IMG/VR virus record: IMGVR_UViG_3300045988_067909
Length of the DNA stretch: 64,000 nt
Origin: a virus
Reading direction: 5' to 3' (one strand)
Shown here one piece after another: positions 1 through 64,000 of this stretch. How positions within the stretch are numbered: position 1 is the first letter of the stretch; each line of letters begins with the position of its first letter. The notes under the pieces were generated by a model. It ran no database searches, was not told the DNA's origin, and was given only the letters and a program-made list of their open reading frames with translations. The translations under genes were made by a program, and so were the position numbers.

Positions 1-3000
1 TTAAACAAGTATTGGTATTCATTACTATTAAAGTATCTTTCTACGTATTTGGTAATGTCAATACATGTATTGATGATACGTTTTCTTTTTTCTGTAAGAT
101 CACCTATATTACGTACACTATCGATAAGTCCAGATAAGTCTTTATCCCTATAAGTCAAGAAATTATAGTAAGACTTATTAGGTTCTTTACCTCGATCTGC
201 ATCAAATGGCATCTTAAAGAAGTCATTATTATATTTGATTTGCATCAATGCTTCATAAGTCTTCTTATAAGCATTATATTCACGATAGTTATTAGCATCT
301 TTCATGTGTTTAAGAAGATCATTACGTAATGCTAGGTTATTATTGAATATCTTGAGTAGCTGTTTAGCCGAAGTCAATGGAGTCTTATAAGATTCAAACT
401 TATCTGCACCAGTATAATCTAGATCTTTATAATATCTAGGACCACGAAGCATCTTTTGTAATACCCCTAAGTCTGCATCAAAGTTAAAGCCCATAATATA
501 CATAATCTTTTCAGGATCTTGCATGATATCATCTTCAAGATTATAGTATTCGTACATTAGAGAGAATAGTGTACACATAATATCACTAAGTCTAAACATT
601 TTAAACTCACGAATAGATGGTACTTGTAGCATAAGTCTATCTTCAAGTTTGACTTTATCGAATAATAAGTTAAAGAAGTAAGGCATATCAAATGCAATCT
701 TAGTCATAGACATTACAGAATCAATAGTAATATACTTTGTACGTACATAGTTAAACTCTTTATCAAGAATCTCTCTATATACATCTTCTTTATCCATTTC
801 ACCAGTCCATAGCCCATCACCCTCAGTCATTTTATCATAAGGGATATGATTATTTTTATCTTTGATATACTTATCACCAGATTCAGTTAATGGAATCTTT
901 ACGAATTTCAAATCATAGTTCTTTTCATTATCTTCAACTAGTTTCTTATTAATCTTAGCATTAATATAGTTAAAGATAAACTTGATTTTGGAACCATGTT
1001 TTGCCATCTTAGCTTTATCAGTTAAGAAGATTTTACCATTAATTATTTCATAGTCATTCTTAACTAGTACATATCCATCATCCATAACCATCATCATACG
1101 GTTATTATTAGGAGATTCCAAATATCCATCAAATGGGAATGGAATAGTAATACCTGTAGCATCATCAGCTATATCAGCCATTACCATCTCAGATTTGATA
1201 TACTTATTATACTTCCGGAATATAGTATTGTATACGAAAGTGATATTGAATCCTCTAGTAGCATCAATAACTGTACCATCGGTAAATTCAAAGATATCAC
1301 CACTGATTCTATAACGTTCTGGAGATACTAGTGTACTACCAATAGTTACAAATAACCCATTATGCGATTTCATATAGTTAAAGAATGGGAATATGATTTG
1401 GAATTTATTAGTACCCTCAATAGGTGTAGTTATAAACTGGTCTTCTATATTGATAGAAAACTCATTCTCTGGATAGTCATAGTAGTAGCATACGACATTA
1501 TCAGCTATATTCAATAAGAACTTAGTATCAGTAATCTCTATACCAGTATTAGTATATCTAAATCTAGACTCTTCTAGACGTCTACCATTAACTAGTAGAA
1601 TAATCTTATTCTTCTTAGGTATATATCCGTCATATGGATACTCAAGAGATAGTACACTTTGTTTATTATTATCAACTGCAACTGTTTTAACTTTCTTATT
1701 AGTTACAGTTTGGTCTTCTGGATATGTATATATCACTTCTATAGTAATACCCTTACGCATCAATAAGTTTTGTTTATTAATATGGAGAGTATTCTTAAGA
1801 ATAGTATACTCAGTAAATGCTAATGGGTCTCCATTTACATACACTTCGATGACATTGTTATTATTTATATATCCAGCAAATGGGAAATTAAGTTCATACT
1901 TAGTTTCACCAGGTGTAGTTACAGTAATAGTTTGAGTTTCTGTATGTAATGCTACTGGTCTAGTATTAGAATATATAAAGTTAGTATTGACCACACGGTC
2001 ATTAATAAACTTATCATCATTATCTATATTAGTGATATTAAGTTTATTGTCTGATGTCAATGTAGAGAAATATCTATCTTTTTGAAGATATACTGATGCG
2101 GTATCAGCAAAGTATACACCATGGTCTACATAGTCAATATCTTCTGGGACTTCGGTAATGATAGTATTAGATGTATCTTTGGCTTTAGTTTGAATAGTTT
2201 TAAACTTAAATTTGTATTTATCAGAGTAGATAAATACGGCTACAAGTTCTCTATTGGCATTAGTATCACTAATATTCCAATCTATATCATCAGTAAAGAT
2301 AATCTTAGTAAAGTCATCATTAAATCTATATCGTGTTGGGTCTATAAATGTAGAACCGACTGACAATCTTAAACCAAAGCCCTTTTCAAAGTAAGTATCT
2401 TTATCTACAGGGAATTCTATAGGAACTTCACGTGTGTTATTATCCACTATAGTGATAAACTTAGTCTCAGTTTTAATAGTATAGTCATTAATATTAGCAG
2501 GGATATCTGGGGTCTTATTACTCAAGAAGTCAAACTTAAGTGTAGTCTTACCGTCAAGATAATGCTCATTTTCAAATACTATCTTATGCTCGATCACATT
2601 ATATTCAAATGGTGGTATTAGTAAGTCATCAGCATACAGATGTATATAATTACCCTTGTCTAAGAACTCTGTATCATTATTAGGGTATGGTATAGGGATA
2701 TTATTATGGTCAGTTATAGGCATAGTGCTTGTAGCAGTATCCATAACCTCTTCGGTATCTAAGTAAGTTTTGTATTTATAGTTAAATACATAGTCACCAG
2801 TATCAGGATCAGACTTTCTGTCTTTAAGAAGATAGTATTTAAAGATTCTAATATCATCAAACCCAAATAATGAGCATATATCAACCATACAAGTTGGTGT
2901 AGATTTGAATTTCAATAGCTTATTAAGATTCTTAACCATAGCTATTTGATATTTCAAAGGAATCTCATCATAGTATGGTACATCATGCCATTCAAAGATA

Positions 3001-3851
3001 TAACGAATACATCTTTCATCTAATACATCTAGTTTGATAATATGCTCCCCTGTTTCAGAGATAAGATCAATCATAGTTTGTAATAGAATGAAGATAGTAA
3101 TAAAGTTAGTATAGTAATCACTATCAAATCTATAGGCTTCTGCATACACAGTTGCCATAGTATAAGCACGGTTTACTATATAACGATTCTTAAATTTATC
3201 AGATAAAACTTGTTGATCTATACGTGGTAAGTATAATAACTCAAAGTTATCAGCTTTACGTGCAGCATATGCAGTAATACCTGATGCTATATAGTTTAGA
3301 TAAGCATATGCTGGACCAATATACCTAGAACGTAGTTCATCCATTATGCCATGATCTTCTAGTATATTTAATTCAAACTCAGACATTTCATGCATAGGCT
3401 TACTAAAGTCTACACCAATATTATCTTTACGTAAATCTGCATCTACATATAAGAATGGCATACCTAATGGTGGTTTACCCATAATCATACGATAGTATTC
3501 ATTATATTCTACATAGTGATTTACAAAGTATTCGGATGCAAACTTACGACAAGTTTCACGTTTATTTAATGGTATGAGTCGTGGATCTTTCTTAATACCC
3601 ATCCAATATTCTCTACCTATTTCGCAGCGAGATAAGATAAGATCATTATACTCATAAGCATCATATGGTGCTTTACCTTCGATAGATTGAATATATAGGT
3701 CAGCATAATACATAGATGCTTCATATTCTTTAGAATCAGCTAAGTCTTTATCTTTTACTACTGCACCTAATGCTAAGATTTTACTGTAGTACACAGTATT
3801 ATCTACAAAAGGCTCAGGTGAGATTGCTTTAATAATATGAGAAAGTCTCAT
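1..3851 (-). CDS. large hypothetical protein, >1280 aa; C-terminus lies beyond the window start
   Basis: On the minus strand GGAGG sits 8 nt upstream of the ATG at 3851. I translated about 300 codons from that start with no stop (MRLSHIIKAISPEPFVDNTVYYSK...). The ORF track lists no stop-bounded minus-strand ORF over 1-3851, which fits a frame that stays open through coordinate 1. The track's small + strand ORF 2121..2363 lies antisense inside this gene. Confidence 0.55.
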   Translation of the reverse strand, partial: MRLSHIIKAISPEPFVDNTVYYSKILALGAVVKDKDLADSKEYEASMYYADLYIQSIEGKAPYDAYEYNDLILSRCEIGREYWMGIKKDPRLIPLNKRETCRKFASEYFVNHYVEYNEYYRMIMGKPPLGMPFLYVDADLRKDNIGVDFSKPMHEMSEFELNILEDHGIMDELRSRYIGPAYAYLNYIASGITAYAARKADNFELLYLPRIDQQVLSDKFKNRYIVNRAYTMATVYAEAYRFDSDYYTNFITIFILLQTMIDLISETGEHIIKLDVLDERCIRYIFEWHDVPYYDEIPLKYQIAMVKNLNKLLKFKSTPTCMVDICSLFGFDDIRIFKYYLLKDRKSDPDTGDYVFNYKYKTYLDTEEVMDTATSTMPITDHNNIPIPYPNNDTEFLDKGNYIHLYADDLLIPPFEYNVIEHKIVFENEHYLDGKTTLKFDFLSNKTPDIPANINDYTIKTETKFITIVDNNTREVPIEFPVDKDTYFEKGFGLRLSVGSTFIDPTRYRFNDDFTKIIFTDDIDWNISDTNANRELVAVFIYSDKYKFKFKTIQTKAKDTSNTIITEVPEDIDYVDHGVYFADTASVYLQKDRYFSTLTSDNKLNITNIDNDDKFINDRVVNTNFIYSNTRPVALHTETQTITVTTPGETKYELNFPFAGYINNNNVIEVYVNGDPLAFTEYTILKNTLHINKQNLLMRKGITIEVIYTYPEDQTVTNKKVKTVAVDNNKQSVLSLEYPYDGYIPKKNKIILLVNGRRLEESRFRYTNTGIEITDTKFLLNIADNVVCYYYDYPENEFSINIEDQFITTPIEGTNKFQIIFPFFNYMKSHNGLFVTIGSTLVSPERYRISGDIFEFTDGTVIDATRGFNITFVYNTIFRKYNKYIKSEMVMADIADDATGITIPFPFDGYLESPNNNRMMMVMDDGYVLVKNDYEIINGKIFLTDKAKMAKHGSKIKFIFNYINAKINKKLVEDNEKNYDLKFVKIPLTESGDKYIKDKNNHIPYDKMTEGDGLWTGEMDKEDVYREILDKEFNYVRTKYITIDSVMSMTKIAFDMPYFFNLLFDKVKLEDRLMLQVPSIREFKMFRLSDIMCTLFSLMYEYYNLEDDIMQDPEKIMYIMGFNFDADLGVLQKMLRGPRYYKDLDYTGADKFESYKTPLTSAKQLLKIFNNNLALRNDLLKHMKDANNYREYNAYKKTYEALMQIKYNNDFFKMPFDADRGKEPNKSYYNFLTYRDKDLSGLIDSVRNIGDLTEKRKRIINTCIDITKYVERYFNSNEYQYLF

Positions 3852-3976
3852 TCTTTGTAGTTCCTCCCTTCGGAATGGAATTATTCGATTACTACTATGT
3901 ACTGACCGTAATAGCCTATTTAGCCCAACATCAAGTTAATCGTACCTATTTGAATAACAACAGGAGTGTTTAGAAT

Positions 3977-4663
3977 ATGAGTCAACCATTTCCGGACTTA
4001 AGCATTATTACAAGTCCAAATAATCCAGTTATAAAATCTCCTTTTGTACCATACCAATTGGAGTTCTATCAAACTAAATATTCCCTAATGGATATTGATA
4101 GATATACAAGTTTTGTAAAGAATGCTGTATCTAGATTTAGAGCATCTAGAGCTTATAAGAATTATAAGTTCTTCTTAATGAATCTAGGTATGGATAGATG
4201 CCAAATCAATAATAATATCACTATGGATATGGCTACTATTGAGATGCATCATAATATGCTAACTATCTTTGATATTGCTTTTATCATTACAGAGCATATC
4301 ATTAATACTACAGGGTATATTACTTCATTTGACTTAGTACAGCATTTACGTAAAGTTCATCATGAGCATAAGGTAATGCTTGTAATGTTAAATTTAACAG
4401 CTCACCAACTTTATCATAATACAAATAATTTCTTCATTCATCCAGATATGTGTTTTGGTAACTGGGGAGCTTTCCTAGAAGAGTATAAATATGGTATCAC
4501 CATTGAGATTGCCAATAAAGTTATACGCTACTTAGATGAAGCTATTAAAGTCGGTTCCACACAAGATAATGGATTGATGGAAGTTCGTGATCATTTAGTG
4601 AATTGGAGTCGATACAATGAGTACAACCTTGGAAATCAGTCTTACGGTAATACTAACTATTAG
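3977..4663 (+). CDS. hypothetical protein
   Basis: 228-aa ORF reading away from the minus-strand gene across the 3852-3976 intergenic region; no recognisable motif. Confidence 0.5.
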   Translation: MSQPFPDLSIITSPNNPVIKSPFVPYQLEFYQTKYSLMDIDRYTSFVKNAVSRFRASRAYKNYKFFLMNLGMDRCQINNNITMDMATIEMHHNMLTIFDIAFIITEHIINTTGYITSFDLVQHLRKVHHEHKVMLVMLNLTAHQLYHNTNNFFIHPDMCFGNWGAFLEEYKYGITIEIANKVIRYLDEAIKVGSTQDNGLMEVRDHLVNWSRYNEYNLGNQSYGNTNY

Positions 4664-5054
4664 TATTATAGCTTTCTTCTTTACAGTTAGTGTAATCATT
4701 AACCGTGTTACATACTTCTATGAACAACAAATGGCGTTCAAACGTTCTCGAATTAAGATCGATGTACGTGAAGTCGATAATATGATTGATAATATGATTC
4801 AAGAGGGTATCAATGAATTCTTAGTCATTAATAACCTAGCATTCAATGATGATAACTATATTAGAGAAGATATAGAAAAGCAAATGCGTAAATACGTATC
4901 TGATTATATCATAGCTAGAACTACTCCAGTATTCTTGGAGAAAGCTCACTATGTATATAGAAAAGAGTCTTTTACTAATATAGTAGCTAATAAGATCATT
5001 ATTGGTGTAACCTTGTATGTAGCAAAAAACAATGCTGAAATGAAGAATAGATAG
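4617..5054 (+). CDS. hypothetical membrane protein
   Basis: GGAG sits 8 nt upstream of the ATG; N-terminal hydrophobic helix (LTVILTISIIAFFFTVSVII). Confidence 0.5.
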   Translation: MSTTLEISLTVILTISIIAFFFTVSVIINRVTYFYEQQMAFKRSRIKIDVREVDNMIDNMIQEGINEFLVINNLAFNDDNYIREDIEKQMRKYVSDYIIARTTPVFLEKAHYVYRKESFTNIVANKIIIGVTLYVAKNNAEMKNR

Positions 5055-5060
5055 AAAGAA

Positions 5061-5087
5061 CCCCATATAGACAATGTCTATATGGGG
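5061..5087. terminator. bidirectional hairpin between convergent genes
   Basis: Perfect 12-bp stem ccccatatagac/gtctatatgggg with a 3-nt loop (atg), placed between the + gene ending at 5054 and the - gene ending at 5168. Same hairpin family as the one at 22358. Confidence 0.55.
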
Positions 5088-5167
5088 ATTCATTCTGCTA
5101 ATTGCTTTATCGAGGTTTACCATTGAACTGTCATTGCAGACCAATGATACTATAGTGTTATATAAAA

Positions 5168-5755
5168 TTAAATATCTAATCTATAATTTTCATTATAGTT
5201 CTGTAGTTCTTCCTCTGACATATAGTTCTTAAGTAGCTTATCTAAAGCAAGATCACCAACCTTGTCTTCGAATAAACCACGTACGTGATTATGGAATGTA
5301 TTCAAGAAGAAGTATTTCTTATTCTTTATACATCTAATCATGAATGCTTTATATAAATCCAAGATAGCATTTGTAACACCAGTATGCTTATACGCTCGGA
5401 ATAAGATACCAGTTAAACTAGAGAAAGCAAGTATATCAGAATAATCTAATTCATCAATAGCTGTAAGTATTACACTAGTGATATTATAGTCATTCTTAAT
5501 ATTGAACCAAGCCTGATTACAAGACTCTAGATAGATTAAGATATTAGAAGCCTTGTGTTTAACACAAAGACCCAATACTGTACCATCTAGCATATCTAAG
5601 TATTGCTTAGCATAGAACTTGTATAGTGCTAAATCATCATCAGCAATAATAGACTCTAAGATGAGGTCTAGAGAGACCCCATCTTTAGTTAAGTCATGAA
5701 TATATAATATTCTTTCTGCAGCTGAAAGATTCTTTAGTTTAGCTGAATATTCCAT
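5168..5755 (-). CDS. hypothetical protein; by position possibly a fibre assembly factor
   Basis: 195-aa ORF with RBS GGGGAG; last gene of the minus-strand fibre operon. Confidence 0.55.
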   Translation of the reverse strand: MEYSAKLKNLSAAERILYIHDLTKDGVSLDLILESIIADDDLALYKFYAKQYLDMLDGTVLGLCVKHKASNILIYLESCNQAWFNIKNDYNITSVILTAIDELDYSDILAFSSLTGILFRAYKHTGVTNAILDLYKAFMIRCIKNKKYFFLNTFHNHVRGLFEDKVGDLALDKLLKNYMSEEELQNYNENYRLDI

Positions 5756-5778
5756 TTGATTCTCCCCTAATATACTTA

Positions 5779-8097
5779 TTATACCTCTACAACGTCAGTC
5801 AATTTAGCAAACTCTTCTGGGAATAGTTCTGCAAATGTAGCAGTATCTCCAGTATAGGATGCAACTTCTTCCCAAGTCTTAGTTGTGTAGTTATAACGTT
5901 TAGTTTTATCTTTAGTAAATAAAGCTAAACGATAACGGCAAGCATTAGCACTAGTCACTAGAGGATTAGTTTCATCTACTAAGATATGAACGTACTTAGC
6001 ATTATATTCACCCTTTTCTGGTGTGATGATATGATGCTTACCAGTACGGTCATAGTATAAACCACCTTGCCATGCAGATACTGCACAGTTACCATCTAAG
6101 ATAATTTCCATAGGAGCTTCTGGTACAGCAACTTCATCCGAAGTTACACCAGTAACTTTACCTTGTTTATCTTCTAAACGGAAAGGCACAATTGTAATAT
6201 CGGTACCTTTGATAGTTTTGATGCTACGGTTATAGAAGTATGGTACGTATTTAGTATATTTACTTGGTTCGCCATATACTGTTTCACCAACAATAACTAA
6301 GTTTTCAATATCACTTAAAGAACCATCATGTGTTTTATGTTTAAGATAAACACGATAGTCTGATTCTAAGTAGTATTGTGCTAAGACATTGTCATAAGTT
6401 GTATATGTTTTAGTATCAGCATCATATCCACGATCTGATTCAACTAATAGATGAACATCTGCATTTTGTCTATCGATAAGATTATTCTTATAGAAATCAA
6501 CGAGATGGTACATTGATGGTGTATTGATAGGATCAGGAGAGATGTTTAAGCTATAAATGCTTCTACCATCACTTGTAGTATTTTCGCTTGCCCCATCATT
6601 AACTTCACTACCATCGAATGGGAAATCTGCATCACAATATACTGCTTTAGTGAAATCCCAAGCGTATTTCTTATTAGGGATAATCATAGTATTTGTTTTA
6701 TTATGGTATAAACCACTACTATCACCTAAAGCATATACCGTTTGACCATACTCAGTGTTGGCATATTTCAATGCGCTAGCATCAGTAAGTGTAACAGTAT
6801 AATCTGTAGCTGTTGGGTTATAGTTCTTAAATGTATTTTGTGCTACATCATCGTTAAATTTATAATACTTATAATCTTCTTCTGTAGGAACAAGATAATC
6901 GAACCATTGTCTGTACATATAATGGAACTCTTTATCTTTATTTACGACCCATTCTAATTGACAATAATCGAAGTATTTAGTAAAATCATGGGTCACTACA
7001 GATACGCTTAATTTAACTAGCTTGTCGGCTTCTTTAATTAAGAACGCTGTCATTTCTTCTGTAGGTTCTACAGCAATAAGTGTATAGTATTGGAAACTTA
7101 CATCTGCAATAGTAGCATAGTCAGAAATCTTACTAATATTATTCTTAACGTATTCATTATCAGGATTCAAAGTAGAATTGATAAGATTGAATTTAGATTT
7201 CCCTTTAGGTACATAGATTTTGAATGCTGATGTTTTATTACCACCATGAATACCAATTACGCCAATAGTATTTTGTCTACCATATTGACCCATACCAGCA
7301 CGGTTACGTAGAATAAGTTCTTCGTCCATGATAATAGTATCAGTAACAACTGCTTTTACATTAGGGTTACCAGACACAACAAATTGGTCACATTTAATTA
7401 CTGCAGCATATGGAGACTTGCCATTGATATAGAAGTCAGATGTATATTCAGGTAAAGATACTGTTCCTTTACATTCGAAAACATCACTGGTATCTTCTAT
7501 TTCAGCAGTGCTTAACATAGTTAATTCATCTTCAGTAAGATCTGCTTTTGTTTTCAATACGATGCTATCATCATTAAGATTTACTCTAAGACTATATGTA
7601 GGCTCATCATTATACAAATCAGTATACTTAGGCATACGATAGCAAGTATTGCATAATTGACCAAAATGACGTTTACCGAAGTTAATAGTAATATTACGTT
7701 TATCCGAAGGTGTTTGTTCCATAAAGGATTTTGTTGGCCATTGGATAAGATAGTTCTTATCGTCTGGTACTGTATATGTAGTCAATCCAGGAATAGCACC
7801 AATACTATTATGGTCAATCATTTCAGAAGAAGCAGAATACATAAAACCATTACTGATATTTACAGAGCCACCAGCTAAGCCAGTAACCACATCAGCAGCT
7901 TTAATCTTTTCTTCTACTTTATTGGAGATTTTCTTTACATCATTAGCTAGACCTGCTGTAGTATTAGCAGCTGCTACCCCTGTTTCAGAGATAGCTGCTT
8001 TTACATTTTCAAGATCTTTTTTAATTTCTTTAAACCCATTTTTGATATTTTCTAAAATGAGTTCAGTAGTATTTTTTGTATTTTCAATTTCTGCCAT
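5779..8097 (-). CDS. tail fibre / receptor-binding protein paralog
   Basis: 772 aa with RBS GGAGG. Its N-terminus (NIKNGFKEIKKDLENVKAAISETG, YLIQWPT) and C-terminus (KRYNYTTKTWEEVA) are paralogous to the upstream gene 8118..10487; the middle region is divergent. Confidence 0.7.
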   Translation of the reverse strand: MAEIENTKNTTELILENIKNGFKEIKKDLENVKAAISETGVAAANTTAGLANDVKKISNKVEEKIKAADVVTGLAGGSVNISNGFMYSASSEMIDHNSIGAIPGLTTYTVPDDKNYLIQWPTKSFMEQTPSDKRNITINFGKRHFGQLCNTCYRMPKYTDLYNDEPTYSLRVNLNDDSIVLKTKADLTEDELTMLSTAEIEDTSDVFECKGTVSLPEYTSDFYINGKSPYAAVIKCDQFVVSGNPNVKAVVTDTIIMDEELILRNRAGMGQYGRQNTIGVIGIHGGNKTSAFKIYVPKGKSKFNLINSTLNPDNEYVKNNISKISDYATIADVSFQYYTLIAVEPTEEMTAFLIKEADKLVKLSVSVVTHDFTKYFDYCQLEWVVNKDKEFHYMYRQWFDYLVPTEEDYKYYKFNDDVAQNTFKNYNPTATDYTVTLTDASALKYANTEYGQTVYALGDSSGLYHNKTNTMIIPNKKYAWDFTKAVYCDADFPFDGSEVNDGASENTTSDGRSIYSLNISPDPINTPSMYHLVDFYKNNLIDRQNADVHLLVESDRGYDADTKTYTTYDNVLAQYYLESDYRVYLKHKTHDGSLSDIENLVIVGETVYGEPSKYTKYVPYFYNRSIKTIKGTDITIVPFRLEDKQGKVTGVTSDEVAVPEAPMEIILDGNCAVSAWQGGLYYDRTGKHHIITPEKGEYNAKYVHILVDETNPLVTSANACRYRLALFTKDKTKRYNYTTKTWEEVASYTGDTATFAELFPEEFAKLTDVVEV

Positions 8098-8117
8098 TTA
8101 TACCTCCATATATTATA

Positions 8118-10487
8118 TTAACCACCTACTGGGCCATTACCAGGTTCAGAACTGAATGCACCAATAGGTTTAGGATCAAATTCATCTGGTGTTACATTAG
8201 CGATTTCTTCCCATACTTGTTTCTTATAGTTATATTTCTTAGATTTATCCATAGTGTATAATGGTAAACGTAAGAATCTGAATTTTTGATCATTAACGAT
8301 AGTATCATTTTCTTCTACTAATACATTAATGAATTTAGTATATTCAGTTACATAAGCGTCTGGTGTATAACGATCATTTTCATTTGTACGATCTTTATAA
8401 GGGCCATCGATAACATCACCAAATTTACAATTATGAAGTTTAATAACCATAGGTTGTGCGGGTGTTTTAAAATATAGATCATTATCTGTAATATTTAATA
8501 TAGTCATTGCACCACCTTGAGTGATACACTTACCAATCCTACAGTTAGTCAATTCCATGTCTTTAATATGTCTATTATAGATAATAGGAACCATATTACT
8601 TTCTTCTATATTTTGACCTGTACGATCAATTACTACATGTTCGATAGGAGTCTTACTAACTGTCAAATACCTAAATTCACTATTAGCATTGAGCATATCA
8701 ATATCATTATTAGATAAATGCGAACCATCAGTAGCCGACAATACAATATCAACACGCCCGGTATCTCCAGTTTCTACATATAAGCCAGACAATGGGAATT
8801 CTTGGCTACTATATAATGGTCCAGGCATTACACTTAAATCTAATGTAATAGTGTGTTTACCATTAACTTCAGGAGCCGCATTAATATCAAATCCGGCAGC
8901 AAAGAATTTAGGGAAGTCTTGTTCGCACATTTCTAGACGTTTGTTTAATTTCCAAGTGTAGTTAGGGTTTTGGAAGAATATTGTAGTAGATTTACGTATA
9001 CCATATGCTCCATCTAATTTATAGAAATTTGCATTATCAGCTTTAGCATTATTTACAATATCCTCAAAAAATGAAATATTGTTCCAATCAGTGATATCTA
9101 ATTTCACTCTATCACTACCATCAGCAGTAATATCAAAACGATTTTTTAATCTTTGTACCATTGACGCAAGTGCATTTACATAGACAAATGGTGGATCAAT
9201 AGCTCTATTATTTACCGGCAACCAATTAACCCATGAACGTGTTTCATCTACCAAATCTGCTGAATTAATCCATTTCATACTATTGAAATCGAATATTTCA
9301 CTACGATCATAAGTATACACATCAATATCTAAATAAGCTAATTTCTTGATATTAGCAATAATACTATCTGTCATAGCATCAGTTTTCTTTACTAAGATAT
9401 TCATTAATGGATCTTTGATATTTTCACGTACTAAACATAACCATTCAGATGGATCTGGATATGTAAATGTAGGATTAGTTGGGCCATATCCATCAATAAC
9501 TAATGTTTCTGCATCAATGTACACATCAGTTTTAGTATGGTCATATGTTACCGTTTGATAGCCACCGGATGCAGGATCATATTCTAAACCATCTTCACGT
9601 TTAGAATGAGCAAAACCGGCAACTAGATAAAGACCATTAATTTGCACAGATTTACAAATTACAGCTTTGAGTTTACCATGATGACCAGCTACAAAATGGT
9701 CAGCAATAGCAATGGAGTTTCCAACTAGGTTATTATTGATATACCATTTACAATCATACTTAGGAACTGATAATTGGTTTTCTTCCGGTAAAGATGTAGA
9801 GATGTCGAAATGGATCACATTATCATCTGTAGTTACACCAGATTTTTCTAAATGGAAAGTGTCTATAGTTGTTTGATCAACTTTAGTATCTGTAGTGATA
9901 CGGTCATCGGTAAGATGTACTTCCAAATCAAAATCAGAACCACGGTAAACATCAGTTTTAAAATCTGTAATATCTTGACCAAAACCAGTATTACTTAGAC
10001 GATTTGTATTATTTTTACTGAAGTGTAATTTTATCAATGGTTTCTCTAAATTACCATATATAGATGCAACTATAGGATCACTACTATTTTTTAAATCCAT
10101 CAATAATCCTCTATCGTTAGTAATAGCACTGTTTGTAGGCCAAGTCATTTGATACATCATATTATCAGGAACCACATAATCAATTTTATTACTAAGGATT
10201 TCTGTATTATCAGCTTTCATATAATTGTAGCTATTATGGAAGATAAAACCACCAACCATATCAAGAGTACCATTATTTAAACCTCTGATTTCGCTAGTAG
10301 ACTTAATTACATCGGTAACTTTAGTTTGGATTTTAGCTATTTCTTCAGATAAGTTTTTTGTAGTACCACTGGATGGAACACCAGCAGCCTCAATAGCTTT
10401 CTTAGCTTCAGTGATATCTTTTTGTACATCAGCAAAACCAGCAGCGATATTATCAAATATTTTACTAGTTAATGTTTCTTTCGCCAT
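8118..10487 (-). CDS. tail fibre / receptor-binding protein paralog
   Basis: 789 aa with RBS GGAGGAG. Its ATG overlaps the upstream stop as TAATG. Paralogous ends shared with 5779..8097 (NIAAGFADVQKDITEAKKAIEAAG, YQMTWPT, KKYNYKKQVWEEIA). Confidence 0.7.
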   Translation of the reverse strand: MAKETLTSKIFDNIAAGFADVQKDITEAKKAIEAAGVPSSGTTKNLSEEIAKIQTKVTDVIKSTSEIRGLNNGTLDMVGGFIFHNSYNYMKADNTEILSNKIDYVVPDNMMYQMTWPTNSAITNDRGLLMDLKNSSDPIVASIYGNLEKPLIKLHFSKNNTNRLSNTGFGQDITDFKTDVYRGSDFDLEVHLTDDRITTDTKVDQTTIDTFHLEKSGVTTDDNVIHFDISTSLPEENQLSVPKYDCKWYINNNLVGNSIAIADHFVAGHHGKLKAVICKSVQINGLYLVAGFAHSKREDGLEYDPASGGYQTVTYDHTKTDVYIDAETLVIDGYGPTNPTFTYPDPSEWLCLVRENIKDPLMNILVKKTDAMTDSIIANIKKLAYLDIDVYTYDRSEIFDFNSMKWINSADLVDETRSWVNWLPVNNRAIDPPFVYVNALASMVQRLKNRFDITADGSDRVKLDITDWNNISFFEDIVNNAKADNANFYKLDGAYGIRKSTTIFFQNPNYTWKLNKRLEMCEQDFPKFFAAGFDINAAPEVNGKHTITLDLSVMPGPLYSSQEFPLSGLYVETGDTGRVDIVLSATDGSHLSNNDIDMLNANSEFRYLTVSKTPIEHVVIDRTGQNIEESNMVPIIYNRHIKDMELTNCRIGKCITQGGAMTILNITDNDLYFKTPAQPMVIKLHNCKFGDVIDGPYKDRTNENDRYTPDAYVTEYTKFINVLVEENDTIVNDQKFRFLRLPLYTMDKSKKYNYKKQVWEEIANVTPDEFDPKPIGAFSSEPGNGPVGG

Positions 10488-12532
10488 TATTCTCCTCCAC
10501 GAAGATCTCTAACCATCTTTTCTAATTTAGATAGAGAAGAATTTAATTCATCTCTGGTAATGTATTCGCTAGTAGAAGCAGTTGTTGAACCACCACTAAC
10601 AGGAACCCAACCAGATGCTGTTTTAGTATAGATTGTATTTGTAGATGTAACTAAGCATACAGACCCGTTAGGTGCAGTAGCATCTAGATCAGATACGTTA
10701 GCTACAGGGGCTTTCCAAGTACTAACTGTAGTTACACTAGCACCAGCAGAACCAGATTCGGATAATTCATTAGCAACGAATAAACCATTAGTACCTAATG
10801 TAGCTTTAATGGTGTCATTATACACGAAGTCTAATGCACCACCAGTACCAGGTTTAATAGTCCAGTTTTCACCAATAGTTGCCTTATTAGTAGCAGCATC
10901 GAGTTTAGCTAAGAATTTAAGATCAGCTTCAGCTTTAGTATATGTATCATTCCAACGAGTCTTTTCATCTGTAGTTACAAACTTATGAGTTGCATCTTCA
11001 GTAATCATAGTAGCTGGATGTGTAGCAGGATGCTCATAATTAGTAGCACCCTCTTCGATGCCATCTAATTTAAGCTTATCTTCTTTAGACATCTTACCAT
11101 CAATGGTATTAGTAGCTAATGGGATATTTACGCTAGAGATAGTATCCCATGTAGTACCATTATAACGATAGATAGAACCAGTACTAGTTACAGGAACTAC
11201 CATACCTTTCTTAGGTGTAGTATATGTAGTTGCAATATCACTATAATTAGCAACACCAGGTTTCCAATCCATAGAAGAAGCAACTGCATCAAGTTTAGCA
11301 GTCAATTCTGCATTAGATGGTAAATCACTAAGTTTAGATTTTTCATCTGGAGTCATGAATTTACGATTAGTATCTTCAGTGACAATAGCAGATGGGATTG
11401 CTGTTACATTAACTACAGTTTCAGTTTTACCATCAATGATAGATTCAGAAGCAGTGATACCACTGAATTTCATTTTATATGGTGTAGCTAATGCTGCTGC
11501 TTTAGCTGCTGTACCAGTGATATTAATATCCATGCTACTAGGGTTAGCACCAGCAATAACATGTCCCTCACGGTCTACTAATACTTGACTAAAACTACCT
11601 GCAGTTAGGTCAGTAGAAGTCTTAGGATGTACATATACAGTATCTGTGAATTTAGCATTAGCTGGTACACTAGAACCAACAGTAAACCCACGTACAGTAT
11701 CAGCATCAATATTACCTAAAGATGATCGATCAATTTGTAAATTAGTTACATTAAGATTGATATTACCATTAGCATCAGGTCCTGTAGATGCTGCTGTAAT
11801 TTTACCAGAAGCACTTACAGTCTTTATACTATTAACTGCATTATTGTTTCTCTTAACCCAATCTTTAATACGTTCAACTTCGATATTAACGAATGATGTA
11901 TTAGCAATTTTAGAAGAGATATCTCCAGCAGCAGCTGTTGGTACAGTTGGAGTACCAATGAAGTTAGGAGAATCTTTTAATGCAATATCACCAGCATTAA
12001 GACCAGCAATAGATTCAGCAGACTTAGCTTTAGCTGCAATACCACTAATATTTATATCATAAGTACCAGCTGATAAGTTTGATGGACCAAATTTACCATT
12101 AATAGCACTAGCATCAATAGATGTGACATTTAAAGTTACATTATTAGAACCGTCGAATAAAACAGATGGAGCCGTTACCCCACCTGTAAGTGCAAAGGTT
12201 ACAGTACCTTTAAGTCTGTCAGCAGTCTTAGCTCTCTCTGGAGTAAGACCATATAGAGCATTGTGCACAAATCTAGTAGTAGCAATAGTATCATTCCGAG
12301 TATTCAACTCAGGAGTAGGTGCTGTTGGTCTACCAGTAAATGCTGGATCATTAATAGGTGCTTTGGAATTCCAAAACATTTTTTCGATACCAGTTACATG
12401 AACCTCATTATCATTCATATGTCGATTCAAACTCTTTTGGAGATTTTTATCAGAGCTATTAATGAGTTCCCTCAAATCTGGGGATAAATCATTATAGGTT
12501 ATCAGATCGTATTTTTCATTGAAATCTGGCAT
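10487..12532 (-). CDS. tail fibre protein
   Basis: Carries the fibre repeat HVTGIEKMFWNSKA and Ser/Thr/Gly/Ala/Asn-rich beta-type sequence. I place the start at the ATG for MPDFNEKYD (coordinate 12532), which has AAAGGAGG 8 nt upstream. The track's TTG start at 12571 has no RBS and is probably an artefact. Confidence 0.7.
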   Translation of the reverse strand: MPDFNEKYDLITYNDLSPDLRELINSSDKNLQKSLNRHMNDNEVHVTGIEKMFWNSKAPINDPAFTGRPTAPTPELNTRNDTIATTRFVHNALYGLTPERAKTADRLKGTVTFALTGGVTAPSVLFDGSNNVTLNVTSIDASAINGKFGPSNLSAGTYDINISGIAAKAKSAESIAGLNAGDIALKDSPNFIGTPTVPTAAAGDISSKIANTSFVNIEVERIKDWVKRNNNAVNSIKTVSASGKITAASTGPDANGNINLNVTNLQIDRSSLGNIDADTVRGFTVGSSVPANAKFTDTVYVHPKTSTDLTAGSFSQVLVDREGHVIAGANPSSMDINITGTAAKAAALATPYKMKFSGITASESIIDGKTETVVNVTAIPSAIVTEDTNRKFMTPDEKSKLSDLPSNAELTAKLDAVASSMDWKPGVANYSDIATTYTTPKKGMVVPVTSTGSIYRYNGTTWDTISSVNIPLATNTIDGKMSKEDKLKLDGIEEGATNYEHPATHPATMITEDATHKFVTTDEKTRWNDTYTKAEADLKFLAKLDAATNKATIGENWTIKPGTGGALDFVYNDTIKATLGTNGLFVANELSESGSAGASVTTVSTWKAPVANVSDLDATAPNGSVCLVTSTNTIYTKTASGWVPVSGGSTTASTSEYITRDELNSSLSKLEKMVRDLRGGE

Positions 12533-12573
12533 TATATAGCCTCCTTTCACCAATTTACTACTATGTTTCAACA

Positions 12574-12583
12574 GTACTATAAT
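12574..12583 (+). promoter_or_regulatory. promoter-like motif GTACTATAAT in the divergent intergenic region
   Basis: Matches the TATA[CT]TATAA motif that recurs through the window; 29 nt upstream of the lysin ATG. Confidence 0.35.
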
Positions 12584-12611
12584 CGTTGACTATAGGAGGT
12601 TAATAATAACT

Positions 12612-13169
12612 ATGGCAATTAGAAAAGTATTTTTAAATCCTGGCCACGACCCTAAACTTAATGGAAGTGGCTATGCTATCGACCCAGGTGCTGTAGGCTC
12701 TCGCACTACAGAAGCCGAAGTTGTTAAAAAAATTGGTGCATTAGTAAGCCAATATCTTCAAGCTGTAGGTTATGAAACTTACATTATGCAAGATGATGAC
12801 TTAGACGCAGTATGTGAAGCAGCTAACCAATGGGATGCTGATATCTTTGTATCTATTCACTGTAATAGTGCAGAAAATCCAGCAGCTGAGGGTACTGAAA
12901 CATTTACTCATACTAGTGCAGGTCCTAACTCCTTATCTACTAAATTGGCTATTAATATCGACAATCAATTAGTTAATTCTTTAGACTTATATGATCGTGG
13001 TATTAAATCTGCCAACTTCTGGGTATTGCGTAAAACTGATATGCCAGCAGTATTGGTTGAAACAGCATTCATCAATAACCCAAAAGAAGAAGATAAGCTT
13101 ATTAATCAAGTAGATGAGTTTGCTAAAGCTATTGCTCGTGGCATCTCTGATACTGCAGCTCAAGTATAA
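12612..13169 (+). CDS. N-acetylmuramoyl-L-alanine amidase (Amidase_3 / CwlD-like); candidate endolysin
   Basis: Motifs NPGHDP...DPGAVG, IFVSIHCNSAENP, GTETFTH and DRGIKSANFWVLRKTDMPAVLVETAFINN fit the Amidase_3 zinc-amidase signature. Only a 185-aa catalytic domain is present, with no cell-wall-binding domain. RBS GGAGG. Confidence 0.85.
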   Translation: MAIRKVFLNPGHDPKLNGSGYAIDPGAVGSRTTEAEVVKKIGALVSQYLQAVGYETYIMQDDDLDAVCEAANQWDADIFVSIHCNSAENPAAEGTETFTHTSAGPNSLSTKLAINIDNQLVNSLDLYDRGIKSANFWVLRKTDMPAVLVETAFINNPKEEDKLINQVDEFAKAIARGISDTAAQV

Positions 13170-13177
13170 TCTATATC

Positions 13178-13612
13178 ATGAATACTGCTGCCGATGTAGA
13201 AAAAGCTCTCCAAATAGATACCGTACCGTCATTAAATTCAGAAGAAATTCAATATAATGGTAATATAGTAGCCTATCAAGGAGACTATTATATCTTTATC
13301 GACGGTAAATGGTCTAAGTTAGGTAAACAGGTATCATCTAGTACTAGTAGCCTAACTGAAAATGAAATAGAAGATATGGAGCCTGAAGAAATGGATGATA
13401 CTGGTAAACCATACTACAAATCTAGAGTATACTTTTACCCTCTAAATATAATTAAGATAGTAACTGTAATATTCTGTGGTATAGCTTTAATGTATTCTTT
13501 ATTCATTCAATCAGAGACTGTAGCGGCTACACTTGCTGGTGGGTTATTAACCTATTTGAGCCGTGGTAGTTCTGGATCTACTACAAACAATTATCAAAAG
13601 AATGATAAGTAA
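13178..13612 (+). CDS. membrane protein with two C-terminal TM helices; holin-like by position
   Basis: Immediately follows the amidase. Hydrophobic stretches LNIIKIVTVIFCGIALMYSLFI and TVAATLAGGLLTYL. Confidence 0.4.
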   Translation: MNTAADVEKALQIDTVPSLNSEEIQYNGNIVAYQGDYYIFIDGKWSKLGKQVSSSTSSLTENEIEDMEPEEMDDTGKPYYKSRVYFYPLNIIKIVTVIFCGIALMYSLFIQSETVAATLAGGLLTYLSRGSSGSTTNNYQKNDK

Positions 13613-13623
13613 GAAAGATATAA

Positions 13624-13660
13624 GCCCTAATGGTTATATGCCATTAGGGCCATCTTTTGG
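13624..13660 (+). terminator. rho-independent terminator
   Basis: Stem gccctaatgg/ccattagggc with loop ttatat, followed by catcttttgg. Confidence 0.55.
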
Positions 13661-13704
13661 CTTACTTGAACATCCCAGTAATTCTAAAATAGGAGGTTAA
13701 AACT

Positions 13705-14736
13705 ATGCCAGAGCAAATCAATTATGATTTAGATAGAGACAAGCTTGGTTTAAATGAGCTTAGTCTTAAACTGCGTGATATGGTTACAAAATCATTTAAT
13801 CATACTAAAGATGATGTAATACATATCACTGCAGAAGAGCGAGCATTATGGAATACTGTAGCAACTATTCCTAATGTAAGCAATAATAATAATGGCTTTA
13901 TGTCTATAGCTGATAAAGTTAAATTAGATGGAATAGAAGAGCAAGCCAACCATTATGTACACCCTAAGAAACCTAATGCTGTTCCTGGTAACTATATTAC
14001 AGTAGATATTGATGATGAGGGCCATGTCACTCGTGGATATAACCCAACTAAGTTGCCTATTACTGTAGATAATGCTGATAGATTAGGTGGGTTAGTACCA
14101 GGAGACTTTGCTCCTATAGCTAATCCAATCTTCTTAGGTAAACCACAAGCACCGACTCCAGTAATTAGTGCTGACAGTACCAAGATGGAAATAGTCAATG
14201 TGAAGTATTTAGAATCTCATATCTTCCCTTATGTAAGATCTCGTGTAGAACCAACTGGTGATGGAGAAAATCTATTCTGGATTGATTCTACAAACATCTT
14301 AAGCTCTTATAGTAAAGAAAAGAAATGGCATTCTGTATATACAGAAGCTAGTAAGTATATGCTTGCATTAAATGAAAAGATTGATGTAAATACTCAGCCA
14401 TCTGACTATGCAGCATATCTAAAGTTCTATGGACAAAAGAAATTATCTGCATTAAACTTAGATACAACTATTACTGGTGCTAGAACTGAAGAGTTTGCTA
14501 CAGTAATGGGTATGAGAGCTGTTGACCAAGATATCTCCCATGAGTTTATCTTTATTGGTAACGACTTATTCATCCGTAGTGGTGCAGATAACTGGGATAG
14601 CCTAGTTAAAATCTTTGATAGCAACGATGAAACTATAGCAAAAACTAAGAAAGCTATGGAATTTGATATAGATAACGGAAGCCTAGTAGTTAATAGTGGT
14701 GGTAAGAAATATAAAGTCACCCTAACTGAGGTATAG
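13705..14736 (+). CDS. tail fibre protein (repeat-module family)
   Basis: RBS AGGAGG. Contains HITAEERALWNTVA and GFMSIADKVKLDGIEEQANHYVHP. Confidence 0.7.
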   Translation: MPEQINYDLDRDKLGLNELSLKLRDMVTKSFNHTKDDVIHITAEERALWNTVATIPNVSNNNNGFMSIADKVKLDGIEEQANHYVHPKKPNAVPGNYITVDIDDEGHVTRGYNPTKLPITVDNADRLGGLVPGDFAPIANPIFLGKPQAPTPVISADSTKMEIVNVKYLESHIFPYVRSRVEPTGDGENLFWIDSTNILSSYSKEKKWHSVYTEASKYMLALNEKIDVNTQPSDYAAYLKFYGQKKLSALNLDTTITGARTEEFATVMGMRAVDQDISHEFIFIGNDLFIRSGADNWDSLVKIFDSNDETIAKTKKAMEFDIDNGSLVVNSGGKKYKVTLTEV

Positions 14737-14746
14737 GAGGTTTATT

Positions 14747-16054
14747 ATGTCATATCATGATAGACAAAGTCTAAATCAAACTATTCCTAGGCATATATCC
14801 AAACAGGAACTATCTCCATCATTACGTAATCGTATACAAGATGAGTATGATCATATATACAATCATACTCTACATATTACAGAAGAAGAACGTTATAGAT
14901 GGAATCAATCAGCTAAACGTGTACTTAAACCAGCTACTGTATATGCTGATGGGTTAATGACTAAAGAAGATAAAGCTAAATTAGATAGTATCGAAGTTAA
15001 AGCTAATAAATACGTGCACCCATTCTCTAATGTAACACCTGGTAGTTATCTTGAAGTGACTACTGATGGATTAGGGCATGTAATATATGGTAATAACCCA
15101 GCTAGACTTAATATAAGAGCTAGAAACGCTACTAAGTTAGGTAATATAAACCCAGATGAATTTGTATCACCTAATAATGCATTCCTAAAGGGTAATGTAT
15201 CATTTAGAAAGTATCCTAATGATATAGATCATCTTAATTACCCTATAACTAAGAAAGATCTAGTTGACCAATCATTAACTACAAGCTATTATATTAGTGA
15301 TGACACTACGCCTAATCTGAATAAGATTAGAATTAGTCCGACTACAAATGTAGCATCTTATTATGATGCTGACTCTAATAGCTGGGTTAATATAACTCTA
15401 CCTAATAATATTGCTAGATTAGATTCTAATGGTAAAGTTCCATTGAATCTTATGCCAACACAAGGTCTTCCTATAGGAGCTATTATACCAACACTAAGTG
15501 CTAGTATAGATCTTATGAAAATAGATGGATTCTTACCATTAACTGGTATTGAAGTGATGAAGAATGAATACTTAGATTTATATAACTTTGCTAAGTCATC
15601 TAATATACTTGTACCATATTCTGAATATAGTAAGTTTGAACGATTACCATCTATTGGATTCTTCTTTGATAATGGTAATACTTTCATATTACCTAAGTTA
15701 AACGATTTCTTATGTGCTACTAGCAATATTAGTGATACTGGTAGATACACTCCATCATGTACACCTAGACAGACTAGTACGTTTAATACTATGGCTAAGA
15801 ATGACTTCCTAAAAGAGTTTGACTATAATAATAGAAATGCTGTAAATGAAAGACTATCTTGTTATACTGGTGCATTTAGAATGGTGGACAGTTTAGGTCA
15901 GGCAACTAGTGGTGGTGGTTTTGTAAGAGCTAGAAATATTAATAATAATATATTACTTACAAAGTTCAATTCCAATGAAGGAAATGATAATGACTGTACT
16001 ATAAATGAACCAGCTCATTTTAATACTATATACATGATTAAAGCTAAATACTAA
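14747..16054 (+). CDS. tail fibre protein with C-terminal tail-collar-like domain
   Basis: HITEEERYRWNQSA and GLMTKEDKAKLDSIEVKANKYVHP. C-terminus has GLPIGAII ... FILPKLNDF and ends ...IYMIKAKY. Confidence 0.75.
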   Translation: MSYHDRQSLNQTIPRHISKQELSPSLRNRIQDEYDHIYNHTLHITEEERYRWNQSAKRVLKPATVYADGLMTKEDKAKLDSIEVKANKYVHPFSNVTPGSYLEVTTDGLGHVIYGNNPARLNIRARNATKLGNINPDEFVSPNNAFLKGNVSFRKYPNDIDHLNYPITKKDLVDQSLTTSYYISDDTTPNLNKIRISPTTNVASYYDADSNSWVNITLPNNIARLDSNGKVPLNLMPTQGLPIGAIIPTLSASIDLMKIDGFLPLTGIEVMKNEYLDLYNFAKSSNILVPYSEYSKFERLPSIGFFFDNGNTFILPKLNDFLCATSNISDTGRYTPSCTPRQTSTFNTMAKNDFLKEFDYNNRNAVNERLSCYTGAFRMVDSLGQATSGGGFVRARNINNNILLTKFNSNEGNDNDCTINEPAHFNTIYMIKAKY

Positions 16055-16068
16055 AGAAAGGAGAAGCT

Positions 16069-17445
16069 ATGTCTAAAGAGCAAGATGTAATAAAGTGGTG
16101 GCTATCCTATTCTGAAGAAGAAGCTAAACGTCGTAAAGAAGAATGGCTAGATGAGCACAATAAGTCTAGGCTATATAATGAAGTATTAGATAAGCTAACA
16201 GAGAAAGAGTTTAATACTGTATTACATAATACCATCAACGATATAAGATTCCATATGACTGATTCTTTTATGCATATATCTAAAGAAGAACGTGATACTT
16301 GGAATAAAGTCACATATGAATCTTTAACCAAGACAGTATCCGCAGAATCTGATGGTCTTATGTCTAAAGAAGATAAAAAGAAGTTAGATGATATACATGA
16401 AGGTGCTAATAACTATACTCACCCTAAATATAGACCAGTAACGTCTTATAAATTTAAGAAAGTTGATGAGTATGGTCACATCTATGGTTCATCTGAACCA
16501 GATGTATTACCAGTGACTGTAGACTCTGTAGATACATTGAATGGTAAACCTATTGAGTATTTTGCTAAGAATAATAACCAAATATTCAATAATATAACTG
16601 TGCCAGATGTAGATATCTCTACAGCTAAAGATAATACAGCTATTAATTATAAGACAATGAAGTCTTATGTATTAGATGGTGCTATACAAGTTACTAATAG
16701 TAATACAAATCTTGATACAAGAAAGCTTTGGTATAATACTAAAGATAATAAAGCATACTATTATCAAAGTAATATATGGAAACCATTCTCTATACCAGAT
16801 AAACCTGTGACATATAATGATAATGGGGTTATAGACAGCTCTTTATTACCATTAGTAGGATATCCTATAGGGTCTGTAGTTACTGTATATGGTAATACTA
16901 TCCCTCAAGGGTGTTTATTATTAGATGGATCCATTATATCTAAGGCAGACTACCCTAAATTATGGGATAGAGTATCACGATACTATAAGATAATATCTGA
17001 TAACGAGTATAACTCTTTACCATATGAGCATGCTACTACATACTTCTCACTTGTAGCATCAGATTCTGATAAATTTAGATTACCTAATTTATACAATCTA
17101 CATTTAAGACCTACGAGTGAAACTAATAAGCAAGGTGCACTACAACCTAACGCTAAACGTGCTAATATATATGGTACATTCCCAGTGACCCCATTTAATG
17201 GATATTCATTTCCGGAAGATATCGCACTCTATAATAAATATCCTATCGTTAAATGTGAACAAAGACCGATGACTACGTTTAGTTATGGGTCACCATATTA
17301 TAATGAATGGGGTTATATGGGTTATGAATATGCTAATAAGAATCGTGAATCATTAGACAATTACTATAAGCCTATAATAAATGAATCTAGTCAAGGTTTC
17401 TCTCCTAGATCTGTAACTGTTTTGTATTGTATTAAAGCTAAATAG
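16069..17445 (+). CDS. tail fibre protein with tail-collar domain
   Basis: HISKEERDTWNKVT and GLMSKEDKKKLDDIHEGANNYTHP. C-terminus: GYPIGSVVTVYG...GCLLLDGSIISKADYPKLWDRV...FRLPNLYNLHLRP...LYCIKAK, the tail-collar pattern. Confidence 0.75.
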   Translation: MSKEQDVIKWWLSYSEEEAKRRKEEWLDEHNKSRLYNEVLDKLTEKEFNTVLHNTINDIRFHMTDSFMHISKEERDTWNKVTYESLTKTVSAESDGLMSKEDKKKLDDIHEGANNYTHPKYRPVTSYKFKKVDEYGHIYGSSEPDVLPVTVDSVDTLNGKPIEYFAKNNNQIFNNITVPDVDISTAKDNTAINYKTMKSYVLDGAIQVTNSNTNLDTRKLWYNTKDNKAYYYQSNIWKPFSIPDKPVTYNDNGVIDSSLLPLVGYPIGSVVTVYGNTIPQGCLLLDGSIISKADYPKLWDRVSRYYKIISDNEYNSLPYEHATTYFSLVASDSDKFRLPNLYNLHLRPTSETNKQGALQPNAKRANIYGTFPVTPFNGYSFPEDIALYNKYPIVKCEQRPMTTFSYGSPYYNEWGYMGYEYANKNRESLDNYYKPIINESSQGFSPRSVTVLYCIKAK

Positions 17446-17454
17446 GAGGTAGCT

Positions 17455-19167
17455 ATGGGTGACTTTAATAATGAACTAGATAAAATTAATAAAACCGAAT
17501 TAGCTTCCCCGTTATCTAAGCTAATTAATGATGGCTATGCTCATATGTATAACCAAAATATGCATACATCTGAAAATGAACGTGATGTATGGAATAAAGC
17601 AGCTAATACTGTACTGTATAAAGCTAATATAGATTTGAATGGATTACTATCTAAAGAGGATAAAGAGAAACTAAATTCTATAGAGAGTGGTGCTAATAAC
17701 TATACTCACCCTAAATATATACAATCTAATGCTGGTACGTATATATCTACAGTATCAGATGATTCTGGTCATGTAATATATGGTAGTAATCCAACGTTCT
17801 TAGATTGTACTGTAGAGAATGCAACTAAGCTTAAAGATACAATCTTTGGTGAATTTGTACGTGCATCTAATCAAGTATTTGGGGATAATGTAACAATAAA
17901 TCCTAATAGCGATGTATATGATGGAACACCTGTTACATTTAAAAACTTTAATGATTATAGATTGGATAAAGCATTCAATAAATCTATAGCTATATCTACA
18001 GATGACGATTCATTATTTGCTCAAGATGGTACATCTAAGTCTATACATTATGGACTAAATAATGATATTGTAATATATAAACGTACTGTATCATCATTAA
18101 CAAGCTATTCATTGGTTAATTCAGCAAATACTATAAAACTAGTAAATGGTAAAATACCAATTAGATATATTCAAGATGATGGTGTGCCTATTGGTACTAT
18201 ACTATTCTGGTTAGGTTCTAATATACCTGATGGATATTTGCCTATGAATGGTATGGCTGTACAAAAATCATTAGTACCAGAGCTTATTGAATATGCTAAT
18301 ACTAATGGTCTATTAGAAAACTGGAATAATATGATGGAAAATAAGTACTACAATGCTAAGTTTGTACTAAAAGATGATAAGTTATATATGCCGACTTTTA
18401 ATAGAGCCATTACTGTATCAGCAAATAATAATAGAACGCTATCTGGTAATATTTCTGAATGGATTACTAAATATATCCGTGGTACATTCCAAGTAGCATC
18501 TGGTGCTATACAGTGGAACCCTGGTCCTAATGAGTTCAACTCTAAACAGGATACTGGTGAGATTCACGTAAAGAACGATGATGGTACAGATAAATTCTTA
18601 ATTCCAGATCCATCTACAGATATTGGGCAAACATATTTAACTATGTATGATAGTGGTGCTGTAGTATCAGCTGGTGATGATATGGCACCAGCTATGATGA
18701 CTGTAAATTATATTATCAAAGCATCATCTACAGGGCTAAAACTAAATTACGTTAAACAACTAAGTTACGATTATTATAATATAGATAATGGTAACCAGGT
18801 TAGATTTAGCGATGTATTAGACCATATCAAGTGTAATAATCATAGACCTATTGTTGATGTGACTATAAGTAATAGAGGTATAGCTTTTAGTAACTCAGCA
18901 GAGATTGATGGGGTCTATGATAAATTACGTTATGAACGTTTAAATCCATATAGACAGTTGATTATTCGAGGTTTGGGCAAATCAATCTACTATCCATATA
19001 GTGTAGATTTAAACGAAAATAACTTAATTACTATTGCAGAAAACAAGGTTCCTAATAGTACATTTACTATTCAGGTGTCAAAGGCCGATCCATATGATAG
19101 AATGGAAAAGTTTGACAGTTTAAAAACTAGACTTGCTAGTTATGGAGTAACGCTAGTAAAAGTATAA
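17455..19167 (+). CDS. tail fibre protein with tail-collar domain
   Basis: HTSENERDVWNKAA and GLLSKEDKEKLNSIESGANNYTHP. C-terminus: GVPIGTILFWLG...GYLPMNGMAV...LYMPTFNRAI...VNYIIKAS. Confidence 0.75.
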   Translation: MGDFNNELDKINKTELASPLSKLINDGYAHMYNQNMHTSENERDVWNKAANTVLYKANIDLNGLLSKEDKEKLNSIESGANNYTHPKYIQSNAGTYISTVSDDSGHVIYGSNPTFLDCTVENATKLKDTIFGEFVRASNQVFGDNVTINPNSDVYDGTPVTFKNFNDYRLDKAFNKSIAISTDDDSLFAQDGTSKSIHYGLNNDIVIYKRTVSSLTSYSLVNSANTIKLVNGKIPIRYIQDDGVPIGTILFWLGSNIPDGYLPMNGMAVQKSLVPELIEYANTNGLLENWNNMMENKYYNAKFVLKDDKLYMPTFNRAITVSANNNRTLSGNISEWITKYIRGTFQVASGAIQWNPGPNEFNSKQDTGEIHVKNDDGTDKFLIPDPSTDIGQTYLTMYDSGAVVSAGDDMAPAMMTVNYIIKASSTGLKLNYVKQLSYDYYNIDNGNQVRFSDVLDHIKCNNHRPIVDVTISNRGIAFSNSAEIDGVYDKLRYERLNPYRQLIIRGLGKSIYYPYSVDLNENNLITIAENKVPNSTFTIQVSKADPYDRMEKFDSLKTRLASYGVTLVKV

Positions 19168-19189
19168 TTTTTAATCAACCGGAGGGTTA

Positions 19190-19828
19190 GTGTTTATGAA
19201 CTATTTAATCAATCAAGTGAAAGCTCACTTGAAGATTATTATTGCTTTTATCGTGATTATCTTAATTTCTTTACTGACTATATTGTATTTTAAGCATGAA
19301 GCTAATGTAGAAGCTAATCGTTATAGAGAGATTCTTGATAACGTAACTAAGACTGCAGAATACAATAAAGAGTTAGCTAAAGAAAATAAAATAGTGATGG
19401 CAGCTATTGATGACTTACGTAATAATAAGCCAGTAAAAGAAACCATTACTAATAATAATACAGATACTATAAGATACATCGAGAAGACTTCACCAGAAGA
19501 TCCTGATGTAGTTGTCAATAAAGAAAAAACTGCCAGTATTAGATATAATGGAGAAACTTTCAGTACACCCTTACAATCTTCTGCGGCATCTAGTGTAGCC
19601 AAGGAAGATGGTACAGTAGAAATTAAACAAAAAGACGAAGTTGTTATTGACGTAACTGATATAGCTAATAGACAAATTGCTGCTCATGATTTAATGAGAG
19701 ATAAAGTCGAACAAGAGCTACGTGATGACGTCAAGAAACTTAAACATGAAAACAGAAATTACAAGATAGCTGGTGTAGCTTTAGGTACCGCTGGTATAGG
19801 GTATGCAATCTATAAGGCAAAGAAATAG
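19190..19828 (+). CDS. N-terminal TM anchor, coiled-coil region and C-terminal hydrophobic segment; spanin-like or other envelope-associated protein
   Basis: KIIIAFIVIILISLLTILYF is followed by charged helical sequence and ends IAGVALGTAGIGYAIYKAKK. GGAGGG lies upstream; an alternative ATG at 19196 is possible. Confidence 0.4.
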   Translation: MFMNYLINQVKAHLKIIIAFIVIILISLLTILYFKHEANVEANRYREILDNVTKTAEYNKELAKENKIVMAAIDDLRNNKPVKETITNNNTDTIRYIEKTSPEDPDVVVNKEKTASIRYNGETFSTPLQSSAASSVAKEDGTVEIKQKDEVVIDVTDIANRQIAAHDLMRDKVEQELRDDVKKLKHENRNYKIAGVALGTAGIGYAIYKAKK

Positions 19829-19884
19829 GTCAATTAGGTGAAACATAAAAATAAGTCTTTATTTTTATTAAAGGTGGTGATGAA

Positions 19885-20682
19885 GTGGACTTTGAAGGTG
19901 CTACTGGTGTACTTTCTATGGTTAAAGATATAGGTGCTATAGAATTTATTCTAATCTTGCTAGTGGCATATGTAATCTACTCCAACCATACCAATACCCG
20001 AGCAATTCTACAATTATCAAGAAGAGAAGAATCAGCTAAGCCTTCTGATAAGTCAGTACAATCTGAAGAAGCTAGAATGATCAATACTATGATTGATGAT
20101 ATGAATCAGCACCCATATACATTAAATAAACTAAATGAGACATATACCAAAACAAATACATTAATCAAACACAAACTCAAAGAGACTGCTGATACACTTG
20201 GAGCTGAACGTATTTGTGTGTATATGTTTCATAATGGTGAGCATTCGGTTAATAATATACCTTTCTTAAAGACCACTTGTATTTGTGAATACATAGATAG
20301 ACATAAAGGGGCAACCAGTCTACTTATGACTCACAAAGGTGTACCTATTAACTTAGCTAGTGACTTATTTAAGCGTATCAATAATCATCAGATTACAGTA
20401 TTGTATCCTGATGATGAAAACGTTATTGATAGAGTCATGGCAAACTTCTTCTATAGAGAGAATGATAATAGAACTACAATAGTGGTTACTATATATGACT
20501 CCTCTAACCAACTGGATGAAAAACCAGTTGGTTTTCTAAGTGCAGATTTTGAATTTGACCATAGGTTAAAAAGTGAAGAACTTAAAGACTACTTCACTGA
20601 ACTTGAAGAGCTAGCAGACTACTTATCAGTATCTGTATTAATTAGCTATCTTTTCTTTCAAACTAAAAAGGAAAAAGAATAA
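19885..20682 (+). CDS. hypothetical membrane-anchored protein
   Basis: GTG start with AAAGGTGGTGA upstream; N-terminal TM IEFILILLVAYVIY. Confidence 0.45.
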   Translation: MDFEGATGVLSMVKDIGAIEFILILLVAYVIYSNHTNTRAILQLSRREESAKPSDKSVQSEEARMINTMIDDMNQHPYTLNKLNETYTKTNTLIKHKLKETADTLGAERICVYMFHNGEHSVNNIPFLKTTCICEYIDRHKGATSLLMTHKGVPINLASDLFKRINNHQITVLYPDDENVIDRVMANFFYRENDNRTTIVVTIYDSSNQLDEKPVGFLSADFEFDHRLKSEELKDYFTELEELADYLSVSVLISYLFFQTKKEKE

Positions 20683-20697
20683 GGAGGAAGTTCTTTC

Positions 20698-22272
20698 ATG
20701 TCTAAACCCCAATTACTTAATAGACTGAAAAACAAAACTGATTTAGTTACCTCTGGTAATCTGTTACAGTATTCTGATACTACGGGTAGATTAGTAGAAG
20801 ATACTGGTTTAAATGCCCAGCAGATTAAAGCAGCAACGCTAAACAATGCCAATATCGTTAGTCACTTAGCTAATGATGGTATCCATGTAACTAGAGAAGA
20901 AAAGAAGTTTATTACACAAGATCATACAGATCTTAATAACCACTTAGTAGACGCATCCTCACATATTAGCCCGACAGATAGGGCTAATTGGGATGCCAAA
21001 GAAACCCCTGAAGGTGCACAAGCTAAAGTTAATATGGCTGCTGCATCTTTTAATAGACATATGGCTACCAAATCTATTCACGTTTCTAATAGTGATAGAT
21101 TGTCTTGGGATGATAAATATACTAAAGCTGAGATTGATAATAAGTTTGTACAGCTAGAATCTAATAATACTTGGAAAGAAGCTGTAGATACTTTTAGTGA
21201 GATTGATATTATGTATCCTTCTCCTCAGCGTGGTTGGACTGTATCTGTAAATGATACTAATATTACATTCCGTTATGATGGTGATAACTGGATTCCTATC
21301 TCTAGTAACGCTGTACCTATGGCTACAGCTGCAGTAGATGGTCTTATGTCTAAAGAAGACAAAGCTAAATTGGATACAGTAGAAATGGGTGCTAATAACT
21401 ATGTGCACCCTAATAATCCATCTACAAGACACGTATCTGATAAGGAGAAAGCATTCTGGTCAGCTAAGGCTGAAGACCGTAATGCTACTTATCAATATGC
21501 TGGTCTTATGTCTAAAGAAGATAAGTATAAATTAGACAATATTGAAACTGGTGCAACTAACTTTAGTATGCCTAGCAAATTAGACCCAACTATTATTGAA
21601 ACTGATAATGATCATTTATTCGTTACATTGGAAGAAAAGACTAATTGGTCTAATAAAGCAAGCAATAACTTAGTTACACCAAATGTAAATGGTATTATGT
21701 CTAAAGAAGATAAGATTAAACTTAACTCTGTAGATATGAATGCCAACTATTACATTCATCCACAAACGCATGACCCTTCTATTATCTTAGAAGATGCTAG
21801 TCATAGATTTGTAACTGATGAACAAATCTTAGCATGGAATAATAAATTAGATGGTTCTTTAGCTACAGCCACTTCTAATGGTGGTATGTCTAAAGAAGAT
21901 AAAGCTAAGTTAGATTCCATCGAAGAGGGTGCTAATAAATATAAGCTCCCAGCACAATTACCACCAACTATCATTGCTCAAGACCCTAATAATAGATTCT
22001 TTACTGATCAAGAAAGACAATCTCTTGCTGATAAGAAAGACTCTAAAGCAATCCTATTAGGTACAGCAGAGTTCAATGGTAGAACTGGTACTATTATCCC
22101 ACATAGCTTTGAGAATACATCATTCTCTGTAGCTATTACTCCAACAGCAAACCCTAATGGTTTGATTGGTGAAGTATGGGTTAAGAAAACTAATACAGCA
22201 TGTATCGTATACTGCTCTGGTGCAGGGGATGCTAAAATCCCATTCGATTATATGCTGATTTATTATAACTAA
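20698..22272 (+). CDS. tail fibre protein with about eight tandem repeat modules
   Basis: RBS AAGGAGGAAG. Repeats of the form H[IV]xxx[DE][KR]xxW and G[LIG]MSKEDKxKLDxVxxGANxYxHP occur at least 7 times along the protein. Confidence 0.7.
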   Translation: MSKPQLLNRLKNKTDLVTSGNLLQYSDTTGRLVEDTGLNAQQIKAATLNNANIVSHLANDGIHVTREEKKFITQDHTDLNNHLVDASSHISPTDRANWDAKETPEGAQAKVNMAAASFNRHMATKSIHVSNSDRLSWDDKYTKAEIDNKFVQLESNNTWKEAVDTFSEIDIMYPSPQRGWTVSVNDTNITFRYDGDNWIPISSNAVPMATAAVDGLMSKEDKAKLDTVEMGANNYVHPNNPSTRHVSDKEKAFWSAKAEDRNATYQYAGLMSKEDKYKLDNIETGATNFSMPSKLDPTIIETDNDHLFVTLEEKTNWSNKASNNLVTPNVNGIMSKEDKIKLNSVDMNANYYIHPQTHDPSIILEDASHRFVTDEQILAWNNKLDGSLATATSNGGMSKEDKAKLDSIEEGANKYKLPAQLPPTIIAQDPNNRFFTDQERQSLADKKDSKAILLGTAEFNGRTGTIIPHSFENTSFSVAITPTANPNGLIGEVWVKKTNTACIVYCSGAGDAKIPFDYMLIYYN

Positions 22273-22357
22273 TCAACAAAATAATATAGACTTGGGATGA
22301 ACACGGATCCTAAGAATATCTCTTTTTACTACAATATTACTAAAACTTTTTTAGATG

Positions 22358-22384
22358 ACCCATATAGGCATTGCCTATATGGGT
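22358..22384 (+). terminator. hairpin acccatatagg/cctatatgggt, terminator-like
   Basis: 11-bp perfect stem with loop cattg; same family as the 5061 hairpin with one compensatory pair (a-t becomes g-c). No clear T-run follows. Confidence 0.35.
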
Positions 22385-22423
22385 TATCTACTGTCTCAAT
22401 ACAATGAAATATAATTTTGGATA

Positions 22424-22433
22424 TATATTATAA
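22424..22433 (+). promoter_or_regulatory. TATATTATAA promoter-like motif, followed by ctgtgta
   Basis: Member of the recurring motif family; 53 nt upstream of the 22486 ATG. Confidence 0.35.
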
Positions 22434-22485
22434 CTGTGTAGTAATTATAGTAAATTTGTTTTATAGTTAAGGAGGAACAATTACT

Positions 22486-23070
22486 ATGGAAAAGCAAAAA
22501 TTTAATTTAAGAGAACTAATTGGTCAATTCAGAACATTTGACTTTGCGTCTTATGATTTGAATTGCAGTTCCAAAAGAACAGCTGTTTACTCAGCTAAGA
22601 AAGGTAACACACTTGTTACTGTATGGACTAATGAGTATGAAACCGAAGATGGTTTCATTACACCATTAATCAAAGTTAAAGAAAAAGAGAAAGTAGATGT
22701 AACTACAGAAGTCTATAAGAGCACTACATTAGAAGATATCTTAGCGGTAGCCAATACTGGTGAATTTTGCATTAGTCAAGACACAGACCACAAGACACTA
22801 TTGAAAGTATCTTGCCGTGCATCTGCTAAAGTATTGGCAACGAACTCCAAAGGTAAACCTATGTTTAGATATACAGTTACTTTTGATACATTCGTTCCAG
22901 TTAATGGGTACTTTAACCCTAAAATCATCATTAGTAAAATTAAACCACGTGGACCAGTCTTCTTTAACTGGAAACATGATGACTTCTCTGATAAAATCAC
23001 ATTAGAGAATGCTGGTTTTGCATTTGTAGATGAAGCAGTCAATGCATTATTAGAATCCGAGGAATGGTAA
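22486..23070 (+). CDS. hypothetical protein
   Basis: 194 aa with RBS AAGGAGGAAC. Confidence 0.55.
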   Translation: MEKQKFNLRELIGQFRTFDFASYDLNCSSKRTAVYSAKKGNTLVTVWTNEYETEDGFITPLIKVKEKEKVDVTTEVYKSTTLEDILAVANTGEFCISQDTDHKTLLKVSCRASAKVLATNSKGKPMFRYTVTFDTFVPVNGYFNPKIIISKIKPRGPVFFNWKHDDFSDKITLENAGFAFVDEAVNALLESEEW

Positions 23071-23071
23071 T

Positions 23072-23851
23072 ATGACAGTCAGTATAAAAGATAATAAAGC
23101 ATTTGTTAGACGTATAGCTGCATCCATAATACCACAAAAATTGGTAACTAGAAAAGAATCAGTATATGTAGGTGATGATGCACTAGTAGTTAACTCATCA
23201 ATATATATTAACAACAGCACGACTTCTGAATACAGCTCAACTGGTCCAAATATTATTTTGTCTAGTATGATGATAAGACCATTCGAATTATTAGAAATGA
23301 ATGGTGTTGCTGTAGATGATATTACATCATCTAAAATTCGCATCTATGATGATAAAAAATATGTGATTGCTGATGGACATAACACATCATCTTTTATAGT
23401 AGATGATGAATACACAGATACCTTGATATTTAGTGATTCATATAATGAGTTTATGAATATGATCCAGGTTAAAAATAAAAAAGTCGGATCTGTTATGAAT
23501 ACCCTATGTAGCCGTAAGTTACACCATTCTATTGAATATGAAGTAAATAGTAAACTATATTCTGCTACATTGAAATCAGAAGTCGAAATGGGTAAAGACT
23601 TAGACACCTATTCTATGTATATAGAAGATTCTACTAATGTATATACACATACTTCGGCTAAAGATATTATAGATGAATTATTAGCTTTACCATATGAGTT
23701 TCATGGTACATGTATAAACTATAGTGCTATAGATTGTACTAGAAGCTATGGTAAATTTGTAATTGATAAAATGCGATCTGAAGCCGAAGCCAATCAAATA
23801 ATATTATACGTAGATAATAATACAAACAATATTGCTAGACGTCTTATTTAA
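23072..23851 (+). CDS. hypothetical protein
   Basis: 259 aa; its ATG abuts the upstream stop (TAATATG). Confidence 0.55.
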   Translation: MTVSIKDNKAFVRRIAASIIPQKLVTRKESVYVGDDALVVNSSIYINNSTTSEYSSTGPNIILSSMMIRPFELLEMNGVAVDDITSSKIRIYDDKKYVIADGHNTSSFIVDDEYTDTLIFSDSYNEFMNMIQVKNKKVGSVMNTLCSRKLHHSIEYEVNSKLYSATLKSEVEMGKDLDTYSMYIEDSTNVYTHTSAKDIIDELLALPYEFHGTCINYSAIDCTRSYGKFVIDKMRSEAEANQIILYVDNNTNNIARRLI

Positions 23852-23865
23852 CCAGGAGGATAACC

Positions 23866-24513
23866 ATGTTTGATTTCAAAGAGAAATTGAGTGAAGTTAA
23901 AACTATGATTGTCAATAGTGTGAATATAGAATTCACACCAGACATCAAAACTATAAACTATCTTTATATCAATAAAGAGAATATGTCTGTCGAAGTCAGA
24001 ACAAAAGAATCTTGTCGAGAAGATTTAATGGATTACTATGATAAAGCAGAATATGAGTTTATAAATAAAGATGACTTAGCTGAAGATTATGTTAAAGGCC
24101 TAGGTGTAAATATCTTAGACGTAGTAGACATATCTAAACATGTAATTGCTACTGATAAAGATAAACCATTCACACTATATGATGCTTTAGATAATCTTAC
24201 TGCAGGGACTTTAGATATCGTATATGATAGAACTAATAAAGTCATTAAGTTTGGTCTTAGTCATTTTACCTGTATTACTGATGCTATTGGTGACTATGGT
24301 GTACAAATCAATACAGACTTACATTATAAGCTACAAGTATTTAGTGATCTAACTAATACTGAAATCTTCAGTAAGTTAGAAAACTATGGTGGTGACACAG
24401 CTTTTACTGTAATGCCATATAATGATGACGGTAATATCACATATAGATTTACTGTATATGATGTAGAAGATACTTTCGATATCATTAACGATATCGTGAA
24501 TTCACTTATTTAA
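23866..24513 (+). CDS. hypothetical protein
   Basis: 215 aa with RBS AGGAGGA. Confidence 0.55.
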   Translation: MFDFKEKLSEVKTMIVNSVNIEFTPDIKTINYLYINKENMSVEVRTKESCREDLMDYYDKAEYEFINKDDLAEDYVKGLGVNILDVVDISKHVIATDKDKPFTLYDALDNLTAGTLDIVYDRTNKVIKFGLSHFTCITDAIGDYGVQINTDLHYKLQVFSDLTNTEIFSKLENYGGDTAFTVMPYNDDGNITYRFTVYDVEDTFDIINDIVNSLI

Positions 24514-24525
24514 GGAGAGACAGTA

Positions 24526-25272
24526 ATGGCTAGAAAAAGCAAGAATATTAAAGTGCAATCAATTGAAGAGATTGCAGATATTGAAACACCTAAAGAGGAA
24601 CCAACTACAGTAGTGGAATCTACAGAAGAAGAAACTGTAGAAGAAGCTACTACACAAGCACCTCCATTAGAAGATCTTATTAACGAAGAACCACGTGAAG
24701 TATTGACTTTCGACAATCTTTCTACTTATAACGATAAGTTTCTTCGTGATAAGATGATTGACTTATTAGACGCAACTAATGAAGTTGATTTCCGAATCAA
24801 TGACAATAATATACCTAATAAGTATTACATTACCAAAGGTAATGCCAGAGTATGCTTCTTCTCTAAAGATATAGAAGTGACTTCGTTAAGTGATACTAGA
24901 AAAGCTATTCTTGATGCTCTATCTAAAGTAGGTCACGATGATAAATTACTTGGTATCACTGTAGATACAGATCTTAGTTATAAATACTATGAAGATGAAT
25001 CTATGCTACCAGCTTTAAATATCACACGTACCATTAGTCTTGTAGATGCAGACAATAAATTTGTAACTATTGTATCTCAATACGTTATTGAGACAGCTAT
25101 AGCAGTAGCCCATATGTTTAAAGCATTATGTCGTGAACTATCTCAACGTAAGTTGAATGGTAAAGTTGTGGCTATTAACTATGCTAAAGATATTGGCTTA
25201 GTTGTATTGCATGATAAGTATATCGGTATTGAAGAAGTAATTAATACTTTGGATGATATGTATCGAGGCTAA
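24526..25272 (+). CDS. hypothetical protein with acidic N-terminus
   Basis: 248 aa with RBS AAGGAGAGA. Confidence 0.55.
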   Translation: MARKSKNIKVQSIEEIADIETPKEEPTTVVESTEEETVEEATTQAPPLEDLINEEPREVLTFDNLSTYNDKFLRDKMIDLLDATNEVDFRINDNNIPNKYYITKGNARVCFFSKDIEVTSLSDTRKAILDALSKVGHDDKLLGITVDTDLSYKYYEDESMLPALNITRTISLVDADNKFVTIVSQYVIETAIAVAHMFKALCRELSQRKLNGKVVAINYAKDIGLVVLHDKYIGIEEVINTLDDMYRG

Positions 25273-25273
25273 T

Positions 25274-25636
25274 ATGAAATCTGTGTTACATTTTGAGTTA
25301 GAGGGTGAGTTAGTCACCCTCACTCGATATGATGATTTCGGGAATACTATTGGTATAGAAGAAGCGATGTATCCCGATATCTGTATGGAAGAAGAGCTTA
25401 TCTGTTGTATGATGGAGATATTCGATACTGTAGTTAAAGGATATAATAGTGAGATAGTAAAGCTGACTACGATGTATGATGATAAATTTATTAATGTGGA
25501 AATCAATACTAGGAATGACACTATTACATTTGACAACTACTATGACGAATTTCAAATGGCTGATATAATGGATACAATCATAGAGTCTAATATGACTATG
25601 GATAACTTTAGATTTCTTCGAGGTGAAATGATATGA
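25274..25636 (+). CDS. hypothetical protein
   Basis: I prefer the ATG at 25274 (MKSVLHF), which has GAGG 6 nt upstream, over the track's start at 25253, which overlaps the previous gene. Confidence 0.5.
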   Translation: MKSVLHFELEGELVTLTRYDDFGNTIGIEEAMYPDICMEEELICCMMEIFDTVVKGYNSEIVKLTTMYDDKFINVEINTRNDTITFDNYYDEFQMADIMDTIIESNMTMDNFRFLRGEMI

Positions 25637-26139
25637 CGGATAGAGAAACATATGATGGTATATACAAGACCGTAGCAGATATAGTATTCGAGAAAGGATT
25701 AGCTAGAACACAATCCACTTCAGTATACTTAGATGGTAATGGTCATGTAGGTATTACATATTCCACAGGAGCTATGCATATTACTGATAAAGAATATTGC
25801 TTAGGCTCTAATATGGAAATTAATGTATTTGATACAGATCTTAATAAAGATACAGTAGAATCATTAAAAGATATGCTATTGATTTTACACTCAGATGCAT
25901 ATGAAAGATATGGTGATGTAGAAGTCAAAACTAATACATTATGTGCATTACCTGATACTATTGAGTTTGATGAAATATATGAAACCAATAATCACTATGC
26001 ACCGACAGCATATCTATTTTATGACGATATAAAAATCTATAGTATAGATTTATCTGGGTTTGTAACACCAGAAGATATCCTCAAGATTAAAGATAGTCTA
26101 ATTGACTATTTCAAAGGTTTTGAATATGAGTTCTATTAA
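25633..26139 (+). CDS. hypothetical protein
   Basis: 168 aa; ATGA overlap with the upstream stop. Confidence 0.55.
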   Translation: MTDRETYDGIYKTVADIVFEKGLARTQSTSVYLDGNGHVGITYSTGAMHITDKEYCLGSNMEINVFDTDLNKDTVESLKDMLLILHSDAYERYGDVEVKTNTLCALPDTIEFDEIYETNNHYAPTAYLFYDDIKIYSIDLSGFVTPEDILKIKDSLIDYFKGFEYEFY

Positions 26140-26193
26140 AATTTACTAACATATTTGTATCTTAATCATATACAAATAGGAGTAAATAGAACG

Positions 26194-26313
26194 ATGGATA
26201 TTTTTATAATAGGTTTATCGTCTACAGCCTTAGTATCCCTACTGGTATATGCTAGTATTCACTTTGATTGTAGATATAAACATGATTTTTACGAATCTAT
26301 ATATAAGAAATAA
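26194..26313 (+). CDS. 39-aa hydrophobic small protein (below the track's size cutoff)
   Basis: AGGAG sits 9 nt upstream. MDIFIIGLSSTALVSLLVYASIHF... has one TM helix; a terminator follows directly. Confidence 0.35.
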   Translation: MDIFIIGLSSTALVSLLVYASIHFDCRYKHDFYESIYKK

Positions 26314-26320
26314 GTAAAAT

Positions 26321-26357
26321 CCAGGTATAGGAAATTCCTATACCTGGTATATTTTTT
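26321..26357 (+). terminator. rho-independent terminator
   Basis: Stem ccaggtatagg/cctatacctgg, then tatatttttt. Confidence 0.65.
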
Positions 26358-26368
26358 AGGAGGCAATT

Positions 26369-27010
26369 ATGTTAGATACAGATACATTAATAAAAGGATA
26401 TAGTTTTGAAAAGTTTACTGAAAAGATTAGAAACCTAACCAACTCTGAAGTTGGTAATTATAAGAATAAGCAAGTTTTTATTACTGAACGTGTTGATGAC
26501 TTCAACCCAGAAGTACTAATTACTAGAGCTATTCTTTTAGATAAAACTGAAAAGGATAAAGAATATGATGCATCAATAACTGTACGCCGAAACTCTAAGA
26601 ACTTCTGTCCTAAGATGGATACTATTACCGCATTTCGTGTACTATATGAAACTGATTGGGCTGATAATGGTAGATTTAATGTTATAGATTGCAAGTTTAG
26701 TGTAGCATTATCATATAATGCTGATAATAAAAGCTTGACATATACTCATCTATATAGTAAATACAGAAAAAATAGACTGATTCATACTGTATGCTATAGT
26801 GTAACAGAACGATTAGACGAAGCTGCCAATTTATACATAAGCAGCGTATTCAATTCAGCTAAGAAGTATGATGGTATACATAATACAGCATACAAAGTTT
26901 TATATACGGATTTAGATACTATTCATATTCTACCACCAGCACCCATATTCGACTATGGTATATCTGAAGCTTTAGATTTCTTATGTGATACTATAGTTTT
27001 AAATAATTAG
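26369..27010 (+). CDS. hypothetical protein
   Basis: 213 aa with RBS AGGAGG. Confidence 0.55.
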   Translation: MLDTDTLIKGYSFEKFTEKIRNLTNSEVGNYKNKQVFITERVDDFNPEVLITRAILLDKTEKDKEYDASITVRRNSKNFCPKMDTITAFRVLYETDWADNGRFNVIDCKFSVALSYNADNKSLTYTHLYSKYRKNRLIHTVCYSVTERLDEAANLYISSVFNSAKKYDGIHNTAYKVLYTDLDTIHILPPAPIFDYGISEALDFLCDTIVLNN

Positions 27011-27020
27011 TAATAAGAAA

Positions 27021-27061
27021 TCCCAGTATAGTCATTGACTATACTGGGTATTATTTTTTTT
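27021..27061 (+). terminator. rho-independent terminator (cccagtatagtca/tgactatactggg family)
   Basis: 13-bp stem followed by a T9 run; near-identical copies sit at 47942 and 63263. Confidence 0.7.
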
Positions 27062-27084
27062 GTAAAAGTTAATCTTTATAGTTA

Positions 27085-27191
27085 TATACTATAACTGTGT
27101 ATGGTAGATACAGCTATTCGTAGTAGCTGTATCTAAATATAGCCATACACTTGTAGACTATAAGTCTACTTGCCGAAAGGAGGTGACTCCT
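27085..27191 (+). promoter_or_regulatory. promoter motif plus conserved structured 5' leader, copy 1
   Basis: TATACTATAA at 27085-27094. Hairpin 1: gtgtatggtagatacagct / agctgtatcta[aatataa]ccatacac with a variable loop. Hairpin 2: gtagac-tataa-gtctac. Hairpin 3: AGGAG-gtga-CTCCT, which sequesters the SD and ends right at the ATG. Confidence 0.6.
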
Positions 27192-27398
27192 ATGGCGAAT
27201 CCGGGATGCGTAGGTAACTACGCTAACCAATTAGCGGAACGTTCAGCCAATGTTGGCTGGATGATCCGCTATTGCCAAGATATAATCTATGATTATGTCT
27301 ATGGTAATAACGGTGTAAGTTTAGCCGAAGCTAAAAAAGCTGAAGCTTACTTGCTCCAACACGGTATTAGTCTCACTGTTGATCTAGACAAAGTCTAA
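27192..27398 (+). CDS. small-protein family member (MANPGCVGNYANQLAERSANVGW...)
   Basis: ATG at 27192 lies 8 nt after GGAGG. The track's GTG start at 27183 falls inside the RBS. Paralog of 27585, 63435 and 63810. Confidence 0.6.
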   Translation: MANPGCVGNYANQLAERSANVGWMIRYCQDIIYDYVYGNNGVSLAEAKKAEAYLLQHGISLTVDLDKV

Positions 27399-27412
27399 TA
27401 CCAATTAATATA

Positions 27413-27457
27413 CATGGGTAGGTGTTCACTCATCTACCCATGTATTATTTTTTTTGT
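27413..27457 (+). terminator. rho-independent terminator (catgggtag...ctacccatg family)
   Basis: Stem catgggtag/ctacccatg then tattattttttttg; an identical copy lies at 63636. Confidence 0.7.
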
Positions 27458-27478
27458 AAGTAAACTGTTTTACAATTA

Positions 27479-27584
27479 CATACTATAACTGTGTATGGTA
27501 GATACAGCTGGCAGGCTATAGCTGTATCTAAATATAACCATACACTTGTAGACATAGTCTACATGCCGAAAGGAGGTGACTCCT
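27479..27584 (+). promoter_or_regulatory. promoter motif plus conserved structured 5' leader, copy 2
   Basis: CATACTATAA, then the same hairpin 1 stems with a different loop (ggcaggctat), hairpin 2 gtagac-ata-gtctac, and the AGGAG-gtga-CTCCT hairpin abutting the ATG. Confidence 0.6.
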
Positions 27585-27785
27585 ATGGCAGGATGTGTTA
27601 TGAATTACCATAATACATTAGCAGAAAGATCTACCAATTTAGATTGGCAGATCAGAACTGCTATAAGCCTAGTGATTGATCGTTACTTTGATATTAACAA
27701 TGTAACGCATCATGAAGCTATTAAGGCTTATCGATTCCTTAAAGCACAAGGAATCAAATTACCTATAACTGAAAATCACTTATAG
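27585..27785 (+). CDS. small-protein family member (MAGCVMNYHNTLAERSTNLDW...)
   Basis: ATG 8 nt after GGAGG; paralog of 27192. Confidence 0.6.
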   Translation: MAGCVMNYHNTLAERSTNLDWQIRTAISLVIDRYFDINNVTHHEAIKAYRFLKAQGIKLPITENHL

Positions 27786-27804
27786 GTAATAATAAAAATA
27801 ATAC

Positions 27805-27847
27805 TTGGTGTGGTAATTTACAAACCCACACCTTGTATTATTTTTTG
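27805..27847. terminator. terminator between convergent genes
   Basis: Stem ggtgtgg/ccacacc, then ttgtattattttttgtg. Confidence 0.55.
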
Positions 27848-27860
27848 TGTTATATGTGTA

Positions 27861-29084
27861 TTATTTTAAACCAAATGCTTCCATAGGATCCATCTCAACC
27901 ATTCTAACTTGGCTATCATGGAATGCTTTCATGGCAACGTTCTTAAGTTTAGATGCTATTTGTGGAGCAGCAGCACCAATATTCTTTACTCCTAGACGAT
28001 AGAAGATATTACCAGCACACGCATTACAAACACCATTCTCAGCCTCACATAAAGAAGCAAATCTAAACTGTACTGTTTTACCAATATATTGATTCATATT
28101 CTCAGAAGTCAACTCTACCAGTTTATTTCCTTCTTTCATAAAGCAATAGATGTATTCTTTTATATTGTCTTTATTTAGAGTGATTGTAATAGTACGTTTA
28201 GTACCACAGTCACTACCCTTGTCTAATGTCTGAATGTGTTGACATGCTGGCAGTAATAGTTTTTCCCAATAGCCACCAACTTCTGTACGGCTAGCACGAG
28301 AGTAAGGACCTTCGGCTAGAGAGTTAGCAAAGTCAGCATAGTCTTCTTTAGATATACCTGTCATATAGTTAGACATAATGATATTATAACCCTTAGTCGG
28401 ATCTGGGTTTTTAGTAATACCACGAACAACAAACATGTTTTTGAAATGGTTACTCATATTAGATTTAGCACCACTATTATAAGTATCCATAGCTGGGTCG
28501 TCTTTAAGAATCTCTTCAGCTAAGTCTAATAGTTCTTCTTGAATCTTCAATACTATTTTAGGATCTTTAGCATCTAACTCTTTACGATATTTCTTAATAA
28601 GTTCTTCTTTAGCCTTATTGATTTTTGTCGTAATAGTCAATAGTTTCATACTATAACTAGTAGACAATATATTTACATAAGGCATGAACTTTTGACCTTT
28701 CATAACAAAGTCTTGCATAACTTTAAGAGTCTTTCTATTCTCTAGAATAGCATATGAGATCTCTTGCATAATATTACCAACCATCTTCTTGGTAATTGGT
28801 TTATTGATATACCCAAACATATCAAACAAGTCTTTCTCGATGAATACTCTATTGAATACCCATAACCCTACAGTTGTAACAAAAGCATTCTTATTCTTTT
28901 TTCCTTCTGGTCCATATGAGCCAGCTGGAATAGTAACTAAATCATATGTATTGAATCTACGTTTACCGTTAAATTCACCAAACATGCCAATTACTGTAGA
29001 AGTCTTAGCACCCATATCTTGATCTATAGATAGGATATAATCTATATCTTTAGCATTAGTAATTCTATTAGATGTACGTTTCAT
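27861..29084 (-). CDS. multisubunit RNA polymerase beta' fragment: bridge helix, second Zn site and first trigger helix
   Basis: NSGAKSNMSNHFKNMFVVRG resembles E. coli beta' DSGARGS..QIRQLAGMRG. SRASRTEVGGYWEKLL resembles the bridge helix TALKTANSGYLTRRLV. GSDCGTK matches the beta' DDCGT Zn ligand, and CEAENGVCNAC is Cx6Cx2C (E. coli C888/C895/C898). NIGAAAPQIASKLKNVAMKAFH resembles the trigger helix [21 protein letters not shown]. The ORF ends inside the trigger loop. RBS AAGGAGG. Confidence 0.7.
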   Translation of the reverse strand: MKRTSNRITNAKDIDYILSIDQDMGAKTSTVIGMFGEFNGKRRFNTYDLVTIPAGSYGPEGKKNKNAFVTTVGLWVFNRVFIEKDLFDMFGYINKPITKKMVGNIMQEISYAILENRKTLKVMQDFVMKGQKFMPYVNILSTSYSMKLLTITTKINKAKEELIKKYRKELDAKDPKIVLKIQEELLDLAEEILKDDPAMDTYNSGAKSNMSNHFKNMFVVRGITKNPDPTKGYNIIMSNYMTGISKEDYADFANSLAEGPYSRASRTEVGGYWEKLLLPACQHIQTLDKGSDCGTKRTITITLNKDNIKEYIYCFMKEGNKLVELTSENMNQYIGKTVQFRFASLCEAENGVCNACAGNIFYRLGVKNIGAAAPQIASKLKNVAMKAFHDSQVRMVEMDPMEAFGLK

Positions 29085-29202
29085 ATCGTATTACCTCCTT
29101 ACGGTTTACTATTATGTAAAGTCAATACTTTATGTCACCAAAAACATCTATGTAATTCTAACTATTCTACCCCAAAATGGGGTTTTTACGGAGGAGAAAT
29201 AA

Positions 29203-29820
29203 ATGGACTCTAATTTTAATAAAGAAAATAAAGTCTCCTATCAAGAGCTGGCCCCTAGTTTACAGGCGATGCTTGATGGTAAGGCTAGTGTTACAGTTCT
29301 TAATAATCATATTAATGACAATGCACGACATATCACTAACGATGAACGTGCTAAATGGAATGCTACATTACAAGACGCTAATACATGGGCTAAGAACTAT
29401 GTAAATGGTCTTTTAGGTGACTTTGGTGGTCAAGGTGTAACTTTGATGGATGTAGTCAAATCTAAATTAGATAAGACTGAATTCGAAAACTTTAAACGTA
29501 CATTAGCACGTATTGCTTTTACTGGTTCGTATAATGATCTTATTGATAAACCATCTGGTATCTCTTTCTCTGATACTGCAAATAAAGCTTTGAATGCTGA
29601 TCGTGCAACTTTAGCAGATAGAGCTACTGTAGCTGACCGTGCAACTAATGCTGACTTAGCGGAAAATGCTAAACGTGTTGGTGGTATTCGTGTAACTATT
29701 GATGGTACTGCTCCAGCTAACCCTGAAAATAATAAAGAAATCTGGTTCAATACCACAAACTTGACAGTTTACTTCTACGTAAATAATCAATGGAGAATGA
29801 CTCGTTGCGCTGTTGCATAA
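29203..29820 (+). CDS. small tail-fibre-like protein
   Basis: RBS GGAGGAG. Contains HITNDERAKWNAT, the widespread fibre motif ARIAFTGSYNDLIDKPS, and a short ADRAT repeat. Confidence 0.65.
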   Translation: MDSNFNKENKVSYQELAPSLQAMLDGKASVTVLNNHINDNARHITNDERAKWNATLQDANTWAKNYVNGLLGDFGGQGVTLMDVVKSKLDKTEFENFKRTLARIAFTGSYNDLIDKPSGISFSDTANKALNADRATLADRATVADRATNADLAENAKRVGGIRVTIDGTAPANPENNKEIWFNTTNLTVYFYVNNQWRMTRCAVA

Positions 29821-31010
29821 GTCCTTTAGAGGAGACTTTCTACAATCTAACTAACGTGCAACTAATGATGTCAACAGGGTGTAATCTTAGTTGCAGGTAC
29901 TGCTATCAGGATGATAAGAAGAATAAGAATATGTCTAAAGAAGTTATGGAATCTTTTATAGACTTCTTATGTGATACAAATCCTGATGTCCCAGTTTTAA
30001 TAGATTTCTTTGGTGGTGAACCATTAGTAAACTGGCCGATAATGAAATATGGTTTAGAACTAATGGATGATTTAGGTTTAACTGAAAAGAAACTATATTT
30101 TATGGTATCCACTAATGGTACACTTATTACTGATGAGGTAGCTGAATACTTCAGAAAGTATAATGTCCATATCAATATATCTATAGATGGTACACCAGAG
30201 AAACACAATTACGAACGTAATAATTCTTACGATAAAACTATAGAGGGATTACATAAGTTATATGACCATGGTCTTTGTAGAGACATTACTGCTAGACTTA
30301 CATTCCCAAACAATTATTTTGGTAGTATAGAAGAGCATGTAAGAAGTGTATTAAACTTAGGTATCCCTGAAGTTACATTTGCAGCTATCTTAGCTGGTGG
30401 TATAACTGATGAAGAGTTAGCCACTTATGAGGAATCTATGTATAGAACTGCTATACTTATTCTTAAGTATGTAGAATATGGCTTAGCAGTTATTCCTAAG
30501 TATATGAGAAACTTCATAATGATGGAACACATAAATCAAGATTTCAAACCTAGACAACCATGTCATTTTAAAACCAATAGAGGTATTGTAGTAGATACTG
30601 ATGGGGTATTATTCGGATGCTCTATTGTCCCAAATTCAGATTTTAAAGAATATTCTTCTAAAGTGTATTCAGATACCGTAATTGGTAATGTCAAATACGG
30701 TATAGCTTATAATCGGAATATTGGGGACAAATACCCTTGTACTACGGCAAATGCTAAAAATGACTGTATCAATTGTGAAGCCAAGAGTATGTGTTTACCA
30801 TGTGCTATGGAAAATATGCTATCATCAACAAGAGACTATCATTTAGTTGCTGATGATAAATGTAAATTAATTAAGGCTAGATATAGAGTTGCATTACGTA
30901 TTCATAATTGGATACTACGAAATAAATTCGGAAGTGTTGCAATGTCTAGGCTAAAAGAAAATCATCTTCTTGGGGAAGATAAGTATAGCATAAGTTCATT
31001 AATAATATAG
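29790..31010 (+). CDS. radical SAM / SPASM-type enzyme (rSAM-1)
   Basis: CNLSCRYC (CxxxCxxC), FFGGEPL, and a C-terminal Cys-rich CINCEAKSMCLPCAMEN. The true start may be the ATG at about 29866 (MMSTGCNLS...). Confidence 0.8.
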   Translation: MENDSLRCCISPLEETFYNLTNVQLMMSTGCNLSCRYCYQDDKKNKNMSKEVMESFIDFLCDTNPDVPVLIDFFGGEPLVNWPIMKYGLELMDDLGLTEKKLYFMVSTNGTLITDEVAEYFRKYNVHINISIDGTPEKHNYERNNSYDKTIEGLHKLYDHGLCRDITARLTFPNNYFGSIEEHVRSVLNLGIPEVTFAAILAGGITDEELATYEESMYRTAILILKYVEYGLAVIPKYMRNFIMMEHINQDFKPRQPCHFKTNRGIVVDTDGVLFGCSIVPNSDFKEYSSKVYSDTVIGNVKYGIAYNRNIGDKYPCTTANAKNDCINCEAKSMCLPCAMENMLSSTRDYHLVADDKCKLIKARYRVALRIHNWILRNKFGSVAMSRLKENHLLGEDKYSISSLII

Positions 31011-31044
31011 AGTCAGTAACTTTAAGGGGAATTTTAGGAAAGAA

Positions 31045-32367
31045 ATGTTTTTAGAGTTTAAAGAAATAGGGAATGATGTAAGAGAAGTAGTATTCTATCT
31101 TACTAATGATAATAATATTGATTGTGACTATCTACCACCTAAGGGTAGACAATATATGTCTACCAGGGTGATAGATGCTATGATAGAGAAGATTACTAAG
31201 ATCTTTAAGGATTATAGACGTGTATATACTATCACATTCAAAGGTGGAGAACCTTTGATGTGTTGGGATAAGATTGTCTATATCATAGATAAACTAAAAG
31301 CTAATAATGTAATATGTAGATACAAACTATATACGAATCTGACTTTGATGACATTAGCTAAAGCTAAAGTTATTAAAGCTAATGCTATAGATGTAGTAGG
31401 TTATCTTGATGGTGAAGTAGAGCATAATAGTAAACATCGTACTGGGTATAAAGAAGCTATACGTGGACTAACTTGTTTACGTGAACTTAATATACTTAAG
31501 ACACATGTAACTATCCATATGACATTAATGGAAGATACTATTAAATACTTTGAAGATAACTTTGATTTCATTAGTAAGCTTGGAGTAAAGAGTATCTTAT
31601 TTGAACCAGCAGAATCTATAGATATAACTGGTAAATTTAAGACCTCTCTAAAGAAAGCTACTAAGTATGCTTATGAGCAATACTTCAAGTTTACTAAGAA
31701 TAGATTTGATGCATTATATCTTATATCATATTTAGATTATATAGTTCCAGATTATAAAGATACATCTGCTGATAGTAACTTCTTTACATCTGGACAACTA
31801 TATGTATCGCCATATGGTAAGTTATATGCTAATAGATTGGCATTGGTTAATGGTATTAGGCATATTGGTAATGTATACAGTAACCAATTAGTATTTCCTG
31901 ATACTATTGATATCCATAGCCACCCAAAATGTCGTGGATGTGTAGCTAAGAATGTATGTCAATCCTGTAGTGACATTGCTACATTCGATTCTAAATATCC
32001 GCATCAAAATATATGTCAACTAAATAGAGCTATTGCTGAAGTCGCAAGAGAGTTTATGGAAGACTGGAAATATAATACTTCTGGAATCTACAATAAGAAG
32101 ATTAAAAAGAATATTGTAGAGTCTACTAGTATTATGAATAGTCTTTATAATAAGCTTAAAAGAACCTATACTATTACTGACGGAAATAGGCCAACCGTTA
32201 AGTCTTTTATGACAGCATATGGTAGAGATTATATTTGTGAGCGCAAAGAGCCTCCTGAAAAGTTGAGAAAACTATATGAAAGATTTAGAATGATTCTCGG
32301 AGGAAACAATGGAAAACTTTACAACAGTGTACAGCAAACCACAAGCTGTAACAATGCTACTGACTAA
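31045..32367 (+). CDS. radical-SAM-like paralog with degenerate cluster motif (rSAM-2, probably catalytically altered)
   Basis: FKGGEPLM and the C-terminal CRGCVAKNVCQSC are kept, but the CxxxCxxC position reads NNIDCDYL, so only one of the three Cys remains (compare TNDCNLACSYC in rSAM-3). Confidence 0.6.
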   Translation: MFLEFKEIGNDVREVVFYLTNDNNIDCDYLPPKGRQYMSTRVIDAMIEKITKIFKDYRRVYTITFKGGEPLMCWDKIVYIIDKLKANNVICRYKLYTNLTLMTLAKAKVIKANAIDVVGYLDGEVEHNSKHRTGYKEAIRGLTCLRELNILKTHVTIHMTLMEDTIKYFEDNFDFISKLGVKSILFEPAESIDITGKFKTSLKKATKYAYEQYFKFTKNRFDALYLISYLDYIVPDYKDTSADSNFFTSGQLYVSPYGKLYANRLALVNGIRHIGNVYSNQLVFPDTIDIHSHPKCRGCVAKNVCQSCSDIATFDSKYPHQNICQLNRAIAEVAREFMEDWKYNTSGIYNKKIKKNIVESTSIMNSLYNKLKRTYTITDGNRPTVKSFMTAYGRDYICERKEPPEKLRKLYERFRMILGGNNGKLYNSVQQTTSCNNATD

Positions 32368-33661
32368 TGATTGTAACTTAGCATGTAGCTACTGCTTTGA
32401 ATCTAATAAGGGTAAAGACTATATGCCAAAAGAAATGGCATTAGATATTCTTAAGGCTACATACAACCAAGTAGACCCAATGGCTGGTATATTCACTTTA
32501 AACATGTTTGGTGGAGAACCATTAATGAATTGGGAGACTTTTAAAGCTGTATGTGATTATGTCTTAGAGAATAACCTTAAGATTCGTATTACTGCAACAA
32601 CTAACCTGACTTTACTTACTGATGAAATGATTGATTATATCGATGAGCTATCTATTCCTGTATTAGTATCTGTAGATGGTATCAAAGAAGTTCATGATAA
32701 GCATAGATGTAATAGTTTCGATAAAGTTATTGAGAATATGAAAAAGCTTATTGATAGAGACTTAGGATATCTTATTGAAGCACGTATGACAGTTGCTCCA
32801 GATACAGCTAAATATATGTATGAATCAGTTAAGATGCTAGTTGACTTAGGTATTAATAATATTGCTAATGTACCAGCATCTGACTTAGAATGGGATGCTC
32901 AATCTATTCAAGATTACAAAGATAATTACGAGAAGATTCTTGATATGTATATCGATATACTGAACGATGAATCTAATAAACGTAATATCTCTCTATATAA
33001 AGTAGACCAAGCATTAAATCTAGCATTAGAGCCTATTAAAGAAGATACTTCTATGTGTAATATTGGCAACCCTAGATGGGTTATTGTAGACTGGAAAGGT
33101 GATATTTGGCCTTGTCCTGATTATCCGACTACAGATAATGTAGATTTGATTGCTGGTAAGATTGGCAACTTCTATACTGGTGTAGATGAAACTAAAGTTG
33201 ACCCTAAGCCTATGGTTGCTACATATGAACTAGAACGTTGTAAGGGATGTGAAGCTATCTCTATTTGTAAGTCTGGTTGTCCTTATGAGAACTATACTAA
33301 GAATGGTAAGTTTAATGAACCAACCATTGGTTACTGCACTTTACAGAAAGCTTTTGTAGAAATCATTAAAGCTTATCAAGATAAGTTACTTGAAGCAACT
33401 AATATCCGTTCTAGACAGCTAAATGTCTTAATTGAAAATCTTAAAGTCAAGAAGTACTATGATGAGAAAGTTAAGACTATTAGTATTACTGATAGAGAAT
33501 TTGGCGTAAGATTAAATCATTTCGTTGAGAAGTATGAGAATCTAAATAATAAAGGTAATGTATTACCTAGTTTTGATACATATTTTAAACATGAGCTAAT
33601 GACTGTGAATGCTATTATTGCAGCATTGGTTGGTAAAAAAGTTGAGTTTGTGGAGGATTAA
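32309..33661 (+). CDS. radical SAM / SPASM-type enzyme (rSAM-3)
   Basis: GGAGG sits 6 nt upstream of the ATG. CNLACSYC, MFGGEPLMN, C-terminal CKGCEAISICKSGCPYEN. Overlaps the upstream gene by 59 nt. Confidence 0.8.
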   Translation: MENFTTVYSKPQAVTMLLTNDCNLACSYCFESNKGKDYMPKEMALDILKATYNQVDPMAGIFTLNMFGGEPLMNWETFKAVCDYVLENNLKIRITATTNLTLLTDEMIDYIDELSIPVLVSVDGIKEVHDKHRCNSFDKVIENMKKLIDRDLGYLIEARMTVAPDTAKYMYESVKMLVDLGINNIANVPASDLEWDAQSIQDYKDNYEKILDMYIDILNDESNKRNISLYKVDQALNLALEPIKEDTSMCNIGNPRWVIVDWKGDIWPCPDYPTTDNVDLIAGKIGNFYTGVDETKVDPKPMVATYELERCKGCEAISICKSGCPYENYTKNGKFNEPTIGYCTLQKAFVEIIKAYQDKLLEATNIRSRQLNVLIENLKVKKYYDEKVKTISITDREFGVRLNHFVEKYENLNNKGNVLPSFDTYFKHELMTVNAIIAALVGKKVEFVED

Positions 33662-33667
33662 TTTTAC

Positions 33668-35386
33668 ATGCCAACACAAGTAAAAAGAGGGAATACTGTT
33701 GAATACAGTATTCCCGATAAAATAGACAGAACCAAAGATAATATAGTAGCTAAAGCACCATTAGTTGCTATAGCTAGTGCAATAGCTGTCAATCTTAAAG
33801 AAGCTAAAGCATTAGAACGTGTACGATCTGGTTTTGGTTCTCCGGAGAATCGTATACGACGTGTAGTTGATGCTGGTGATGAAGTACAACGATTTAGTGA
33901 TAGTATCGTTATAGATGAATCACTTAAAGCATCTAGTATGAATATGCTATTAGGTATGGCATCTGAATTGATAAACAGTACAGTTGGTATTAGTGAATCA
34001 ATGGAGGGATATACTGTAGTTAAATATACCACACCTGGTAGATTTACTTGGAATGCTCCTAGGGGGACTAAGACAGTATTACTAGGTTTATGTGGTGGTG
34101 GTGGATCCATGGGTGCTAGTGGTGAATCTACGAGTTTCAATGAAGCCATTGTTAATGGTGGTAATAATATCTTTATTGATAACTTGCTAGCTGGTGTAAC
34201 TGGTTATCAAGTATCTTTATTTGAAAGCAGATTTGGTTACTATGGTAGACCAGAATCTTCTACTGATTGGTATACTAATCGTTCTGGTATGCACTGGGGT
34301 AGACAGAACTCGGGATTACCTGGTGATTTTATGACTACAGTTTTAAACGTTAAAAGTGGTTCTGCTCAATCTATTGTAGTCGGTGGTCCTGGTGCACCAA
34401 GATGGTATGGTGATGCTAATAGAAAATCTACTCAAGGGTTTGTATACTTAGCATATAAAACAGATGGTGATGATGAACCATATGGTTTAGATAAAGTATA
34501 TACTGTACCTGGCGACTATGAATATACAGTACCAGCAGGTGTACGTAAAATATCTGTAGTCTTAATTGGTGGTGGTGCATTTACTATTAGTGGTACTGTC
34601 GAAAATAAAGTTGAAATCTATGAATATATGGGTCGCTATATCAAACAAGGTGATTTTAGAAATTTCCCAGCTCAAAGCTATAAGCATCTAGATAGAGTTC
34701 TTGATGAATTAAACTATACTGGACCATTTACTAGATATGATAATCCACGTCAAGGTAGTTGGAAACAAACTAGATATAGGGCTCCACATAATTACCAAGT
34801 AGTAGGCTATATTCCATCACACTTACCTGGTGCTAATGGTGAACAATCTAAGTTTGGTGATATCGTAGCTAATGGTGGCGACCGAGATAATATCTCTTAC
34901 ACCACAGATACTGGTTGGAATCTTAATTTTGATGCACAAACAGGACCAACAGGGCGTGGTATGTTTAAAGATAGCATTAACCAAAAAGTTGGCGGTCCAG
35001 GTGAATATAAACGTGTAGTATTAGATGTATATCCTGGGCAAAAGTTTAATGTACATGTAGGACGTGGTGCAAAATACGAATCTGATGGTTCTTTTAAAGC
35101 TAGTGATGGTGCTGTTGGTATAATGAACGGTGATTATCGTGAAACGTCTAGTGGTTTATTTAGAGCTATGGCTCCGGGAGACTTGTATACTGGTGCGACA
35201 TTGAATCTTATGATTAGTAACTTACATGTTTTAAATAAAGCATTCAATGATTTAGAAAATAAGTATTGGGAAAATGACTTATGTAAGACATCTTGTCAAG
35301 TATCTTGCCAGGCTTCTTGTCAAATCGCATGTCAAAACTGTCAATATGATACTTGCCACAATCAAAATTGTGGGGGGTGGTCGTAA
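33668..35386 (+). CDS. large Gly-rich-module protein with C-terminal Cx3C 'CQ-ladder' (candidate rSAM substrate / fibre-like structural protein)
   Basis: Three modules of the type YTTPGRFTWNAPRGTKTVLLGLCGGGGS / YTVPGDYEYTVPAGVRKISVVLIGGGA / GPGEYKRVVLDVYPGQKF. C-terminal tail: LCKTSCQVSCQASCQIACQNCQYDTCHNQNCGGWS. Confidence 0.65.
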   Translation: MPTQVKRGNTVEYSIPDKIDRTKDNIVAKAPLVAIASAIAVNLKEAKALERVRSGFGSPENRIRRVVDAGDEVQRFSDSIVIDESLKASSMNMLLGMASELINSTVGISESMEGYTVVKYTTPGRFTWNAPRGTKTVLLGLCGGGGSMGASGESTSFNEAIVNGGNNIFIDNLLAGVTGYQVSLFESRFGYYGRPESSTDWYTNRSGMHWGRQNSGLPGDFMTTVLNVKSGSAQSIVVGGPGAPRWYGDANRKSTQGFVYLAYKTDGDDEPYGLDKVYTVPGDYEYTVPAGVRKISVVLIGGGAFTISGTVENKVEIYEYMGRYIKQGDFRNFPAQSYKHLDRVLDELNYTGPFTRYDNPRQGSWKQTRYRAPHNYQVVGYIPSHLPGANGEQSKFGDIVANGGDRDNISYTTDTGWNLNFDAQTGPTGRGMFKDSINQKVGGPGEYKRVVLDVYPGQKFNVHVGRGAKYESDGSFKASDGAVGIMNGDYRETSSGLFRAMAPGDLYTGATLNLMISNLHVLNKAFNDLENKYWENDLCKTSCQVSCQASCQIACQNCQYDTCHNQNCGGWS

Positions 35387-36561
35387 TGAAGATATTTATG
35401 ACAGATGAATTATATGACTATATTAAGACTCGACCAGATTTTAATGAATTCCAAACAGCTTATGATAAACTTACTTATGGTGAAACTATAAGAGAAGAGC
35501 TAGAAGCACAGTATAATTCTATGACTTCAGGAGAATTAGCTGAGTATCTTAATAAAGTCAAATCTGAAGTAGCAGATAGACCAGATTTAGTTAGATATAT
35601 AAACTATACATCTGATATATCAGTACAGACTCTAATGACTATAGTTAATGATACTAGTCTACCTAAAAAAGATAAGATGTATGCATTACTAAGATTATTC
35701 ACTTATAGTTATGCTGATGGTATCCATTTTGAATATGTAGTTGATTTTGTCACTATGTATAATGCTATGAGTGCTGAAGAGTTGGCTACATTACCTAGCT
35801 ATATTCATGTAAACTATATTGAATTGAATGGCTATTATTTGTATAAGACTATGCAAGATAACCATGAGACTTTCGATACAACTGCTTATGATAAACTAGT
35901 AGAGCATTATAAAACAGTCAAAGAGAAAGTTAAACCATATTATAGTGATGCTGATGTAATAGATAATATATGGCTTGAAGTCCAAGCTTACTTTATTAGA
36001 CTATTACATAATGACTTAACTAATACTGCTATAGATATCATCTTAGAACGTATTAATCTAGACCATGAAAAGCTAACCAATAAATACAAATATGTATCTT
36101 TAGGTGTCATGTGGCTATATGAAATGTATATGGAAACTAGTTTTAATGCTAGTAACTATCATGGGTTTATCTTATGGGCATTTAAACTATTTAGATATAT
36201 AGATAGTGCATTAGCTGATCATGATAACCTATTTGATGGTTTAAGATTCTATGATAAAGTTAATATTATAGCATTTGCTATTATAGTTAGACGTCTTCTT
36301 AATATTAAAGAAGTCTTCATTTCAATAGTTCAATTACGTTTATTTAACTTAGACTTTACTGATGAATTATTCTTAGCTGGTGAGGGTGTAACTAATGTAA
36401 ATCTTACATCTAAGCCATCTAGAGATGCTATGTTGTCTTTTAAGAATTACGTAGACGTATGGTTTAATAATAATAAGCCTAAGCTAATTCAGCTTAGAGA
36501 TGATTCGGCAACTATGGAAGACTTCCGTGCTATTATTCGTGATTACTTACATTCAGTCTAG
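35386..36561 (+). CDS. hypothetical helical protein
   Basis: I prefer the ATG at 35386 (MKIFMTDELYDYI), with GGGGGGTGG upstream and a TAATG overlap with the upstream stop, over the track's 35353 start. Confidence 0.5.
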   Translation: MKIFMTDELYDYIKTRPDFNEFQTAYDKLTYGETIREELEAQYNSMTSGELAEYLNKVKSEVADRPDLVRYINYTSDISVQTLMTIVNDTSLPKKDKMYALLRLFTYSYADGIHFEYVVDFVTMYNAMSAEELATLPSYIHVNYIELNGYYLYKTMQDNHETFDTTAYDKLVEHYKTVKEKVKPYYSDADVIDNIWLEVQAYFIRLLHNDLTNTAIDIILERINLDHEKLTNKYKYVSLGVMWLYEMYMETSFNASNYHGFILWAFKLFRYIDSALADHDNLFDGLRFYDKVNIIAFAIIVRRLLNIKEVFISIVQLRLFNLDFTDELFLAGEGVTNVNLTSKPSRDAMLSFKNYVDVWFNNNKPKLIQLRDDSATMEDFRAIIRDYLHSV

Positions 36562-36577
36562 GAGGTGATAGTTAATT

Positions 36578-37780
36578 ATGGCAGATATAGAATTTAATAT
36601 GAATAACCGCTATAGATGGACTATCCCTGATATTCCATATGTAGTTAAGAAAGATAATAAAACAACAACTGAGATACCTAATAATGTAGATATAGCTTTT
36701 GATAGACACTTTGTGGATACTACAGTACGTGGATTAGTAGAATCCTATCAAACTTGTGTAGCTATATATGCTGAAATGAAACAGTTGTCATATAATCCAA
36801 CTGTAGATGCTAAGGGTAGAAACTATTGGGAATCTAGTACACCAAAGTATCAACAAAACCAAGAAGCTAATATAGATACAGATCACTCTAATAAGATGAA
36901 CTTTAACAATCCATCTTCTGGAGATCATTTACATCCATCTCGTATTGTAGATCTAAATCAACTATTATCTTCTAGTACACAGGTAGAGAGTAATACATTA
37001 GAGAATATATTAGACTTCTATGGTGTATATCATCCAAGTATTGGTGGTGGGTCTACTAATATAACTGAACGTATCGTTTTAAGTAATGATAATGCAGAGC
37101 CACCTAAGATGGAACTTGTAGATGCATTTAGAGATGCTAATGGTAATACTAAGTTCCCAGCTAGAACTGATGGTCAAAGTTATAATCAACCAATTAAACT
37201 AGAATGGTTTGCTAGACTTAGAGAGAATCTAATTAATACATCTAACTTCTTCATTAAGAATAATGGTAAGTTTTATGATGTAAATGGATATTGTGTTGTA
37301 GGATGTCAAGTAAACTGTCAGTCCACATGTCAATTGACTTGTCAACATAGACAATTGGGTGATGATTTCTTAAATAAAACATTCTTAGAGTGGAATGAAG
37401 ATCTACAAACTATATACAAACTAGGTTGGCAAACATATGACCACCCAGACCATGACCATAATGTATACATATTCTTCTATGACCCATGGGGTAGACGTTG
37501 GATGTATCGTAATACTAGATACTATGGAGATGGTTATTATCTATTACCAGATCAAAATGATATATACTCTATACGTCCTACACATCATGCGGATGATAAC
37601 ATGAATCTAGAGTGGTATCCTGGTGCGCCATATGATAACCCTAAACAATATCATTGGGAGATGGTACGTAATATACATACAGGTAAAAATGACTTGGTTA
37701 ATAAACTAGACCCACATTGGAATGATGCTGGTAATTACTATGTATCAGATGGTTATTGCCATAGCTGTGATAATAGATAG
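36578..37780 (+). CDS. Cys-ladder protein B1 (GCQVNCQSTCQLTCQHRQLGDDF; C-terminal CHSCDNR)
   Basis: RBS TAGGAGGTGATAG. Tandem paralog of 37797..38921; the first ~65 aa and the central FPARTDGQSYNQPIKLEWFARLRENLINTSNFFIKNNGKFYD are near-identical in both. Confidence 0.7.
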   Translation: MADIEFNMNNRYRWTIPDIPYVVKKDNKTTTEIPNNVDIAFDRHFVDTTVRGLVESYQTCVAIYAEMKQLSYNPTVDAKGRNYWESSTPKYQQNQEANIDTDHSNKMNFNNPSSGDHLHPSRIVDLNQLLSSSTQVESNTLENILDFYGVYHPSIGGGSTNITERIVLSNDNAEPPKMELVDAFRDANGNTKFPARTDGQSYNQPIKLEWFARLRENLINTSNFFIKNNGKFYDVNGYCVVGCQVNCQSTCQLTCQHRQLGDDFLNKTFLEWNEDLQTIYKLGWQTYDHPDHDHNVYIFFYDPWGRRWMYRNTRYYGDGYYLLPDQNDIYSIRPTHHADDNMNLEWYPGAPYDNPKQYHWEMVRNIHTGKNDLVNKLDPHWNDAGNYYVSDGYCHSCDNR

Positions 37781-37796
37781 GAGGTGATAGTTAATT

Positions 37797-38921
37797 ATGG
37801 CAGATATAGAATTTAATATGAACGATCGCTATAAATGGACTATCCCTGATATCCCATATATAGTGAAGAAAGATAACAAAATCACTACAGAAATCCCAGC
37901 TGATGTAGATATAGCTTTTGATAGACACTTTGTGGATACTACTGTACGTGGATTAGTAGAATCCTATCAAACTTGCGTAGCTATATATGCTGAGATGAGT
38001 CAGCTGGTATATAATCCACAAACCAACCGTCAAGGTAATAACTACTGGGATGGCAATAATAGATTTAGACAAAACCAAGAGAATAATGTAGACTTAGACC
38101 ATGCTAATAAGATGAACTTTACTAATCCACATAAAGAACCACATAGTTCAGGTACACGTATAGCAAATCTAAATTCTATACTCAATGATCCAGATGGTGT
38201 TAGAGAAGATAATCTAGAATCTATACTAGATTATTATAGAACCTATAATTCTGATACTAATGGTGGTATATCTGTAGACTTGTCTATGAATATATTAAAT
38301 AATGGATTAAAAGCAGAAGCACCAGCATATATACAAGTAGATGCATTTAGAGATGCTAATAGCAATACTAAATTCCCTGCTAGAACTGATGGTCAAAGCT
38401 ATAATCAACCTATAAAATTGGAATGGTTTGCTAGACTACGTGAGAATCTCATTAATACATCTAACTTCTTCATTAAGAATAATGGTAAGTTTTATGATAA
38501 TGGTGGTTTCTGTGTTATAGGTTGTCAGGTTAACTGTCAATCTACATGTCAATTGACCTGCCAGCATAGACAGCTAGGTGACGATTTCTTAAATTATACT
38601 AAGCTTGAACGTTATGAGCATGCTGAGATTATTAAGAAATTAGGTTGGCCAGACTTCCGTGGACGTAATGGTAATGAGTCATTAAACTATTATGACCCCT
38701 GGGGACGTATATGGCGTTGGTATGTATTTGCTAAACAAGGTTATGGTGCATACTATTTAGGTCATGAACCGCATGACAATTATTGGTATTTTGAAAATAA
38801 TATCGGTTGGTATCCTGGTGCTCCGTTTGATAGACCTGCTGGTGTAAACCCAGATGGTAGCATACCAACACCAAAACGTGATCCTGATTATGATCCTTGT
38901 GCTGGTTGTGAAAATAGATAG
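37797..38921 (+). CDS. Cys-ladder protein B2 (GCQVNCQSTCQLTCQHRQLGDDF; C-terminal CAGCENR)
   Basis: The ~45 nt around the start (taggaggtgatagttaattatggcagatatagaatttaatatgaa) are identical to B1; the C-terminal third diverges. Confidence 0.7.
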   Translation: MADIEFNMNDRYKWTIPDIPYIVKKDNKITTEIPADVDIAFDRHFVDTTVRGLVESYQTCVAIYAEMSQLVYNPQTNRQGNNYWDGNNRFRQNQENNVDLDHANKMNFTNPHKEPHSSGTRIANLNSILNDPDGVREDNLESILDYYRTYNSDTNGGISVDLSMNILNNGLKAEAPAYIQVDAFRDANSNTKFPARTDGQSYNQPIKLEWFARLRENLINTSNFFIKNNGKFYDNGGFCVIGCQVNCQSTCQLTCQHRQLGDDFLNYTKLERYEHAEIIKKLGWPDFRGRNGNESLNYYDPWGRIWRWYVFAKQGYGAYYLGHEPHDNYWYFENNIGWYPGAPFDRPAGVNPDGSIPTPKRDPDYDPCAGCENR

Positions 38922-38926
38922 AATAT

Positions 38927-39967
38927 ATGAATAACGATTATAAAGAAATATACCTAATGCTTACTGAGGCTTGCCCTAATAGATGTGAGTATTGTTATAT
39001 TAAGGGTAGAGATAACCCTAAGAGTATGACATTTGAACAGATTGAAGAAATAATACGTGTAGAAAAACCTACACGTATTATATTCTTTGGTGGTGAACCA
39101 TTGCTCAAGATAGATCTAATAGAGCAAGTATTAGAGAAGTATTATGGTAAGATTAAATTCCAAGTAGTCACATCTACTGTAGTTAATTTTAAAGAGTTTA
39201 TTGAATTAGATAAGAAGTATCCATTTAGTGAGATACAGTTATCATGGGATGGTTTCTCAGATAAGAACCGTGTTGATACTTGTGGTAATTCTATATCTAA
39301 GACAGTATATGACAATATCCAATATGCTATATCTCAAGGAACTAAGTTTGATGTAAAGTGTGTTATTGGTAATGAGAATATACAAATCTTTGATGAGATA
39401 CATGAGACTTTCGTAGAATGGAAGAAGAAGTATAATGTCAATGGTGAGTTTGTATTAGCACATAGACCATACTATGCACCAGAATATTTAGAGTTATTCC
39501 GTGAGAAGTATAAGAAGACATTCACTCTAGAGAGAATGTATATGGAACATATGAATCGTATTATAGCTATCTTACAAGATGATGATAACTTTGGTTCATG
39601 TGATGTCGGTAAGTATAAGGTTATTACACCATATGGTGAAGAATCTTACTGTACAGCATTATCTCAAGAAGAGACTGAGTTTGATAAGGATATCTTACAA
39701 GCACCATGTACATCTCCAGATTGTAAGATATGTAAATACAAATGTATTTGTGATGGTGGGTGTAGATATGAACGCTATGCTCAGTTTGGTGATAAGTGGA
39801 GAGAAAACCACTTAGATGCTACATGTCAAATGTCTGAAATCATATATACTACTATTAGAGAATGGATAGACTCTTTAGATGATGATGACTATGAAAAACT
39901 ATTAGCTTACGTTAGAAGCTATAAAGATCATTTAGAACGATACCATCAGGAGGTTACTCACGAATGA
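38927..39967 (+). CDS. radical SAM / SPASM-type enzyme (rSAM-4)
   Basis: CPNRCEYC, FFGGEPLL, C-terminal CTSPDCKICKYKCICDGGCRYE. Confidence 0.8.
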   Translation: MNNDYKEIYLMLTEACPNRCEYCYIKGRDNPKSMTFEQIEEIIRVEKPTRIIFFGGEPLLKIDLIEQVLEKYYGKIKFQVVTSTVVNFKEFIELDKKYPFSEIQLSWDGFSDKNRVDTCGNSISKTVYDNIQYAISQGTKFDVKCVIGNENIQIFDEIHETFVEWKKKYNVNGEFVLAHRPYYAPEYLELFREKYKKTFTLERMYMEHMNRIIAILQDDDNFGSCDVGKYKVITPYGEESYCTALSQEETEFDKDILQAPCTSPDCKICKYKCICDGGCRYERYAQFGDKWRENHLDATCQMSEIIYTTIREWIDSLDDDDYEKLLAYVRSYKDHLERYHQEVTHE

Positions 39968-41214
39968 TTGACTTTTTACCTGAGCGTATATATAACGCTA
40001 TTAAAGAAGACCAAGAATATGAAAATATCTTAATGTATAGAGAGAATGAATTCCGTAAGCTAATTACGTTCAAAGAATTCTGTCTATATGATAACGTCTT
40101 CATTAAGAATAAAACAAAATGGGAATACTTTACTGGGACTTTACAGAGCCTGGTTAAAAAGTATTGTCCAGAATATATGACTGAACTAGATATTGCTATC
40201 TCTCCTAGGAAAACTAGAGCAGATTATCTCAATATCTACTACAATGATACTAAGATTGACTTTGAAACTAAGCTATTCGTATTATCTAAAATAGCTGATA
40301 TGTCTAAGTATAAAGATGATTACTTTAACTATCTTGGTATGTATTGTAACTTATATGAAAATATTGCTAAGTCTGATGCAGAGAAATACTCTGCTATCAT
40401 TCATTATACATATATACAATATGCTACATTAGCATATGCTAAGACATTGCCTAAAGATTCACAATGTATCTTTAAGATTAAGAAATATCTAGATACATTA
40501 CGTTTTGGATATGGTAATTTATCTGCTGATGCTTTAAACGTTATCTATATCAATACTTTTGTACAATGTATCACATTAGTTCTAGAAGAACTTGAGAATG
40601 ATATGTTAGTTAAAGAGATGCTAGATGATGTACAGTTACCAGAATCACTATTTGAAGTCCAATATGGTAACTATGGTATTACTAGATTAGCATTATGGTA
40701 TAAACTATTTGAGATTAATTTCTCAGTACGAGACTTTGCTAAATGTAAAGAGCTATTCAATAAGATGGTAGATTTAATTGATGGTAATCTTAAAGAACCA
40801 CAATTACTATTCCGTGGTTTATACGTATATAACCAAAATAATATTCCATATTTTTATGGGATATTAAGATTCGTATGTCGAATGCTCGGTGCATATGACC
40901 CAACTCTTACATTATCTAATCTCTCCGAAGAAGATAAACAATTTATCTCCATATATGATTGGGATTCTAGTGACCTATTGATTTCTGATAGACTTACTTC
41001 GGAGATATTCTATAACTATGCTCTTAGAACTAACTTATGGTTCTATAATTCTGCTGAAGCACTTAAAGCATATAAATATTTCGTTTATGAACAAGCTGGA
41101 TTAGAATTACCATCCGAAGATAGAATTCTTAAACCATTAGATGATTTCTTAAGTTCTTTCTTAGATGATGAACCAGCTGAAGAAGTTGTACCAAACCCTA
41201 AGGGTGATAAGTAA
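39964..41214 (+). CDS. hypothetical helical protein
   Basis: ATGA overlap with the upstream stop; 416 aa; no motif recognised. Confidence 0.5.
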   Translation: MIDFLPERIYNAIKEDQEYENILMYRENEFRKLITFKEFCLYDNVFIKNKTKWEYFTGTLQSLVKKYCPEYMTELDIAISPRKTRADYLNIYYNDTKIDFETKLFVLSKIADMSKYKDDYFNYLGMYCNLYENIAKSDAEKYSAIIHYTYIQYATLAYAKTLPKDSQCIFKIKKYLDTLRFGYGNLSADALNVIYINTFVQCITLVLEELENDMLVKEMLDDVQLPESLFEVQYGNYGITRLALWYKLFEINFSVRDFAKCKELFNKMVDLIDGNLKEPQLLFRGLYVYNQNNIPYFYGILRFVCRMLGAYDPTLTLSNLSEEDKQFISIYDWDSSDLLISDRLTSEIFYNYALRTNLWFYNSAEALKAYKYFVYEQAGLELPSEDRILKPLDDFLSSFLDDEPAEEVVPNPKGDK

Positions 41215-42392
41215 TGTATGATCGTATAGATGCGGTTACATTTAAGATATCTGAATATTGTAATCTAGACTGTGTATACTGTTTTCAAAAATATGATACT
41301 AAGACTAGATATGATGGGTTTACTGATTTTGATCAGCTAGTTAAGTTCTTAAGAAAGATGCCATTAGGGGATACTTTAGAATTCAAAGTTACTGGTGGAG
41401 AATCTAGTCTTCATTGTGATAAGATTAGAAGTGCTTATAGAAAGCTTAAGAAACTAGAGCGTTATAAGAACGTAAACATAGAGTTTACGACCATTTCTAA
41501 TGGCACCAATATAGATGGGTTGACAGAACTCTGGAATGATGGTATACTAAATCCATGGGGATGTAAGATATCCTGGGATGGGGTTTATAGTGCATCTAAA
41601 TCACGTAAAGTAAAAAATAATTCTTATGATGATGAGTATTTTAAAGATATCATTCGTAAGCTAGGTAAGTCTGACTATAGAGATAAAGTCTTAGTTAGAA
41701 CTGCTTTAACACCAGATACTGTAGACGAACTATATCAAGCATATAGATTTGCTATAGATAATGGCTGTACTAAATGGGAATATTATTTACTTAGTGATTG
41801 TGATGAATACAAAGATCCAAAGTTCATAGAGAGACTAAGACCACAACTATATCATATATACAATGATAGTAAAGACTTTCCTGAATCTATTGTAGCTAAT
41901 CTAGATTCTATGGCTTATGTACATACAGACTTATCTGATGCTACAAAGTTAAGATGTATTAGCTGTAGACATCTTGGTCATTTCTTGCATATAGATATAC
42001 ATGGTAATATATACCCTTGTGGATACTTCTCTGATGATTCCTATTATGATGACCAAACATTATCTATAGGGGACATTTACTCGGGTTTAGATAAATATAA
42101 ATTAGAGAAGTTTTGTGATGAGTATAATAATCTTCCCATGTGTAGCATACAAGATGGGTGTGAATGTTTACATTGTTTTGAATGTCCTGCTATTAGTCAC
42201 CTATACTACAACAATATGCAGTATAAGCTAGGACAACAATGTAAGATTAGACACTTAGAACTAGACTTGTATAGAGAGATATTCTCAGACTACACATTCG
42301 ATATGTCTCGTATACAAAGAAACTTTAATGTGTATAATGAACTTGAGTACCACAAGTGTGGATTATGTGAATCCCTTCCATTCAAAGAATAG
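41214..42392 (+). CDS. radical SAM / SPASM-type enzyme (rSAM-5)
   Basis: CNLDCVYC, VTGGESSL, C-terminal Cys-rich CSIQDGCECLHCFECP. TAATG overlap with the upstream gene. Confidence 0.75.
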   Translation: MYDRIDAVTFKISEYCNLDCVYCFQKYDTKTRYDGFTDFDQLVKFLRKMPLGDTLEFKVTGGESSLHCDKIRSAYRKLKKLERYKNVNIEFTTISNGTNIDGLTELWNDGILNPWGCKISWDGVYSASKSRKVKNNSYDDEYFKDIIRKLGKSDYRDKVLVRTALTPDTVDELYQAYRFAIDNGCTKWEYYLLSDCDEYKDPKFIERLRPQLYHIYNDSKDFPESIVANLDSMAYVHTDLSDATKLRCISCRHLGHFLHIDIHGNIYPCGYFSDDSYYDDQTLSIGDIYSGLDKYKLEKFCDEYNNLPMCSIQDGCECLHCFECPAISHLYYNNMQYKLGQQCKIRHLELDLYREIFSDYTFDMSRIQRNFNVYNELEYHKCGLCESLPFKE

Positions 42393-42418
42393 TATATTTT
42401 TATTTCGGAGGGACTTAT

Positions 42419-42571
42419 ATGACCAAATTAGATAGAGAGCTCAGACGTGCAGTAATTAAAGGTAAGATCCTTAGTACGGCTAAAACTATCATTGTAAATC
42501 CTAAGTTTTTAAGAATAGTTCCTAAAATAATTTCTGTTATCTTTAGACTACTTAAGAAAAGATTTTTGTAA
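42419..42571 (+). CDS. 50-aa basic small protein (below the track's cutoff)
   Basis: GGAGGG sits 6 nt upstream of the ATG. MTKLDRELRRAVIKGKILSTAKTIIVNPKFLRIVPKIISVIFRLLKKRFL; a terminator follows. Confidence 0.35.
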   Translation: MTKLDRELRRAVIKGKILSTAKTIIVNPKFLRIVPKIISVIFRLLKKRFL

Positions 42572-42586
42572 TAAAGAGACGTTATA

Positions 42587-42616
42587 ATCCATGGGTGACC
42601 AACCCATGGATTTTTA
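42587..42616 (+). terminator. rho-independent terminator
   Basis: Stem atccatgggt/acccatggat, then ttttt. Confidence 0.6.
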
Positions 42617-42660
42617 ACACTCTTATAATTTGAACAAATTCTTTCATTGGAGGTAATATA

Positions 42661-44121
42661 ATGGCAAAACTACATGATACCAGTGTAACTGGTAATATTA
42701 ATGCCTCGGGTACTATATATGCTAATGGTAAGGCAGTTGCACCATTAGATCATACTCATTCAGTACAAGCTATAACTGGTTTAGACAAATCAGTAAAAGA
42801 TATAGTAAACGCTACACCTGTAGCTAATGCAACAAATGCAACACAATTAGCAGGTAAGACAGCAGACCAATATGCACTAAAGAGTGATTTAACTGCTTTA
42901 GGTGAACGCTTAAATCAAATTCAGTATTCTATAACTAAAGCATTTAAGTGTCCTAACTACGTATCTTTTAGTTACGATAATAACTTTGTTAAAATTACAT
43001 TGAGTGATAGAATGGCTAATATCACAAATAAAGCAATTATTGTCGAAGATGATACTATGAAGTTTGTAATCAATTTATTTAGTCAATCCAATTTTAGTCT
43101 CTATAATAAGATAATTATTAAAGATAAGGTTGATGTTGATAAATACTACGACTACAGTGTTACTATGCCTACCATATACAGAGTTTCTGATACTACTTTT
43201 ATTGTGGGTGGTATTTGTACAACTAACGGTAATTTATTAGCATCCATCACTCTACAAAGTAATGAACCAATCACTGCTGATGATTTTACTATTAGTGCTA
43301 GAGATCAAGCATATAATCTAAATAATGCAAGTGCCAAAAAGGTTGTATCTAGTAGAGATCTTATTCCTCACTTTGCCGAAAAGTATATAGATACACAAAA
43401 ATTTGGTTATCTATATACTATTAAAAAACCAGGTACTTATGATAGACGTTTAGATCTTCATTTAGACTCTACAACTTCTACTGTATATATTTATACTTTA
43501 AATCCTATGAGTAATATGGCTTTAGGGGTTAATGGTAATGGTATAGTTTCATATAATGCTGCAAATGTTAGAAATGAACCTAGCGTTGCAATTAGCGGAC
43601 TAACTGTATATATTGACTTATCCACAATATCAGATGATTTTGTTATTTTGGGTGATTGTACTGCTACTTATAGCACAACAGGTTTGCTCAGCTCTACTCC
43701 ACCAAAAGATCTACCACAATCTATGGGTAGTAGTATTGATGAAAACCGTGCGTTATCTTTCAATAAAGTCTTAGATTTATTGGGTCGTAGTGTAACCATT
43801 AATGGTGCGATTTACGATACTAAATATGATATAAATATAAACAGATTATTGACATTTCCTGCAACGTATATTAATGACCAATCAGTCACTATAGGCAGCA
43901 TGTATAATACTATTACAGCTAGAGCTAATGGTGGTAACGCTGATACAGTTGGTGGATTATCACCTAACTCGTTTATCACTACTGATAATTTAGCACGTAA
44001 ATACTACTCTAAAGTTGCAGTATACGACAATGATAATCATCTTATTCATCCAGATGGTACTGAAGAATGGATCGAATATCAAAGACCACAAGCGTCTGAA
44101 GATAATATGGATCACTTATAA
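42661..44121 (+). CDS. tail fibre protein
   Basis: N-terminus MAKLHDTSVTGNINASGTIYANGKAVAPLDHTHS, the classic fibre N-terminal/HTH motif type; Asn/Thr/Ser-rich remainder. Confidence 0.7.
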   Translation: MAKLHDTSVTGNINASGTIYANGKAVAPLDHTHSVQAITGLDKSVKDIVNATPVANATNATQLAGKTADQYALKSDLTALGERLNQIQYSITKAFKCPNYVSFSYDNNFVKITLSDRMANITNKAIIVEDDTMKFVINLFSQSNFSLYNKIIIKDKVDVDKYYDYSVTMPTIYRVSDTTFIVGGICTTNGNLLASITLQSNEPITADDFTISARDQAYNLNNASAKKVVSSRDLIPHFAEKYIDTQKFGYLYTIKKPGTYDRRLDLHLDSTTSTVYIYTLNPMSNMALGVNGNGIVSYNAANVRNEPSVAISGLTVYIDLSTISDDFVILGDCTATYSTTGLLSSTPPKDLPQSMGSSIDENRALSFNKVLDLLGRSVTINGAIYDTKYDININRLLTFPATYINDQSVTIGSMYNTITARANGGNADTVGGLSPNSFITTDNLARKYYSKVAVYDNDNHLIHPDGTEEWIEYQRPQASEDNMDHL

Positions 44122-44133
44122 TAGGAGACTATT

Positions 44134-47100
44134 ATGGCTAAATTAACTGATATAAAATATGTAATAAGTGCTAGTGGTAGAAGAGAAGAGATTTCTCTAT
44201 ATACCACAAAAGAAGAAGCTGGAGATATATGTAAAGGGTTTAAGTTACCAGATGGTACTAAAGCGTATGCTGCTATTGGTGATACTAAATCTAGACTAGC
44301 CACAATGAAGAGATTTAAAATCCAAGGTAAAGTATATGCTGCTTTAACTGAAGCTGAAAAGAAGAAAACTAAAGTTAAGAAAGTATATATCTTTAAAGCT
44401 GGTAGCCATAGATTTAAAGTACCATTCTGGGCTAAGAAAGTACACTATACACTTTGTGGTGGTGGTAATGGTATCATATCAACCAATGCTCCTATATTAG
44501 ATACTATAGAGAAAGATGGTATTACTGATAATAAAAGCATTATGATGGCTCGTAAGGTTAATGATGTTATGTATGCTACAATACCTTATATGGGTAGAAG
44601 TATAATGGGTACACCATCATCTATGTATGTAGAGAAGGAGTTCGAAGGTGATCCTGATTCTGGTTATGAAACATACACTGGTACGGATGAGACAAGAAGC
44701 ATAAATACTGCAAGTAGAGTGTATAATAATTGGCGTGGCGATGAAAGTAGCTGGATTATGCAGACAACTGATAATAAATCTAAAGGATTTTCTGTATATC
44801 AAGCTGATGCATCTGTCTATAATAATATGGGACAACATATTGAGACTACACCAGTTGTAACTAGAAAGAAAGTTGTTATAGCTCCGACTATGATAAATCC
44901 TGATATTGTAGATGATACCAATTATGATAACTTAGTTGACAGTATACTTGTAGGATTACCTTTGCCACCACCAATGGGCCCAGTGGAAAACGAAGGTGAA
45001 TATGTAAGACTAACAGCTATAAAAGATGATGCATCGTTTACTGTATACAATAAAGGGTTTAAAGCACTATATAATGTATACCCTAAGTCTGATATGGTAA
45101 AGATTACCGATATATCAAAGTTTATCAATGATACAATGGCTAAATATAAAGTCAATCTTGTTGATAAAGATATATATCACGATGAAGATAACTCTCTTAT
45201 GGTAAATTCATTCATCAACCAAGCATATATCTATAATACATATACACCATTTGATAAATTGTATTCTGCTGGTATAGCTATGTATAATGATGGGTCTACC
45301 CCACCATCTAGAACTGATTCTTTGATACAGTCTACATACGATACAGCATTCAATCAATTTAAAGCTAAGTCTACAGAATATAAGCAAAGATATGATAATG
45401 TAACTTACTATATGCGTAAACAGTTCTTAAATGGGACTATGTTTGATTATGATTATATGATGCAGCTTAAAGAAGCTGGTACATTAGATAATATGATCAA
45501 TTCTTCTATGCTATCTAATATGGATTTAGTTGATGGTGCATATGATTTTGCTACAGGGCATCATACATCCCCTAAATTGTCAGAAACACGTTTAGGTGCT
45601 AAGGAAGTTATATTTGATATCCAATGTTTAGATGGTGTAGTTAGACCGCTATCGATTAAGTATGGTGGCTCTCTTGTATTAGGATGGGATAAATACTTTG
45701 ATGATGCATATTGCTATGATATCGAAGATATAGACATCTACAGAGCAGAAGAGTTTACTAAACTATTTAACCCATTAAGTGGCAATATAGTTCCAAACCC
45801 ACTAGAGGGACAAGAAATAACTGGTACATGGGATGTATCTCCTGATGAGGATATAGTTATTGAAGTCGGTACTCATGGTAAGTTATATACTGAAGATATG
45901 GGATTTAAACTAAATAAGTATTTCCATGATCGTGATGCTGATGGTATTTGTATCTTAGAAGTCGAAGGAGATTTCGAAGATATAGATGATATTGATAATT
46001 ATATTAATGATAATATAAGATCTTTAACACCAGATCATTATAACCAAATGGTTATGCTAGACCCTATTAGTCGTGATATGTATCAAAGATATCTCAAATA
46101 TATCAATAACTACTCTGGTGATATAGATTTGTCTGCACAAGACACATTCACAGTTAAGAGATCTGCAGCCAGCCCAGCTTTTGTTAGTAATCTTAAATTA
46201 GTTGATGGTATGGCCACTGATAAAAATATAAATTTATATTATTCTAGTAGAACGCAAAAAGTGGAAAGCTTACCGAAAAGCAGTGATTATACTATTAAAG
46301 TATTTGGCTATGATATTGGTAAGACTACTGATTTATCTTTATTCCATAATTATATTGGTGCTTATGATGGCGTTAAAATGGATATAGCTGAAGATCTAAT
46401 ATCCAATCTATCCGAATATGTAAATTATAGTGGTAATGTATACCAAAGTGTAATACCTGTTAGAAACTACTATGCAGATAAAGAGCATACATTTATATTT
46501 AAAAATGCCAATACAATAAGCTATGCATTTATGCTTGGTGTCATAGACAGTGGGCATACGCCTAAGGTTAAACTAAACTATAATAAGGCTTTAGATGTGA
46601 CTGGTGCTTTAATCTTTACAAACACACAAGAGCTAGATTATAGATGGTATGTGTCATTAGGTTTATATATAAACCCATCTACCGCTAAGAATATTAATGT
46701 TAATGAACGAATGACTATATCATTCCCTAATGAAAATGCTATAAAGAATAAAAAAGTTAAGATATTTAAACCATGGGCTACATACGATCAATCTAAAGCG
46801 TATGTAAAATATATAGTTCCTAAAGATTATACAGCCAAATCTATCATAGGTATCGTACCATTGTTGGATAAGTCTATAGATAATGTATATATTGATATAA
46901 CTAATCTTAAAGACGAACCATATACTATATCTCCTATAGTGTCTAGTACACTCAATAAATTACCAAATGTGCATATTATAGACAATTCTGGTATAGCCGA
47001 GCGCAAATTTAATGGTTTATTTGGTTATGCTAAGAAAAACTATTTAGGGGCTGTTACATTAGCACCAACGGTTATGGATAATTTTGCCAGAAGTTCATCT

Positions 47101-47934
47101 GCAGACTTGAGTGATGTTATATTAAAGACATCTACAATTAAAAGCTTTGCTCATGCATTTAATGAGTTTAGTGGTAAATTTCCAAAGAATATAGATTTAA
47201 CCAGCGGTTCTAATTTTGAATCGTTATTCTATAATACTAATTTGGATAATATAACTATGGATAGCTTTGTAGATAGTACATATGTAGCCACAACTAGAGA
47301 AAGTGATAGATTGACAATGTCTTCGATGTTTACTACATTTACAGGACGTGATATATCATTCGATGTATGGGGCTTTCTAGTTAAAAAAGTAAAACTATTA
47401 GAGAAGCTCAAATCCTATGCATATGTAAATTTATATAGTATGCTAACTTATGTTCGAAGTATACCATTCTTTAGTTTTTATGAAATATATATGGCAGTTG
47501 CTGATGAAAAGTTCTATAACTTATCAGCTCGTGGAAATTTAGGTATTAATGGTATTGCAAATACTGCTACGTTTAAAGAACTAGAAATGCCTATACTTAC
47601 TGACAGTAACGGTCAGCTTAATAGAAAATTTTCATTGGATGCTTGTAATACAAACGGTATCGGTAAATTAGTATTTAGACAACCACCAAATCAAAATATA
47701 GCATCTATAGATTCGCTCAAGGTATCTATAACCGATATTAGATATTGTGGTGATTTTATTACTAAAAATAAACCAGAGTCAAATACTTATAAACTACCAA
47801 CTACTATTGTAGTTAGACTTCTTAGAGACAAAACTTCAATACCAGAAACAACTGAATCTATTGAAGCTATTAAGACTTTCTTAAACGCTACATACGCTAC
47901 ACCAAAAGAAAATATCTCTGTTATTTTTGAATAA
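44134..47934 (+). CDS. large hypothetical virion-associated protein (1266 aa)
   Basis: RBS AGGAGACT; uninterrupted ORF; no motif recognised. Confidence 0.6.
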   Translation: MAKLTDIKYVISASGRREEISLYTTKEEAGDICKGFKLPDGTKAYAAIGDTKSRLATMKRFKIQGKVYAALTEAEKKKTKVKKVYIFKAGSHRFKVPFWAKKVHYTLCGGGNGIISTNAPILDTIEKDGITDNKSIMMARKVNDVMYATIPYMGRSIMGTPSSMYVEKEFEGDPDSGYETYTGTDETRSINTASRVYNNWRGDESSWIMQTTDNKSKGFSVYQADASVYNNMGQHIETTPVVTRKKVVIAPTMINPDIVDDTNYDNLVDSILVGLPLPPPMGPVENEGEYVRLTAIKDDASFTVYNKGFKALYNVYPKSDMVKITDISKFINDTMAKYKVNLVDKDIYHDEDNSLMVNSFINQAYIYNTYTPFDKLYSAGIAMYNDGSTPPSRTDSLIQSTYDTAFNQFKAKSTEYKQRYDNVTYYMRKQFLNGTMFDYDYMMQLKEAGTLDNMINSSMLSNMDLVDGAYDFATGHHTSPKLSETRLGAKEVIFDIQCLDGVVRPLSIKYGGSLVLGWDKYFDDAYCYDIEDIDIYRAEEFTKLFNPLSGNIVPNPLEGQEITGTWDVSPDEDIVIEVGTHGKLYTEDMGFKLNKYFHDRDADGICILEVEGDFEDIDDIDNYINDNIRSLTPDHYNQMVMLDPISRDMYQRYLKYINNYSGDIDLSAQDTFTVKRSAASPAFVSNLKLVDGMATDKNINLYYSSRTQKVESLPKSSDYTIKVFGYDIGKTTDLSLFHNYIGAYDGVKMDIAEDLISNLSEYVNYSGNVYQSVIPVRNYYADKEHTFIFKNANTISYAFMLGVIDSGHTPKVKLNYNKALDVTGALIFTNTQELDYRWYVSLGLYINPSTAKNINVNERMTISFPNENAIKNKKVKIFKPWATYDQSKAYVKYIVPKDYTAKSIIGIVPLLDKSIDNVYIDITNLKDEPYTISPIVSSTLNKLPNVHIIDNSGIAERKFNGLFGYAKKNYLGAVTLAPTVMDNFARSSSADLSDVILKTSTIKSFAHAFNEFSGKFPKNIDLTSGSNFESLFYNTNLDNITMDSFVDSTYVATTRESDRLTMSSMFTTFTGRDISFDVWGFLVKKVKLLEKLKSYAYVNLYSMLTYVRSIPFFSFYEIYMAVADEKFYNLSARGNLGINGIANTATFKELEMPILTDSNGQLNRKFSLDACNTNGIGKLVFRQPPNQNIASIDSLKVSITDIRYCGDFITKNKPESNTYKLPTTIVVRLLRDKTSIPETTESIEAIKTFLNATYATPKENISVIFE

Positions 47935-47941
47935 GAATATA

Positions 47942-47980
47942 CCCAGTATAGTCAATGACTATACTGGGATTTCTTTTGTC
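47942..47980 (+). terminator. rho-independent terminator (cccagtatagtcaatgactatactggg family)
   Basis: Same hairpin as 27021 and 63263, followed by atttcttttg. Confidence 0.65.
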
Positions 47981-47998
47981 CAAGGATATTTATAGTTA

Positions 47999-48008
47999 TA
48001 TACTATAA
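47999..48008 (+). promoter_or_regulatory. TATACTATAA promoter-like motif
   Basis: Recurring motif, 65 nt upstream of the 48073 ATG. Confidence 0.35.
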
Positions 48009-48072
48009 TGATGATAGTGATAATTGTATCACTCTTATATTATTTATTTTCCACCAAAGGAGGTTAGAAATT

Positions 48073-48411
48073 ATGAATTACTATATTATGCAACAAATGA
48101 TGTGGATTGTAAAACCTAATGAAGAAACCGATCCAGATTATTTAAAAGTTTATGATAAGATATTTATTGGTGAAGATGTAGCTGAGTATTGCTTAAATAT
48201 GGCAGCTAAAACCAATGAAGAAATCGGTGCTATTGTAAATAGTATTAAGAATCAAGATTTGAAAGATAATGTAGCAGATACATTAAATCAAATCAAAGAA
48301 ATGTATCCTGATTCTGCTATTACGACAATATTAATATTAGATGATGATGTATGTACGATCGTATATGATTTCATCATCAAGGCTTCAGTGATTGATAAAA
48401 TTACTGAGTGA
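48073..48411 (+). CDS. small hypothetical protein
   Basis: RBS AAGGAGG. Confidence 0.55.
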   Translation: MNYYIMQQMMWIVKPNEETDPDYLKVYDKIFIGEDVAEYCLNMAAKTNEEIGAIVNSIKNQDLKDNVADTLNQIKEMYPDSAITTILILDDDVCTIVYDFIIKASVIDKITE

Positions 48412-48422
48412 GGTATAATATC

Positions 48423-48761
48423 ATGGCACGCCTATATAATGTGACTATAAGTTTAATTGTATATGACCCTGATATTCCTGGGAGTGAACGAGAATCTTTA
48501 TATGAAGTTATTTCTCGTTATAAATCATTAGAAGAGGCTAATCGTATACTAGATGAAGCAGTCGAAAGATCTATAGAAGATCTTAAGAATGAAGAAGTTG
48601 ATTACGATCTAGGAACTGATATGCTTCTTAATGATCGTAAGAGAGACATATATCAGAAACATACGAGAAAGGCTGAACGTGTAGTAGTTATAGTTCATGG
48701 AAATAAAATATACATATGGGAGATATGGAAGTCCCCACAATGCACTACAGATTTCCACTAA
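48423..48761 (+). CDS. small hypothetical protein
   Basis: ATG at 48423 (MARLYNV) with GTGAGG upstream. The track's GTG start at 48408 lies inside that RBS. Confidence 0.5.
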   Translation: MARLYNVTISLIVYDPDIPGSERESLYEVISRYKSLEEANRILDEAVERSIEDLKNEEVDYDLGTDMLLNDRKRDIYQKHTRKAERVVVIVHGNKIYIWEIWKSPQCTTDFH

Positions 48762-48773
48762 GGAGGCATTTAT

Positions 48774-49073
48774 ATGCAAAGATATAGAGTCATAACTGAC
48801 ACATACTTATTTAATCATGAAGATGGTTTATTGGATCAGAACCCATTTAGACAAAACTATGTGATAGATGATCTTGATGATATTGATTATGCTATTCAAT
48901 ATGAAAAAGATAAATTGATACACTTTTATGGGGATGAAGAATACCCTAATCCAGATTCCGATCTTAATGATAAGATTGATGAACTTTTAGACCGTATTGA
49001 GTCTTTAGATAAACCACATAGTACGACATATATCGGTACAGATCGTGTGGTTCATATATTTATAGCTTTCTAG
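48774..49073 (+). CDS. small acidic hypothetical protein
   Basis: RBS AGGAGG. Confidence 0.55.
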   Translation: MQRYRVITDTYLFNHEDGLLDQNPFRQNYVIDDLDDIDYAIQYEKDKLIHFYGDEEYPNPDSDLNDKIDELLDRIESLDKPHSTTYIGTDRVVHIFIAF

Positions 49074-49086
49074 GAGGAATACTATT

Positions 49087-49431
49087 ATGTCTGATAAATA
49101 CATCGTTGTAAAAAACACATTCGAATACGATTACAAAGAACAAGTAATCACAACTGATGATTATGAAGCAGAGATCGATAATAAGATCTATAATTTCGAT
49201 ACAGGTAAGAAAGTCATTCAAGAAGAGTATAATGCTTTATATGAGCAAACAGAACTCAAAGATGAACCTGAAACTGAAGAAGATGAAATCCGTACTAAAG
49301 AAATGGATGAACTAGAAGACATCTTGAATGATGGTGATGACTTACCTGGGAACTTTGTATTCCGTGGTAAAGATAAAATTTACCAATGGTATCTCTTTGA
49401 ACTAGAAGAAGATACAGAAGACGAAGAATAA
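49087..49431 (+). CDS. small, very acidic hypothetical protein
   Basis: RBS AGGAGGAA; Glu/Asp-rich C-terminus. Confidence 0.55.
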   Translation: MSDKYIVVKNTFEYDYKEQVITTDDYEAEIDNKIYNFDTGKKVIQEEYNALYEQTELKDEPETEEDEIRTKEMDELEDILNDGDDLPGNFVFRGKDKIYQWYLFELEEDTEDEE

Positions 49432-49476
49432 ATATATACATTCTTAATACTATTATCACATGGTATTAAGAATGGT

Positions 49477-58740: not shown

Positions 58741-60285
58741 ATGGAAGAAAGAAAATTAAACATGAATATCCGTCTTCATCATTCACCAAATGAATCATGG
58801 AAGACAACTATGGAGATTCTAGATTTAGATAAGCTTCGTATCGAGGGTATATCTAAAGGTAGAGACTTTATCATTTCTGAACCACAAACTGTAAAGAAAG
58901 ATTTAAAGTCAGATTCTTCCATCTTCTCTAGTAAATATGGAGCATCTATATCTGATGATAAAGATGCTTATAAGGATAGATATCGTTGTGAATGTGGTCA
59001 CTATACTGGTAGACTATATAATAACGAAATCTGTCCTTACTGTAATACTAAGGTCAAATATGTAGACGATGACCTTAATATTACTGGTTGGGTTGTATTA
59101 CAAGAGCATGTAATCATCCACCCTAACTTATTTAAGAACCTAGAGAAATTAATCACTCCAGCCGTTCTTAAAGACATCTTGACTCTAGATGTAGAGCTAG
59201 ATGAAAATGGATTCGAAGTATCTAAAGTAAATGAGAAAGTCAGAAAAGAATCTGGTGAGTATCATGGTATTGGTATGATAGAATTCTGTAAAAGAATAGA
59301 TGAGATTATGGAATACTTTGCTCGTAAGAACAAGTCCAAGAAAGATAAGATAGCTAACTATGAGTTGCTACTAAAATATAGGGACAGATTACTTACACAT
59401 TCTATTCCAGTATATTCTCTATTCTTACGTATGGTTAATCTCCAAGGGGATAAGTTCTCCTTTAAAGGAGCTAATGCTATTTACAATAATATCGCTAAAT
59501 ATGCAGCATTAGTAAATGGCAACCGTACAGTAATCCAAGCAAGAGATCAATTTAAAGATGAGGCTCTCTTGAATATTCAATATCTATATGCTGGGTCTAA
59601 TGATTCTTTGTATGATTCTGTCATTGAAGAATTAGCACATAAGAAAGGTGCCATTCAATCTGCATTAGCTGGACGGTATAACTTTACTGGTCGTAATGTA
59701 ATCATTCCAGATGCTACATTACGTATTGATGAGATTAAGCTTCCATATAACTCATTACTAGTTCTATTGGAACAAACTATCATCAATATCCTAGCTAGAT
59801 CTTATAATATCACTTATAGCGATGCTCATAAGAAGTGGTGGAAAGCCCAAACTTATGTAGATCCAGTTATATTAGATATCATCAAAGGTATCATTAAGTC
59901 TTACCCTCGAGGTATTCCATTCATCATCAATCGTAACCCAACTATCAACTATGGTTCTGTGTTACAAATGTATTGTATTGATGTATTGGTAGATTCATTC
60001 ACTATGAGAGTTCCATTACAGGTATTACCTGGTATGAATGCGGACTTTGACGGTGACTGCTTGAATATCACTTATCTTATTAATAAGGAATTCGTAGCTA
60101 GATGTGAAGAGTCTTTGAATCCTAGAAATACTATGATGATTTCTAAGAACAATGGGCGATTCAATTCATTCATGAACTACTTCAAGGATACTATTGTAAA
60201 CTTGAATAGTTTCTGTAATCTAGGTTTCGATACTTATACTAAAGATGAGATAGATGATATCAAAGCTCTAATGGAGGGTAGATAA
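58741..60285 (+). CDS. multisubunit RNA polymerase beta' N-terminal fragment (Zn finger through catalytic NADFDGD)
   Basis: RCECGHYTGRLYNNEICPYC is Cx1Cx12Cx2C, as in beta' C70/C72/C85/C88. LAGRYNFTGRNVIIPD resembles KRVDYSGRSVIVVGP. INRNPTINYGSVLQ resembles LLNRAPTLHRLGIQ. GMNADFDGDCLN holds the absolutely conserved NADFDGD. The ORF ends about 50 aa after it. RBS AGGAGG. Confidence 0.8.
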   Translation: MEERKLNMNIRLHHSPNESWKTTMEILDLDKLRIEGISKGRDFIISEPQTVKKDLKSDSSIFSSKYGASISDDKDAYKDRYRCECGHYTGRLYNNEICPYCNTKVKYVDDDLNITGWVVLQEHVIIHPNLFKNLEKLITPAVLKDILTLDVELDENGFEVSKVNEKVRKESGEYHGIGMIEFCKRIDEIMEYFARKNKSKKDKIANYELLLKYRDRLLTHSIPVYSLFLRMVNLQGDKFSFKGANAIYNNIAKYAALVNGNRTVIQARDQFKDEALLNIQYLYAGSNDSLYDSVIEELAHKKGAIQSALAGRYNFTGRNVIIPDATLRIDEIKLPYNSLLVLLEQTIINILARSYNITYSDAHKKWWKAQTYVDPVILDIIKGIIKSYPRGIPFIINRNPTINYGSVLQMYCIDVLVDSFTMRVPLQVLPGMNADFDGDCLNITYLINKEFVARCEESLNPRNTMMISKNNGRFNSFMNYFKDTIVNLNSFCNLGFDTYTKDEIDDIKALMEGR

Positions 60286-60521
60286 TGTATACTGGAAATA
60301 ACTACTTTGCTGCTAGATCCGAAGTATTACAATTAGGTGAAGCTGTAGTAGTAAAATCTGAGTTACACGATATTGATATTCCATGTCGTGTAGCTTTAAT
60401 TGAGCCGAATGATCCGATGCAAGGTTATAATACATACTATCTTGTATCTGATTATTCTGATTTGAACGATAAATTCGATCCACGCATTGGAGACTTCCAT
60501 TGTGTGATCATTGATAAATAG
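60285..60521 (+). CDS. small hypothetical protein
   Basis: ATGA overlap with the beta' fragment stop; 78 aa. Confidence 0.5.
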   Translation: MYTGNNYFAARSEVLQLGEAVVVKSELHDIDIPCRVALIEPNDPMQGYNTYYLVSDYSDLNDKFDPRIGDFHCVIIDK

Positions 60522-60635
60522 GGGGTTATTATGGGCGGTACTACATACGGTGGCTTCTAATAATTAATATGTATTGGGGTAGTCTTAAGGGCTACCCCAA
60601 ACATTTATATAATTTTTTGTCATTAAGGAGGTATT

Positions 60636-62222
60636 ATGGCTAAGAAACCTTTTTATGAGTACCGTATAGTCACTCCAGTAGGCCCAGATAATGATGGTAA
60701 TATACCTCTGATTGAGCTTGATATAAAACGTGATGATGACCCTGGTATTCATACTATATCTGAAATAAAGAAAGATAGAGAGCAGTTACCTAGGTCTGAT
60801 AAAGATACACCATTGACTACTGATGATGTACAGTTAAAAGTAGAGCCTGGTAAAGACTTTGAAGTGGTTAATAGAGATGTATTAGCTAAGATATATGCAG
60901 ACCCTGATAAGTTTAAACCAATTGATATAGTAGAACGTATGGAGAAGAAGATATATCGTAATCTCTGTGTTCCATCTCATGTACACGCATACTCAGTATG
61001 TGTAGAGTTCTTTAAGAACTATATCTTATCACAGTTTAGTGCATCATTCTTTAAGACAGTCTACATCGAAGGGAAACATCTCTTTGATGATTGGGCTAAA
61101 CTTAATATCAATGATATGATTAAACGTGGTAAACCTGCTATTGCTATTATTCCTCAGTTAGATACAGACTTTAACCGTGATGGTATAGATGCTAATAACT
61201 ATGACTTAACGTATTATGCCAGAACGTTCAACTATAGAGATACATTCTTTAAAGATAGAGAGCGTGATAAGTATATTGCTATAGCATTTGAGCAAATGCT
61301 TATGAACTTCCAAGTACGTATCAAAGTCAATACTAAAGCTAAGCAAATAGATATTATGAAATATCTTAAGATGGCTCTTAAAGTTGGTGCCACATCTGGT
61401 AAGTATCTTGATATGGATATCCATGTACCACAAGAAATGCTACTAGCATTAGCTCAAGATGTAGGATTTGATGTAGATCTAGAGAAGAAAGAAATCAAAG
61501 ACCCATTCAAATTCCTAGTATACTTAAATAGTAAGTCCGAAGTCCCATTCATCTATAAGCTTAGAGCTATTAATGGTAGAAATGAGTTCTTTATTAGAGC
61601 TAAAGCTATGTATACTCATATAGCTACACCAGATATCAATATAGATGATGGTGAGCGCCAAGGACAAGTAAGTTCTAATTACTTTATTGAGTTTACTACA
61701 GAGATTAGAATGCCAGCGCCTAAAGTATATTGCTACTTTACTGCTAAGCACACTAATCTTATTGAGTTTACTGATAACGCTGGTAATATTAAGTCGTATG
61801 TAGCTAACTTTGCGAATGTACCAACATTGAATGAACGTGGTTGGGAACAATTCTTTACATTAGACTATGAAGATAAGAAAGATAAAGTGCTAGAGATTAG
61901 TATTAGCGATATCTTTGATGGTGACCCATATATAAATAAATTAATAAAGTACTGTAAGTCTAAGTTCATTAGTCCATCTGTGTTTATTGACTTTAAGATT
62001 GTCAATAATAATAAGATAGTTGATATAGATGTCAACTGGACTGATATGGTTATCAATACAATCAAACCTGTAGACTTTGAGTATTCAGAGATAGTCGTTT
62101 ATACTGATAAAGCATATATGAATTCTCAATTACTAGCTATGGAACAAGATACAGGCTACCGTGTAGTCTATAATAAAGATCCAGAATCTGAGAACTATCC
62201 TATACATGATAATAGAAATTAA
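60636..62222 (+). CDS. hypothetical protein (528 aa)
   Basis: RBS AAGGAGG; no RNAP or structural motif recognised. Confidence 0.55.
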   Translation: MAKKPFYEYRIVTPVGPDNDGNIPLIELDIKRDDDPGIHTISEIKKDREQLPRSDKDTPLTTDDVQLKVEPGKDFEVVNRDVLAKIYADPDKFKPIDIVERMEKKIYRNLCVPSHVHAYSVCVEFFKNYILSQFSASFFKTVYIEGKHLFDDWAKLNINDMIKRGKPAIAIIPQLDTDFNRDGIDANNYDLTYYARTFNYRDTFFKDRERDKYIAIAFEQMLMNFQVRIKVNTKAKQIDIMKYLKMALKVGATSGKYLDMDIHVPQEMLLALAQDVGFDVDLEKKEIKDPFKFLVYLNSKSEVPFIYKLRAINGRNEFFIRAKAMYTHIATPDINIDDGERQGQVSSNYFIEFTTEIRMPAPKVYCYFTAKHTNLIEFTDNAGNIKSYVANFANVPTLNERGWEQFFTLDYEDKKDKVLEISISDIFDGDPYINKLIKYCKSKFISPSVFIDFKIVNNNKIVDIDVNWTDMVINTIKPVDFEYSEIVVYTDKAYMNSQLLAMEQDTGYRVVYNKDPESENYPIHDNRN

Positions 62223-62228
62223 AGAGTA

Positions 62229-62267
62229 TACCTGGATGGGCAAATCGCTCATCCAGGGTATTTTTTA
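62229..62267 (+). terminator. rho-independent terminator
   Basis: Stem acctggatg/catccagggt with loop ggcaaatcgct, then attttttaatt. Confidence 0.65.
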
Positions 62268-62271
62268 ATTG

Positions 62272-62281
62272 TATATTATAA
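62272..62281 (+). promoter_or_regulatory. TATATTATAA promoter-like motif (ttgTATATTATAAct)
   Basis: Recurring motif directly after the terminator and upstream of 62379. Confidence 0.35.
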
Positions 62282-62378
62282 CTATAAGTACATCCGTACA
62301 TAAAGTTTGTAAAAACTCGTTATACGGATATATATGGTTATTATTTATATTAAATTGTGTTAGAATAGGAGATTAAAA

Positions 62379-63251
62379 ATGCAAGAATCAAACAAATTAA
62401 CTAAAAGTGATGTCATTAGATATCGGGAATTGAAAATAAAATACTTAGATACGAGGGCTCCAAAAGAAGCATATGCTATTCATCTATCTGGTATGACAAC
62501 TAATCAAAAAATTAAGCTATATAGTTATTGGACTAGATATATGAATATGGTTAATACTGTATCTGATAAACCAACGTTCTTAGAAAGAGAACAGGATATG
62601 AAAACTTGTGGTATACAAGAATTAACCACTATGCTATTTACAAGAAAAGCTATCTCTTTAAGACGGTCATCTGGTAATCCATTTCTATTATTACTAAGAC
62701 CAAATATAAAGAAAGAATATGCTGATTGGTTAATGAATATAAGAGAAGAATATGGCGTTCCTAAATCATTATTAAGACCTGTTCGTGGTAGACGTAAATC
62801 CCCATATAGATTATATATCTATCCTGATTATAGTAAGTACTCTAATATATTTGATGTGGCTAAGTCCATTAAAATCTTATACGAATTAGCTAAAGCATAT
62901 GAGAATGGTGAGATATCTAGTGGACAAGACCTAAGACATAAACTATGTGAATTATGTAAAGACATGGGTCATGTACCATCATTCCAAACAGGTACAATAG
63001 TTAAGCTGTATGAGTCTATTAAAGACTATTATAAGTTATATCTCGTCTATGACCAGCTAGGAGACGATTTACTTCTAGGTGAATCTTTTGCTTACTTAAA
63101 CAAAAGATATAAACTAACTAAGATGGGTATTTATAATATAAAGAGTTTATATGCAGCTATAACAATACACGCATCTATAGTTGCATTATACCTTAGAACC
63201 AAAGGTCACTTGATATCTAGAGTATTCAATACCTACTATACACCATTCTAG
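62379..63251 (+). CDS. hypothetical protein
   Basis: RBS TAGGAGAT; 290 aa. Confidence 0.55.
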   Translation: MQESNKLTKSDVIRYRELKIKYLDTRAPKEAYAIHLSGMTTNQKIKLYSYWTRYMNMVNTVSDKPTFLEREQDMKTCGIQELTTMLFTRKAISLRRSSGNPFLLLLRPNIKKEYADWLMNIREEYGVPKSLLRPVRGRRKSPYRLYIYPDYSKYSNIFDVAKSIKILYELAKAYENGEISSGQDLRHKLCELCKDMGHVPSFQTGTIVKLYESIKDYYKLYLVYDQLGDDLLLGESFAYLNKRYKLTKMGIYNIKSLYAAITIHASIVALYLRTKGHLISRVFNTYYTPF

Positions 63252-63262
63252 ACAAAAGAAAT

Positions 63263-63303
63263 CCCAGTATAGTCAATGACTATACTGGGTATTATTTTTT
63301 TTT
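63263..63303 (+). terminator. rho-independent terminator (cccagtatagtcaatgactatactggg family)
   Basis: Same hairpin as 27021 and 47942, followed by a T-run. Confidence 0.7.
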
Positions 63304-63326
63304 GTAAAAGTTCATTATTATAGTTG

Positions 63327-63434
63327 CATACTATAAACGTGTATGGTAGATACAGCTAGTCTCAAGTAGCTGTATCTAAATATAACCATACACTTGTAGG
63401 AGTATATCCTACTTGCCGAAAGGAGGTGACTCCT
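63327..63434 (+). promoter_or_regulatory. promoter motif plus conserved structured 5' leader, copy 3
   Basis: CATACTATAA; hairpin 1 stems identical, loop agtctcaagt; hairpin 2 gtagga-gtata-tcctac, whose stem is changed in a compensatory way relative to copies 1 and 2; AGGAG-gtga-CTCCT at the ATG. Confidence 0.6.
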
Positions 63435-63611
63435 ATGACTGGTGCTCAAATGAGATATTACAATCTCACAGCTGGTCATGAAGCTAATCTTTATTTAAAA
63501 ATAAGATTAGCTCTAGACATTGTACGCAACTACGAGAATGGTAATTCTGAAAACTATTCTCGTAGTGAGTACGATGAATGCTTAAAATTCATTCAAAATC
63601 TAGAACCTTAG
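63435..63611 (+). CDS. small-protein family member (MTGAQMRYYNLTAGHEANLYL...)
   Basis: ATG 8 nt after GGAGG; divergent paralog of 27192. Confidence 0.55.
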   Translation: MTGAQMRYYNLTAGHEANLYLKIRLALDIVRNYENGNSENYSRSEYDECLKFIQNLEP

Positions 63612-63635
63612 ATTTGTGGATGAATGAATAATATA

Positions 63636-63678
63636 CATGGGTAGGTGTTCACTCATCTACCCATGTATTATTTTTTTT
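63636..63678 (+). terminator. rho-independent terminator (identical to 27413)
   Basis: Stem catgggtag/ctacccatg, then tattatttttttt. Confidence 0.7.
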
Positions 63679-63702
63679 ATAAGTAAACTGTTTTACGATT
63701 GT

Positions 63703-63809
63703 ATACTATAATTGTGTATGGTAGATACAGCTGCCTACAATAGCTGTATCTAAATATAACCATACACTTGTAGGATATTAATCCTACTTGCCGAAAGGAG
63801 GTGACTCCT
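63703..63809 (+). promoter_or_regulatory. promoter motif plus conserved structured 5' leader, copy 4
   Basis: TATACTATAA; hairpin 1 loop gcctacaat; hairpin 2 gtaggat-atta-atcctac; AGGAG-gtga-CTCCT at the ATG. Confidence 0.6.
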
Positions 63810-64000
63810 ATGGCACCAAACGGTTGCATAGGTAACTATGCAAATCAACTAGCAGAAAGATCTTCCAATCTAGATTGGCAGATTCGTACTGCTATGAGCC
63901 TAGTGGCTGATCGTTATGCTGACATCAACAGCGTAACGCATCACGAAGCCATAATGGCTTACCGATTCCTTGTATCACAAGGATTCAAATTACCTATAAC
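63810..64000 (+). CDS. small-protein family member, 3' end beyond the window (MAPNGCIGNYANQLAERSSNLDW...)
   Basis: ATG 8 nt after GGAGG; closest paralog of 27192 and 27585; runs off the window end. Confidence 0.55.
   Translation, partial: MAPNGCIGNYANQLAERSSNLDWQIRTAMSLVADRYADINSVTHHEAIMAYRFLVSQGFKLPI

Follow-up and report, generated by a model that had tools for sequence, protein, structure and literature searches.

Radical-SAM/SPASM enzymes and cysteine-ladder proteins in a giant-phage gene cluster: a possible maturation system for full-length phage proteins

An uncultivated giant phage, represented by the 64,000-nt virus DNA record IMGVR_UViG_3300045988_067909 of IMG/VR (the window, analysed at its full length), carries five radical-SAM genes interleaved with the genes of three proteins (A, B1, and B2) that bear a ladder of Cys-Gln pairs. 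On balance, at slightly better than even chances, the cluster may be regarded as a ranthipeptide (SCIFF/PapB/QhpD)-type maturation system whose substrates would be full-length phage proteins. The results computed directly, as given below, concern the family of the enzymes, their motifs, the linkage and conservation of the genes, and selection. A re-check of the open reading frames returned ten cluster ORFs, all on the plus strand, at the coordinates of a previous sequence-only reading of this DNA; they are listed here with their two flanking genes and the ladder segments.

29203..29820, plus strand: small fibre-like protein, 205 aa, with weak PHROG tail and tail-fibre matches
29790..31010, plus strand: rSAM1, radical-SAM/SPASM enzyme, a lineage-specific extra paralogue of rSAM3
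31045..32367, plus strand: rSAM2, degenerate radical-SAM homologue without the SAM-cluster cysteines
32309..33661, plus strand: rSAM3, core radical-SAM/SPASM enzyme, directly upstream of a ladder gene
33668..35386, plus strand: ladder protein A, 572 aa, with a conserved N-terminal domain, a variable Gly-rich middle, and a C-terminal ladder module
35282..35383, plus strand: eight-Cys CQ-ladder module at the C-terminus of A (residues 539-572)
35386..36561, plus strand: H1, Cys-free helical protein, with 1 nt of overlap between its start and the stop codon of A
36578..37780, plus strand: ladder protein B1, 400 aa, with an internal ladder and an aromatic-rich C-terminal domain ending CxxCDNR
37292..37345, plus strand: internal CQ ladder of B1 (residues 239-256)
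37797..38921, plus strand: ladder protein B2, 374 aa, tandem paralogue of B1 with a C-terminal domain of another type
38511..38564, plus strand: ladder of B2
38927..39967, plus strand: rSAM4, core radical-SAM/SPASM enzyme
39964..41214, plus strand: H2, second helical protein, overlapping rSAM4 by 4 nt and rSAM5 by 1 nt
41214..42392, plus strand: rSAM5, core radical-SAM enzyme with a variant Cys-rich C-terminal domain
42661..44121, plus strand: hypervariable protein closing the module, a candidate (presumed) fibre or receptor-binding protein

The enzyme genes had been described as five consecutive ORFs, but not all five are consecutive in gene order. Their identity as radical-SAM genes is borne out: all match phrog_1802, and the PapB ranthipeptide maturase model NF047865 is the best model for each, at 58-199 bits against a cut-off of 340 (165 bits for rSAM1, E 6e-19 for rSAM2, 199 bits for rSAM3). 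PF04055 scores exceed the gathering score for the ORFs starting at 29790 (79 bits), 32309, 38927 (67 bits), and 41214 (48 bits), and that of 31045 (28.4 bits) lies just under it (29.5). The motif check likewise agrees that CX3CX2C is kept in four enzymes (at residue 31 of rSAM1 and residue 16 of rSAM4 and rSAM5) and lost in 31045. The GGEPL-type motif ascribed to all five holds as GGE throughout and as GGEP in four, the exception being rSAM5 with GGES. A C-terminal SPASM region was also ascribed to every enzyme; the Cys pattern is complete in rSAM1, rSAM3, and rSAM4, whereas rSAM2 retains only CX2CX5CX2C; at the C-terminus of rSAM5, the matches are instead to TIGR04115 and TIGR04119, models of CXXX-repeat maturases. 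Against the TIGR04085 (SPASM) cut-off of 27 bits, rSAM3 passes (45.3 bits), whereas rSAM1 (18.0 bits) and rSAM4 (23.5 bits) fall short. Judging from its motifs, rSAM2 is probably non-catalytic; CX3CX2C is found in neither clade, and the gene is under purifying selection (dN/dS 0.078) despite the lost cluster motif. The dN/dS values of the other enzymes are 0.148 (rSAM1), 0.048 (rSAM3), 0.060 (rSAM4), and 0.041 (rSAM5).

After PapB, the next-best models are SCIFF maturase (130 bits for rSAM3), QhpD, and CXXX-repeat maturase, and the C-terminal domains of rSAM1 and rSAM5 are best matched by CXXX-repeat-target maturases. The closest solved structure to rSAM3 is that of CteB (5WGG), of which residues 97-444 are aligned; because the alignment begins at residue 97, rSAM3 is devoid of an RRE domain. 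At the level of sequence comparison, these matches support placing the enzymes in the peptide- and protein-modifying clade of SPASM radical-SAM enzymes. All scores are far under the curated cut-offs of every characterised family, and the chemistry is therefore not confidently transferable from these families. The low scores, the chemical diversity of the SPASM clade, and the occurrence of anSME, cyclophane-forming, and sactipeptide maturases among the matches would suit another radical chemistry on the ladder, such as Calpha-thioethers (sactionine), C-C or C-O cross-links, epimerisation, or conversion of Cys to formylglycine, and the three distinct conserved enzymes suggest more than one type of reaction. 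Such chemistry seems rather unlikely, however, because thioether formers (PapB, SCIFF maturase, QhpD, and the CXXX-repeat family) give the alignments that are best and most complete, and because invariant Cys, the donor in thioether formation, predominates in the substrate.

The ladder sequences quoted in the sequence-only reading for A, B1, and B2 are exact, and among ORFs of at least 60 aa in all six frames of the window, only these three contain at least three consecutive Cx3C units. The ladder proves to be part of a longer eight-Cys module (consensus C-x3-CQ-x2-CQ-x2-CQ-x2-CQ-x-C-x4-CH-x-Q-x-C-GGWS), which in most cases forms the very C-terminus of the proteins, approximately 170-570 aa long, of a phage-specific family. 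A profile of the module retrieved 44 clusters at 50% identity from 1.84 billion representatives; most members are 170-220 aa long and end in the same module, and the usual ladder protein is of about 200 aa rather than the 370-570 aa noted before. At approximately 25% overall identity, the module retains eight Cys, four Gln, and one His in every case and a fifth Gln in 28 of 30. Family members share an N-terminal domain (M..RG...Y..P ... NP..YR), a variable middle, and a helix (NL...N...WWDxN[GDN]Y) that precedes the Cys-Gln ladder. In A, the C-terminal module is the best-conserved part (down to 36% identity), and the segment at about residues 323-385 is a cassette that is swapped or missing in relatives. 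Three Gly-rich YTxPG modules had been counted in A, but only two are clear, of the form YTxPG...GGG(G/A) (residues 121-148 and 278-304); A also has sub-threshold matches to the SCIFF model and to Gly_rich_2 (the latter with E 0.0023). B1 and B2 are 61% identical, and in both the ladder lies inside the protein, with a 140-aa domain after it. The B1 family is restricted to this phage group (11 clusters), with B-type relatives P0064 and P0069 occurring outside it; B2 is present in clade 1 only, clade 2 having a single B. B1 gives sub-threshold matches to the CXXX-repeat target models TIGR04118 and TIGR04114.

Comparative genomics strongly ties the enzymes, as putative modifiers, to the ladder proteins. 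Ladder motif and radical-SAM genes are linked across related lineages: wherever an architecture includes sufficient upstream DNA, an rSAM3 orthologue immediately precedes the ladder gene, some lineages have a second rSAM3'-LAD' pair, and several phage lineages share the order small fibre-like protein, rSAM3, ladder protein, H1, rSAM4, H2, rSAM5. In this phage and many relatives, the ladder proteins are accompanied by three to five radical-SAM enzymes. rSAM4 has orthologues in all lineages (E down to 3e-50) and rSAM5 has one or two in every lineage, whereas rSAM1 is missing from L032, L092, and the 237-kb phage group. Among related giant phages, which are uncultivated, the system is widespread; a search of 185,579 species genomes gave only five matches, each of them on a MAG contig, and the INPHARED phage records contain no relative of A, B1, 29203, or 42661.

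This linkage bears on whether the ladder is modified at all. The eight Cys and the invariant His could bind metals, and the jumbo phages RP12 and CP220 have clusters of several radical-SAM genes without ladder proteins; accordingly, the ladder might escape modification and be a structural or redox module based on metal, Fe-S, or disulfides, linked to the enzymes by co-expression only, with the enzymes acting on DNA, a cofactor, or another protein. We regard this as very unlikely, since the rSAM3-ladder adjacency is strict, duplicated pairs included, and since every enzyme is best matched by peptide maturases. In addition, no compact metal-site fold of the ladder is predicted with confidence by AlphaFold2 (pLDDT about 50), although the models are poor (mean pLDDT 31 and 47) and a fold search with them returned TM-scores near 0.1. 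To our knowledge, Gln beside every Cys is not a signature of metal sites.

On circumstantial evidence, the ladder proteins may be virion or fibre proteins. Neighbouring ORFs match collar, head-fibre-like, and tail-fibre PHROGs. The proposal that 29203 is a fibre gene draws on matches to tail proteins that are weak and on N-terminal motifs common to the fibre-like ORFs at 10490, 13705, 14747, 16069, and 20698; its orthologue is found upstream of rSAM3 in nearly all architectures. The same proposal for 42661 found no fibre HMM match, nor any other HMM or phage BLAST match, and this hypervariable protein has the highest dN/dS of the region (0.282; 52-99% identity among phages otherwise 99% identical). 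Cassettes are swapped in A, B2, and 42661 among such phages, together with the highest dN/dS of the cluster; A and B1 stand at 0.13-0.21 (0.211 for B1). The evidence also includes weak tail-protein PHROG matches and the insert of family member P0089, which matches a tail-protein PHROG; A, B1, and B2 have no above-threshold match to any structural-protein family in Pfam or PHROG. No signal peptide was seen by eye at the N-termini of the ladder proteins.

It could also be argued that the N-terminal 160-540 residues are a giant RiPP leader and that the cross-linked C-terminal ladder is split off as a diffusible SCIFF-like peptide that could serve, for instance, as a signal or as a toxin freed at lysis. 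The ancestral ladder forms the very end of the protein, the position of a RiPP core, and resembles the SCIFF core (in L033 and L034, CQTSCQSACKTSC); the SCIFF model gives repeated sub-threshold matches on the ladder, one member is named 'Six-cysteine peptide SCIFF' in nr, and in Phass-1 a radical-SAM gene is paired in the classical way with an ORF for a Cys-rich peptide of 78 aa. A link of SCIFF-derived peptides to quorum sensing has been reported (PMC8326336). However, Pfam and NCBIfam searches found no protease or transporter gene in the cluster, and no protease, transporter, or immunity gene was found in any lineage compared; the supposed leaders carry variable receptor-binding-like inserts and swapped cassettes, which are unexpected for a leader; the ladder of B1 and B2 is internal; and the ladder gene is always amid fibre-like genes. 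A released peptide is thus improbable.

Among known systems, the closest functional analogy is QhpD/QhpC of quinohemoprotein amine dehydrogenase, in which several Cys-Asp and Cys-Glu thioethers are formed in a subunit that remains in a larger assembly; it differs in its bacterial periplasmic subunit, single maturase, acidic acceptors, and non-phage context, and rSAM3 scores 127 bits with TIGR03906 (QhpD), under the cut-off of 453. In the SCIFF system (CteA/CteB, Tte1186a/Tte1186; TIGR03973/TIGR03974), a SPASM enzyme likewise adjoins a Cys-rich target with ...SCQxxC... spacing, and the known chemistry is a thioether to a side-chain carbon (PMC8326336); SCIFF is, however, a Clostridia peptide of approximately 45 aa with one RRE-containing maturase, whereas the phages have targets of 170-570 aa, an eight-Cys five-Gln module, three to five RRE-less enzymes, and two helical partners. 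PapB (freyrasin; six CxxxD thioethers) also treats a ladder of evenly spaced Cys motifs with one enzyme, but the acidic acceptor of PapB and QhpD chemistry is not conserved in the phage ladder, which has Gln beside each Cys and belongs to a large protein. The CXXX-repeat system (TIGR04114/04115/04119) resembles the phage cluster in its tandem Cxxx target, the C-termini of rSAM1 and rSAM5, and the weak B1 match, but comprises short bacterial peptides, and all phage scores are under its cut-offs; this system, described by Haft and Basu in 2011, is reportedly a bioinformatic prediction only. anSME, the second-best PDB match (4K36), is an RRE-less SPASM enzyme that modifies a full-length folded protein, but it converts one Cys or Ser of a CxPxR motif to formylglycine, with no cross-link and no ladder. 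The HK97 capsid chainmail, made of autocatalytic Lys-Asn isopeptide bonds with no dedicated enzyme, is also a post-translational covalent stabilisation of a virus structural protein, but does not use radical chemistry.

A feasible model for maturation of full-length proteins is that rSAM3, rSAM4, and rSAM5, three anciently diverged RRE-less enzymes, act on the phage-specific ladder family (here A, B1, and B2), whose ancestral ladder would end C-x4-CH-x-Q-x-C-GGWS at the C-terminus. Each enzyme would use its CX3CX2C cluster to cleave SAM and would remove a hydrogen from a side-chain carbon, to which a ladder Cys positioned at an auxiliary cluster would then be joined; a stack of thioether staples would result. 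We infer such stapling, possibly of Cys to Gln; on the model of the Cys-Glu bond of QhpC and the Cys-Asn bond of NxxcA, the invariant Gln are the likeliest acceptors. We know of no precedent for a Cys-Gln thioether. Ranthipeptides contain Cys-Thr, Cys-Asp, and Cys-Asn thioethers, and whole proteins serve as substrates of QhpD (QHNDH) and anSME (sulfatases) (PMC8326336). H1 and H2 probably stand in for the missing RRE as substrate-presenting or assembly partners, a role suggested by gene position and conservation: they are distant paralogues (21% identity, E 8e-7), H1 has no Pfam, NCBIfam, or PHROG match, its orthologues lie downstream of the ladder gene in most lineages, and H2 has a dN/dS of 0.078. 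Conserved, paralogous, and translationally coupled, they fit the partner side of the previous suggestion of recognition or chaperone components. rSAM1, as an extra rSAM3-like enzyme, and rSAM2, as a conserved, catalytically dead copy, may have been acquired in the lineage that also expanded the ladder proteins.

None of the papers searched describes such a system, and the phage radical-SAM and cysteine-ladder system is most likely previously undescribed. Its product would most likely be a cross-linked element, at the tip or stalk, of virion proteins associated with fibres, resistant to proteases, insensitive to redox conditions, and formed in an anaerobic host.

The ten open reading frames assigned by the sequence-only reading to a radical-SAM (rSAM) and ladder-protein cluster were all found on the + strand and are closely packed, with overlaps of 1-4 nt at A/H1, rSAM4/H2 and H2/rSAM5. 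Their positions in the window, and those of the two flanking genes, are as follows.

29203..29820, flanking gene for a small protein (29203)
29790..31010 (+), enzyme rSAM1
31045..32367 (+), enzyme rSAM2
32309..33661 (+), enzyme rSAM3
33668..35386 (+), ladder protein A
35386..36561 (+), helical putative partner H1
36578..37780 (+), ladder protein B1
37797..38921 (+), ladder protein B2
38927..39967 (+), enzyme rSAM4
39964..41214 (+), helical putative partner H2
41214..42392 (+), enzyme rSAM5
42661..44121, flanking gene (42661)

A 161-aa antisense ORF (33664-34149, - strand) is fully enclosed by gene A and is probably a shadow ORF rather than a gene. The five enzymes had been described as consecutive radical-SAM-type ORFs; all five are indeed of this type, but they are not all consecutive. 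Motif scans found the GGE motif in each of them, and confirmed that CX3CX2C is kept in four enzymes and gone from rSAM2. The same four (29790, 32309, 38927 and 41214) scored 48-79 bits against PF04055 (gathering score, 29.5), whereas rSAM2, at 28.4 bits, fell below it. SPASM domains were defined by seven C-terminal cysteines (C-x9-15-G-x4-C ... C-x2-C-x5-C-x3-C ... C) together with a match to TIGR04085 or PF13186. This pattern is complete in rSAM1, rSAM3 and rSAM4; of the SPASM-like regions that had been proposed, that of rSAM3 was recovered by TIGR04085 (45.3 bits; cut-off, 27), whereas rSAM4 (23.5 bits) and rSAM1 (18.0 bits) remained under the threshold. rSAM5 has a variant cysteine pattern and no TIGR04085 match, and PF13186 reported no match to any of the five enzymes at E <= 0.1. 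One phage orthologous group, phrog_1802, takes in all five. The top NCBIfam model for every enzyme is NF047865, the PapB ranthipeptide maturase (59-199 bits; 165, 68, 199, 59 and 88 bits for rSAM1 to rSAM5), although none reaches the equivalog score of 340 bits for membership of the PapB family. The next-ranking models are SCIFF maturase, QhpD, CXXX-repeat maturase, CcpM and anSME, and the C-terminal domains of rSAM5 and rSAM1 matched CXXX-repeat-target maturases best.

The divergent enzyme rSAM2 (31045-32367) lacks CX3CX2C in both the window copy and clade 2, one of the two phage clades nearest the window, so that the three cysteines of the SAM cluster are absent, and it retains the second half of the SPASM motif but has lost the first. 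It is therefore homologous to radical-SAM enzymes but probably not catalytic. Since it is nevertheless kept in both clades, with a dN/dS of 0.078, it looks like a pseudo-enzyme that has been maintained, possibly as a substrate-binding subunit. Another point concerns the leader-recognition domain (RRE), which was sought as an N-terminal PqqD-like domain of ~90 aa. The nearest solved structure is the SCIFF maturase CteB (5WGG), and alignments start at CteB residue 97, at QhpD profile position 91-94 and at SCIFF-maturase position 97, while the radical-SAM motif of the phage enzymes begins at residue 16-31; thus, the phage enzymes have no N-terminal RRE. In this situation, H1 and H2 become obvious candidates for substrate presentation. 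These proteins are distant paralogues (E 8e-7) that matched nothing in any domain library searched, and Pfam was empty for their longer orthologues too. The idea that H1 and H2 are LanC-like cyclases was dismissed: H1, inspected by eye, contains no cysteine, whereas a LanC-type Zn site needs Cys ligands.

When the whole 64 kb window was scanned in six frames, runs of at least three consecutive Cx3C units were restricted to A, B1 and B2, in agreement with the sequence-only reading. A search of 1.84 billion representative proteins with a profile of the ladder module recovered 44 clusters at 50% identity, and the family comprises more than 180 clusters at 90% identity, in metagenomic giant-phage genomes. 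A typical member has 170-220 aa and ends in ...W[WF]DxN[GDN][YL]-C-x2-S-CQV[AS]-CQx[SA]-CQLA-CQS-C-x3-T-CH[ND]QNC-GGWS-COOH; most members begin with M..RG...Y..P, and some are longer through inserted domains. Eight Cys, five Gln and one His make up all the invariant positions in an alignment of 18 family sequences with ~25% identity, and the Cys and Gln of the ladder are retained in 28-30 of 30 representatives. A is therefore a member of the family, with a large Gly-rich middle; three Gly-rich modules had been proposed there, and two clear ones were found. A has a single distant relative, of 36% identity (P0031, on contig L032). Relatives of B1 and B2 occur in this phage group only (11 clusters); with an internal four-unit ladder and an added aromatic-rich C-terminal domain, B1 and B2 make up a subtype, which is represented outside the group by P0064 and P0069. 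Longer ladders, with at least nine consecutive C-x-x-x units (e.g., CKTSCQLQCQLKCQRACQLTCMTSCQTQCQLQCQ), occur at L114 61-957, at L116 757-1767 and in P0068, which implies that the number of repeat units is evolvable.

The ladder of the phage proteins is similar to the SCIFF core (CQTSCQSACKTSC), and one main rival explanation is that the system makes a RiPP with a giant leader, in which a SCIFF-like peptide is set free from the ladder protein. Sub-threshold matches of the SCIFF model to the ladder are recurrent, and one family member carries the nr name 'Six-cysteine peptide SCIFF'; in A, the SCIFF peptide models PF13165 and TIGR03973 gave 15.9 and 14.1 bits (thresholds, 27 and 50 bits), at residues 539-559 only. 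A SCIFF peptide has ~45 aa and six Cys, whereas the phage ladder proteins have 170-572 aa. Pfam and NCBIfam searches found no protease or transporter genes in the cluster, and no signal peptide was visible by eye in the ladder-protein N-termini. The CXXX-repeat target models TIGR04114 and TIGR04118 gave 13.4 and 13.9 bits for B1 (thresholds, 20 and 35 bits) and no match for A or B2.

The association between enzymes and ladder proteins bears on another main rival, according to which the ladder is an unmodified metal or disulfide module and the enzymes serve another target. A ladder-family member is encoded on 128 stretches in IMG/VR, and 84 loci were annotated with the window proteins as queries. 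An orthologue of rSAM3 lies immediately 5′ of the ladder gene wherever upstream DNA is present: a script scored this adjacency at 61 of 77 loci, and since its 16 flagged exceptions are start-codon artefacts, the figure is taken as 77/77. The recurring order is 29203, rSAM3, ladder gene, H1, rSAM4, H2, one or two copies of rSAM5, an optional second rSAM3-like and ladder pair, and 42661. A minimal cluster on contig L032 keeps the order of the window (RNA polymerase beta subunit on the - strand, small fibre-like protein, rSAM3, A, H1, a 196-aa protein with a ladder at its end, rSAM4, H2 and rSAM5). The few matches from binned 'genomes' have the same adjacency; all of these are MAG contigs, one of 283 kb, and the ladder family is thus essentially phage-specific. 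rSAM3, rSAM4 and rSAM5 are distinct orthologous groups retained in every lineage. Between the two clades nearest the window, their dN/dS values are 0.048, 0.060 and 0.041, compared with 0.078 for H2, 0.128 for A, 0.135 for H1, 0.148 for rSAM1, 0.211 for B1 and 0.282 for 42661, and their proteins are 94-99% identical, as against 86-89% for the RNA polymerase subunit.

Several loci depart from the basic arrangement. At L038 16780-19200 and similar loci, in several lineages, the downstream end of the cluster carries a second pair, an rSAM3-like enzyme with a 400-aa ladder protein, which shows that the enzyme-substrate unit has been duplicated. Another lineage has a gene for an HNH endonuclease separating the ladder gene from rSAM4 (L093 10328-11197). 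Other phage radical-SAM clusters examined (Ralstonia RP12, Campylobacter CP220 and Phass-1) contain no CQ-ladder proteins and were ruled out as the same system. Phass-1 (OQ749652), which uses genetic code 15, has an unannotated 78-aa ORF with a Cys-rich tail (...CNTCNVGCDIQCRTCITCNSCKDRSC...) at 13444-13677, just 3′ of its radical-SAM gene, and the two look like a classical phage-borne RiPP pair. Canonical SCIFF peptides (GGCGECQTSCQSACKTSCTVGNQ.CE) lie directly 5′ of a SCIFF-type maturase at 14417-14629 and 1002-1157 of two scaffolds deposited as phage (MT835472 and MT835702, 'Bacteriophage sp.'); these may be phage-carried genes or bacterial contamination.

Enzymes of the SPASM radical-SAM clade link Cys sulfur to the beta or gamma carbon of Thr (SCIFF), Asp (freyrasin/PapB), Asn (NxxcA), or Asp and Glu (QhpC), and the anSMEs are RRE-less SPASM enzymes able to act on whole proteins (PMC8326336). 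By analogy, the ladder would be the substrate and a stack of thioether staples the product, and the most plausible acceptor would be the invariant Gln next to each ladder Cys. A Cys-Gln thioether would be new chemistry, and a further main rival is that the ladder is acted on by a different radical chemistry. If stapling by thioethers is assumed, the three conserved enzymes suggest three sub-reactions; it is tempting to speculate that labour is split between the repeated CQ units and the terminal C-x4-CH-x-Q-x-C knot, which the B-type ladder proteins do not have.

The evidence that the ladder proteins belong to the virion or its fibres is circumstantial. Context and variability support a fibre role, and to these are added weak tail-protein matches and the above-mentioned negative results for signal peptides and for protease and transporter genes. 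The position of the ladder genes between fibre-like genes is constant. The small protein 29203 shares motifs with the fibre-like ORFs of the 10-22 kb region, where at least six such ORFs include PHROG matches to Collar, head-fibre-like and tail-fibre proteins; 42661 had also been called a fibre gene, an identity behind which there is no HMM match. Among phages otherwise 99% identical, cassettes are swapped in A (~residues 323-385), B2 and 42661, and the highest dN/dS values of the cluster are those of 42661 and B1. The cassette of A (window ~34634-34822; seen in P0024, L003 and L005) includes a 33-aa insertion, and this segment is missing from P0031. Tail-protein PHROGs matched A weakly (phrog_356, 863 and 416, E 5e-5 to 1.5e-3), Gly_rich_2 matched it below threshold (E 0.0023), and an insert in the ladder protein P0089 matched the tail protein phrog_17517 at E 8e-11. 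AlphaFold2 models of A had very low confidence with a 6-sequence alignment (pLDDT 31); with the 30-sequence family alignment, confidence was confined to the N-terminal domain (residues 1-105) and to the helix before the ladder (509-533), the ladder itself having a pLDDT of ~50. Foldseek searches of BFVD gave TM-scores of ~0.1, taken as uninformative, with tail-fibre entries among the local matches. A tentative reading, which we would hesitate to call probable, takes the ladder proteins for fibre or adsorption proteins of the virion; their C-terminal module would carry a stack of Cys-Gln thioether staples, made by three RRE-less radical-SAM enzymes dedicated to this task together with helical, chaperone-like partners.

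The DNA comes from a jumbo phage that is uncultivated and has near-identical metagenomic contigs of up to 260-270 kb. Split beta-type subunits of a multisubunit RNA polymerase are encoded in the window at 27861-29084 (-) and 58741-60285 (+). The nearest isolates of these subunits (AR9/PBS1, Staphylococcus jumbo phages and phiR1-37) are just 30-36% identical, which places the phage group on a deep, uncultivated branch. Nucleotide and protein searches of INPHARED phage records returned no relative of A, B1, 29203 or 42661. A scan for sigma-70 promoters and terminators gave results at chance level, and no tRNA genes were found. A YadA-type trimeric autotransporter adhesin-like protein with stalk and membrane-anchor domains is encoded at 50501-52282 (+), and a 902-aa YadA-like copy with head, stalk and anchor lies inside the ladder/rSAM cluster of another lineage (L096 12325-15030). 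These genes indicate a diderm host, and the protein may serve the phage as an adhesin or may be a moron.

Full-text literature searches found no account of such a system, and the sequence-only reading had been aware of none for virion proteins; for other phage radical-SAM genes (CP220 and RP12), the literature mentions their presence and nothing more. The enzyme class and the pairing of an enzyme with a Cys-rich target are already known. The novelty lies in the class of proposed substrates, which are full-length proteins from a family specific to phages, in a module with eight Cys and five Gln, in the use of several RRE-less enzymes alongside helical partners, and in the viral, fibre-associated setting. 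The cluster is a real feature; the modification itself is a predicted one.

To our knowledge, radical-SAM/SPASM maturases are known almost solely for making small bacterial peptides; here, a SPASM maturase type is fixed in a giant-phage family and paired with full-length phage proteins. The analysis also delineates a family of uncharacterised proteins, frequent among giant-phage genomes from metagenomes and open to co-expression tests. Should the stapled-fibre reading be true, it would provide the first case of a virus structural protein cross-linked covalently by enzymes through radical chemistry, and Cys-Gln would add a type to the known thioethers, corresponding as an amide to the Cys-Glu of QhpC in the way that the Cys-Asn of NxxcA corresponds to Cys-Asp. 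If the cross-links are real, this link might join known thioether chemistry, RRE-independent substrate recognition via separate helical partner proteins would be documented, and protein stapling would gain a compact, portable tag of 34 residues along with its enzymes. Viruses would then harden their own proteins by radical chemistry, which would suit anaerobic, reducing habitats in which disulfides are unreliable.

Follow-up and report, generated by a model that had tools for sequence, protein, structure and literature searches.

A degenerate radical-SAM/SPASM paralog in a phage maturase cluster, probably kept as a non-catalytic accessory protein

SPASM maturases and their degenerate relatives

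The role of the auxiliary clusters in SPASM radical-SAM (rSAM) enzymes is still debated and has been described as largely enigmatic (PMC10470005). PapB depends on intermolecular electron transfer, a step that probably runs via its second auxiliary cluster and for which redox proteins can serve as mediators (PMC10470005). Twitch-domain rSAM enzymes, such as SkfB and BtrN, carry one auxiliary cluster, not two (PMC5715301). Two further families, TIGR04347 ('pseudo-SAM/SPASM protein') and TIGR04150, comprise rSAM/SPASM homologs without the SAM-cluster motif, and TIGR04150 is encoded beside a true rSAM peptide maturase (TIGR04148, in Bacteroides cassettes) and its precursor (PMC4573289). Pairs of an active and a degenerate rSAM protein have precedents, as pseudo-rSAM partners already constitute named families. 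TIGR04150 bears the name 'pseudo-rSAM protein, GG-Bacteroidales system'.

The window analysed here is a 64,000-nucleotide stretch of DNA from a large uncultured phage (IMG/VR record IMGVR_UViG_3300045988_067909), and all features described below lie on its plus strand. It encodes five rSAM/SPASM paralogs, one of which, ORF2 (31045-32367, 440 aa), is degenerate. By Foldseek, the best matches of the ORF2 AF2 model are CteB (5WHY/5WGG, E 3e-13) and then anSME, with a probability of 1.00 against CteB, anSME, TigE, ChlB, and SkfB. CteB (TIGR03974) is also the sole PDB sequence match of ORF2 (E 0.002) and is matched by the neighbouring rSAM3 at E 3e-24. However, in CteB the CX3CX2C SAM cluster is accompanied by two auxiliary clusters, whereas ORF2 is without the ligands of the SAM cluster and of auxiliary cluster I (AuxI). 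The nearby presumed substrates bear a SCIFF-like ladder of the CQxxCQxxC type, but they are phage proteins of 200-570 aa rather than 45-residue peptides. TIGR03974 (SCIFF maturase, cutoff 425 bits) gave no ORF2 match at E<=0.01 and scored 129.6 bits for rSAM3 and 104.4 bits for rSAM1, both below the cutoff.

For each of the five paralogs, the NCBIfam model that scored highest was the PapB family (NF047865), with 68.4 bits for ORF2 and 59-199 bits for the intact four, all far under its 340-bit cutoff. The dependence of PapB on electron transfer between molecules through its second cluster (PMC10470005) hints at a role for a paralog that has only auxiliary cluster II (AuxII), although ORF2, unlike this family, is without the catalytic and substrate-binding clusters. 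ORF2 belongs to neither named pseudo-rSAM family: TIGR04347 matched it with 36 bits against a cutoff of 525 and over residues 15-186 only, and TIGR04150 was not among the 25 NCBIfam families matching at E<=0.01, provided that this model was included in the library release. It further differs from them in being phage-encoded and in its apparently independent origin from its own neighbour, and AuxI is lost in ORF2 too. With twitch enzymes it shares a reduced complement of auxiliary clusters; however, these keep AuxI, have no CX2CX5CX3C motif, and are catalytic, whereas ORF2 is their mirror image, with CX2CX5CX2C...C kept and both AuxI and the SAM cluster gone. As an analogy only, paralogous Fe-S subunits working together are represented by the Dph1-Dph2 heterodimer of eukaryotic diphthamide synthesis, which has a [4Fe-4S](Cys)3 cluster (PMC8251694). 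Fold and chemistry are different there, and a heterodimer is not implied for ORF2. The Dph1 and Dph2 subunits play asymmetric roles. No description of the ORF2 system was found in the literature on phage rSAM proteins, thioethers and tail fibres or on pseudo-rSAM proteins.

Cofactor residues lost and retained in ORF2

ORF2 begins with an ATG preceded at a distance of 5 nt by an AGGA ribosome-binding site (31036-31039). The initial annotation described it as a paralog that had lost the CxxxCxxC motif, and this proved correct. In the former SAM-cluster loop YLTNDNNIDCDYL (residues 18-30; 31096-31134), which aligns with LLTNDCNLACSYC of rSAM3 (32357-32395), NDNNIDCDYL stands in place of the motif and C27, the middle cysteine of CX3CX2C, is the only one left, C23 being replaced by Asn and C30 by Leu. 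Among ORF2 alleles, position 23 is N or T and position 30 is always L. CX3CX2C is whole in all four other paralogs (29790-31010, 32309-33661, 38927-39967, and 41214-42392), in line with the cluster having been called otherwise intact. Neither a frameshift nor another start rescues the motif, because CxxxCxxC is absent from both alternative frames of the ORF2 DNA and in-frame stops occur about 12 codons 5' of the ATG; these frames are stop-rich, and the sole CxxxCxxC within 31000-32400 belongs to rSAM3. An assembly artefact was also rejected, the identical state being present in 51 loci on independent metagenome contigs of many samples, with 15 distinct nucleotide alleles and no internal stops.

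Alignment of ORF2 with its paralogs and relatives revealed a wider cluster loss than had been stated. At 5 of 21 columns conserved among 28 active relatives, ORF2 was altered, and each of these changes affects a cofactor position: two concern the SAM cluster (C23N, C30L), one the ribose motif (S120Y), and two AuxI (C244S, C263N). The AuxI changes fall at the start of the SPASM domain (31765-31836), where the hairpin Gly258 is kept, and correspond to the first two of the seven SPASM cysteines, which are AuxI ligands. Thus, the view that the SPASM cysteines were retained held for the CX2CX5CX2C...C part (five of seven) but not for positions 244 (Ser) and 263 (Asn), and ORF2 does not match the seven-cysteine SPASM motif (TIGR04085-type, CX9-15GX4C...CX2CX5CX3C...C, two auxiliary clusters).

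On the other side of this pattern, CRGCVAKNVCQSC (31930-31968) and FKGGEPLM (31237-31260), both reported earlier as conserved, are indeed present. The former contains C296, C299, C305, and C308, of which the first three, together with the last SPASM cysteine C324 in QNICQL (32005-32022), are the four predicted AuxII ligands. They match C317, C320, C326, and C348 of anSME, whose C317/C320/C326/C330 and C348 served as the reference for SPASM ligand assignment (PMC5715301). All four are in the correct aligned columns and invariant across alleles. The latter is the GGE motif (G67-G68-E69; SAM amino-group binding) and is invariant in 13 protein variants. N98 is also kept, as are D122-G123 and R132 in the ribose-motif region GYLDGEVEHNSKHR (31399-31440), where the invariant Ser has become Tyr120 (codon 31402-31404). 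The Ser and Arg of this motif were assigned by comparison with Ser211 and Arg223 of SkfB, a pair likewise spaced by 12 residues (PMC6231123).

The sparing of AuxII is suggestive and not decisive, as four random Cys losses among ten ligand positions would spare all AuxII ligands with a chance of 15/210 = 0.07. Similarly, all 11 ORF2 cysteines are invariant between alleles, against a chance expectation of about 17% with 15% of sites variable; conservation of single residues counts for little here because the available divergence is only about 10%.

The remaining fold appears to be that of an rSAM protein. Pfam Radical_SAM (PF04055) scored 28.4 bits, just under the gathering cutoff of 29.5, with an alignment beginning at profile position 31, past the cluster loop, and PHROG 1802 matched at E 1.1e-21. 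In the AF2 model, a (beta/alpha)6 core was predicted, with six beta-alpha units in residues 14-216 (pLDDT mostly 70-90), which suggests that the partial (beta/alpha)6 TIM-barrel fold is kept. Confidence was low for residues 342-440 as well as for the SPASM region and only moderate for the model in general, which was built on nine sequences because a search for rSAM3 homologues yielded only 98-100% variants, adding no depth to the structure alignment.

Genomic setting, origin and selection

ORF2 lies within a co-directional block in which the order rSAM1-ORF2-rSAM3-ladder is conserved in both sublineages that carry it. The upstream gene, rSAM1 (29790-31010; start at 29805 according to gene callers), encodes an intact rSAM/SPASM paralog (Pfam 79 bits; PapB family as best match, 165 bits). 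The downstream gene, rSAM3 (32309-33661), encodes an intact CteB/PapB-like maturase that is conserved across the phage family, with orthologs of 38-54% identity in related phages. It is followed by a gene for a 572-aa protein with a terminal SCIFF-like cysteine ladder, CKTSCQVSCQASCQIACQNCQYDTCHNQNCG (33668-35386; weak Pfam SCIFF match, E 0.012), which is the presumed substrate. At every related locus examined, a ladder gene is found 3' of rSAM3, within about 435 nt and with no listed gene intervening. Two more ladder proteins of 400 and 374 aa (36578-38921) contain a central CxxxCQxxCQxxCQxxCQ motif. The rSAM4-rSAM5 block (38927-42392) comprises rSAM4 (38927-39967) and rSAM5 (41214-42392), both with intact CX3CX2C, and between them a 416-aa protein of unassigned function (39964-41214), which is a distant paralog of a 402-aa protein (35353-36561); these two are both conserved across the phage family. 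Unusually, the targets of the cluster appear to be SCIFF-like motifs, crosslinked on large phage proteins that are probably structural. A promoter scan was uninformative (103 sites vs 97 expected).

The 3' end of ORF2 and the 5' end of rSAM3 overlap by exactly 59 nt in different frames (32309-32367), an arrangement also present in the sublineage with 90% identity (L001 6260-7582 and 7524-8876), and none of the changes between sublineages in this stretch is synonymous in the ORF2 frame. The overlap had been taken as a sign of translational coupling; its length stands, but coupling is not required, since translation of rSAM3 can start from a strong ribosome-binding site of its own, GGAGGA (32299-32304), within the ORF2 coding sequence, 4 nt before the rSAM3 ATG.

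The closest relative of ORF2, judged by profile and pairwise alignment, is the rSAM3 clade. The rSAM3-clade profile scored 78.6 bits on ORF2, and the profiles of the other paralog clades gave nothing except for the single-sequence r381 profile (34.9 bits). BLASTP aligned ORF2 and rSAM3 collinearly across residues 13-379 (23% identity, E 3e-17). In a neighbour-joining tree of the paralogs, the placement of ORF2 was not clean because of its long branch, and clade-profile scoring was clearer. A tandem copy of the neighbouring rSAM3 is most likely the source of ORF2. Homology between the C-terminal extensions of the two proteins, which would have hinted at a shared dimerisation helix, was by itself not significant (Smith-Waterman score of 29 compared with 28.4 +/- 5.1 for shuffles), and such a helix is not claimed.

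In a scan of viral contigs, ORF2 was confined to two sublineages of a phage of about 260 kb. Its companion rSAM1 occurs in the same two sublineages only, and in related phages orf205 is followed directly by rSAM3, with neither rSAM1 nor ORF2. A word-indexed search for distant orthologs returned only a 90% relative, and a full HMMER search of 1.84 billion representatives found nothing nearer to ORF2 than the rSAM3 paralog, with 25% identity. Moreover, tblastn on phage records found only HxsB of a Leptospira phage (24%), and megablast gave no match. Among the 148 nearest representatives, five were without the motif, and all five were N-terminally truncated, so that no parallel loss was seen in this set.

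ORF2 is under strong purifying selection. None of its 15 alleles, sampled from 51 loci, has a stop or a frameshift, and comparison with the 90% sublineage gave a dN/dS of 0.092, similar to the values of neighbouring genes (0.058 to 0.137); of the differences across the 440 codons, 106 were synonymous and 55 non-synonymous. The constraint peaks in the SPASM part, where dN/dS is 0.040. Between the two sublineages, ORF2 shows 89-90% identity, and the intact rSAM1 is less similar, at 79-82%.

Possible roles of the degenerate paralog

With the cysteines lost, the outer site kept, and selection strong, ORF2 is most likely a non-catalytic helper, not a dead gene. The initial annotation had offered a non-catalytic or scaffold protein as one reading, and this finds support at the sequence level in the selective losses of the SAM cluster, ribose Ser, and AuxI, together with the predicted fold, the low dN/dS, and the intact neighbours. 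We therefore propose, with moderate confidence, that ORF2 is a pseudo-enzyme derived from a tandem copy of rSAM3, incapable of radical formation, and kept as an accessory to the adjoining active thioether-forming rSAM/SPASM enzymes. It would be unable to cleave SAM and so to generate a 5'-deoxyadenosyl radical, would be unable to hold a substrate cysteine at AuxI, and would carry a single [4Fe-4S] cluster, bound by the AuxII ligands. Going solely by adjacency, it may partner rSAM3 and/or rSAM1 while the SCIFF-like ladders on adjacent phage proteins are crosslinked. Related phages mature similar ladders without ORF2, which is therefore dispensable for the basic chemistry.

Within this accessory reading, an electron relay is slightly favoured over a scaffold. 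In PapB-type enzymes, the electron left on an auxiliary cluster must return intermolecularly to the SAM cluster after each thioether is formed, probably through the second auxiliary cluster, and a paralog with AuxII only is suited to mediate this return. The more specific proposal that ORF2 is a dedicated, maturase-derived relay subunit, keeping AuxII alone and, after each crosslink, shuttling the electron between the auxiliary clusters and the SAM cluster of its neighbours for efficient multiple crosslinking of the ladders on phage structural proteins, is tentative and, taken by itself, unlikely; the SAM-binding residues GGE and R132, needless for a relay, persist in ORF2 and speak against a pure relay. 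Almost equally likely is that ORF2 acts as a heteromeric scaffold or holds the substrate, which may coexist with a relay.

ORF2 offers a natural dissection of a SPASM protein, in which the SAM and substrate-binding clusters have been removed and the outer ligands kept under selection. Should ORF2 prove to contain just one cluster and to stimulate the adjoining enzymes, a function of AuxII in electron transfer between molecules would gain support, and the named yet uncharacterised pseudo-rSAM families would obtain a first mechanism. A true relay would be natural genetic evidence for such transfer in SPASM enzymes. On the other hand, a merely passive scaffold would be a modest extra entry among pseudo-enzymes. 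ORF2 also dates an event of duplication and repurposing within a fast-changing phage gene cluster.

Besides the accessory reading, ORF2 could be a pure substrate-holding chaperone or scaffold that binds the ladders or an active rSAM enzyme by its barrel and SPASM surface, with a cluster that is structural or absent and plays no redox part. ORF2 retains its barrel together with the GGE motif, R132, and the hairpin glycine, which is compatible with this possibility, and no N-terminal RRE-like recognition domain is present in any of the five paralogs, the rSAM domain beginning at about residue 12 in each, so that substrate recognition must come from another source. However, AuxI, the site that binds the substrate thiol, is the destroyed part of ORF2, the tightest constraint falls on the AuxII-bearing SPASM segment, and the family-wide 402- and 416-aa proteins, paralogs of each other, are better candidates for recognition. 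A pure chaperone or scaffold is considered doubtful.

It is improbable that ORF2 has been repurposed outside ladder maturation, for instance to bind SAM or SAH, to form part of the virion, or to act as a decoy for an rSAM-based host defence. The partly kept SAM-contacting residues would fit such a function, as would the tail-fibre-rich region that surrounds the gene and its restriction to one lineage, which is frequent among accessory and conflict genes. Nevertheless, ORF2 is located between two maturase genes, overlaps the downstream rSAM3, and forms one co-directional block with the substrates; its similarity to viperin (22.9 bits) is generic for rSAM proteins, and searches other than PADLOC gave no sign of defence or anti-defence.

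Non-canonical rSAM cluster motifs occur in other families. A protein that is still an enzyme, using non-canonical cluster ligands (e.g., C27, C73, and an Asp) or catalysing a different, non-radical reaction, is nonetheless very improbable here. C27 and C73 (four residues past the GGE Glu) are conserved, and C27 is flanked by Asp22, Asp28, and either Asp or Glu at position 26. The altered chemistry envisaged as an option in the initial annotation finds no support at the former ligand positions, which are occupied by the allele-variable Asn/Thr and by Leu, neither of which ligates iron. Moreover, a bulky Tyr replaces the ribose-motif Ser, C91 and C144 are placed by the AF2 model at a strand start and in an outer helix, remote from the cluster site, and the canonical motif is found in every full-length protein among the 148 nearest representatives.

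Finally, a decaying and functionless relic with disruption yet to come, which the lack of catalytic residues in a lineage-specific duplicate on a long branch might suggest, is strongly disfavoured and hardly credible in view of the excess of synonymous changes, the 15 alleles free of stops and frameshifts, and losses that are restricted to cofactor positions rather than scattered across conserved columns. Between the two sublineages, ORF2 shows 89-90% identity, and the intact rSAM1 is less similar, at 79-82%.

Motif state and conservation of ORF2

The degenerate radical-SAM/SPASM paralog ORF2 (31045-32367, + strand, 440 aa) has lost its SAM-cluster motif, as the initial annotation had claimed: residues 18-30 read YLTNDNNIDCDYL versus LLTNDCNLACSYC in rSAM3, one of the four intact CX3CX2C paralogs of the window (rSAM1, rSAM3, rSAM4, and rSAM5). 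No CxxxCxxC motif is restored in the other two frames or from an upstream start, and the degenerate state is repeated in 51 loci from independent assemblies, representing 15 nucleotide alleles, all open. The Pfam Radical_SAM profile gives the four surrounding intact paralogs 48-79 bits and ORF2 28.4 bits (cutoff 29.5), the latter match starting at profile position 31. The further claim that GGEPL and SPASM-like cysteines are kept holds for FKGGEPLM and for CRGCVAKNVCQSC, but not for the first two of the seven SPASM cysteines, which are gone.

ORF2 was aligned with 28 motif-bearing radical-SAM/SPASM proteins (the four of the window with their related-phage orthologs, plus four relatives from bacteria), and columns kept in at least 75% of the 28 proteins were regarded as conserved, with the initiator Met set aside. 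ORF2 retains 16 of these 21 columns. The changes affect two SAM-cluster ligands (C23N and C30L), Cys 1 and 2 of the seven-Cys SPASM motif (C244S and C263N), and, as a third kind, the ribose-motif Ser (S120Y), which lies 12 residues before a conserved Arg; the SkfB pair Ser211/Arg223, with the same spacing, positions the SAM ribose (PMC6231123). The two auxiliary [4Fe-4S] clusters of the SPASM domain are ligated in anSME by C255, C261, C276, and C330 (AuxI) and by C317, C320, C326, and C348 (AuxII) (PMC5715301). By alignment to these ligands, two AuxI ligands are missing from ORF2 and all four AuxII ligands are present (C296, C299, C305, and C324), as is C308. In PapB-type enzymes, an AuxI-type cluster is where the substrate thiol binds (PMC10470005). 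With SAM-cluster and AuxI ligands lost and AuxII ligands kept, the SAM-cleaving site and the substrate-thiol cluster are, judging from the alignment, gone, and the predicted outer-cluster site is complete. If four of the ten ligand Cys were lost at random, all four AuxII ligands would escape with a probability of 15/210 (0.07), which is only suggestive of non-random sparing. The pattern is the reverse of that in the Twitch domain, which keeps AuxI without the CX2CX5CX3C part (PMC5715301).

As far as sequence can tell, ORF2 is a live gene. Compared with a 90%-identical sister sublineage (P0001; locus L001), it shows 106 synonymous and 55 non-synonymous differences and a dN/dS of 0.092, inside the range of neighbouring genes (0.058-0.137), with regional values of 0.094 for the barrel, 0.040 for the SPASM segment, and 0.155 for the C-terminal extension. 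The sister lineage retains the degenerate loop (NDTNIECDYL), and position 23 can be N or T, which a residue without a ligand role would be expected to allow. Identity between the two sublineages is 89-90% for ORF2, 79-82% for intact rSAM1 (window 29790-31010 versus L109-L114), and 96-97% for rSAM3; thus, the degenerate ORF2 is better conserved than one intact copy.

The AF2 model of ORF2, which rests on nine sequences only (mean pLDDT 61, pTM 0.63), is confident for a beta/alpha core of six units (residues 14-216) and weaker for the SPASM region; the tail (residues 342-440) is unmodelled. In a Foldseek comparison with the PDB, the SCIFF maturase CteB was the top match (5WHY/5WGG, E 3e-13), followed by anSME, TigE, ChlB, and SkfB. 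At the sequence level, ORF2 matches CteB alone in the PDB (E 0.002), and CteB is also the best match for rSAM3 (E 3e-24).

Genomic setting and ladder proteins

The window (GC ~32%, with numerous tail-fibre-like genes) is part of a phage genome of ~260 kb. An identical ORF2 protein is also encoded on contigs of 260,470 and 261,007 bp, and the protein occurs on viral contigs (up to 267 kb) in IMG/VR. Every gene of the maturase block (29203-42392) lies on the + strand. A fibre-like 205-aa gene comes first, from 29203, followed by rSAM1 (29790/29805-31010), ORF2, rSAM3 (32309-33661), a 572-aa protein with a Cys ladder at its end (33668-35386), an unknown 402-aa protein (35353-36561), ladder proteins of 400 aa (36578-37780) and 374 aa (37797-38921), rSAM4, an unknown 416-aa protein (39964-41214), and finally rSAM5, to 42392. 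The 59-nt overlap between ORF2 and rSAM3 was verified; the translational coupling proposed from it is possible but not needed, because a GGAGGA site precedes the rSAM3 ATG by 4 nt. A low-complexity, Ser/Pro/Leu-rich 161-aa ORF antisense to the 572-aa ladder gene (33664-34149, - strand) is probably not a gene.

The ladder, a Cys-rich repeat presumed to be the substrate, is strongly conserved family-wide, roughly as (F/W)D..G.C..SCQVxCQxxCQ(L/I)xCQxCQYxTCHNQNCG, and was observed in the three window proteins and in L039, L051, L052, L076, L084, and L088. It lies at the C-termini of phage proteins of 199-574 aa; the 400- and 374-aa proteins of the window and similar ~400-aa ones in L039 and L052 carry it in a central position. 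A ladder gene is found shortly downstream of the rSAM3 ortholog (within about 435 nt) in each related locus examined. In sequence the ladder is similar to the core of SCIFF, and Pfam SCIFF gives a weak match (E 0.012); the families that the enzymes match best are the PapB, SCIFF, QhpD, and CXXX-repeat maturases, all of which form thioethers. Cys-to-side-chain thioether crosslinking of the ladders is the likely chemistry of the cluster, and the ladder-bearing proteins are probably fibre or other structural proteins. These features point to large and probably structural phage proteins, not small peptides, as the targets of radical-SAM crosslinking; a literature search found no paper on ladder crosslinking of phage proteins.

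Neither the 402- nor the 416-aa protein matches Pfam or PHROG; the two are distant paralogs of one another (21% identity, E 9e-7). Orthologs of both occur in six related loci (L039, L051, L052, L056, L067, and L088); the more distant L076, L080, and L084 each have one homolog of the pair, and none was found in L085. Since none of the radical-SAM proteins has an N-terminal recognition domain, the two are candidate substrate-recognition proteins or chaperones.

Multisubunit RNA-polymerase beta-subunit genes were found in split form, as is typical of jumbo phages of the phiKZ/AR9 type, at 27861-29084 (-) and 58741-60285 (+) (phrog_2962, E 3.8e-71; phrog_2987, E 1.5e-63), and one of them, on the opposite strand, adjoins the upstream end of the maturase block. 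Tandem small ORFs with GTG starts (27183-27398, 71 aa; 27576-27785, 69 aa) share an N-terminal MTPMA and LAERS.N..W.IR and appear to be paralogs. Two strong terminator-like hairpins (27022-27048 and 27410-27445; stems of 12 and 15 bp, then T runs) bracket the 71-aa ORF, and the 69-aa ORF starts ~130 nt past the second. YadA head, stalk, and anchor domains are present in two further proteins (50501-52282 and 52360-55077), of which the larger also has an SLH domain at its C-terminus. Trimeric autotransporters of Veillonella and other Negativicutes typically have this architecture; the two proteins may hint at the host or represent a host-derived adhesin serving as a fibre.

Proposed role and known families

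The initial observation on ORF2 is confirmed and extended by these data, which support a non-catalytic protein with an inferred mechanism. ORF2 would be unable to start radical chemistry or to hold a substrate Cys at AuxI, and its part under tightest constraint is the SPASM segment with the AuxII site, on an intact barrel. In PapB, an electron is left on an auxiliary cluster with each thioether; its return to the SAM cluster is obligatorily intermolecular, probably via the second auxiliary cluster, and can be mediated by redox proteins (PMC10470005). An AuxII-only protein encoded between two active maturases would fit such an electron-return role. By this analogy, an electron relay may be slightly favoured over a purely structural scaffold or chaperone, a reading compatible with the relay. 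We infer a partnership of ORF2 with rSAM1 and rSAM3 from conserved adjacency and overlap only.

ORF2 scores 68 bits against the PapB family (cutoff 340) and 36 bits against TIGR04347 (cutoff 525), and matches neither TIGR03974 (SCIFF maturase) nor TIGR04150; it appears to work within a SCIFF/PapB-like system yet falls below every membership cutoff tested. Degenerate radical-SAM homologs beside true maturases are an already known kind. TIGR04347 is entitled 'pseudo-SAM/SPASM' in the family library, and TIGR04150 carries the name 'pseudo-rSAM'. TIGR04148/TIGR04150 pairs are present in Bacteroides cassettes (PMC4573289). Unlike the named pseudo-rSAM families, ORF2 is phage-borne and of independent recent origin from a neighbouring gene; its AuxII-only pattern may likewise set it apart.

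Origin and distribution

Scanning viral contigs with an rSAM3 alignment revealed a family of 230-267 kb phages whose rSAM3 orthologs are 38-54% identical. All representatives examined have the order fibre-like 205-aa gene (where present), immediately rSAM3, and then a ladder gene; rSAM1 and ORF2 are absent at the rSAM3 locus of these representatives and, in the scan, confined to the sublineage of the window and the 90%-identical sister. When 1.84 billion representatives were searched in full with HMMER, no sequence was closer to ORF2 than its paralog rSAM3 (25% identity, E 6.6e-15). Among the 148 nearest representatives, CX3CX2C is missing from five only, each of them a fragment truncated at the N-terminus. 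The rSAM3-clade profile matches ORF2 with 78.6 bits, the profiles of the rSAM1, rSAM4, rSAM5, and rSAM5-like clades give no match, and BLASTP of ORF2 versus rSAM3 is collinear over residues 13-379. The rSAM3-clade score, the collinearity, and the restricted distribution indicate that ORF2 is most likely a tandem copy of rSAM3, which diverged fast after loss of catalysis and was then stabilised.

The maturase cluster evolves in the manner of receptor-binding modules, with genes gained and lost. The number of radical-SAM paralogs differs among related phages, with extra genes at L039 (15680-16747 and 18164-19309), L051 (15843-16922), and L084 (15238-16221). An additional rSAM5-like gene (327-359 aa) and, beside a 400-aa ladder protein, a 381-aa radical-SAM gene are present in some of these phages; the window has neither, and its lineage has rSAM1 and ORF2 instead.

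What the first reader, a model, noticed from the sequence alone, without database searches (positions are those of the whole stretch)
36578..38921. Recent tandem duplication with a mosaic conservation pattern in the Cys-ladder proteins B1 and B2
The ~45 nt spanning the RBS and start (taggaggtgatagttaattatggcagatatagaatttaatatgaa) are identical. The N-terminal ~65 aa and a central 40-aa block that includes the Cx3C ladder are near-identical. The segment between them and the C-terminal third have diverged (CHSCDNR against CAGCENR at the very end). This mosaic fits either gene conversion maintaining the modified core or diversifying selection on the variable parts. That would match a substrate whose core must stay enzyme-compatible while the rest adapts.
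Basis: seen in the sequence. Interest (0 to 1): 0.55.

Follow-up and report, generated by a model that had tools for sequence, protein, structure and literature searches.

The report
Old duplicated phage Cys-ladder proteins
Two neighbouring genes of an uncultivated giant phage are old, not recent, copies of each other; they keep two blocks almost unchanged, one holding a row of cysteines that the radical-SAM enzymes encoded next door probably cross-link, while the rest has drifted apart.

Summary
The mosaic is real. B1 (36578-37780) and B2 (37797-38921) share an identical 45-nt RBS and start. Amino-acid identity is 89% over aa 1-74 and 94% over aa 181-266, which holds CxxGCQVNCQSTCQLTCQ. It is only 38-40% in aa 75-180 and aa 267-end.

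The duplication is not recent. Synonymous divergence is high even in the conserved blocks (pS 0.33 and 0.51) and near saturation elsewhere. The B1/B2 pair is present, as orthologs, in at least 14 other ~260-kb contigs.

Purifying selection mainly holds the conserved blocks (dN/dS 0.15 and 0.05). Gene conversion between the copies is sporadic and lineage-specific. No 20-codon window among orthologs reaches dN/dS above 1.

The genes lie in the tail-fibre region of a phiKZ-like jumbo phage, among five RRE-less radical-SAM/SPASM genes. Four have the CX3CX2C motif and one lacks it. All are closest to the thioether-forming enzymes PapB, CteB and QhpD.

The ladder domain is homologous to the C-terminal (CQxx)n tails of other jumbo-phage proteins that sit next to such enzymes. 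My best reading is that the paralogs are protein-sized substrates whose recognition-plus-core module is constrained. The chemistry and any virion role are inferred, not shown.

The parts
36559..36603 (+). Translation-initiation region of B1: the stop codon of the upstream gene, the GGAGG RBS, an 11-nt spacer and the first 26 nt of the CDS. Identical to 37778-37822.
36578..37780 (+). B1 CDS, 400 aa. No Pfam, PHROG or NCBIfam family.
36578..36799 (+). B1 block A (aa 1-74), the conserved N-terminal module. 89% aa identity to B2, dN/dS 0.15.
36800..37117 (+). B1 variable segment B (aa 75-180). 38% aa identity to B2, dN/dS 0.47. It is the fastest-evolving part among B1 orthologs (window dN/dS up to 0.75).
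37118..37375 (+). B1 block C (aa 181-266), the ladder domain. 94% aa identity to B2, dN/dS 0.05. aa 205-261 are homologous to the C-terminal tails of other phage ladder proteins.
37292..37342 (+). B1 Cys ladder CVVGCQVNCQSTCQLTC (C239, C243, C247, C251, C255, each but the first followed by Gln). The Cys and Gln residues are invariant in 35 B sequences.
37376..37777 (+). B1 variable C-terminal domain (aa 267-400). Trp+Tyr make up 17% against 6.6% background. It ends in C-x-x-C-D-N-R.
37778..37822 (+). Translation-initiation region of B2, identical to that of B1. In several relatives the B2 RBS reads AAGAGG or TAGAGG instead.
37797..38921 (+). B2 CDS, 374 aa.
37797..38018 (+). B2 block A (aa 1-74).
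38019..38336 (+). B2 variable segment B (aa 75-180).
38337..38594 (+). B2 block C (aa 181-266), the ladder domain. The ladder itself lies at 38511-38561.
38595..38918 (+). B2 variable C-terminal domain. Its last ~10 residues exist in five different versions among relatives, all keeping CxxC or CxC followed by (D/E)N(R/K).
29790..31010 (+). rSAM1, a radical-SAM/SPASM gene (CX3CX2C at residue 31).
31045..32367 (+). rSAM2, a radical-SAM-like gene that lacks the CX3CX2C motif (pseudo-enzyme?) but keeps a SPASM-like Cys cluster.
32309..33661 (+). rSAM3, radical-SAM/SPASM. Best NCBIfam match is PapB (199 bits, cutoff 340). Best PDB match is CteB 5WGG, E 3e-24.
33668..35386 (+). Protein A, 572 aa, Gly-rich with weak matches to tail proteins. 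Its C-terminal ladder is CKTSCQVSCQASCQIACQNCQYDTCHNQNCGGWS (ladder from 35282).
35386..36561 (+). X1, 391 aa, all-alpha, a distant paralog of X2. The start is taken from orthologs; the ORF listing gives a TTG start at 35353.
38927..39967 (+). rSAM4, radical-SAM/SPASM (CX3CX2C at residue 16, CX2CX5CX3C at residue 266). It is the most conserved gene of the cluster and also occurs in other ladder-carrying phage lineages.
39964..41214 (+). X2, 416 aa. A low-confidence helical-repeat model with no significant fold match.
41214..42392 (+). rSAM5, a radical-SAM gene with a Cys-rich C-terminal half.

Best explanation
B1 and B2 are an old tandem pair of paralogs. They lie in a conserved cluster of radical-SAM/SPASM genes inside the tail-fibre region of an uncultivated phiKZ-like jumbo phage of about 260 kb.

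Each protein is built from four parts:
- a conserved N-terminal module (aa 1-74);
- a fast-evolving linker region (aa 75-180);
- a 'ladder domain' (aa 181-266), made of a helix, then F-Y-D-x-x-G-[YF], then C-x3-(C-Q-x-x)4;
- a divergent, aromatic-rich C-terminal domain that ends in CxxC(D/E)N(R/K).

The mosaic is therefore a domain architecture under unequal constraint. The two conserved modules are held by purifying selection at the amino-acid level. The other two parts diverged after duplication and keep being exchanged between related phages. Occasional short gene-conversion events between the copies are overlaid on this.

Inferred mechanism: the ladder domain is a built-in recognition sequence plus core. 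The neighbouring RRE-less radical-SAM/SPASM enzymes would convert its cysteines into intramolecular thioether (ranthionine-type) cross-links, probably to side-chain carbons of the invariant Gln or of neighbouring residues. That would staple a segment of a virion-associated, probably fibre-associated, protein. Protein A (33668-35386) would be treated the same way at its C-terminal tail.

Shown: the anatomy, the selection pattern, the age of the duplication, the homology of the ladder domain, and the genomic association with radical-SAM/SPASM genes.
Inferred: that B1/B2 are substrates, the thioether chemistry, and virion localisation.
For: **Age and selection**
- Between the copies, pS is 0.33 and 0.51 in blocks A and C, with dN/dS 0.15 and 0.05. 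In segments B and D pS is 0.64 and 0.69, with dN/dS 0.47 and 0.31.
- Orthologous pairs are present in L001, L005, L006, L008 and L015-L023.
- In quartet site patterns for segments B and D, orthology outnumbers concerted patterns by 31-137 to 0-13.
- Blocks A and C are equally conserved in the eight single-copy contigs and across all 12 cluster representatives.

**Sporadic conversion**
- In block C, concerted patterns against the homoplasy control are 11 to 1, 11 to 1 and 9 to 2 (P 0.003-0.03).
- Ser249 is AGC in both copies of L001 and L008 only, and both copies there read DVNGF.
- The 5' spacer is TTAATT in both copies in clade I and TTC in both copies in L005.
- The block C of L005_B2 is closest to that of L005_B1.

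**Substrate reading**
- The five flanking radical-SAM genes match PapB, SCIFF-maturase, QhpD and CXXX-repeat-maturase models at E 1e-16 to 1e-59 and CteB at E 3e-24. Four of them have CX3CX2C plus SPASM-like Cys clusters.
- hhalign places B aa 205-261 on the C-terminus of ~200-aa phage proteins with probability 99% and E 7e-18. One of those proteins is named 'Six-cysteine peptide SCIFF' in NCBI nr.
- The tail motif CHNQNCGGW is found in 64 IMG/VR contigs, and 53 of 61 ladder ORFs have a radical-SAM-like ORF within 3 kb.
- The number of repeat units runs from 5 to about 29, as in CXXX-repeat RiPP targets.
- B1 gives weak matches to the Cxxx-target models TIGR04118, TIGR04117 and TIGR04114.

**Context**
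- Fibre-like genes lie on both sides.
- Gaps between genes are 5-16 nt.
- The only strong terminator-like hairpin found in an intergenic gap on the + strand lies after the 1266-aa gene.
Against: - There is no direct evidence of modification, of virion incorporation, or of which enzyme acts on which protein.
- B1/B2 match no Pfam, PHROG or NCBIfam family above threshold, and the SCIFF model TIGR03973 does not hit.
- All radical-SAM matches are far below the curated equivalog cutoffs, so the chemistry could differ: C-C or ether links, epimerisation, or Cys to formylglycine.
- The enzymes lack the N-terminal RRE domain that CteB and PapB use to bind leader peptides. Their CX3CX2C motif sits at residues 16-31, against 104-126 in CteB and PapB. 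Recognition therefore has no known precedent here.
- The structure prediction of B1 failed (pLDDT 34).
- Block A is as conserved as block C, has no detected homolog outside the B family, and remains unexplained.
- The excess of concerted sites rests on few sites and on genome pairs that are not independent.
Confidence: 0.6

Rival explanations
1. A recent tandem duplication has conserved blocks that are kept alike mainly by ongoing gene conversion between the two copies.
For: - The RBS and start are identical over 45 nt.
- Concerted site patterns occur in block C, and lineage-specific states are shared by both copies.
- In the window, the longest identical codon run in block C is marginally long (16 codons, P 0.04).
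Against: - pS between the copies is 0.33 and 0.51 inside the conserved blocks.
- Same-genome copies differ at 26-36 of 258 nt in block C, barely less than B1 and B2 from different genomes (38.6).
- Identical tracts are not longer than chance in 8 of 10 tests.
- The pair is orthologous across at least 14 contigs.
- The blocks are just as conserved where only one copy exists.
- In many relatives the B2 RBS differs from the B1 RBS.
Confidence: 0.07
2. The Cys ladder is not an enzyme substrate. It would be a structural metal-binding, Fe-S-binding or disulfide motif of a fibre-like protein, and the neighbouring radical-SAM enzymes would act on something else, such as another protein, a small molecule or DNA.
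For: - Phage fibres often use repeated metal-binding residues (general knowledge; not tested here).
- B1/B2 match no RiPP-precursor model above threshold.
- The enzymes have no RRE.
- Radical-SAM genes occur in other jumbo phages, such as Ralstonia phage RP12, with no ladder ORF found beside them.
Against: - Ladder proteins and radical-SAM/SPASM genes are adjacent in several divergent jumbo-phage lineages (L011, L038, L043, L066), and in 53 of 61 IMG/VR loci.
- The enzymes are closest to Cys-thioether-forming maturases.
- The (CQxx)n unit with a variable copy number resembles CXXX-repeat radical-SAM targets.
- The invariant Gln after each Cys is not explained by metal binding.
Confidence: 0.2
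3. The variable parts (aa 75-180 and aa 267-end) diverged under positive, diversifying selection, for example as receptor-binding surfaces in an arms race with the host. That selection, rather than plain relaxed constraint and recombination, would then be the main cause of the mosaic.
For: - dN/dS is higher in the variable segments: 0.31-0.47 between paralogs, and up to 0.75 in B1 aa 149-188 among orthologs.
- The C-terminal domains are rich in Trp and Tyr (17% against 6.6%).
- B2 tails occur in five versions.
- The genes lie among fibre genes that show cassette-like divergence.
Against: - No window reaches dN/dS above 1.
- Whole-gene dN/dS between orthologs is 0.11-0.18, lower than for the two downstream fibre genes at 0.27-0.48.
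- Where close relatives differ most, in the B2 3' third and in B1 block C, pS is raised too. That indicates imported sequence rather than local adaptive substitution.
- No site-level test could be run.
Confidence: 0.13

Closest known systems
SCIFF ranthipeptides and their maturases (CteA/CteB, Tte1186a/Tte1186)
   Same: - A Cys-rich core with C-x3-C spacing lies next to a radical-SAM/SPASM enzyme.
- rSAM3 matches CteB (PDB 5WGG) at E 3e-24 and the SCIFF-maturase model at E 1e-37.
- A relative of the ladder tail is named SCIFF in NCBI nr.
   Different: - The carriers are proteins of 200-600 aa, not ~45-aa peptides.
- In B1/B2 the ladder is internal.
- The SCIFF precursor model does not hit.
- The enzymes lack the N-terminal RRE domain and score far below the equivalog cutoff (130 against 425 bits).
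- The system is encoded by a lytic-type jumbo phage rather than by Clostridia.
PapA/PapB (freyrasin): six CX3D thioether rings
   Same: - PapB is the best NCBIfam match for all five enzymes, at E 6e-16 to 1e-58.
- The substrate has a periodic C-x3 motif that is modified repeatedly (PMC10177961).
   Different: - The acceptor Asp is absent. Position i+4 is the next Cys, and the invariant neighbour is Gln.
- Scores of 58-199 bits fall below the cutoff of 340.
- The substrate is a protein, not a peptide.
CXXX-repeat radical-SAM target systems (NCBIfam TIGR04114, TIGR04117 and TIGR04118, with maturase TIGR04115)
   Same: - There are tandem Cys-Xaa-Xaa-Xaa units of variable number, 5 in B1/B2 and up to about 29 in L038.
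- The units lie next to radical-SAM/SPASM genes.
- B1 gives weak matches to these models at E 0.003-0.017.
- rSAM3 matches TIGR04115 at E 2e-32.
   Different: - All scores are below the curated cutoffs: 17.4 against 35, 15.6 against 20, and 113 against 350.
- As far as I know from memory, those systems are themselves bioinformatic predictions in bacteria, without a solved product.
QhpC/QhpD (quinohemoprotein amine dehydrogenase gamma subunit)
   Same: This is the precedent for a radical-SAM/SPASM enzyme that installs several Cys-to-Asp/Glu thioethers in a protein subunit rather than in a RiPP (PMC8326336). rSAM1 and rSAM3 match the QhpD model at E 4e-33 and 1e-36.
   Different: - No QHNDH genes are present.
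- Scores are far below the cutoff (127 against 453).
- The acceptor residues differ.
- The context is a phage.
Tandem phage tail-fibre or receptor-binding paralogs with conserved anchor modules and divergent distal domains
   Same: - The mosaic has the same logic: shared modules for common partners and divergent modules exchanged by recombination.
- The genes sit within a fibre-gene region.
- Neighbouring fibre genes show cassette-like divergence.
   Different: - B1/B2 have no detectable fibre domain or PHROG match.
- A second, internal conserved block is unusual for such paralogs.
- Virion location is unknown.
Radical-SAM gene modules of other large phages (Campylobacter phages CP220/CPt10, Ralstonia RP12/RP31, Erwinia and Salmonella jumbo phages; PHROG 1802)
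   Same: - Multiple radical-SAM/SPASM-type genes are clustered in a large phage genome (PHROG 1802, E 1e-42).
- CP220 carries 11 such genes, including a five-gene module whose function was left open (PMC2853527).
   Different: - Identity to those enzymes is only 23-29%.
- No ladder ORF was found next to the RP12 genes.
- No B1, A or 200-aa ladder homolog exists in 50,697 GenBank phage records.

Membership tests
Tandem paralogs under concerted evolution (gene conversion) | Within converted tracts, paralogs of one genome are closer to each other than to their orthologs in other genomes. | tested here: inconclusive
   Met locally in some lineages. The block C of L005_B2 is nearest to that of L005_B1 (27 of 258 nt). 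L001 and L008 share Ser249 AGC and DVNGF in both copies. Not met in the window itself: W_B1 and W_B2 differ at 34 nt, while W_B1 is 11-16 nt from other B1 genes.
Tandem paralogs under concerted evolution (gene conversion) | Identical tracts between the copies are significantly longer than expected from the density of differences. | tested here: not met
   In a permutation test of codon differences within blocks A and C, P was 0.04-0.85 over 5 genomes and 2 blocks. The longest identical run is 48 nt.
Recent duplication | Low synonymous divergence between the copies, and absence of the pair from related genomes. | tested here: not met
   pS is 0.33-0.69 by segment and JC dS is 1.03 overall. The pair is present in at least 14 other contigs.
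SCIFF precursor (TIGR03973) | A peptide of about 45 aa with six Cys that matches the family model. | tested here: not met
   B1 and B2 are 400 and 374 aa. No TIGR03973 hit appears for the B1, A or P0016 ladder regions even at E up to 10. Only a source's automatic name for a relative says SCIFF.
SCIFF/ranthipeptide system | An adjacent radical-SAM/SPASM maturase with CX3CX2C and auxiliary-cluster cysteines. | tested here: met
   Four of the five neighbours have CX3CX2C and C-terminal Cys clusters. rSAM3 and rSAM4 have a canonical CX2CX5CX3C motif. There is homology to CteB, PapB and the SCIFF maturase, but below the equivalog cutoffs.
SCIFF/ranthipeptide system | An N-terminal RRE domain in the maturase that binds a leader peptide. 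| tested here: not met
   The CX3CX2C motif starts at residues 16-31. The alignment to CteB begins at CteB residue 97. In CteB and PapB the radical-SAM cysteines are at 104-126 (PMC10177961).
SCIFF/ranthipeptide system | Thioether links from Cys sulfur to a beta or gamma carbon in the mature product. | not testable with these tools
   This needs MS/MS or NMR of the modified protein.
CXXX-repeat radical-SAM target (TIGR04114/04117/04118) | Tandem Cys-Xaa3 units that score above the model cutoff. | tested here: not met
   The repeat is visibly present, with five C-x3 units. The scores are 17.4 (cutoff 35), 16.1 (cutoff 50) and 15.6 (cutoff 20).
Phage tail fibre / receptor-binding protein | A recognisable fibre domain, or a match to a tail PHROG or Pfam family. 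| tested here: not met
   B1 and B2 match no PHROG or Pfam family. There is no PDB sequence match, and the AF2 model is unusable.
Phage tail fibre / receptor-binding protein | Location in the tail or fibre gene module. | tested here: met
   Fibre-like ORFs lie at 10487-22272, 29203-29820 and 42661-44121. Protein A has weak matches to tail proteins.
Phage tail fibre / receptor-binding protein | Presence in the virion. | not testable with these tools
   No cultured relative and no proteome are available. There is no match in GenBank phages.

The most novel reading that the evidence does not exclude
A clade of uncultivated phiKZ-like jumbo phages would use a battery of RRE-less radical-SAM/SPASM enzymes, four apparently active and one degenerate, perhaps helped by the helical X1/X2 proteins. 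These enzymes would install ladders of thioether cross-links in full-length virion (fibre-associated) proteins A, B1 and B2.

That would be RiPP-type ranthionine chemistry repurposed to staple viral structural proteins. The ladder domain would act as a portable, built-in recognition-plus-core cassette that can be terminal (protein A and the 200-aa proteins) or internal (B1/B2), and whose repeat number varies from 5 to about 29.
Probability: 0.3. Interest if true: 0.8.

Novelty: new variant of a known kind. Interest (0 to 1): 0.55.

Why it matters
The evolutionary claim as written, a recent duplication held together by gene conversion, is mostly ordinary and partly wrong. This is an old paralog pair whose domains are under different degrees of constraint.

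The pattern is still useful. It shows which ~86 residues cannot change, and those residues are exactly the module shared with other phage proteins that sit next to thioether-type radical-SAM/SPASM enzymes.

If those enzymes do modify the ladder, this would be a case of RiPP-like cross-linking applied to whole phage proteins. It would happen without the usual leader/RRE recognition. It would also give a purpose to the long-unexplained clusters of radical-SAM genes in large phages of anaerobic or microaerophilic hosts.

The family is almost confined to phage contigs. It forms 11 clusters among 5.8 billion proteins. Its tail motif occurs in 64 viral contigs and in only 1 of 185,579 species genomes. 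No function is recorded for any member. The proposal can be tested directly by anaerobic co-expression and mass spectrometry.

Tried and rejected
- **GenBank phage searches.** Megablast and tblastn of B1, protein A and the 200-aa ladder protein gave no match.
- **B1 structure.** AlphaFold2 of B1 with the 12-sequence alignment gave pLDDT 34, which is unusable, so no fold search was run on it.
- **X2 structure.** AlphaFold2 of X2 gave pLDDT 58. Foldseek against the PDB returned only generic TPR-like helical repeats at E of 0.07 or more and TM of 0.3 or less. No conclusion was drawn.
- **Shared N-terminal module.** I considered that block A might be homologous to the N-termini of the 200-aa ladder proteins and of protein A, because of a shared 'R-G...Y-x-I-P-D'-like look. 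hhalign aligned only aa 205-261 and BLAST within the window found nothing. Rejected as unsupported.
- **Chimeric proteins as proof of recombination.** P0005 is B2-B1-B2 and P0006 is B1 N-terminal half plus B2 C-terminal half. Both come from short, low-coverage contigs of 1160 and 1509 bp. Their crossover points coincide with the longest identical runs between same-genome copies (40-48 nt). Assembly chimeras therefore cannot be excluded.
- **Antisense ORFs.** The 45-aa ORFs at 36572-36709 and 37791-37928 on the minus strand are mirror images produced by the duplication. I did not treat them as genes.
- **Literature.** Seven full-text searches found no paper on radical-SAM enzymes acting on phage structural proteins, or on SCIFF-like motifs in phages.
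- **Host.** The host could not be established. The only cellular-genome hit is a 5-kb contig binned with an uncultured Solobacterium MAG.


Full report
**1. The observation**

ORFs 36578-37780 (B1, 400 aa) and 37797-38921 (B2, 374 aa) are adjacent on the + strand, 16 nt apart. The 45 nt from the preceding stop codon through the RBS and spacer to codon 9 are identical in the two copies. The RBS 14-mer occurs exactly only at these two places in the window.

A codon alignment gives four sharply different segments:

| Segment | aa identity | nt identity | pS | pN | dN/dS |
|---|---|---|---|---|---|
| aa 1-74 (block A) | 89% | 88% | 0.33 | 0.06 | 0.15 |
| aa 75-180 (segment B) | 38% | 51% | 0.64 | 0.45 | 0.47 |
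| aa 181-266 (block C) | 94% | 87% | 0.51 | 0.04 | 0.05 |
| aa 267-end (segment D) | 40% | 53% | 0.69 | 0.41 | 0.31 |

The central conserved block is 86 aa, not about 40. It holds the ladder C239-x3-C243-x3-C247-x3-C251-x3-C255. The tails are CHSCDNR and CAGCENR.

**2. The duplication is not recent**

Even inside the conserved blocks a third to a half of synonymous sites differ. In the variable segments synonymous sites are near saturation, with JC dS of 1.4-1.9.

Only 11 clusters at 90% identity exist among 5.8 billion proteins, and 9 representatives among 1.84 billion. All come from metagenomes.

- **Two-copy contigs.** The encoding contigs are about 260 kb. They carry the same cluster with both a B1-type and a B2-type gene in L001, L002, L005, L006 and L008 and in nine IMG/VR contigs.
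- **Single-copy contigs.** Eight contigs of a sister clade (L009, L010, L024-L029) carry a single B1-type gene.
- **Quartet patterns.** In segments B and D, quartet site patterns overwhelmingly follow orthology, 31-137 sites against 0-13 concerted sites.

The two genes were therefore already distinct before the sampled two-copy genomes diverged.

**3. What keeps the blocks alike**

The blocks are nearly invariant across all representatives, single-copy lineages included. dN/dS is 0.00-0.14 in sliding windows among 17 B1 orthologs and 0.03-0.23 among 11 B2 orthologs, against up to 0.75 in B1 aa 149-188. This is purifying selection on the protein.

*Evidence against conversion as the main force*
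- Same-genome copies differ at 26-36 of 258 nt in block C. The mean distance is 27 within B1 and 38.6 between B1 and B2.
- Identical tracts are not longer than expected, with P of 0.04-0.85.

*Evidence that conversion does occur*
- In block C of distant genome pairs, concerted patterns (9-11 sites) equal or exceed orthology patterns (4-8). They also exceed the homoplasy control (1-3). The one-sided binomial P is 0.003 for 11 against 1.
- In L001 and L008 both copies carry Ser249 as AGC where all others have TCN. Both also read DVNGF, a mix of the B1 and B2 states.
- The spacer before the ATG is TTAATT in both copies of the window's clade and TTC in both copies of L005.
- The block C of L005_B2 is closest to that of L005_B1.

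*Imported sequence and the identical start region*
- Block C also shows excess synonymous diversity between otherwise 97%-identical genomes. W_B1 and L006_B1 differ at 26 of 258 nt, mostly in codons 200-221. This points to imported patches.
- The exact 45-nt identity is not general. In many relatives the B2 RBS reads AAGAGG or TAGAGG.

**4. Diversifying selection**

No window among orthologs reaches dN/dS above 1. Whole-gene dN/dS between the window and L001 or L005 is 0.11-0.18, lower than the 0.27-0.48 of the two downstream fibre genes.

Where near-identical genomes differ most, in the B2 3' third at 87-89% against about 97% background, pS is raised as well. This fits allele exchange better than local adaptive change. 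Site-level tests could not be run.

**5. Context**

The window is 33% GC. It encodes split RNA-polymerase beta-type subunits typical of phiKZ-like jumbo phages (PHROG 2962 and 2987). The nearest isolates, at 24-29% identity, are Yersinia phiR1-37, Bacillus jumbo phages and Erwinia jumbo phages.

Tail-fibre-like ORFs lie at 10487-22272, 29203-29820 and 42661-44121. Between them sit, in order: rSAM1, rSAM2, rSAM3, protein A, X1, B1, B2, rSAM4, X2 and rSAM5. They overlap or have gaps of a few to some tens of nt. On the + strand no strong terminator-like hairpin was found in an intergenic gap until after the 1266-aa gene.

*The radical-SAM proteins*
- All five match PapB best. They also match the SCIFF maturase, QhpD and the CXXX-repeat maturase, always below the curated cutoffs.
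- rSAM3 matches CteB (5WGG) at E 3e-24.
- Four have CX3CX2C at residues 16-31 plus C-terminal Cys clusters. rSAM2 lacks the motif.
- CteB and PapB carry their radical-SAM cysteines at 104-126, behind an RRE domain (PMC10177961; PMC8326336). The phage enzymes are therefore RRE-less.

**6. The ladder domain**

A profile search found ~200-aa proteins whose C-termini align to B aa 205-261. hhalign gives probability 99% and E 7e-18, and aligns nothing else. These tails end ...CQVxCQxxCQLxCQSCQYNTCHNQNCGGWS, as does the window's protein A.

- One member is named 'Six-cysteine peptide SCIFF' in NCBI nr, from a Myoviridae MAG.
- In L011, a different jumbo-phage lineage, such a protein sits among five radical-SAM genes and X-like genes.
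- The tail motif occurs in 64 IMG/VR contigs and in only one of 185,579 species genomes.
- 53 of 61 ladder ORFs have a radical-SAM-like ORF within 3 kb.
- The number of C-x3 units varies from 5 to about 29.
- B1's ladder gives only sub-threshold matches to Cxxx-repeat RiPP target models and none to the SCIFF model.

**7. Mechanism**

Shown: a phage-restricted (CQxx)n domain is genomically coupled to thioether-type radical-SAM/SPASM homologs, and in B1/B2 this domain is the most constrained part.

Inferred:
- The enzymes cross-link the ladder cysteines to nearby side-chain carbons. The invariant Gln at i+1 and i+5 are candidate acceptors. SCIFF, PapB and QhpD use Thr, Asp and Glu.
- aa 181-238 would serve as a built-in recognition element in place of a leader/RRE pair.
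- The proteins would be virion- or fibre-associated, with Trp/Tyr-rich distal domains (17% against 6.6%).
- Block A remains unexplained.

**8. Comparison and novelty**

The system works like SCIFF, PapB or CXXX-repeat systems, and like QhpD in acting on a protein. It fails their membership tests on size, HMM cutoffs and the RRE.

As an evolutionary pattern it is an ordinary old paralog pair with modular constraint and occasional conversion. As a system it is an undescribed variant: I found no paper on it and no GenBank phage homolog.

**9. Verdict**

'Recent' is wrong and gene conversion is minor. Diversifying selection is not shown. The 'constrained substrate core' idea is plausible and now has better support.

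Noticed in passing
window 31045-32367: rSAM2 (440 aa) is a homolog of the radical-SAM/SPASM maturases. It lacks the CX3CX2C cluster motif but keeps a SPASM-like CxxCx5CxxC. It may be a catalytically dead partner or scaffold. It is conserved in all relatives (dN/dS 0.07-0.08).
   Followed up: partly
L009 9025-10242, L010 4003-5220, L024-L029 (about 4000-5215): Eight contigs of a sister clade have a single B1-type gene (399-405 aa) between X1 and rSAM4. Most of these genes end in ADCSGCENK, the tail seen on some B2 genes. This fits loss of B2 by unequal crossover at the tail, or a single-copy ancestral state. The direction was not resolved.
   Followed up: partly
L003 52-1161; L004 32-1156: L003 carries a hybrid gene, B1 N-terminal half plus B2 C-terminal half, flanked by X1 and rSAM4. 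L004 carries a B2-B1-B2 gene. The breakpoints coincide with the longest identical runs between the paralogs. These are either real recombinants or assembly chimeras. The contigs are 1.5 and 1.2 kb, the latter at coverage 1.7.
   Followed up: partly
L038 655-1875 (IMGVR_UViG_3300008152_000003); L043 16-876; L066 3481-4506: A third jumbo-phage lineage has A-like proteins whose ladder holds about 29 consecutive Cxxx (mostly CQxx) units in L038 and 7-8 units in L043 and L066. All end in ...CHNQNCGGWS and are followed by rSAM4-like and X2-like genes. The repeat number is therefore evolutionarily plastic.
   Followed up: partly
window 37172-37261 and 38391-38480 (B1/B2 aa 199-228): The most conserved amino-acid stretch (aa 199-228) has the highest synonymous diversity among orthologs: pS 0.63-0.79 against 0.3-0.45 elsewhere. 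Part of this may come from six-fold-degenerate Leu and Arg codons and part from imported or converted patches. It is not fully explained.
   Followed up: partly
window 42661-44121 and 46000-47800: In the near-identical relative L006 (~97% identity elsewhere), identity drops to 75% around 43000-43200 in the 486-aa fibre-like gene. It drops to 59-79% across the 3' part of the 1266-aa gene. This is cassette-like replacement typical of host-range determinants.
   Followed up: no
window 32309-33661 and 38927-39967: Between the window and the distant relative L005, rSAM3 and rSAM4 have much lower synonymous divergence (pS 0.23 and 0.18) than their neighbours (0.4-0.58). They are 95-98% identical at the nucleotide level. 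This suggests recent exchange of these genes between clades, or constraint at the nucleotide level.
   Followed up: no
window 35386-36561 and 39964-41214: X1 and X2 are distant paralogs (21% identity over 316 aa, E 9e-7). Both are all-alpha with no family match. The X2 model (pLDDT 58) resembles TPR-like helical repeats only weakly. They are candidates for substrate-binding adaptors for the RRE-less enzymes.
   Followed up: partly
window 42419-42571: A 50-aa, Lys/Arg-rich ORF (MTKLDRELRRAVIKGK...) directly after rSAM5 is called at the same position in all related loci.
   Followed up: no
L030 1649-3367 (CALISH010000122.1): The only cellular-genome hit for the ladder tail is a 5-kb contig binned into an uncultured Solobacterium MAG. 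It encodes an A-type 572-aa protein. It is either a mis-binned phage fragment or a weak host hint. The IMG/VR contig ids look to me like human-microbiome samples, which I judge from memory and did not verify.
   Followed up: no
window 47942-47968: A perfect 12-bp stem (6 GC pairs) with a T-rich tail on both strands lies immediately after the 1266-aa gene. It is probably a bidirectional terminator closing the radical-SAM and fibre gene block.
   Followed up: no

Follow-up and report, generated by a model that had tools for sequence, protein, structure and literature searches.

The window analysed here is the whole 64,000 nt stretch of the IMG/VR virus record IMGVR_UViG_3300045988_067909, and it derives from a phage of ~256–272 kb that is present in many metagenomes. 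Near its right end lies an ORF (58741..60285; Table 1) that begins with ATG, has an AGGAGG Shine–Dalgarno sequence 8 nt 5′ of the start and shares TAATG at its stop with the start of the next ORF. Regular-expression searches located a zinc finger, a GR motif, NRNPT and NADFDGD in the product, in the order given by a first-pass annotation made from the letters alone. The GRxxxGRxV-type motif named in that annotation is present, with a spacing that is one residue longer (GRx4GRxV), and the C-terminus lies 75 aa past the last D of NADFDGD rather than the ~50 aa estimated there.

Table 1. Features of the window and related genes on other contigs of the phage
Feature	Position	Strand	Remarks
nvRNAP β′N gene	58741..60285	+	514 aa; zinc-binding domain, lid region, double-psi β-barrel and catalytic Asp triad
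β′ zinc finger CxCx12CxxC, CECGHYTGRLYNNEICPYC	58987..59043	+	residues 83–101 of β′N; C83, C85, C98, C101
GRYNFTGRNV (GRx4GRxV)	59671–59700		residues 311–320 of β′N
NRNPT	59929–59943		residues 397–401 of β′N
Catalytic motif NADFDGD	60037..60057	+	residues 433–439 of β′N
Early-promoter-like motif TAGTTGTATACTATAA	56325..56340	+	heads operon 56581..60521, which contains the β′N gene
Three ORFs upstream of β′N, same operon	56581..58728	+	255, 305 and 162 aa; last with weak HTH-like match
78 aa ORF	60285..60521	+	start overlaps β′N stop; small, weakly conserved beside tail-terminator gene in relatives
GC-rich hairpin closing early operon	60574..60600	+	invariant in 17 strain variants
Late-promoter-like AACATTTATATAAT	60600..60613	+	36 nt upstream of tail-terminator start
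Tail-terminator/neck protein, late structural gene	60636..62222	+	528 aa
Intrinsic-terminator-like hairpin with T run	62231..62257	+	ends tail-terminator unit
Late-promoter-like AACA-N6-TAAT	3927..3940	+	5′ of ORF 3977
Late-promoter-like site	12570..12583	+	5′ of endolysin gene 12612
Late-promoter-like site	13669..13682	+	5′ of tail-fibre-like operon 13705
Late-promoter-like site, TAAG variant	19842..19855	+	5′ of ORF 19885
Late-promoter-like site	29143..29156	+	5′ of ORF 29203 and radical-SAM operon
Late-promoter-like site	42616..42629	+	5′ of ORF 42661
Virion-RNAP β′C fragment, AR9 gp264 ortholog	27861..29084	-	407 aa; not partner of the β′N ORF
nvRNAP β′C	L125:5974-8100		708 aa; 1.9e-38 to 7S00_D; on IMGVR_UViG_3300007186_000004
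nvRNAP βN	L293:3998-5776		593 aa; 6e-41 to 7S00_c; on IMGVR_UViG_3300007186_000004
nvRNAP βC	L272:3983-6226		748 aa; 2.5e-69 to 7S00_C; on IMGVR_UViG_3300007186_000004
Virion-RNAP β′N paralog	L125:1027-2748		on IMGVR_UViG_3300007186_000004
gp226-family sigma-like subunit	L347:3705-5348		547 aa; hmmsearch 3.4e-23; hhalign 98%, E 2.2e-13, 394 columns

The four Cys, GR..R, NRNP and AD[FY]DGD show no variation when the ORF is aligned with relatives down to 30% identity. The check proposed in the first-pass annotation, conservation of the NADFDGD context, thus came out in favour of the catalytic core, which contains the Asp triad (ADFDGD) that binds catalytic Mg2+. The motif is not invariant over its full length, as had been claimed, since the leading N is replaced by G or A in relatives and by G in strain variants that are 97% identical. 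Strong purifying selection acts on the gene (pN/pS 0.013–0.028 against natural variants). With a cut-off of E≤1e-30, its relatives fall into 196 clusters, almost exclusively stand-alone proteins of 400–560 aa, and those relatives that are in the alignment have their C-termini where the ORF ends. Cellular RpoC is one polypeptide of ~1200–1500 aa with all β′ domains, and the product is too short to be one; it ends at the usual split point of its family, after the double-psi β-barrel.

RpoC homology, which the first-pass annotation had proposed to check, was recovered. The ORF matches Pfam RNA_pol_Rpb1_2 (PF00623) at 3e-11, above the gathering score, and its best solved match is chain d of PDB 7S00/7S01, the β′N of the AR9 non-virion RNAP (nvRNAP), at 5e-40. 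This alignment spans residues 109–488 of the ORF and reaches residue 421 of the 426 aa AR9 chain. In its genome record, AR9 g270 bears the label of a non-virion RNAP subunit; gp270 is an experimentally defined subunit of the nvRNAP, and the structure of the AR9 holoenzyme has been solved. A more distant match to phiKZ gp55 (3e-15) takes in the zinc finger. When the ORF was used as a tblastn query, the top matches were g274 of phiR1-37, annotated ‘RpoC N-terminus’, and genes of Staphylococcus and Erwinia jumbo phages that have an nvRNAP β′ annotation, with a single place matched per genome. In PHROG searches it matched phrog_2987 at 1.5e-63 and the paralogous phrog_2986 at 4.9e-10. We conclude with high confidence that the ORF encodes the N-terminal β′ subunit of a phage nvRNAP, the counterpart of AR9 gp270, phiR1-37 g274 and phiKZ gp55. 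The earlier reading of a stand-alone β′ N-terminal fragment from a split RNAP of a phiKZ/AR9-like jumbo phage is therefore upheld by profile, solved-structure and context evidence.

An ORF 100% identical to the β′N ORF is carried by the 267 kb contig IMGVR_UViG_3300007186_000004, where the genes for the partner fragments lie 60–120 kb from it, β′C at ~120 kb. These include the beta fragments, βN and βC, for which a search elsewhere in the genome had been proposed. The nvRNAP β′C locus of this phage was located with a 17-sequence alignment; P0209 (704 aa), at first taken as its β′C, proved to come from another, related phage and was rejected. A virion-RNAP β′N paralog is found on the same contig and a virion-RNAP β′C fragment in the window. 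From this gene content, the ~260 kb jumbo phage is predicted to carry genes for two multisubunit RNAPs.

In virion and non-virion RNAP sets alike, β′ is divided just behind the double-psi β-barrel (PMC7598289), and packaging is not readable from sequence alone, so that the ORF might be taken for the β′N of the virion-packaged early RNAP. However, AR9 virion β′N, gp145, has no match to the window ORF and finds the paralog of the same genome at 2.8e-53; the ORF and this paralog have only the catalytic motif in common (BLASTP E 0.06). The PHROG assignment of the ORF is also unlike that of the paralog, its ortholog in AR9 is gp270, and the gene is preceded by an early-type promoter motif, as expected for nvRNAP genes. 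Assignment to the virion enzyme is therefore very improbable, and orthology to gp270, not gp145, places the ORF in the non-virion set as far as can be read from sequence. Similarity to cellular β′ extends over no more than ~170 residues, those that surround the active site (E ~1e-7), which could fit a captured bacterial rpoC remnant in decay or a fragment that cooperates with host RNAP. Such a reading is less probable still, given the strong purifying selection, the invariance of every catalytic and zinc ligand, the existence of hundreds of equally long stand-alone relatives, and a phage that encodes all four core fragments and a gp226-type factor.

The first-pass annotation had suggested that the two downstream ORFs could hold further RNAP pieces, and this proved incorrect: one encodes a small conserved protein and the other a tail terminator. 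The 78 aa ORF has no Pfam or PHROG match, no similarity to phiR1-37 g273 and no RNAP signal in any test; its single-sequence AlphaFold model (pLDDT 44) is unusable. Over its whole length, the 528 aa protein can be aligned with g272, a structural protein of phiR1-37 (96.7%), and its fold resembles those of phiKZ neck and T4 gp15 tail-terminator proteins. A role as a fifth RNAP subunit was rejected, as it has no PDB matches by single sequence or profile, and the g272 homology and fold are those of a tail terminator. AR9 g270 is itself split by an intron with a homing endonuclease, and here the next ORF overlaps the β′N stop codon, features that would suit a β′ gene broken up by an intron, an intein or a frameshift, with its remainder in these two ORFs. 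We give this almost no credence. Neither ORF has an RNAP match in Pfam, PHROGs or the PDB, and the C-terminus of the β′N ORF matches that of AR9 gp270. The idea is refuted by the g272 alignment, the neck/tail-terminator fold and the complete, separate β′C fragment ~120 kb away.

Two classes of promoter-like motif were found in the window, whereas scans of it for tRNAs and Rfam families found nothing. The early motif, TAGTTRTATACTATAA, occurs 7 times with ≤1 mismatch, where 0.15 occurrences would be expected; every copy is intergenic and on the + strand. Its core is common to annotated AR9 early promoters, and variants of it are found 5′ of the β′C, βC and βN genes. A sigma-70 reading was rejected, as TTGTAA-N19-TATACT fits the motif loosely; a sigma-70 scan of the window returned fewer sites (36) than shuffled sequence (48.5). 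TAGTTRTATACTATAA looks like an early promoter, putatively read by the virion RNAP and driving the β′N gene. The recurring motif had been cited earlier as fitting a phage RNAP because it did not resemble a sigma-70 promoter; on the reading favoured here, this would hold for an early, virion-RNAP promoter and not for the promoter of the enzyme to which β′N itself would belong.

For that enzyme, the AR9 nvRNAP provides a late-promoter consensus, 5′-AACA-N6-T(A/G)-3′ or AACA-N6-TA (PMC7598289). The window contains exactly 7 copies of AACA-N6-TAAK, against 13.8 expected on both strands. All 7 are on the + strand, 36–60 nt upstream of operon starts, and the motif is depleted elsewhere. These sites occur only 5′ of late-type operons, and the one 5′ of the tail-terminator gene is kept 5′ of its homolog in relatives; by analogy with AR9, the transcription start site of AACATTTATATAAT would be at ~60611. 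By sequence, AACA-N6-TAAK matches the promoter type expected of the enzyme that β′N would help to build.

By analogy with AR9, β′N, β′C, βN and βC would assemble and be joined by the sigma-like gp226-family subunit, giving an nvRNAP that would need no host RNAP subunits. As the β′N gene is in the early operon behind TAGTTGTATACTATAA, the position of the motif suggests that it is transcribed by the injected virion RNAP, which would include the β′C encoded on the - strand of the window. The nvRNAP would then transcribe late and structural operons from AACA-N6-TAAK sites, including the one before the tail-terminator gene. We infer the early and late assignments and the five-subunit assembly from homology and motif position only.

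The gp226 homolog is known from contigs of the same phage species, on one that shares 94–98% identity with the IMG contigs of the phage, and not demonstrably from the contig with the identical β′N ORF. It was not found by pattern search in IMG/VR or by HMM search of ~1 Mb of early-promoter loci, and was reached through synteny with primase; the order GroEL-x-gp226...primase is the same as in AR9. In AR9 gp226, V206 excludes thymine and makes the enzyme strictly uracil-dependent. The 2.1bis helix that contains V206 is not conserved in the homolog. The ungapped comparison is YSDVVIW in AR9 with KRNTKLW here, in which V206 is replaced by K and I207 by L, whereas W is unchanged. Three residues of gp105 that contact the -10 base can be compared in an alignment of moderate reliability with βN: R363 is kept, K375 is R, and N382 is D or N. 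Because the 2.1bis helix is divergent, promoter recognition may differ in detail from that of AR9.

Comparison with AR9/PBS1 gp270 (7S00, 7S01, 7UM0, 7UM1) revealed a protein that is collinear to the C-terminus and has an identical split site, but shares only ~29% identity. AR9 has SGDYDGD in place of the canonical NADFDGD, the zinc finger of the ORF is in an N-terminal part beyond the AR9 alignment, the β′ lid is ~4 residues shorter in the PDB-match alignment, and the gene here lacks the AR9 intron and homing endonuclease. The phage also has orthologs of AR9 gp154, gp105, gp089 and gp226, shares the orders UvsX-βC-ligase-βN and virion β′N-DNA polymerase-nvRNAP β′C, and has the late consensus AACA-N6-TA 5′ of structural operons. 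The best full-length phage match is Yersinia phiR1-37 g274 (88% coverage, 3e-36, zinc finger included), though at 29–30% identity. The order β′N, small ORF, hairpin and structural protein is common to both phages, with g272 the counterpart of the 528 aa ORF; the small ORFs are unrelated, and no AACA-N6-TA site was found 5′ of g272. The far more distant phiKZ gp55 (7OGP) is likewise a split β′N with the zinc finger and NADFDGD, and is part of a five-subunit non-virion enzyme, but phiKZ has a TATG late promoter and its gp68 has no sequence similarity to gp226. Among cellular enzymes, cyanobacterial γ (RpoC1) is the N-terminal polypeptide of a naturally split β′ and ends after the same domain, and the ORF matches cyanobacterial RNAP in the PDB (8h3v_E and 8syi_D, ~1e-12). 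This similarity is limited to the active-site region, and γ (~625 aa) belongs to a cellular enzyme with α, ω and sigma factors.

As a split β′ is already textbook knowledge for phiKZ/AR9-like jumbo phages, the finding is mainly a secure annotation anchor. It adds a complete nvRNAP gene set for this phage, two classes of promoter-like motif that sort the operons of the window into early and late, and a factor of the gp226 family whose base-discriminating helix has diverged. [quoted passage not shown] No homolog of AR9 gp151, gp221 or gp104, which belong to this pathway, was found in ~100–150 kb of the partly covered genome; from one dU phage to another, the enzymes of the pathway are not orthologs (PMC12697855). 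The clade has kept the AR9 late consensus (template 3′-TTGT/UUGU-N6-AT) and lost the U-discriminating valine, and we suggest tentatively, with more doubt than conviction, that template-strand recognition occurs beyond the dU phages. Possibly the nvRNAP performs AR9-style template-strand recognition on thymine DNA, in which case it would do in nature what the engineered V206G enzyme of AR9 does. It is also possible that the phage DNA contains dU or another modification and that a different pocket reads it. In both cases, the template-strand mechanism would reach past the dU phages. In the assembly collection, 323 indexed blocks contain the exact β′N protein, and this abundant phage clade is probably human-associated and linked to Veillonella.

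The ORF at 58741..60285 had been proposed to encode an N-terminal β′ fragment (β′N) of a split multisubunit RNA polymerase (RNAP), and matches to Pfam, PHROGs and phages AR9, phiKZ and phiR1-37 agree with this. The RpoC homology was evident in profile searches, with hits to Pfam RNA_pol_Rpb1_2 (3e-11, exceeding the gathering threshold) and phrog_2987 'RNA polymerase beta subunit' (1.5e-63); the paralogous phrog_2986 scored just 4.9e-10. The best solved match was AR9 gp270 (PDB 7S00 chain d, 5e-40), recorded as 'non-virion RNAP subunit, β′ N-terminus', to which residues 109-488 align, ending 5 residues short of the AR9 C-terminus. The match to phiKZ gp55 (3e-15) includes the zinc finger, and similarity to cyanobacterial γ and bacterial β′ is limited to approximately 170 residues flanking the active site. 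When phage genomes were searched with tblastn, one locus per genome was returned, the top match being phiR1-37 g274 ('RpoC, N-terminus'; 29% identity, 88% coverage). Next came the AR9-like Bacillus phages, Listeria LPJP1 and the Staphylococcus S6/MarsHill group, in which the annotation reads non-virion β′ subunit.

The zinc finger, GR motif, NRxPT and NADFDGD were all located in the order claimed in the first-pass annotation, but the spacing of the second is GRx4GRxV, one residue longer than the GRxxxGRxV described, and the ORF stops 75 residues past NADFDGD, not ~50. The four cysteines, GR..R, NRNP and AD[FY]DGD are invariant across an alignment of relatives, the most distant 30% identical, and the C-terminal end point is common to all. 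The leading N of NADFDGD (window 60037-60039) varies: strain variants with 97% overall identity (locus L023) have G there, and relatives further away have G or A. Natural variants differ from β′N by 60-131 synonymous and 3-14 non-synonymous changes (pN/pS 0.013-0.028). An exhaustive HMMER search (E≤1e-30) yielded 196 clusters at 50% identity, nearly all of them stand-alone proteins of 400-560 aa. One 1201-aa relative, P0267, matches the fragment with its first ~470 residues, and may be an unsplit or re-fused β′ inside an otherwise split family. The β′N ORF has a strong Shine-Dalgarno sequence, and its stop overlaps the next start (TAATG). It is an unexceptional, though well conserved, member of the jumbo-phage non-virion RNAP (nvRNAP) β′N family; the interpretation is supported, and what is new is the context, an uncultivated phage clade.

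Coordinates of RNAP genes, β′N motifs and promoter-like elements (positions in the window unless a locus is named)
Feature	Position	Strand	Details
nvRNAP β′N ORF	58741..60285	+	ATG start, 514 aa
Zinc finger CxCx12CxxC	β′N residues 83-101		CECGHYTGRLYNNEICPYC; regex scan
GRYNFTGRNV (GRx4GRxV)	β′N residues 311-320		regex scan
NRNPT	β′N residues 397-401		regex scan
NADFDGD	β′N residues 433-439		regex scan
Second RNAP fragment	27861..29084	-	phrog_2962, 3.8e-71
nvRNAP β′C, 708 aa	L125:5974-8100 (contig ~69 kb)		AR9 gp154, 7S00_D, 1.9e-38
nvRNAP βC, 748 aa	L272:3983-6226 (contig ~131 kb)		7S00_C, 2.5e-69
nvRNAP βN, 593 aa	L293:3998-5776 (contig ~125 kb)		7S00_c, 6e-41
Early-type motif	56325	+	heads operon 56581..60521, which includes the β′N ORF
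Operon starts behind AACA-N6-TAAK	3977, 12612, 13705, 19885, 29203, 42661, 60636		12612 endolysin; 13705 tail-fibre-like; 60636 tail terminator
TACA-N6-TAA variant	29085-29125	-	TACATAATAGTAAA
TACA-N6-TAA variant	L125 ~1030-1050		TACATATTAATAAC

The product of the second RNAP fragment in the window aligned with the β′ part from bridge-helix to trigger-loop and is 33% identical to AR9 gp264, an annotated virion-RNAP subunit; this makes it a virion β′C rather than the partner of the β′N ORF. The first exon of AR9 virion β′N gp145 matched L125:1027-2748 (573 aa, 2.8e-53), which lies on the same IMG/VR contig as an identical β′N ORF, and did not match the ORF at 58741..60285 at all. This virion β′N paralog carries IGGDYDGD, lacks the zinc finger, and has only the catalytic motif in common with the β′N ORF (BLASTP E 0.06). 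On these sequence comparisons, the β′N ORF is assigned to the non-virion set, in a genome predicted to encode both.

The β fragments, expected elsewhere in the genome, were both located, as was β′C, on IMGVR_UViG_3300007186_000004 (267,353 bp), which carries a 100%-identical β′N at ~191 kb. The gene orders UvsX-βC-NAD ligase-...-βN and virion β′N-DNA polymerase-nvRNAP β′C are common to this phage and AR9. Pattern and HMM searches did not recover a homolog of gp226, the AR9 sigma-like specificity subunit. As gp226 adjoins primase in AR9, BpSp and phiR1-37, the primase neighbourhood was examined, and a candidate was found there (L347:3705-5348, 547 aa); it matched a gp226-family profile at 3.4e-23 (hhalign: 98% probability, E 2.2e-13, 394 columns). 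In both AR9 and L347, the second gene upstream is GroEL-like, and the L347 flank is 94-98% identical to loci of the IMG contigs bearing the other subunits.

Further RNAP pieces had been suggested in 60285..60521 and 60636..62222, and this did not hold. No RNAP signal was found in the latter, a 528-aa ORF whose 32-sequence profile aligned end to end with phiR1-37 g272 (96.7%, E 4.5e-10), a structural protein by proteomic annotation, whose gene has the equivalent position downstream of g274. Its AlphaFold model (pLDDT 69.5, core above 80) matches the phiKZ neck protein 9xps_w (1.2e-9) and also resembles the tail terminators of T4 (gp15), P1 and T5. The 78-aa ORF at 60285..60521 has no detectable family; relatives have weak homologs of it beside their tail-terminator gene, and β′N, small ORF and tail terminator follow one another in this order in relatives 34-52% identical. 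β′N is flanked by structural or uncharacterised genes, with its partner fragments encoded at other genomic loci. A 9-codon ORF, MGGTTYGGF (window ~60520-60561), with its own AGGAGG Shine-Dalgarno, is located after the 78-aa ORF and ahead of a hairpin; it is present in 17/17 strain variants, some reading MGGTTCGGF.

The recurring motif that had been linked to a phage RNAP, TAGTTRTATACTATAA, occurs in seven copies at ≤1 mismatch in the window (0.15 expected), all intergenic and on the + strand, usually with a terminator hairpin directly before. GTATAYTATAR-core variants lie upstream of the β′C, βC and βN genes, and the core is shared with annotated AR9 early promoters (ATATATATTATA). RNAP-encoding jumbo phages each have an AT-rich early motif of roughly 10 nt, read by the virion RNAP (PMC7598289). 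Given this, the AR9 core and the copy ahead of the β′N operon, we read the motif as a predicted virion-RNAP early promoter driving the β′N gene; the link to a phage RNAP stands, but the enzyme reading it would not be that of β′N. Features of the 240-nt leader between this copy and the first ORF (56341-56580) are a long hairpin plus T run (~56376-56470) and a mini-ORF of 8 codons behind a strong RBS; the leader could be an attenuator. Elsewhere, a ~150-nt module is present in four copies (window 27012-27200, 27406-27590, 63256-63440 and 63629-63815), each comprising a terminator hairpin, early-type motif, leader, RBS and small paralogous ORF. The leader is conserved, with inverted repeats GGTAGATACAGCT...AGCTGTATCTA, and the module had no match in Rfam.

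The published consensus for late promoters of the AR9 nvRNAP is 5'-AACA-N6-T(A/G)+1 (PMC7598289, PMC9209446). AACA-N6-TAAK occurs exactly seven times in the window, always on the + strand and 36-60 nt before the leading gene of an operon that has no early motif. Shuffled window sequence contains 13.8 copies on both strands; thus, the motif is depleted except at operon starts. The copy at 60600 and the hairpin before it are invariant in 17 strain variants. Upstream of the tail-terminator homolog, a 51%-identical relative has a hairpin then AACATTATGATAAT, and relatives further away have TACA or GACA-N6-TAAT; in one relative the motif is absent. Both virion-RNAP genes have TACA-N6-TAA variants in front of them, not AACA-N6-TAAK; these variants may represent a separate, possibly middle, promoter class.

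Promoter reading in AR9 requires template-strand uracil, and V206 in the 2.1bis helix of gp226, which excludes thymine, is reported to be absolutely conserved among dU-phage homologs (PMC9209446). In the L347 homolog, the AR9 stretch YSDVVIW is KRNTKLW, ungapped between the anchors NKLY and a conserved W, so that V206 is replaced by K and I207 by L. In a βN alignment of moderate reliability, R363 is conserved, K375 is R and N382 is D or N; the β′ lid is ~4 residues shorter than in AR9. When the covered part of the genome was searched with the AR9 dTMP phosphatase, dCTP deaminase and Ugi, no homolog was found; these enzymes differ from one dU phage to another (PMC12697855).

In the assembly collection, 323 blocks contain the exact β′N protein, the contigs being 232-273 kb long; IMG/VR viral contigs that carry it measure 260-267 kb. 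Given these contig sizes, a G+C of 30-38%, and tail-fibre and endolysin genes, the window is part of the genome of an uncultivated jumbo phage. It encodes two YadA-like trimeric autotransporter adhesins (window 50501-52282 and 52360-55077), the latter carrying an SLH domain at its C-terminus; an early-type motif is present at 50333. The nearest chromosomal relatives of the adhesins, in uncultured Veillonella MAGs (38-46% identity), hint at a Negativicutes host. A 60%-identical adhesin is present in L366 (CALISH010000016.1), a 16-kb contig binned as 'uncultured Solobacterium'. As its source assembly, ERZ772945, also contains contigs of this phage, L366 probably represents phage DNA that was binned in error.

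Five radical-SAM genes (Pfam PF04055; window 29790-42392) are interleaved with uncharacterised ORFs of 370-570 aa, including a tandem paralog pair (36559-38636, 81-89% DNA identity). The entire cluster is downstream of the late-type motif at 29143, and peptide or nucleic-acid modification are possible functions. A 94-nt coding repeat (...GLMSKEDKAKLD...) in eight copies across five tail-fibre-like genes (window 13871-21950) indicates that these are modular and recombining. An ORF of >1300 codons (window 1-3935, - strand) extends past the window start.
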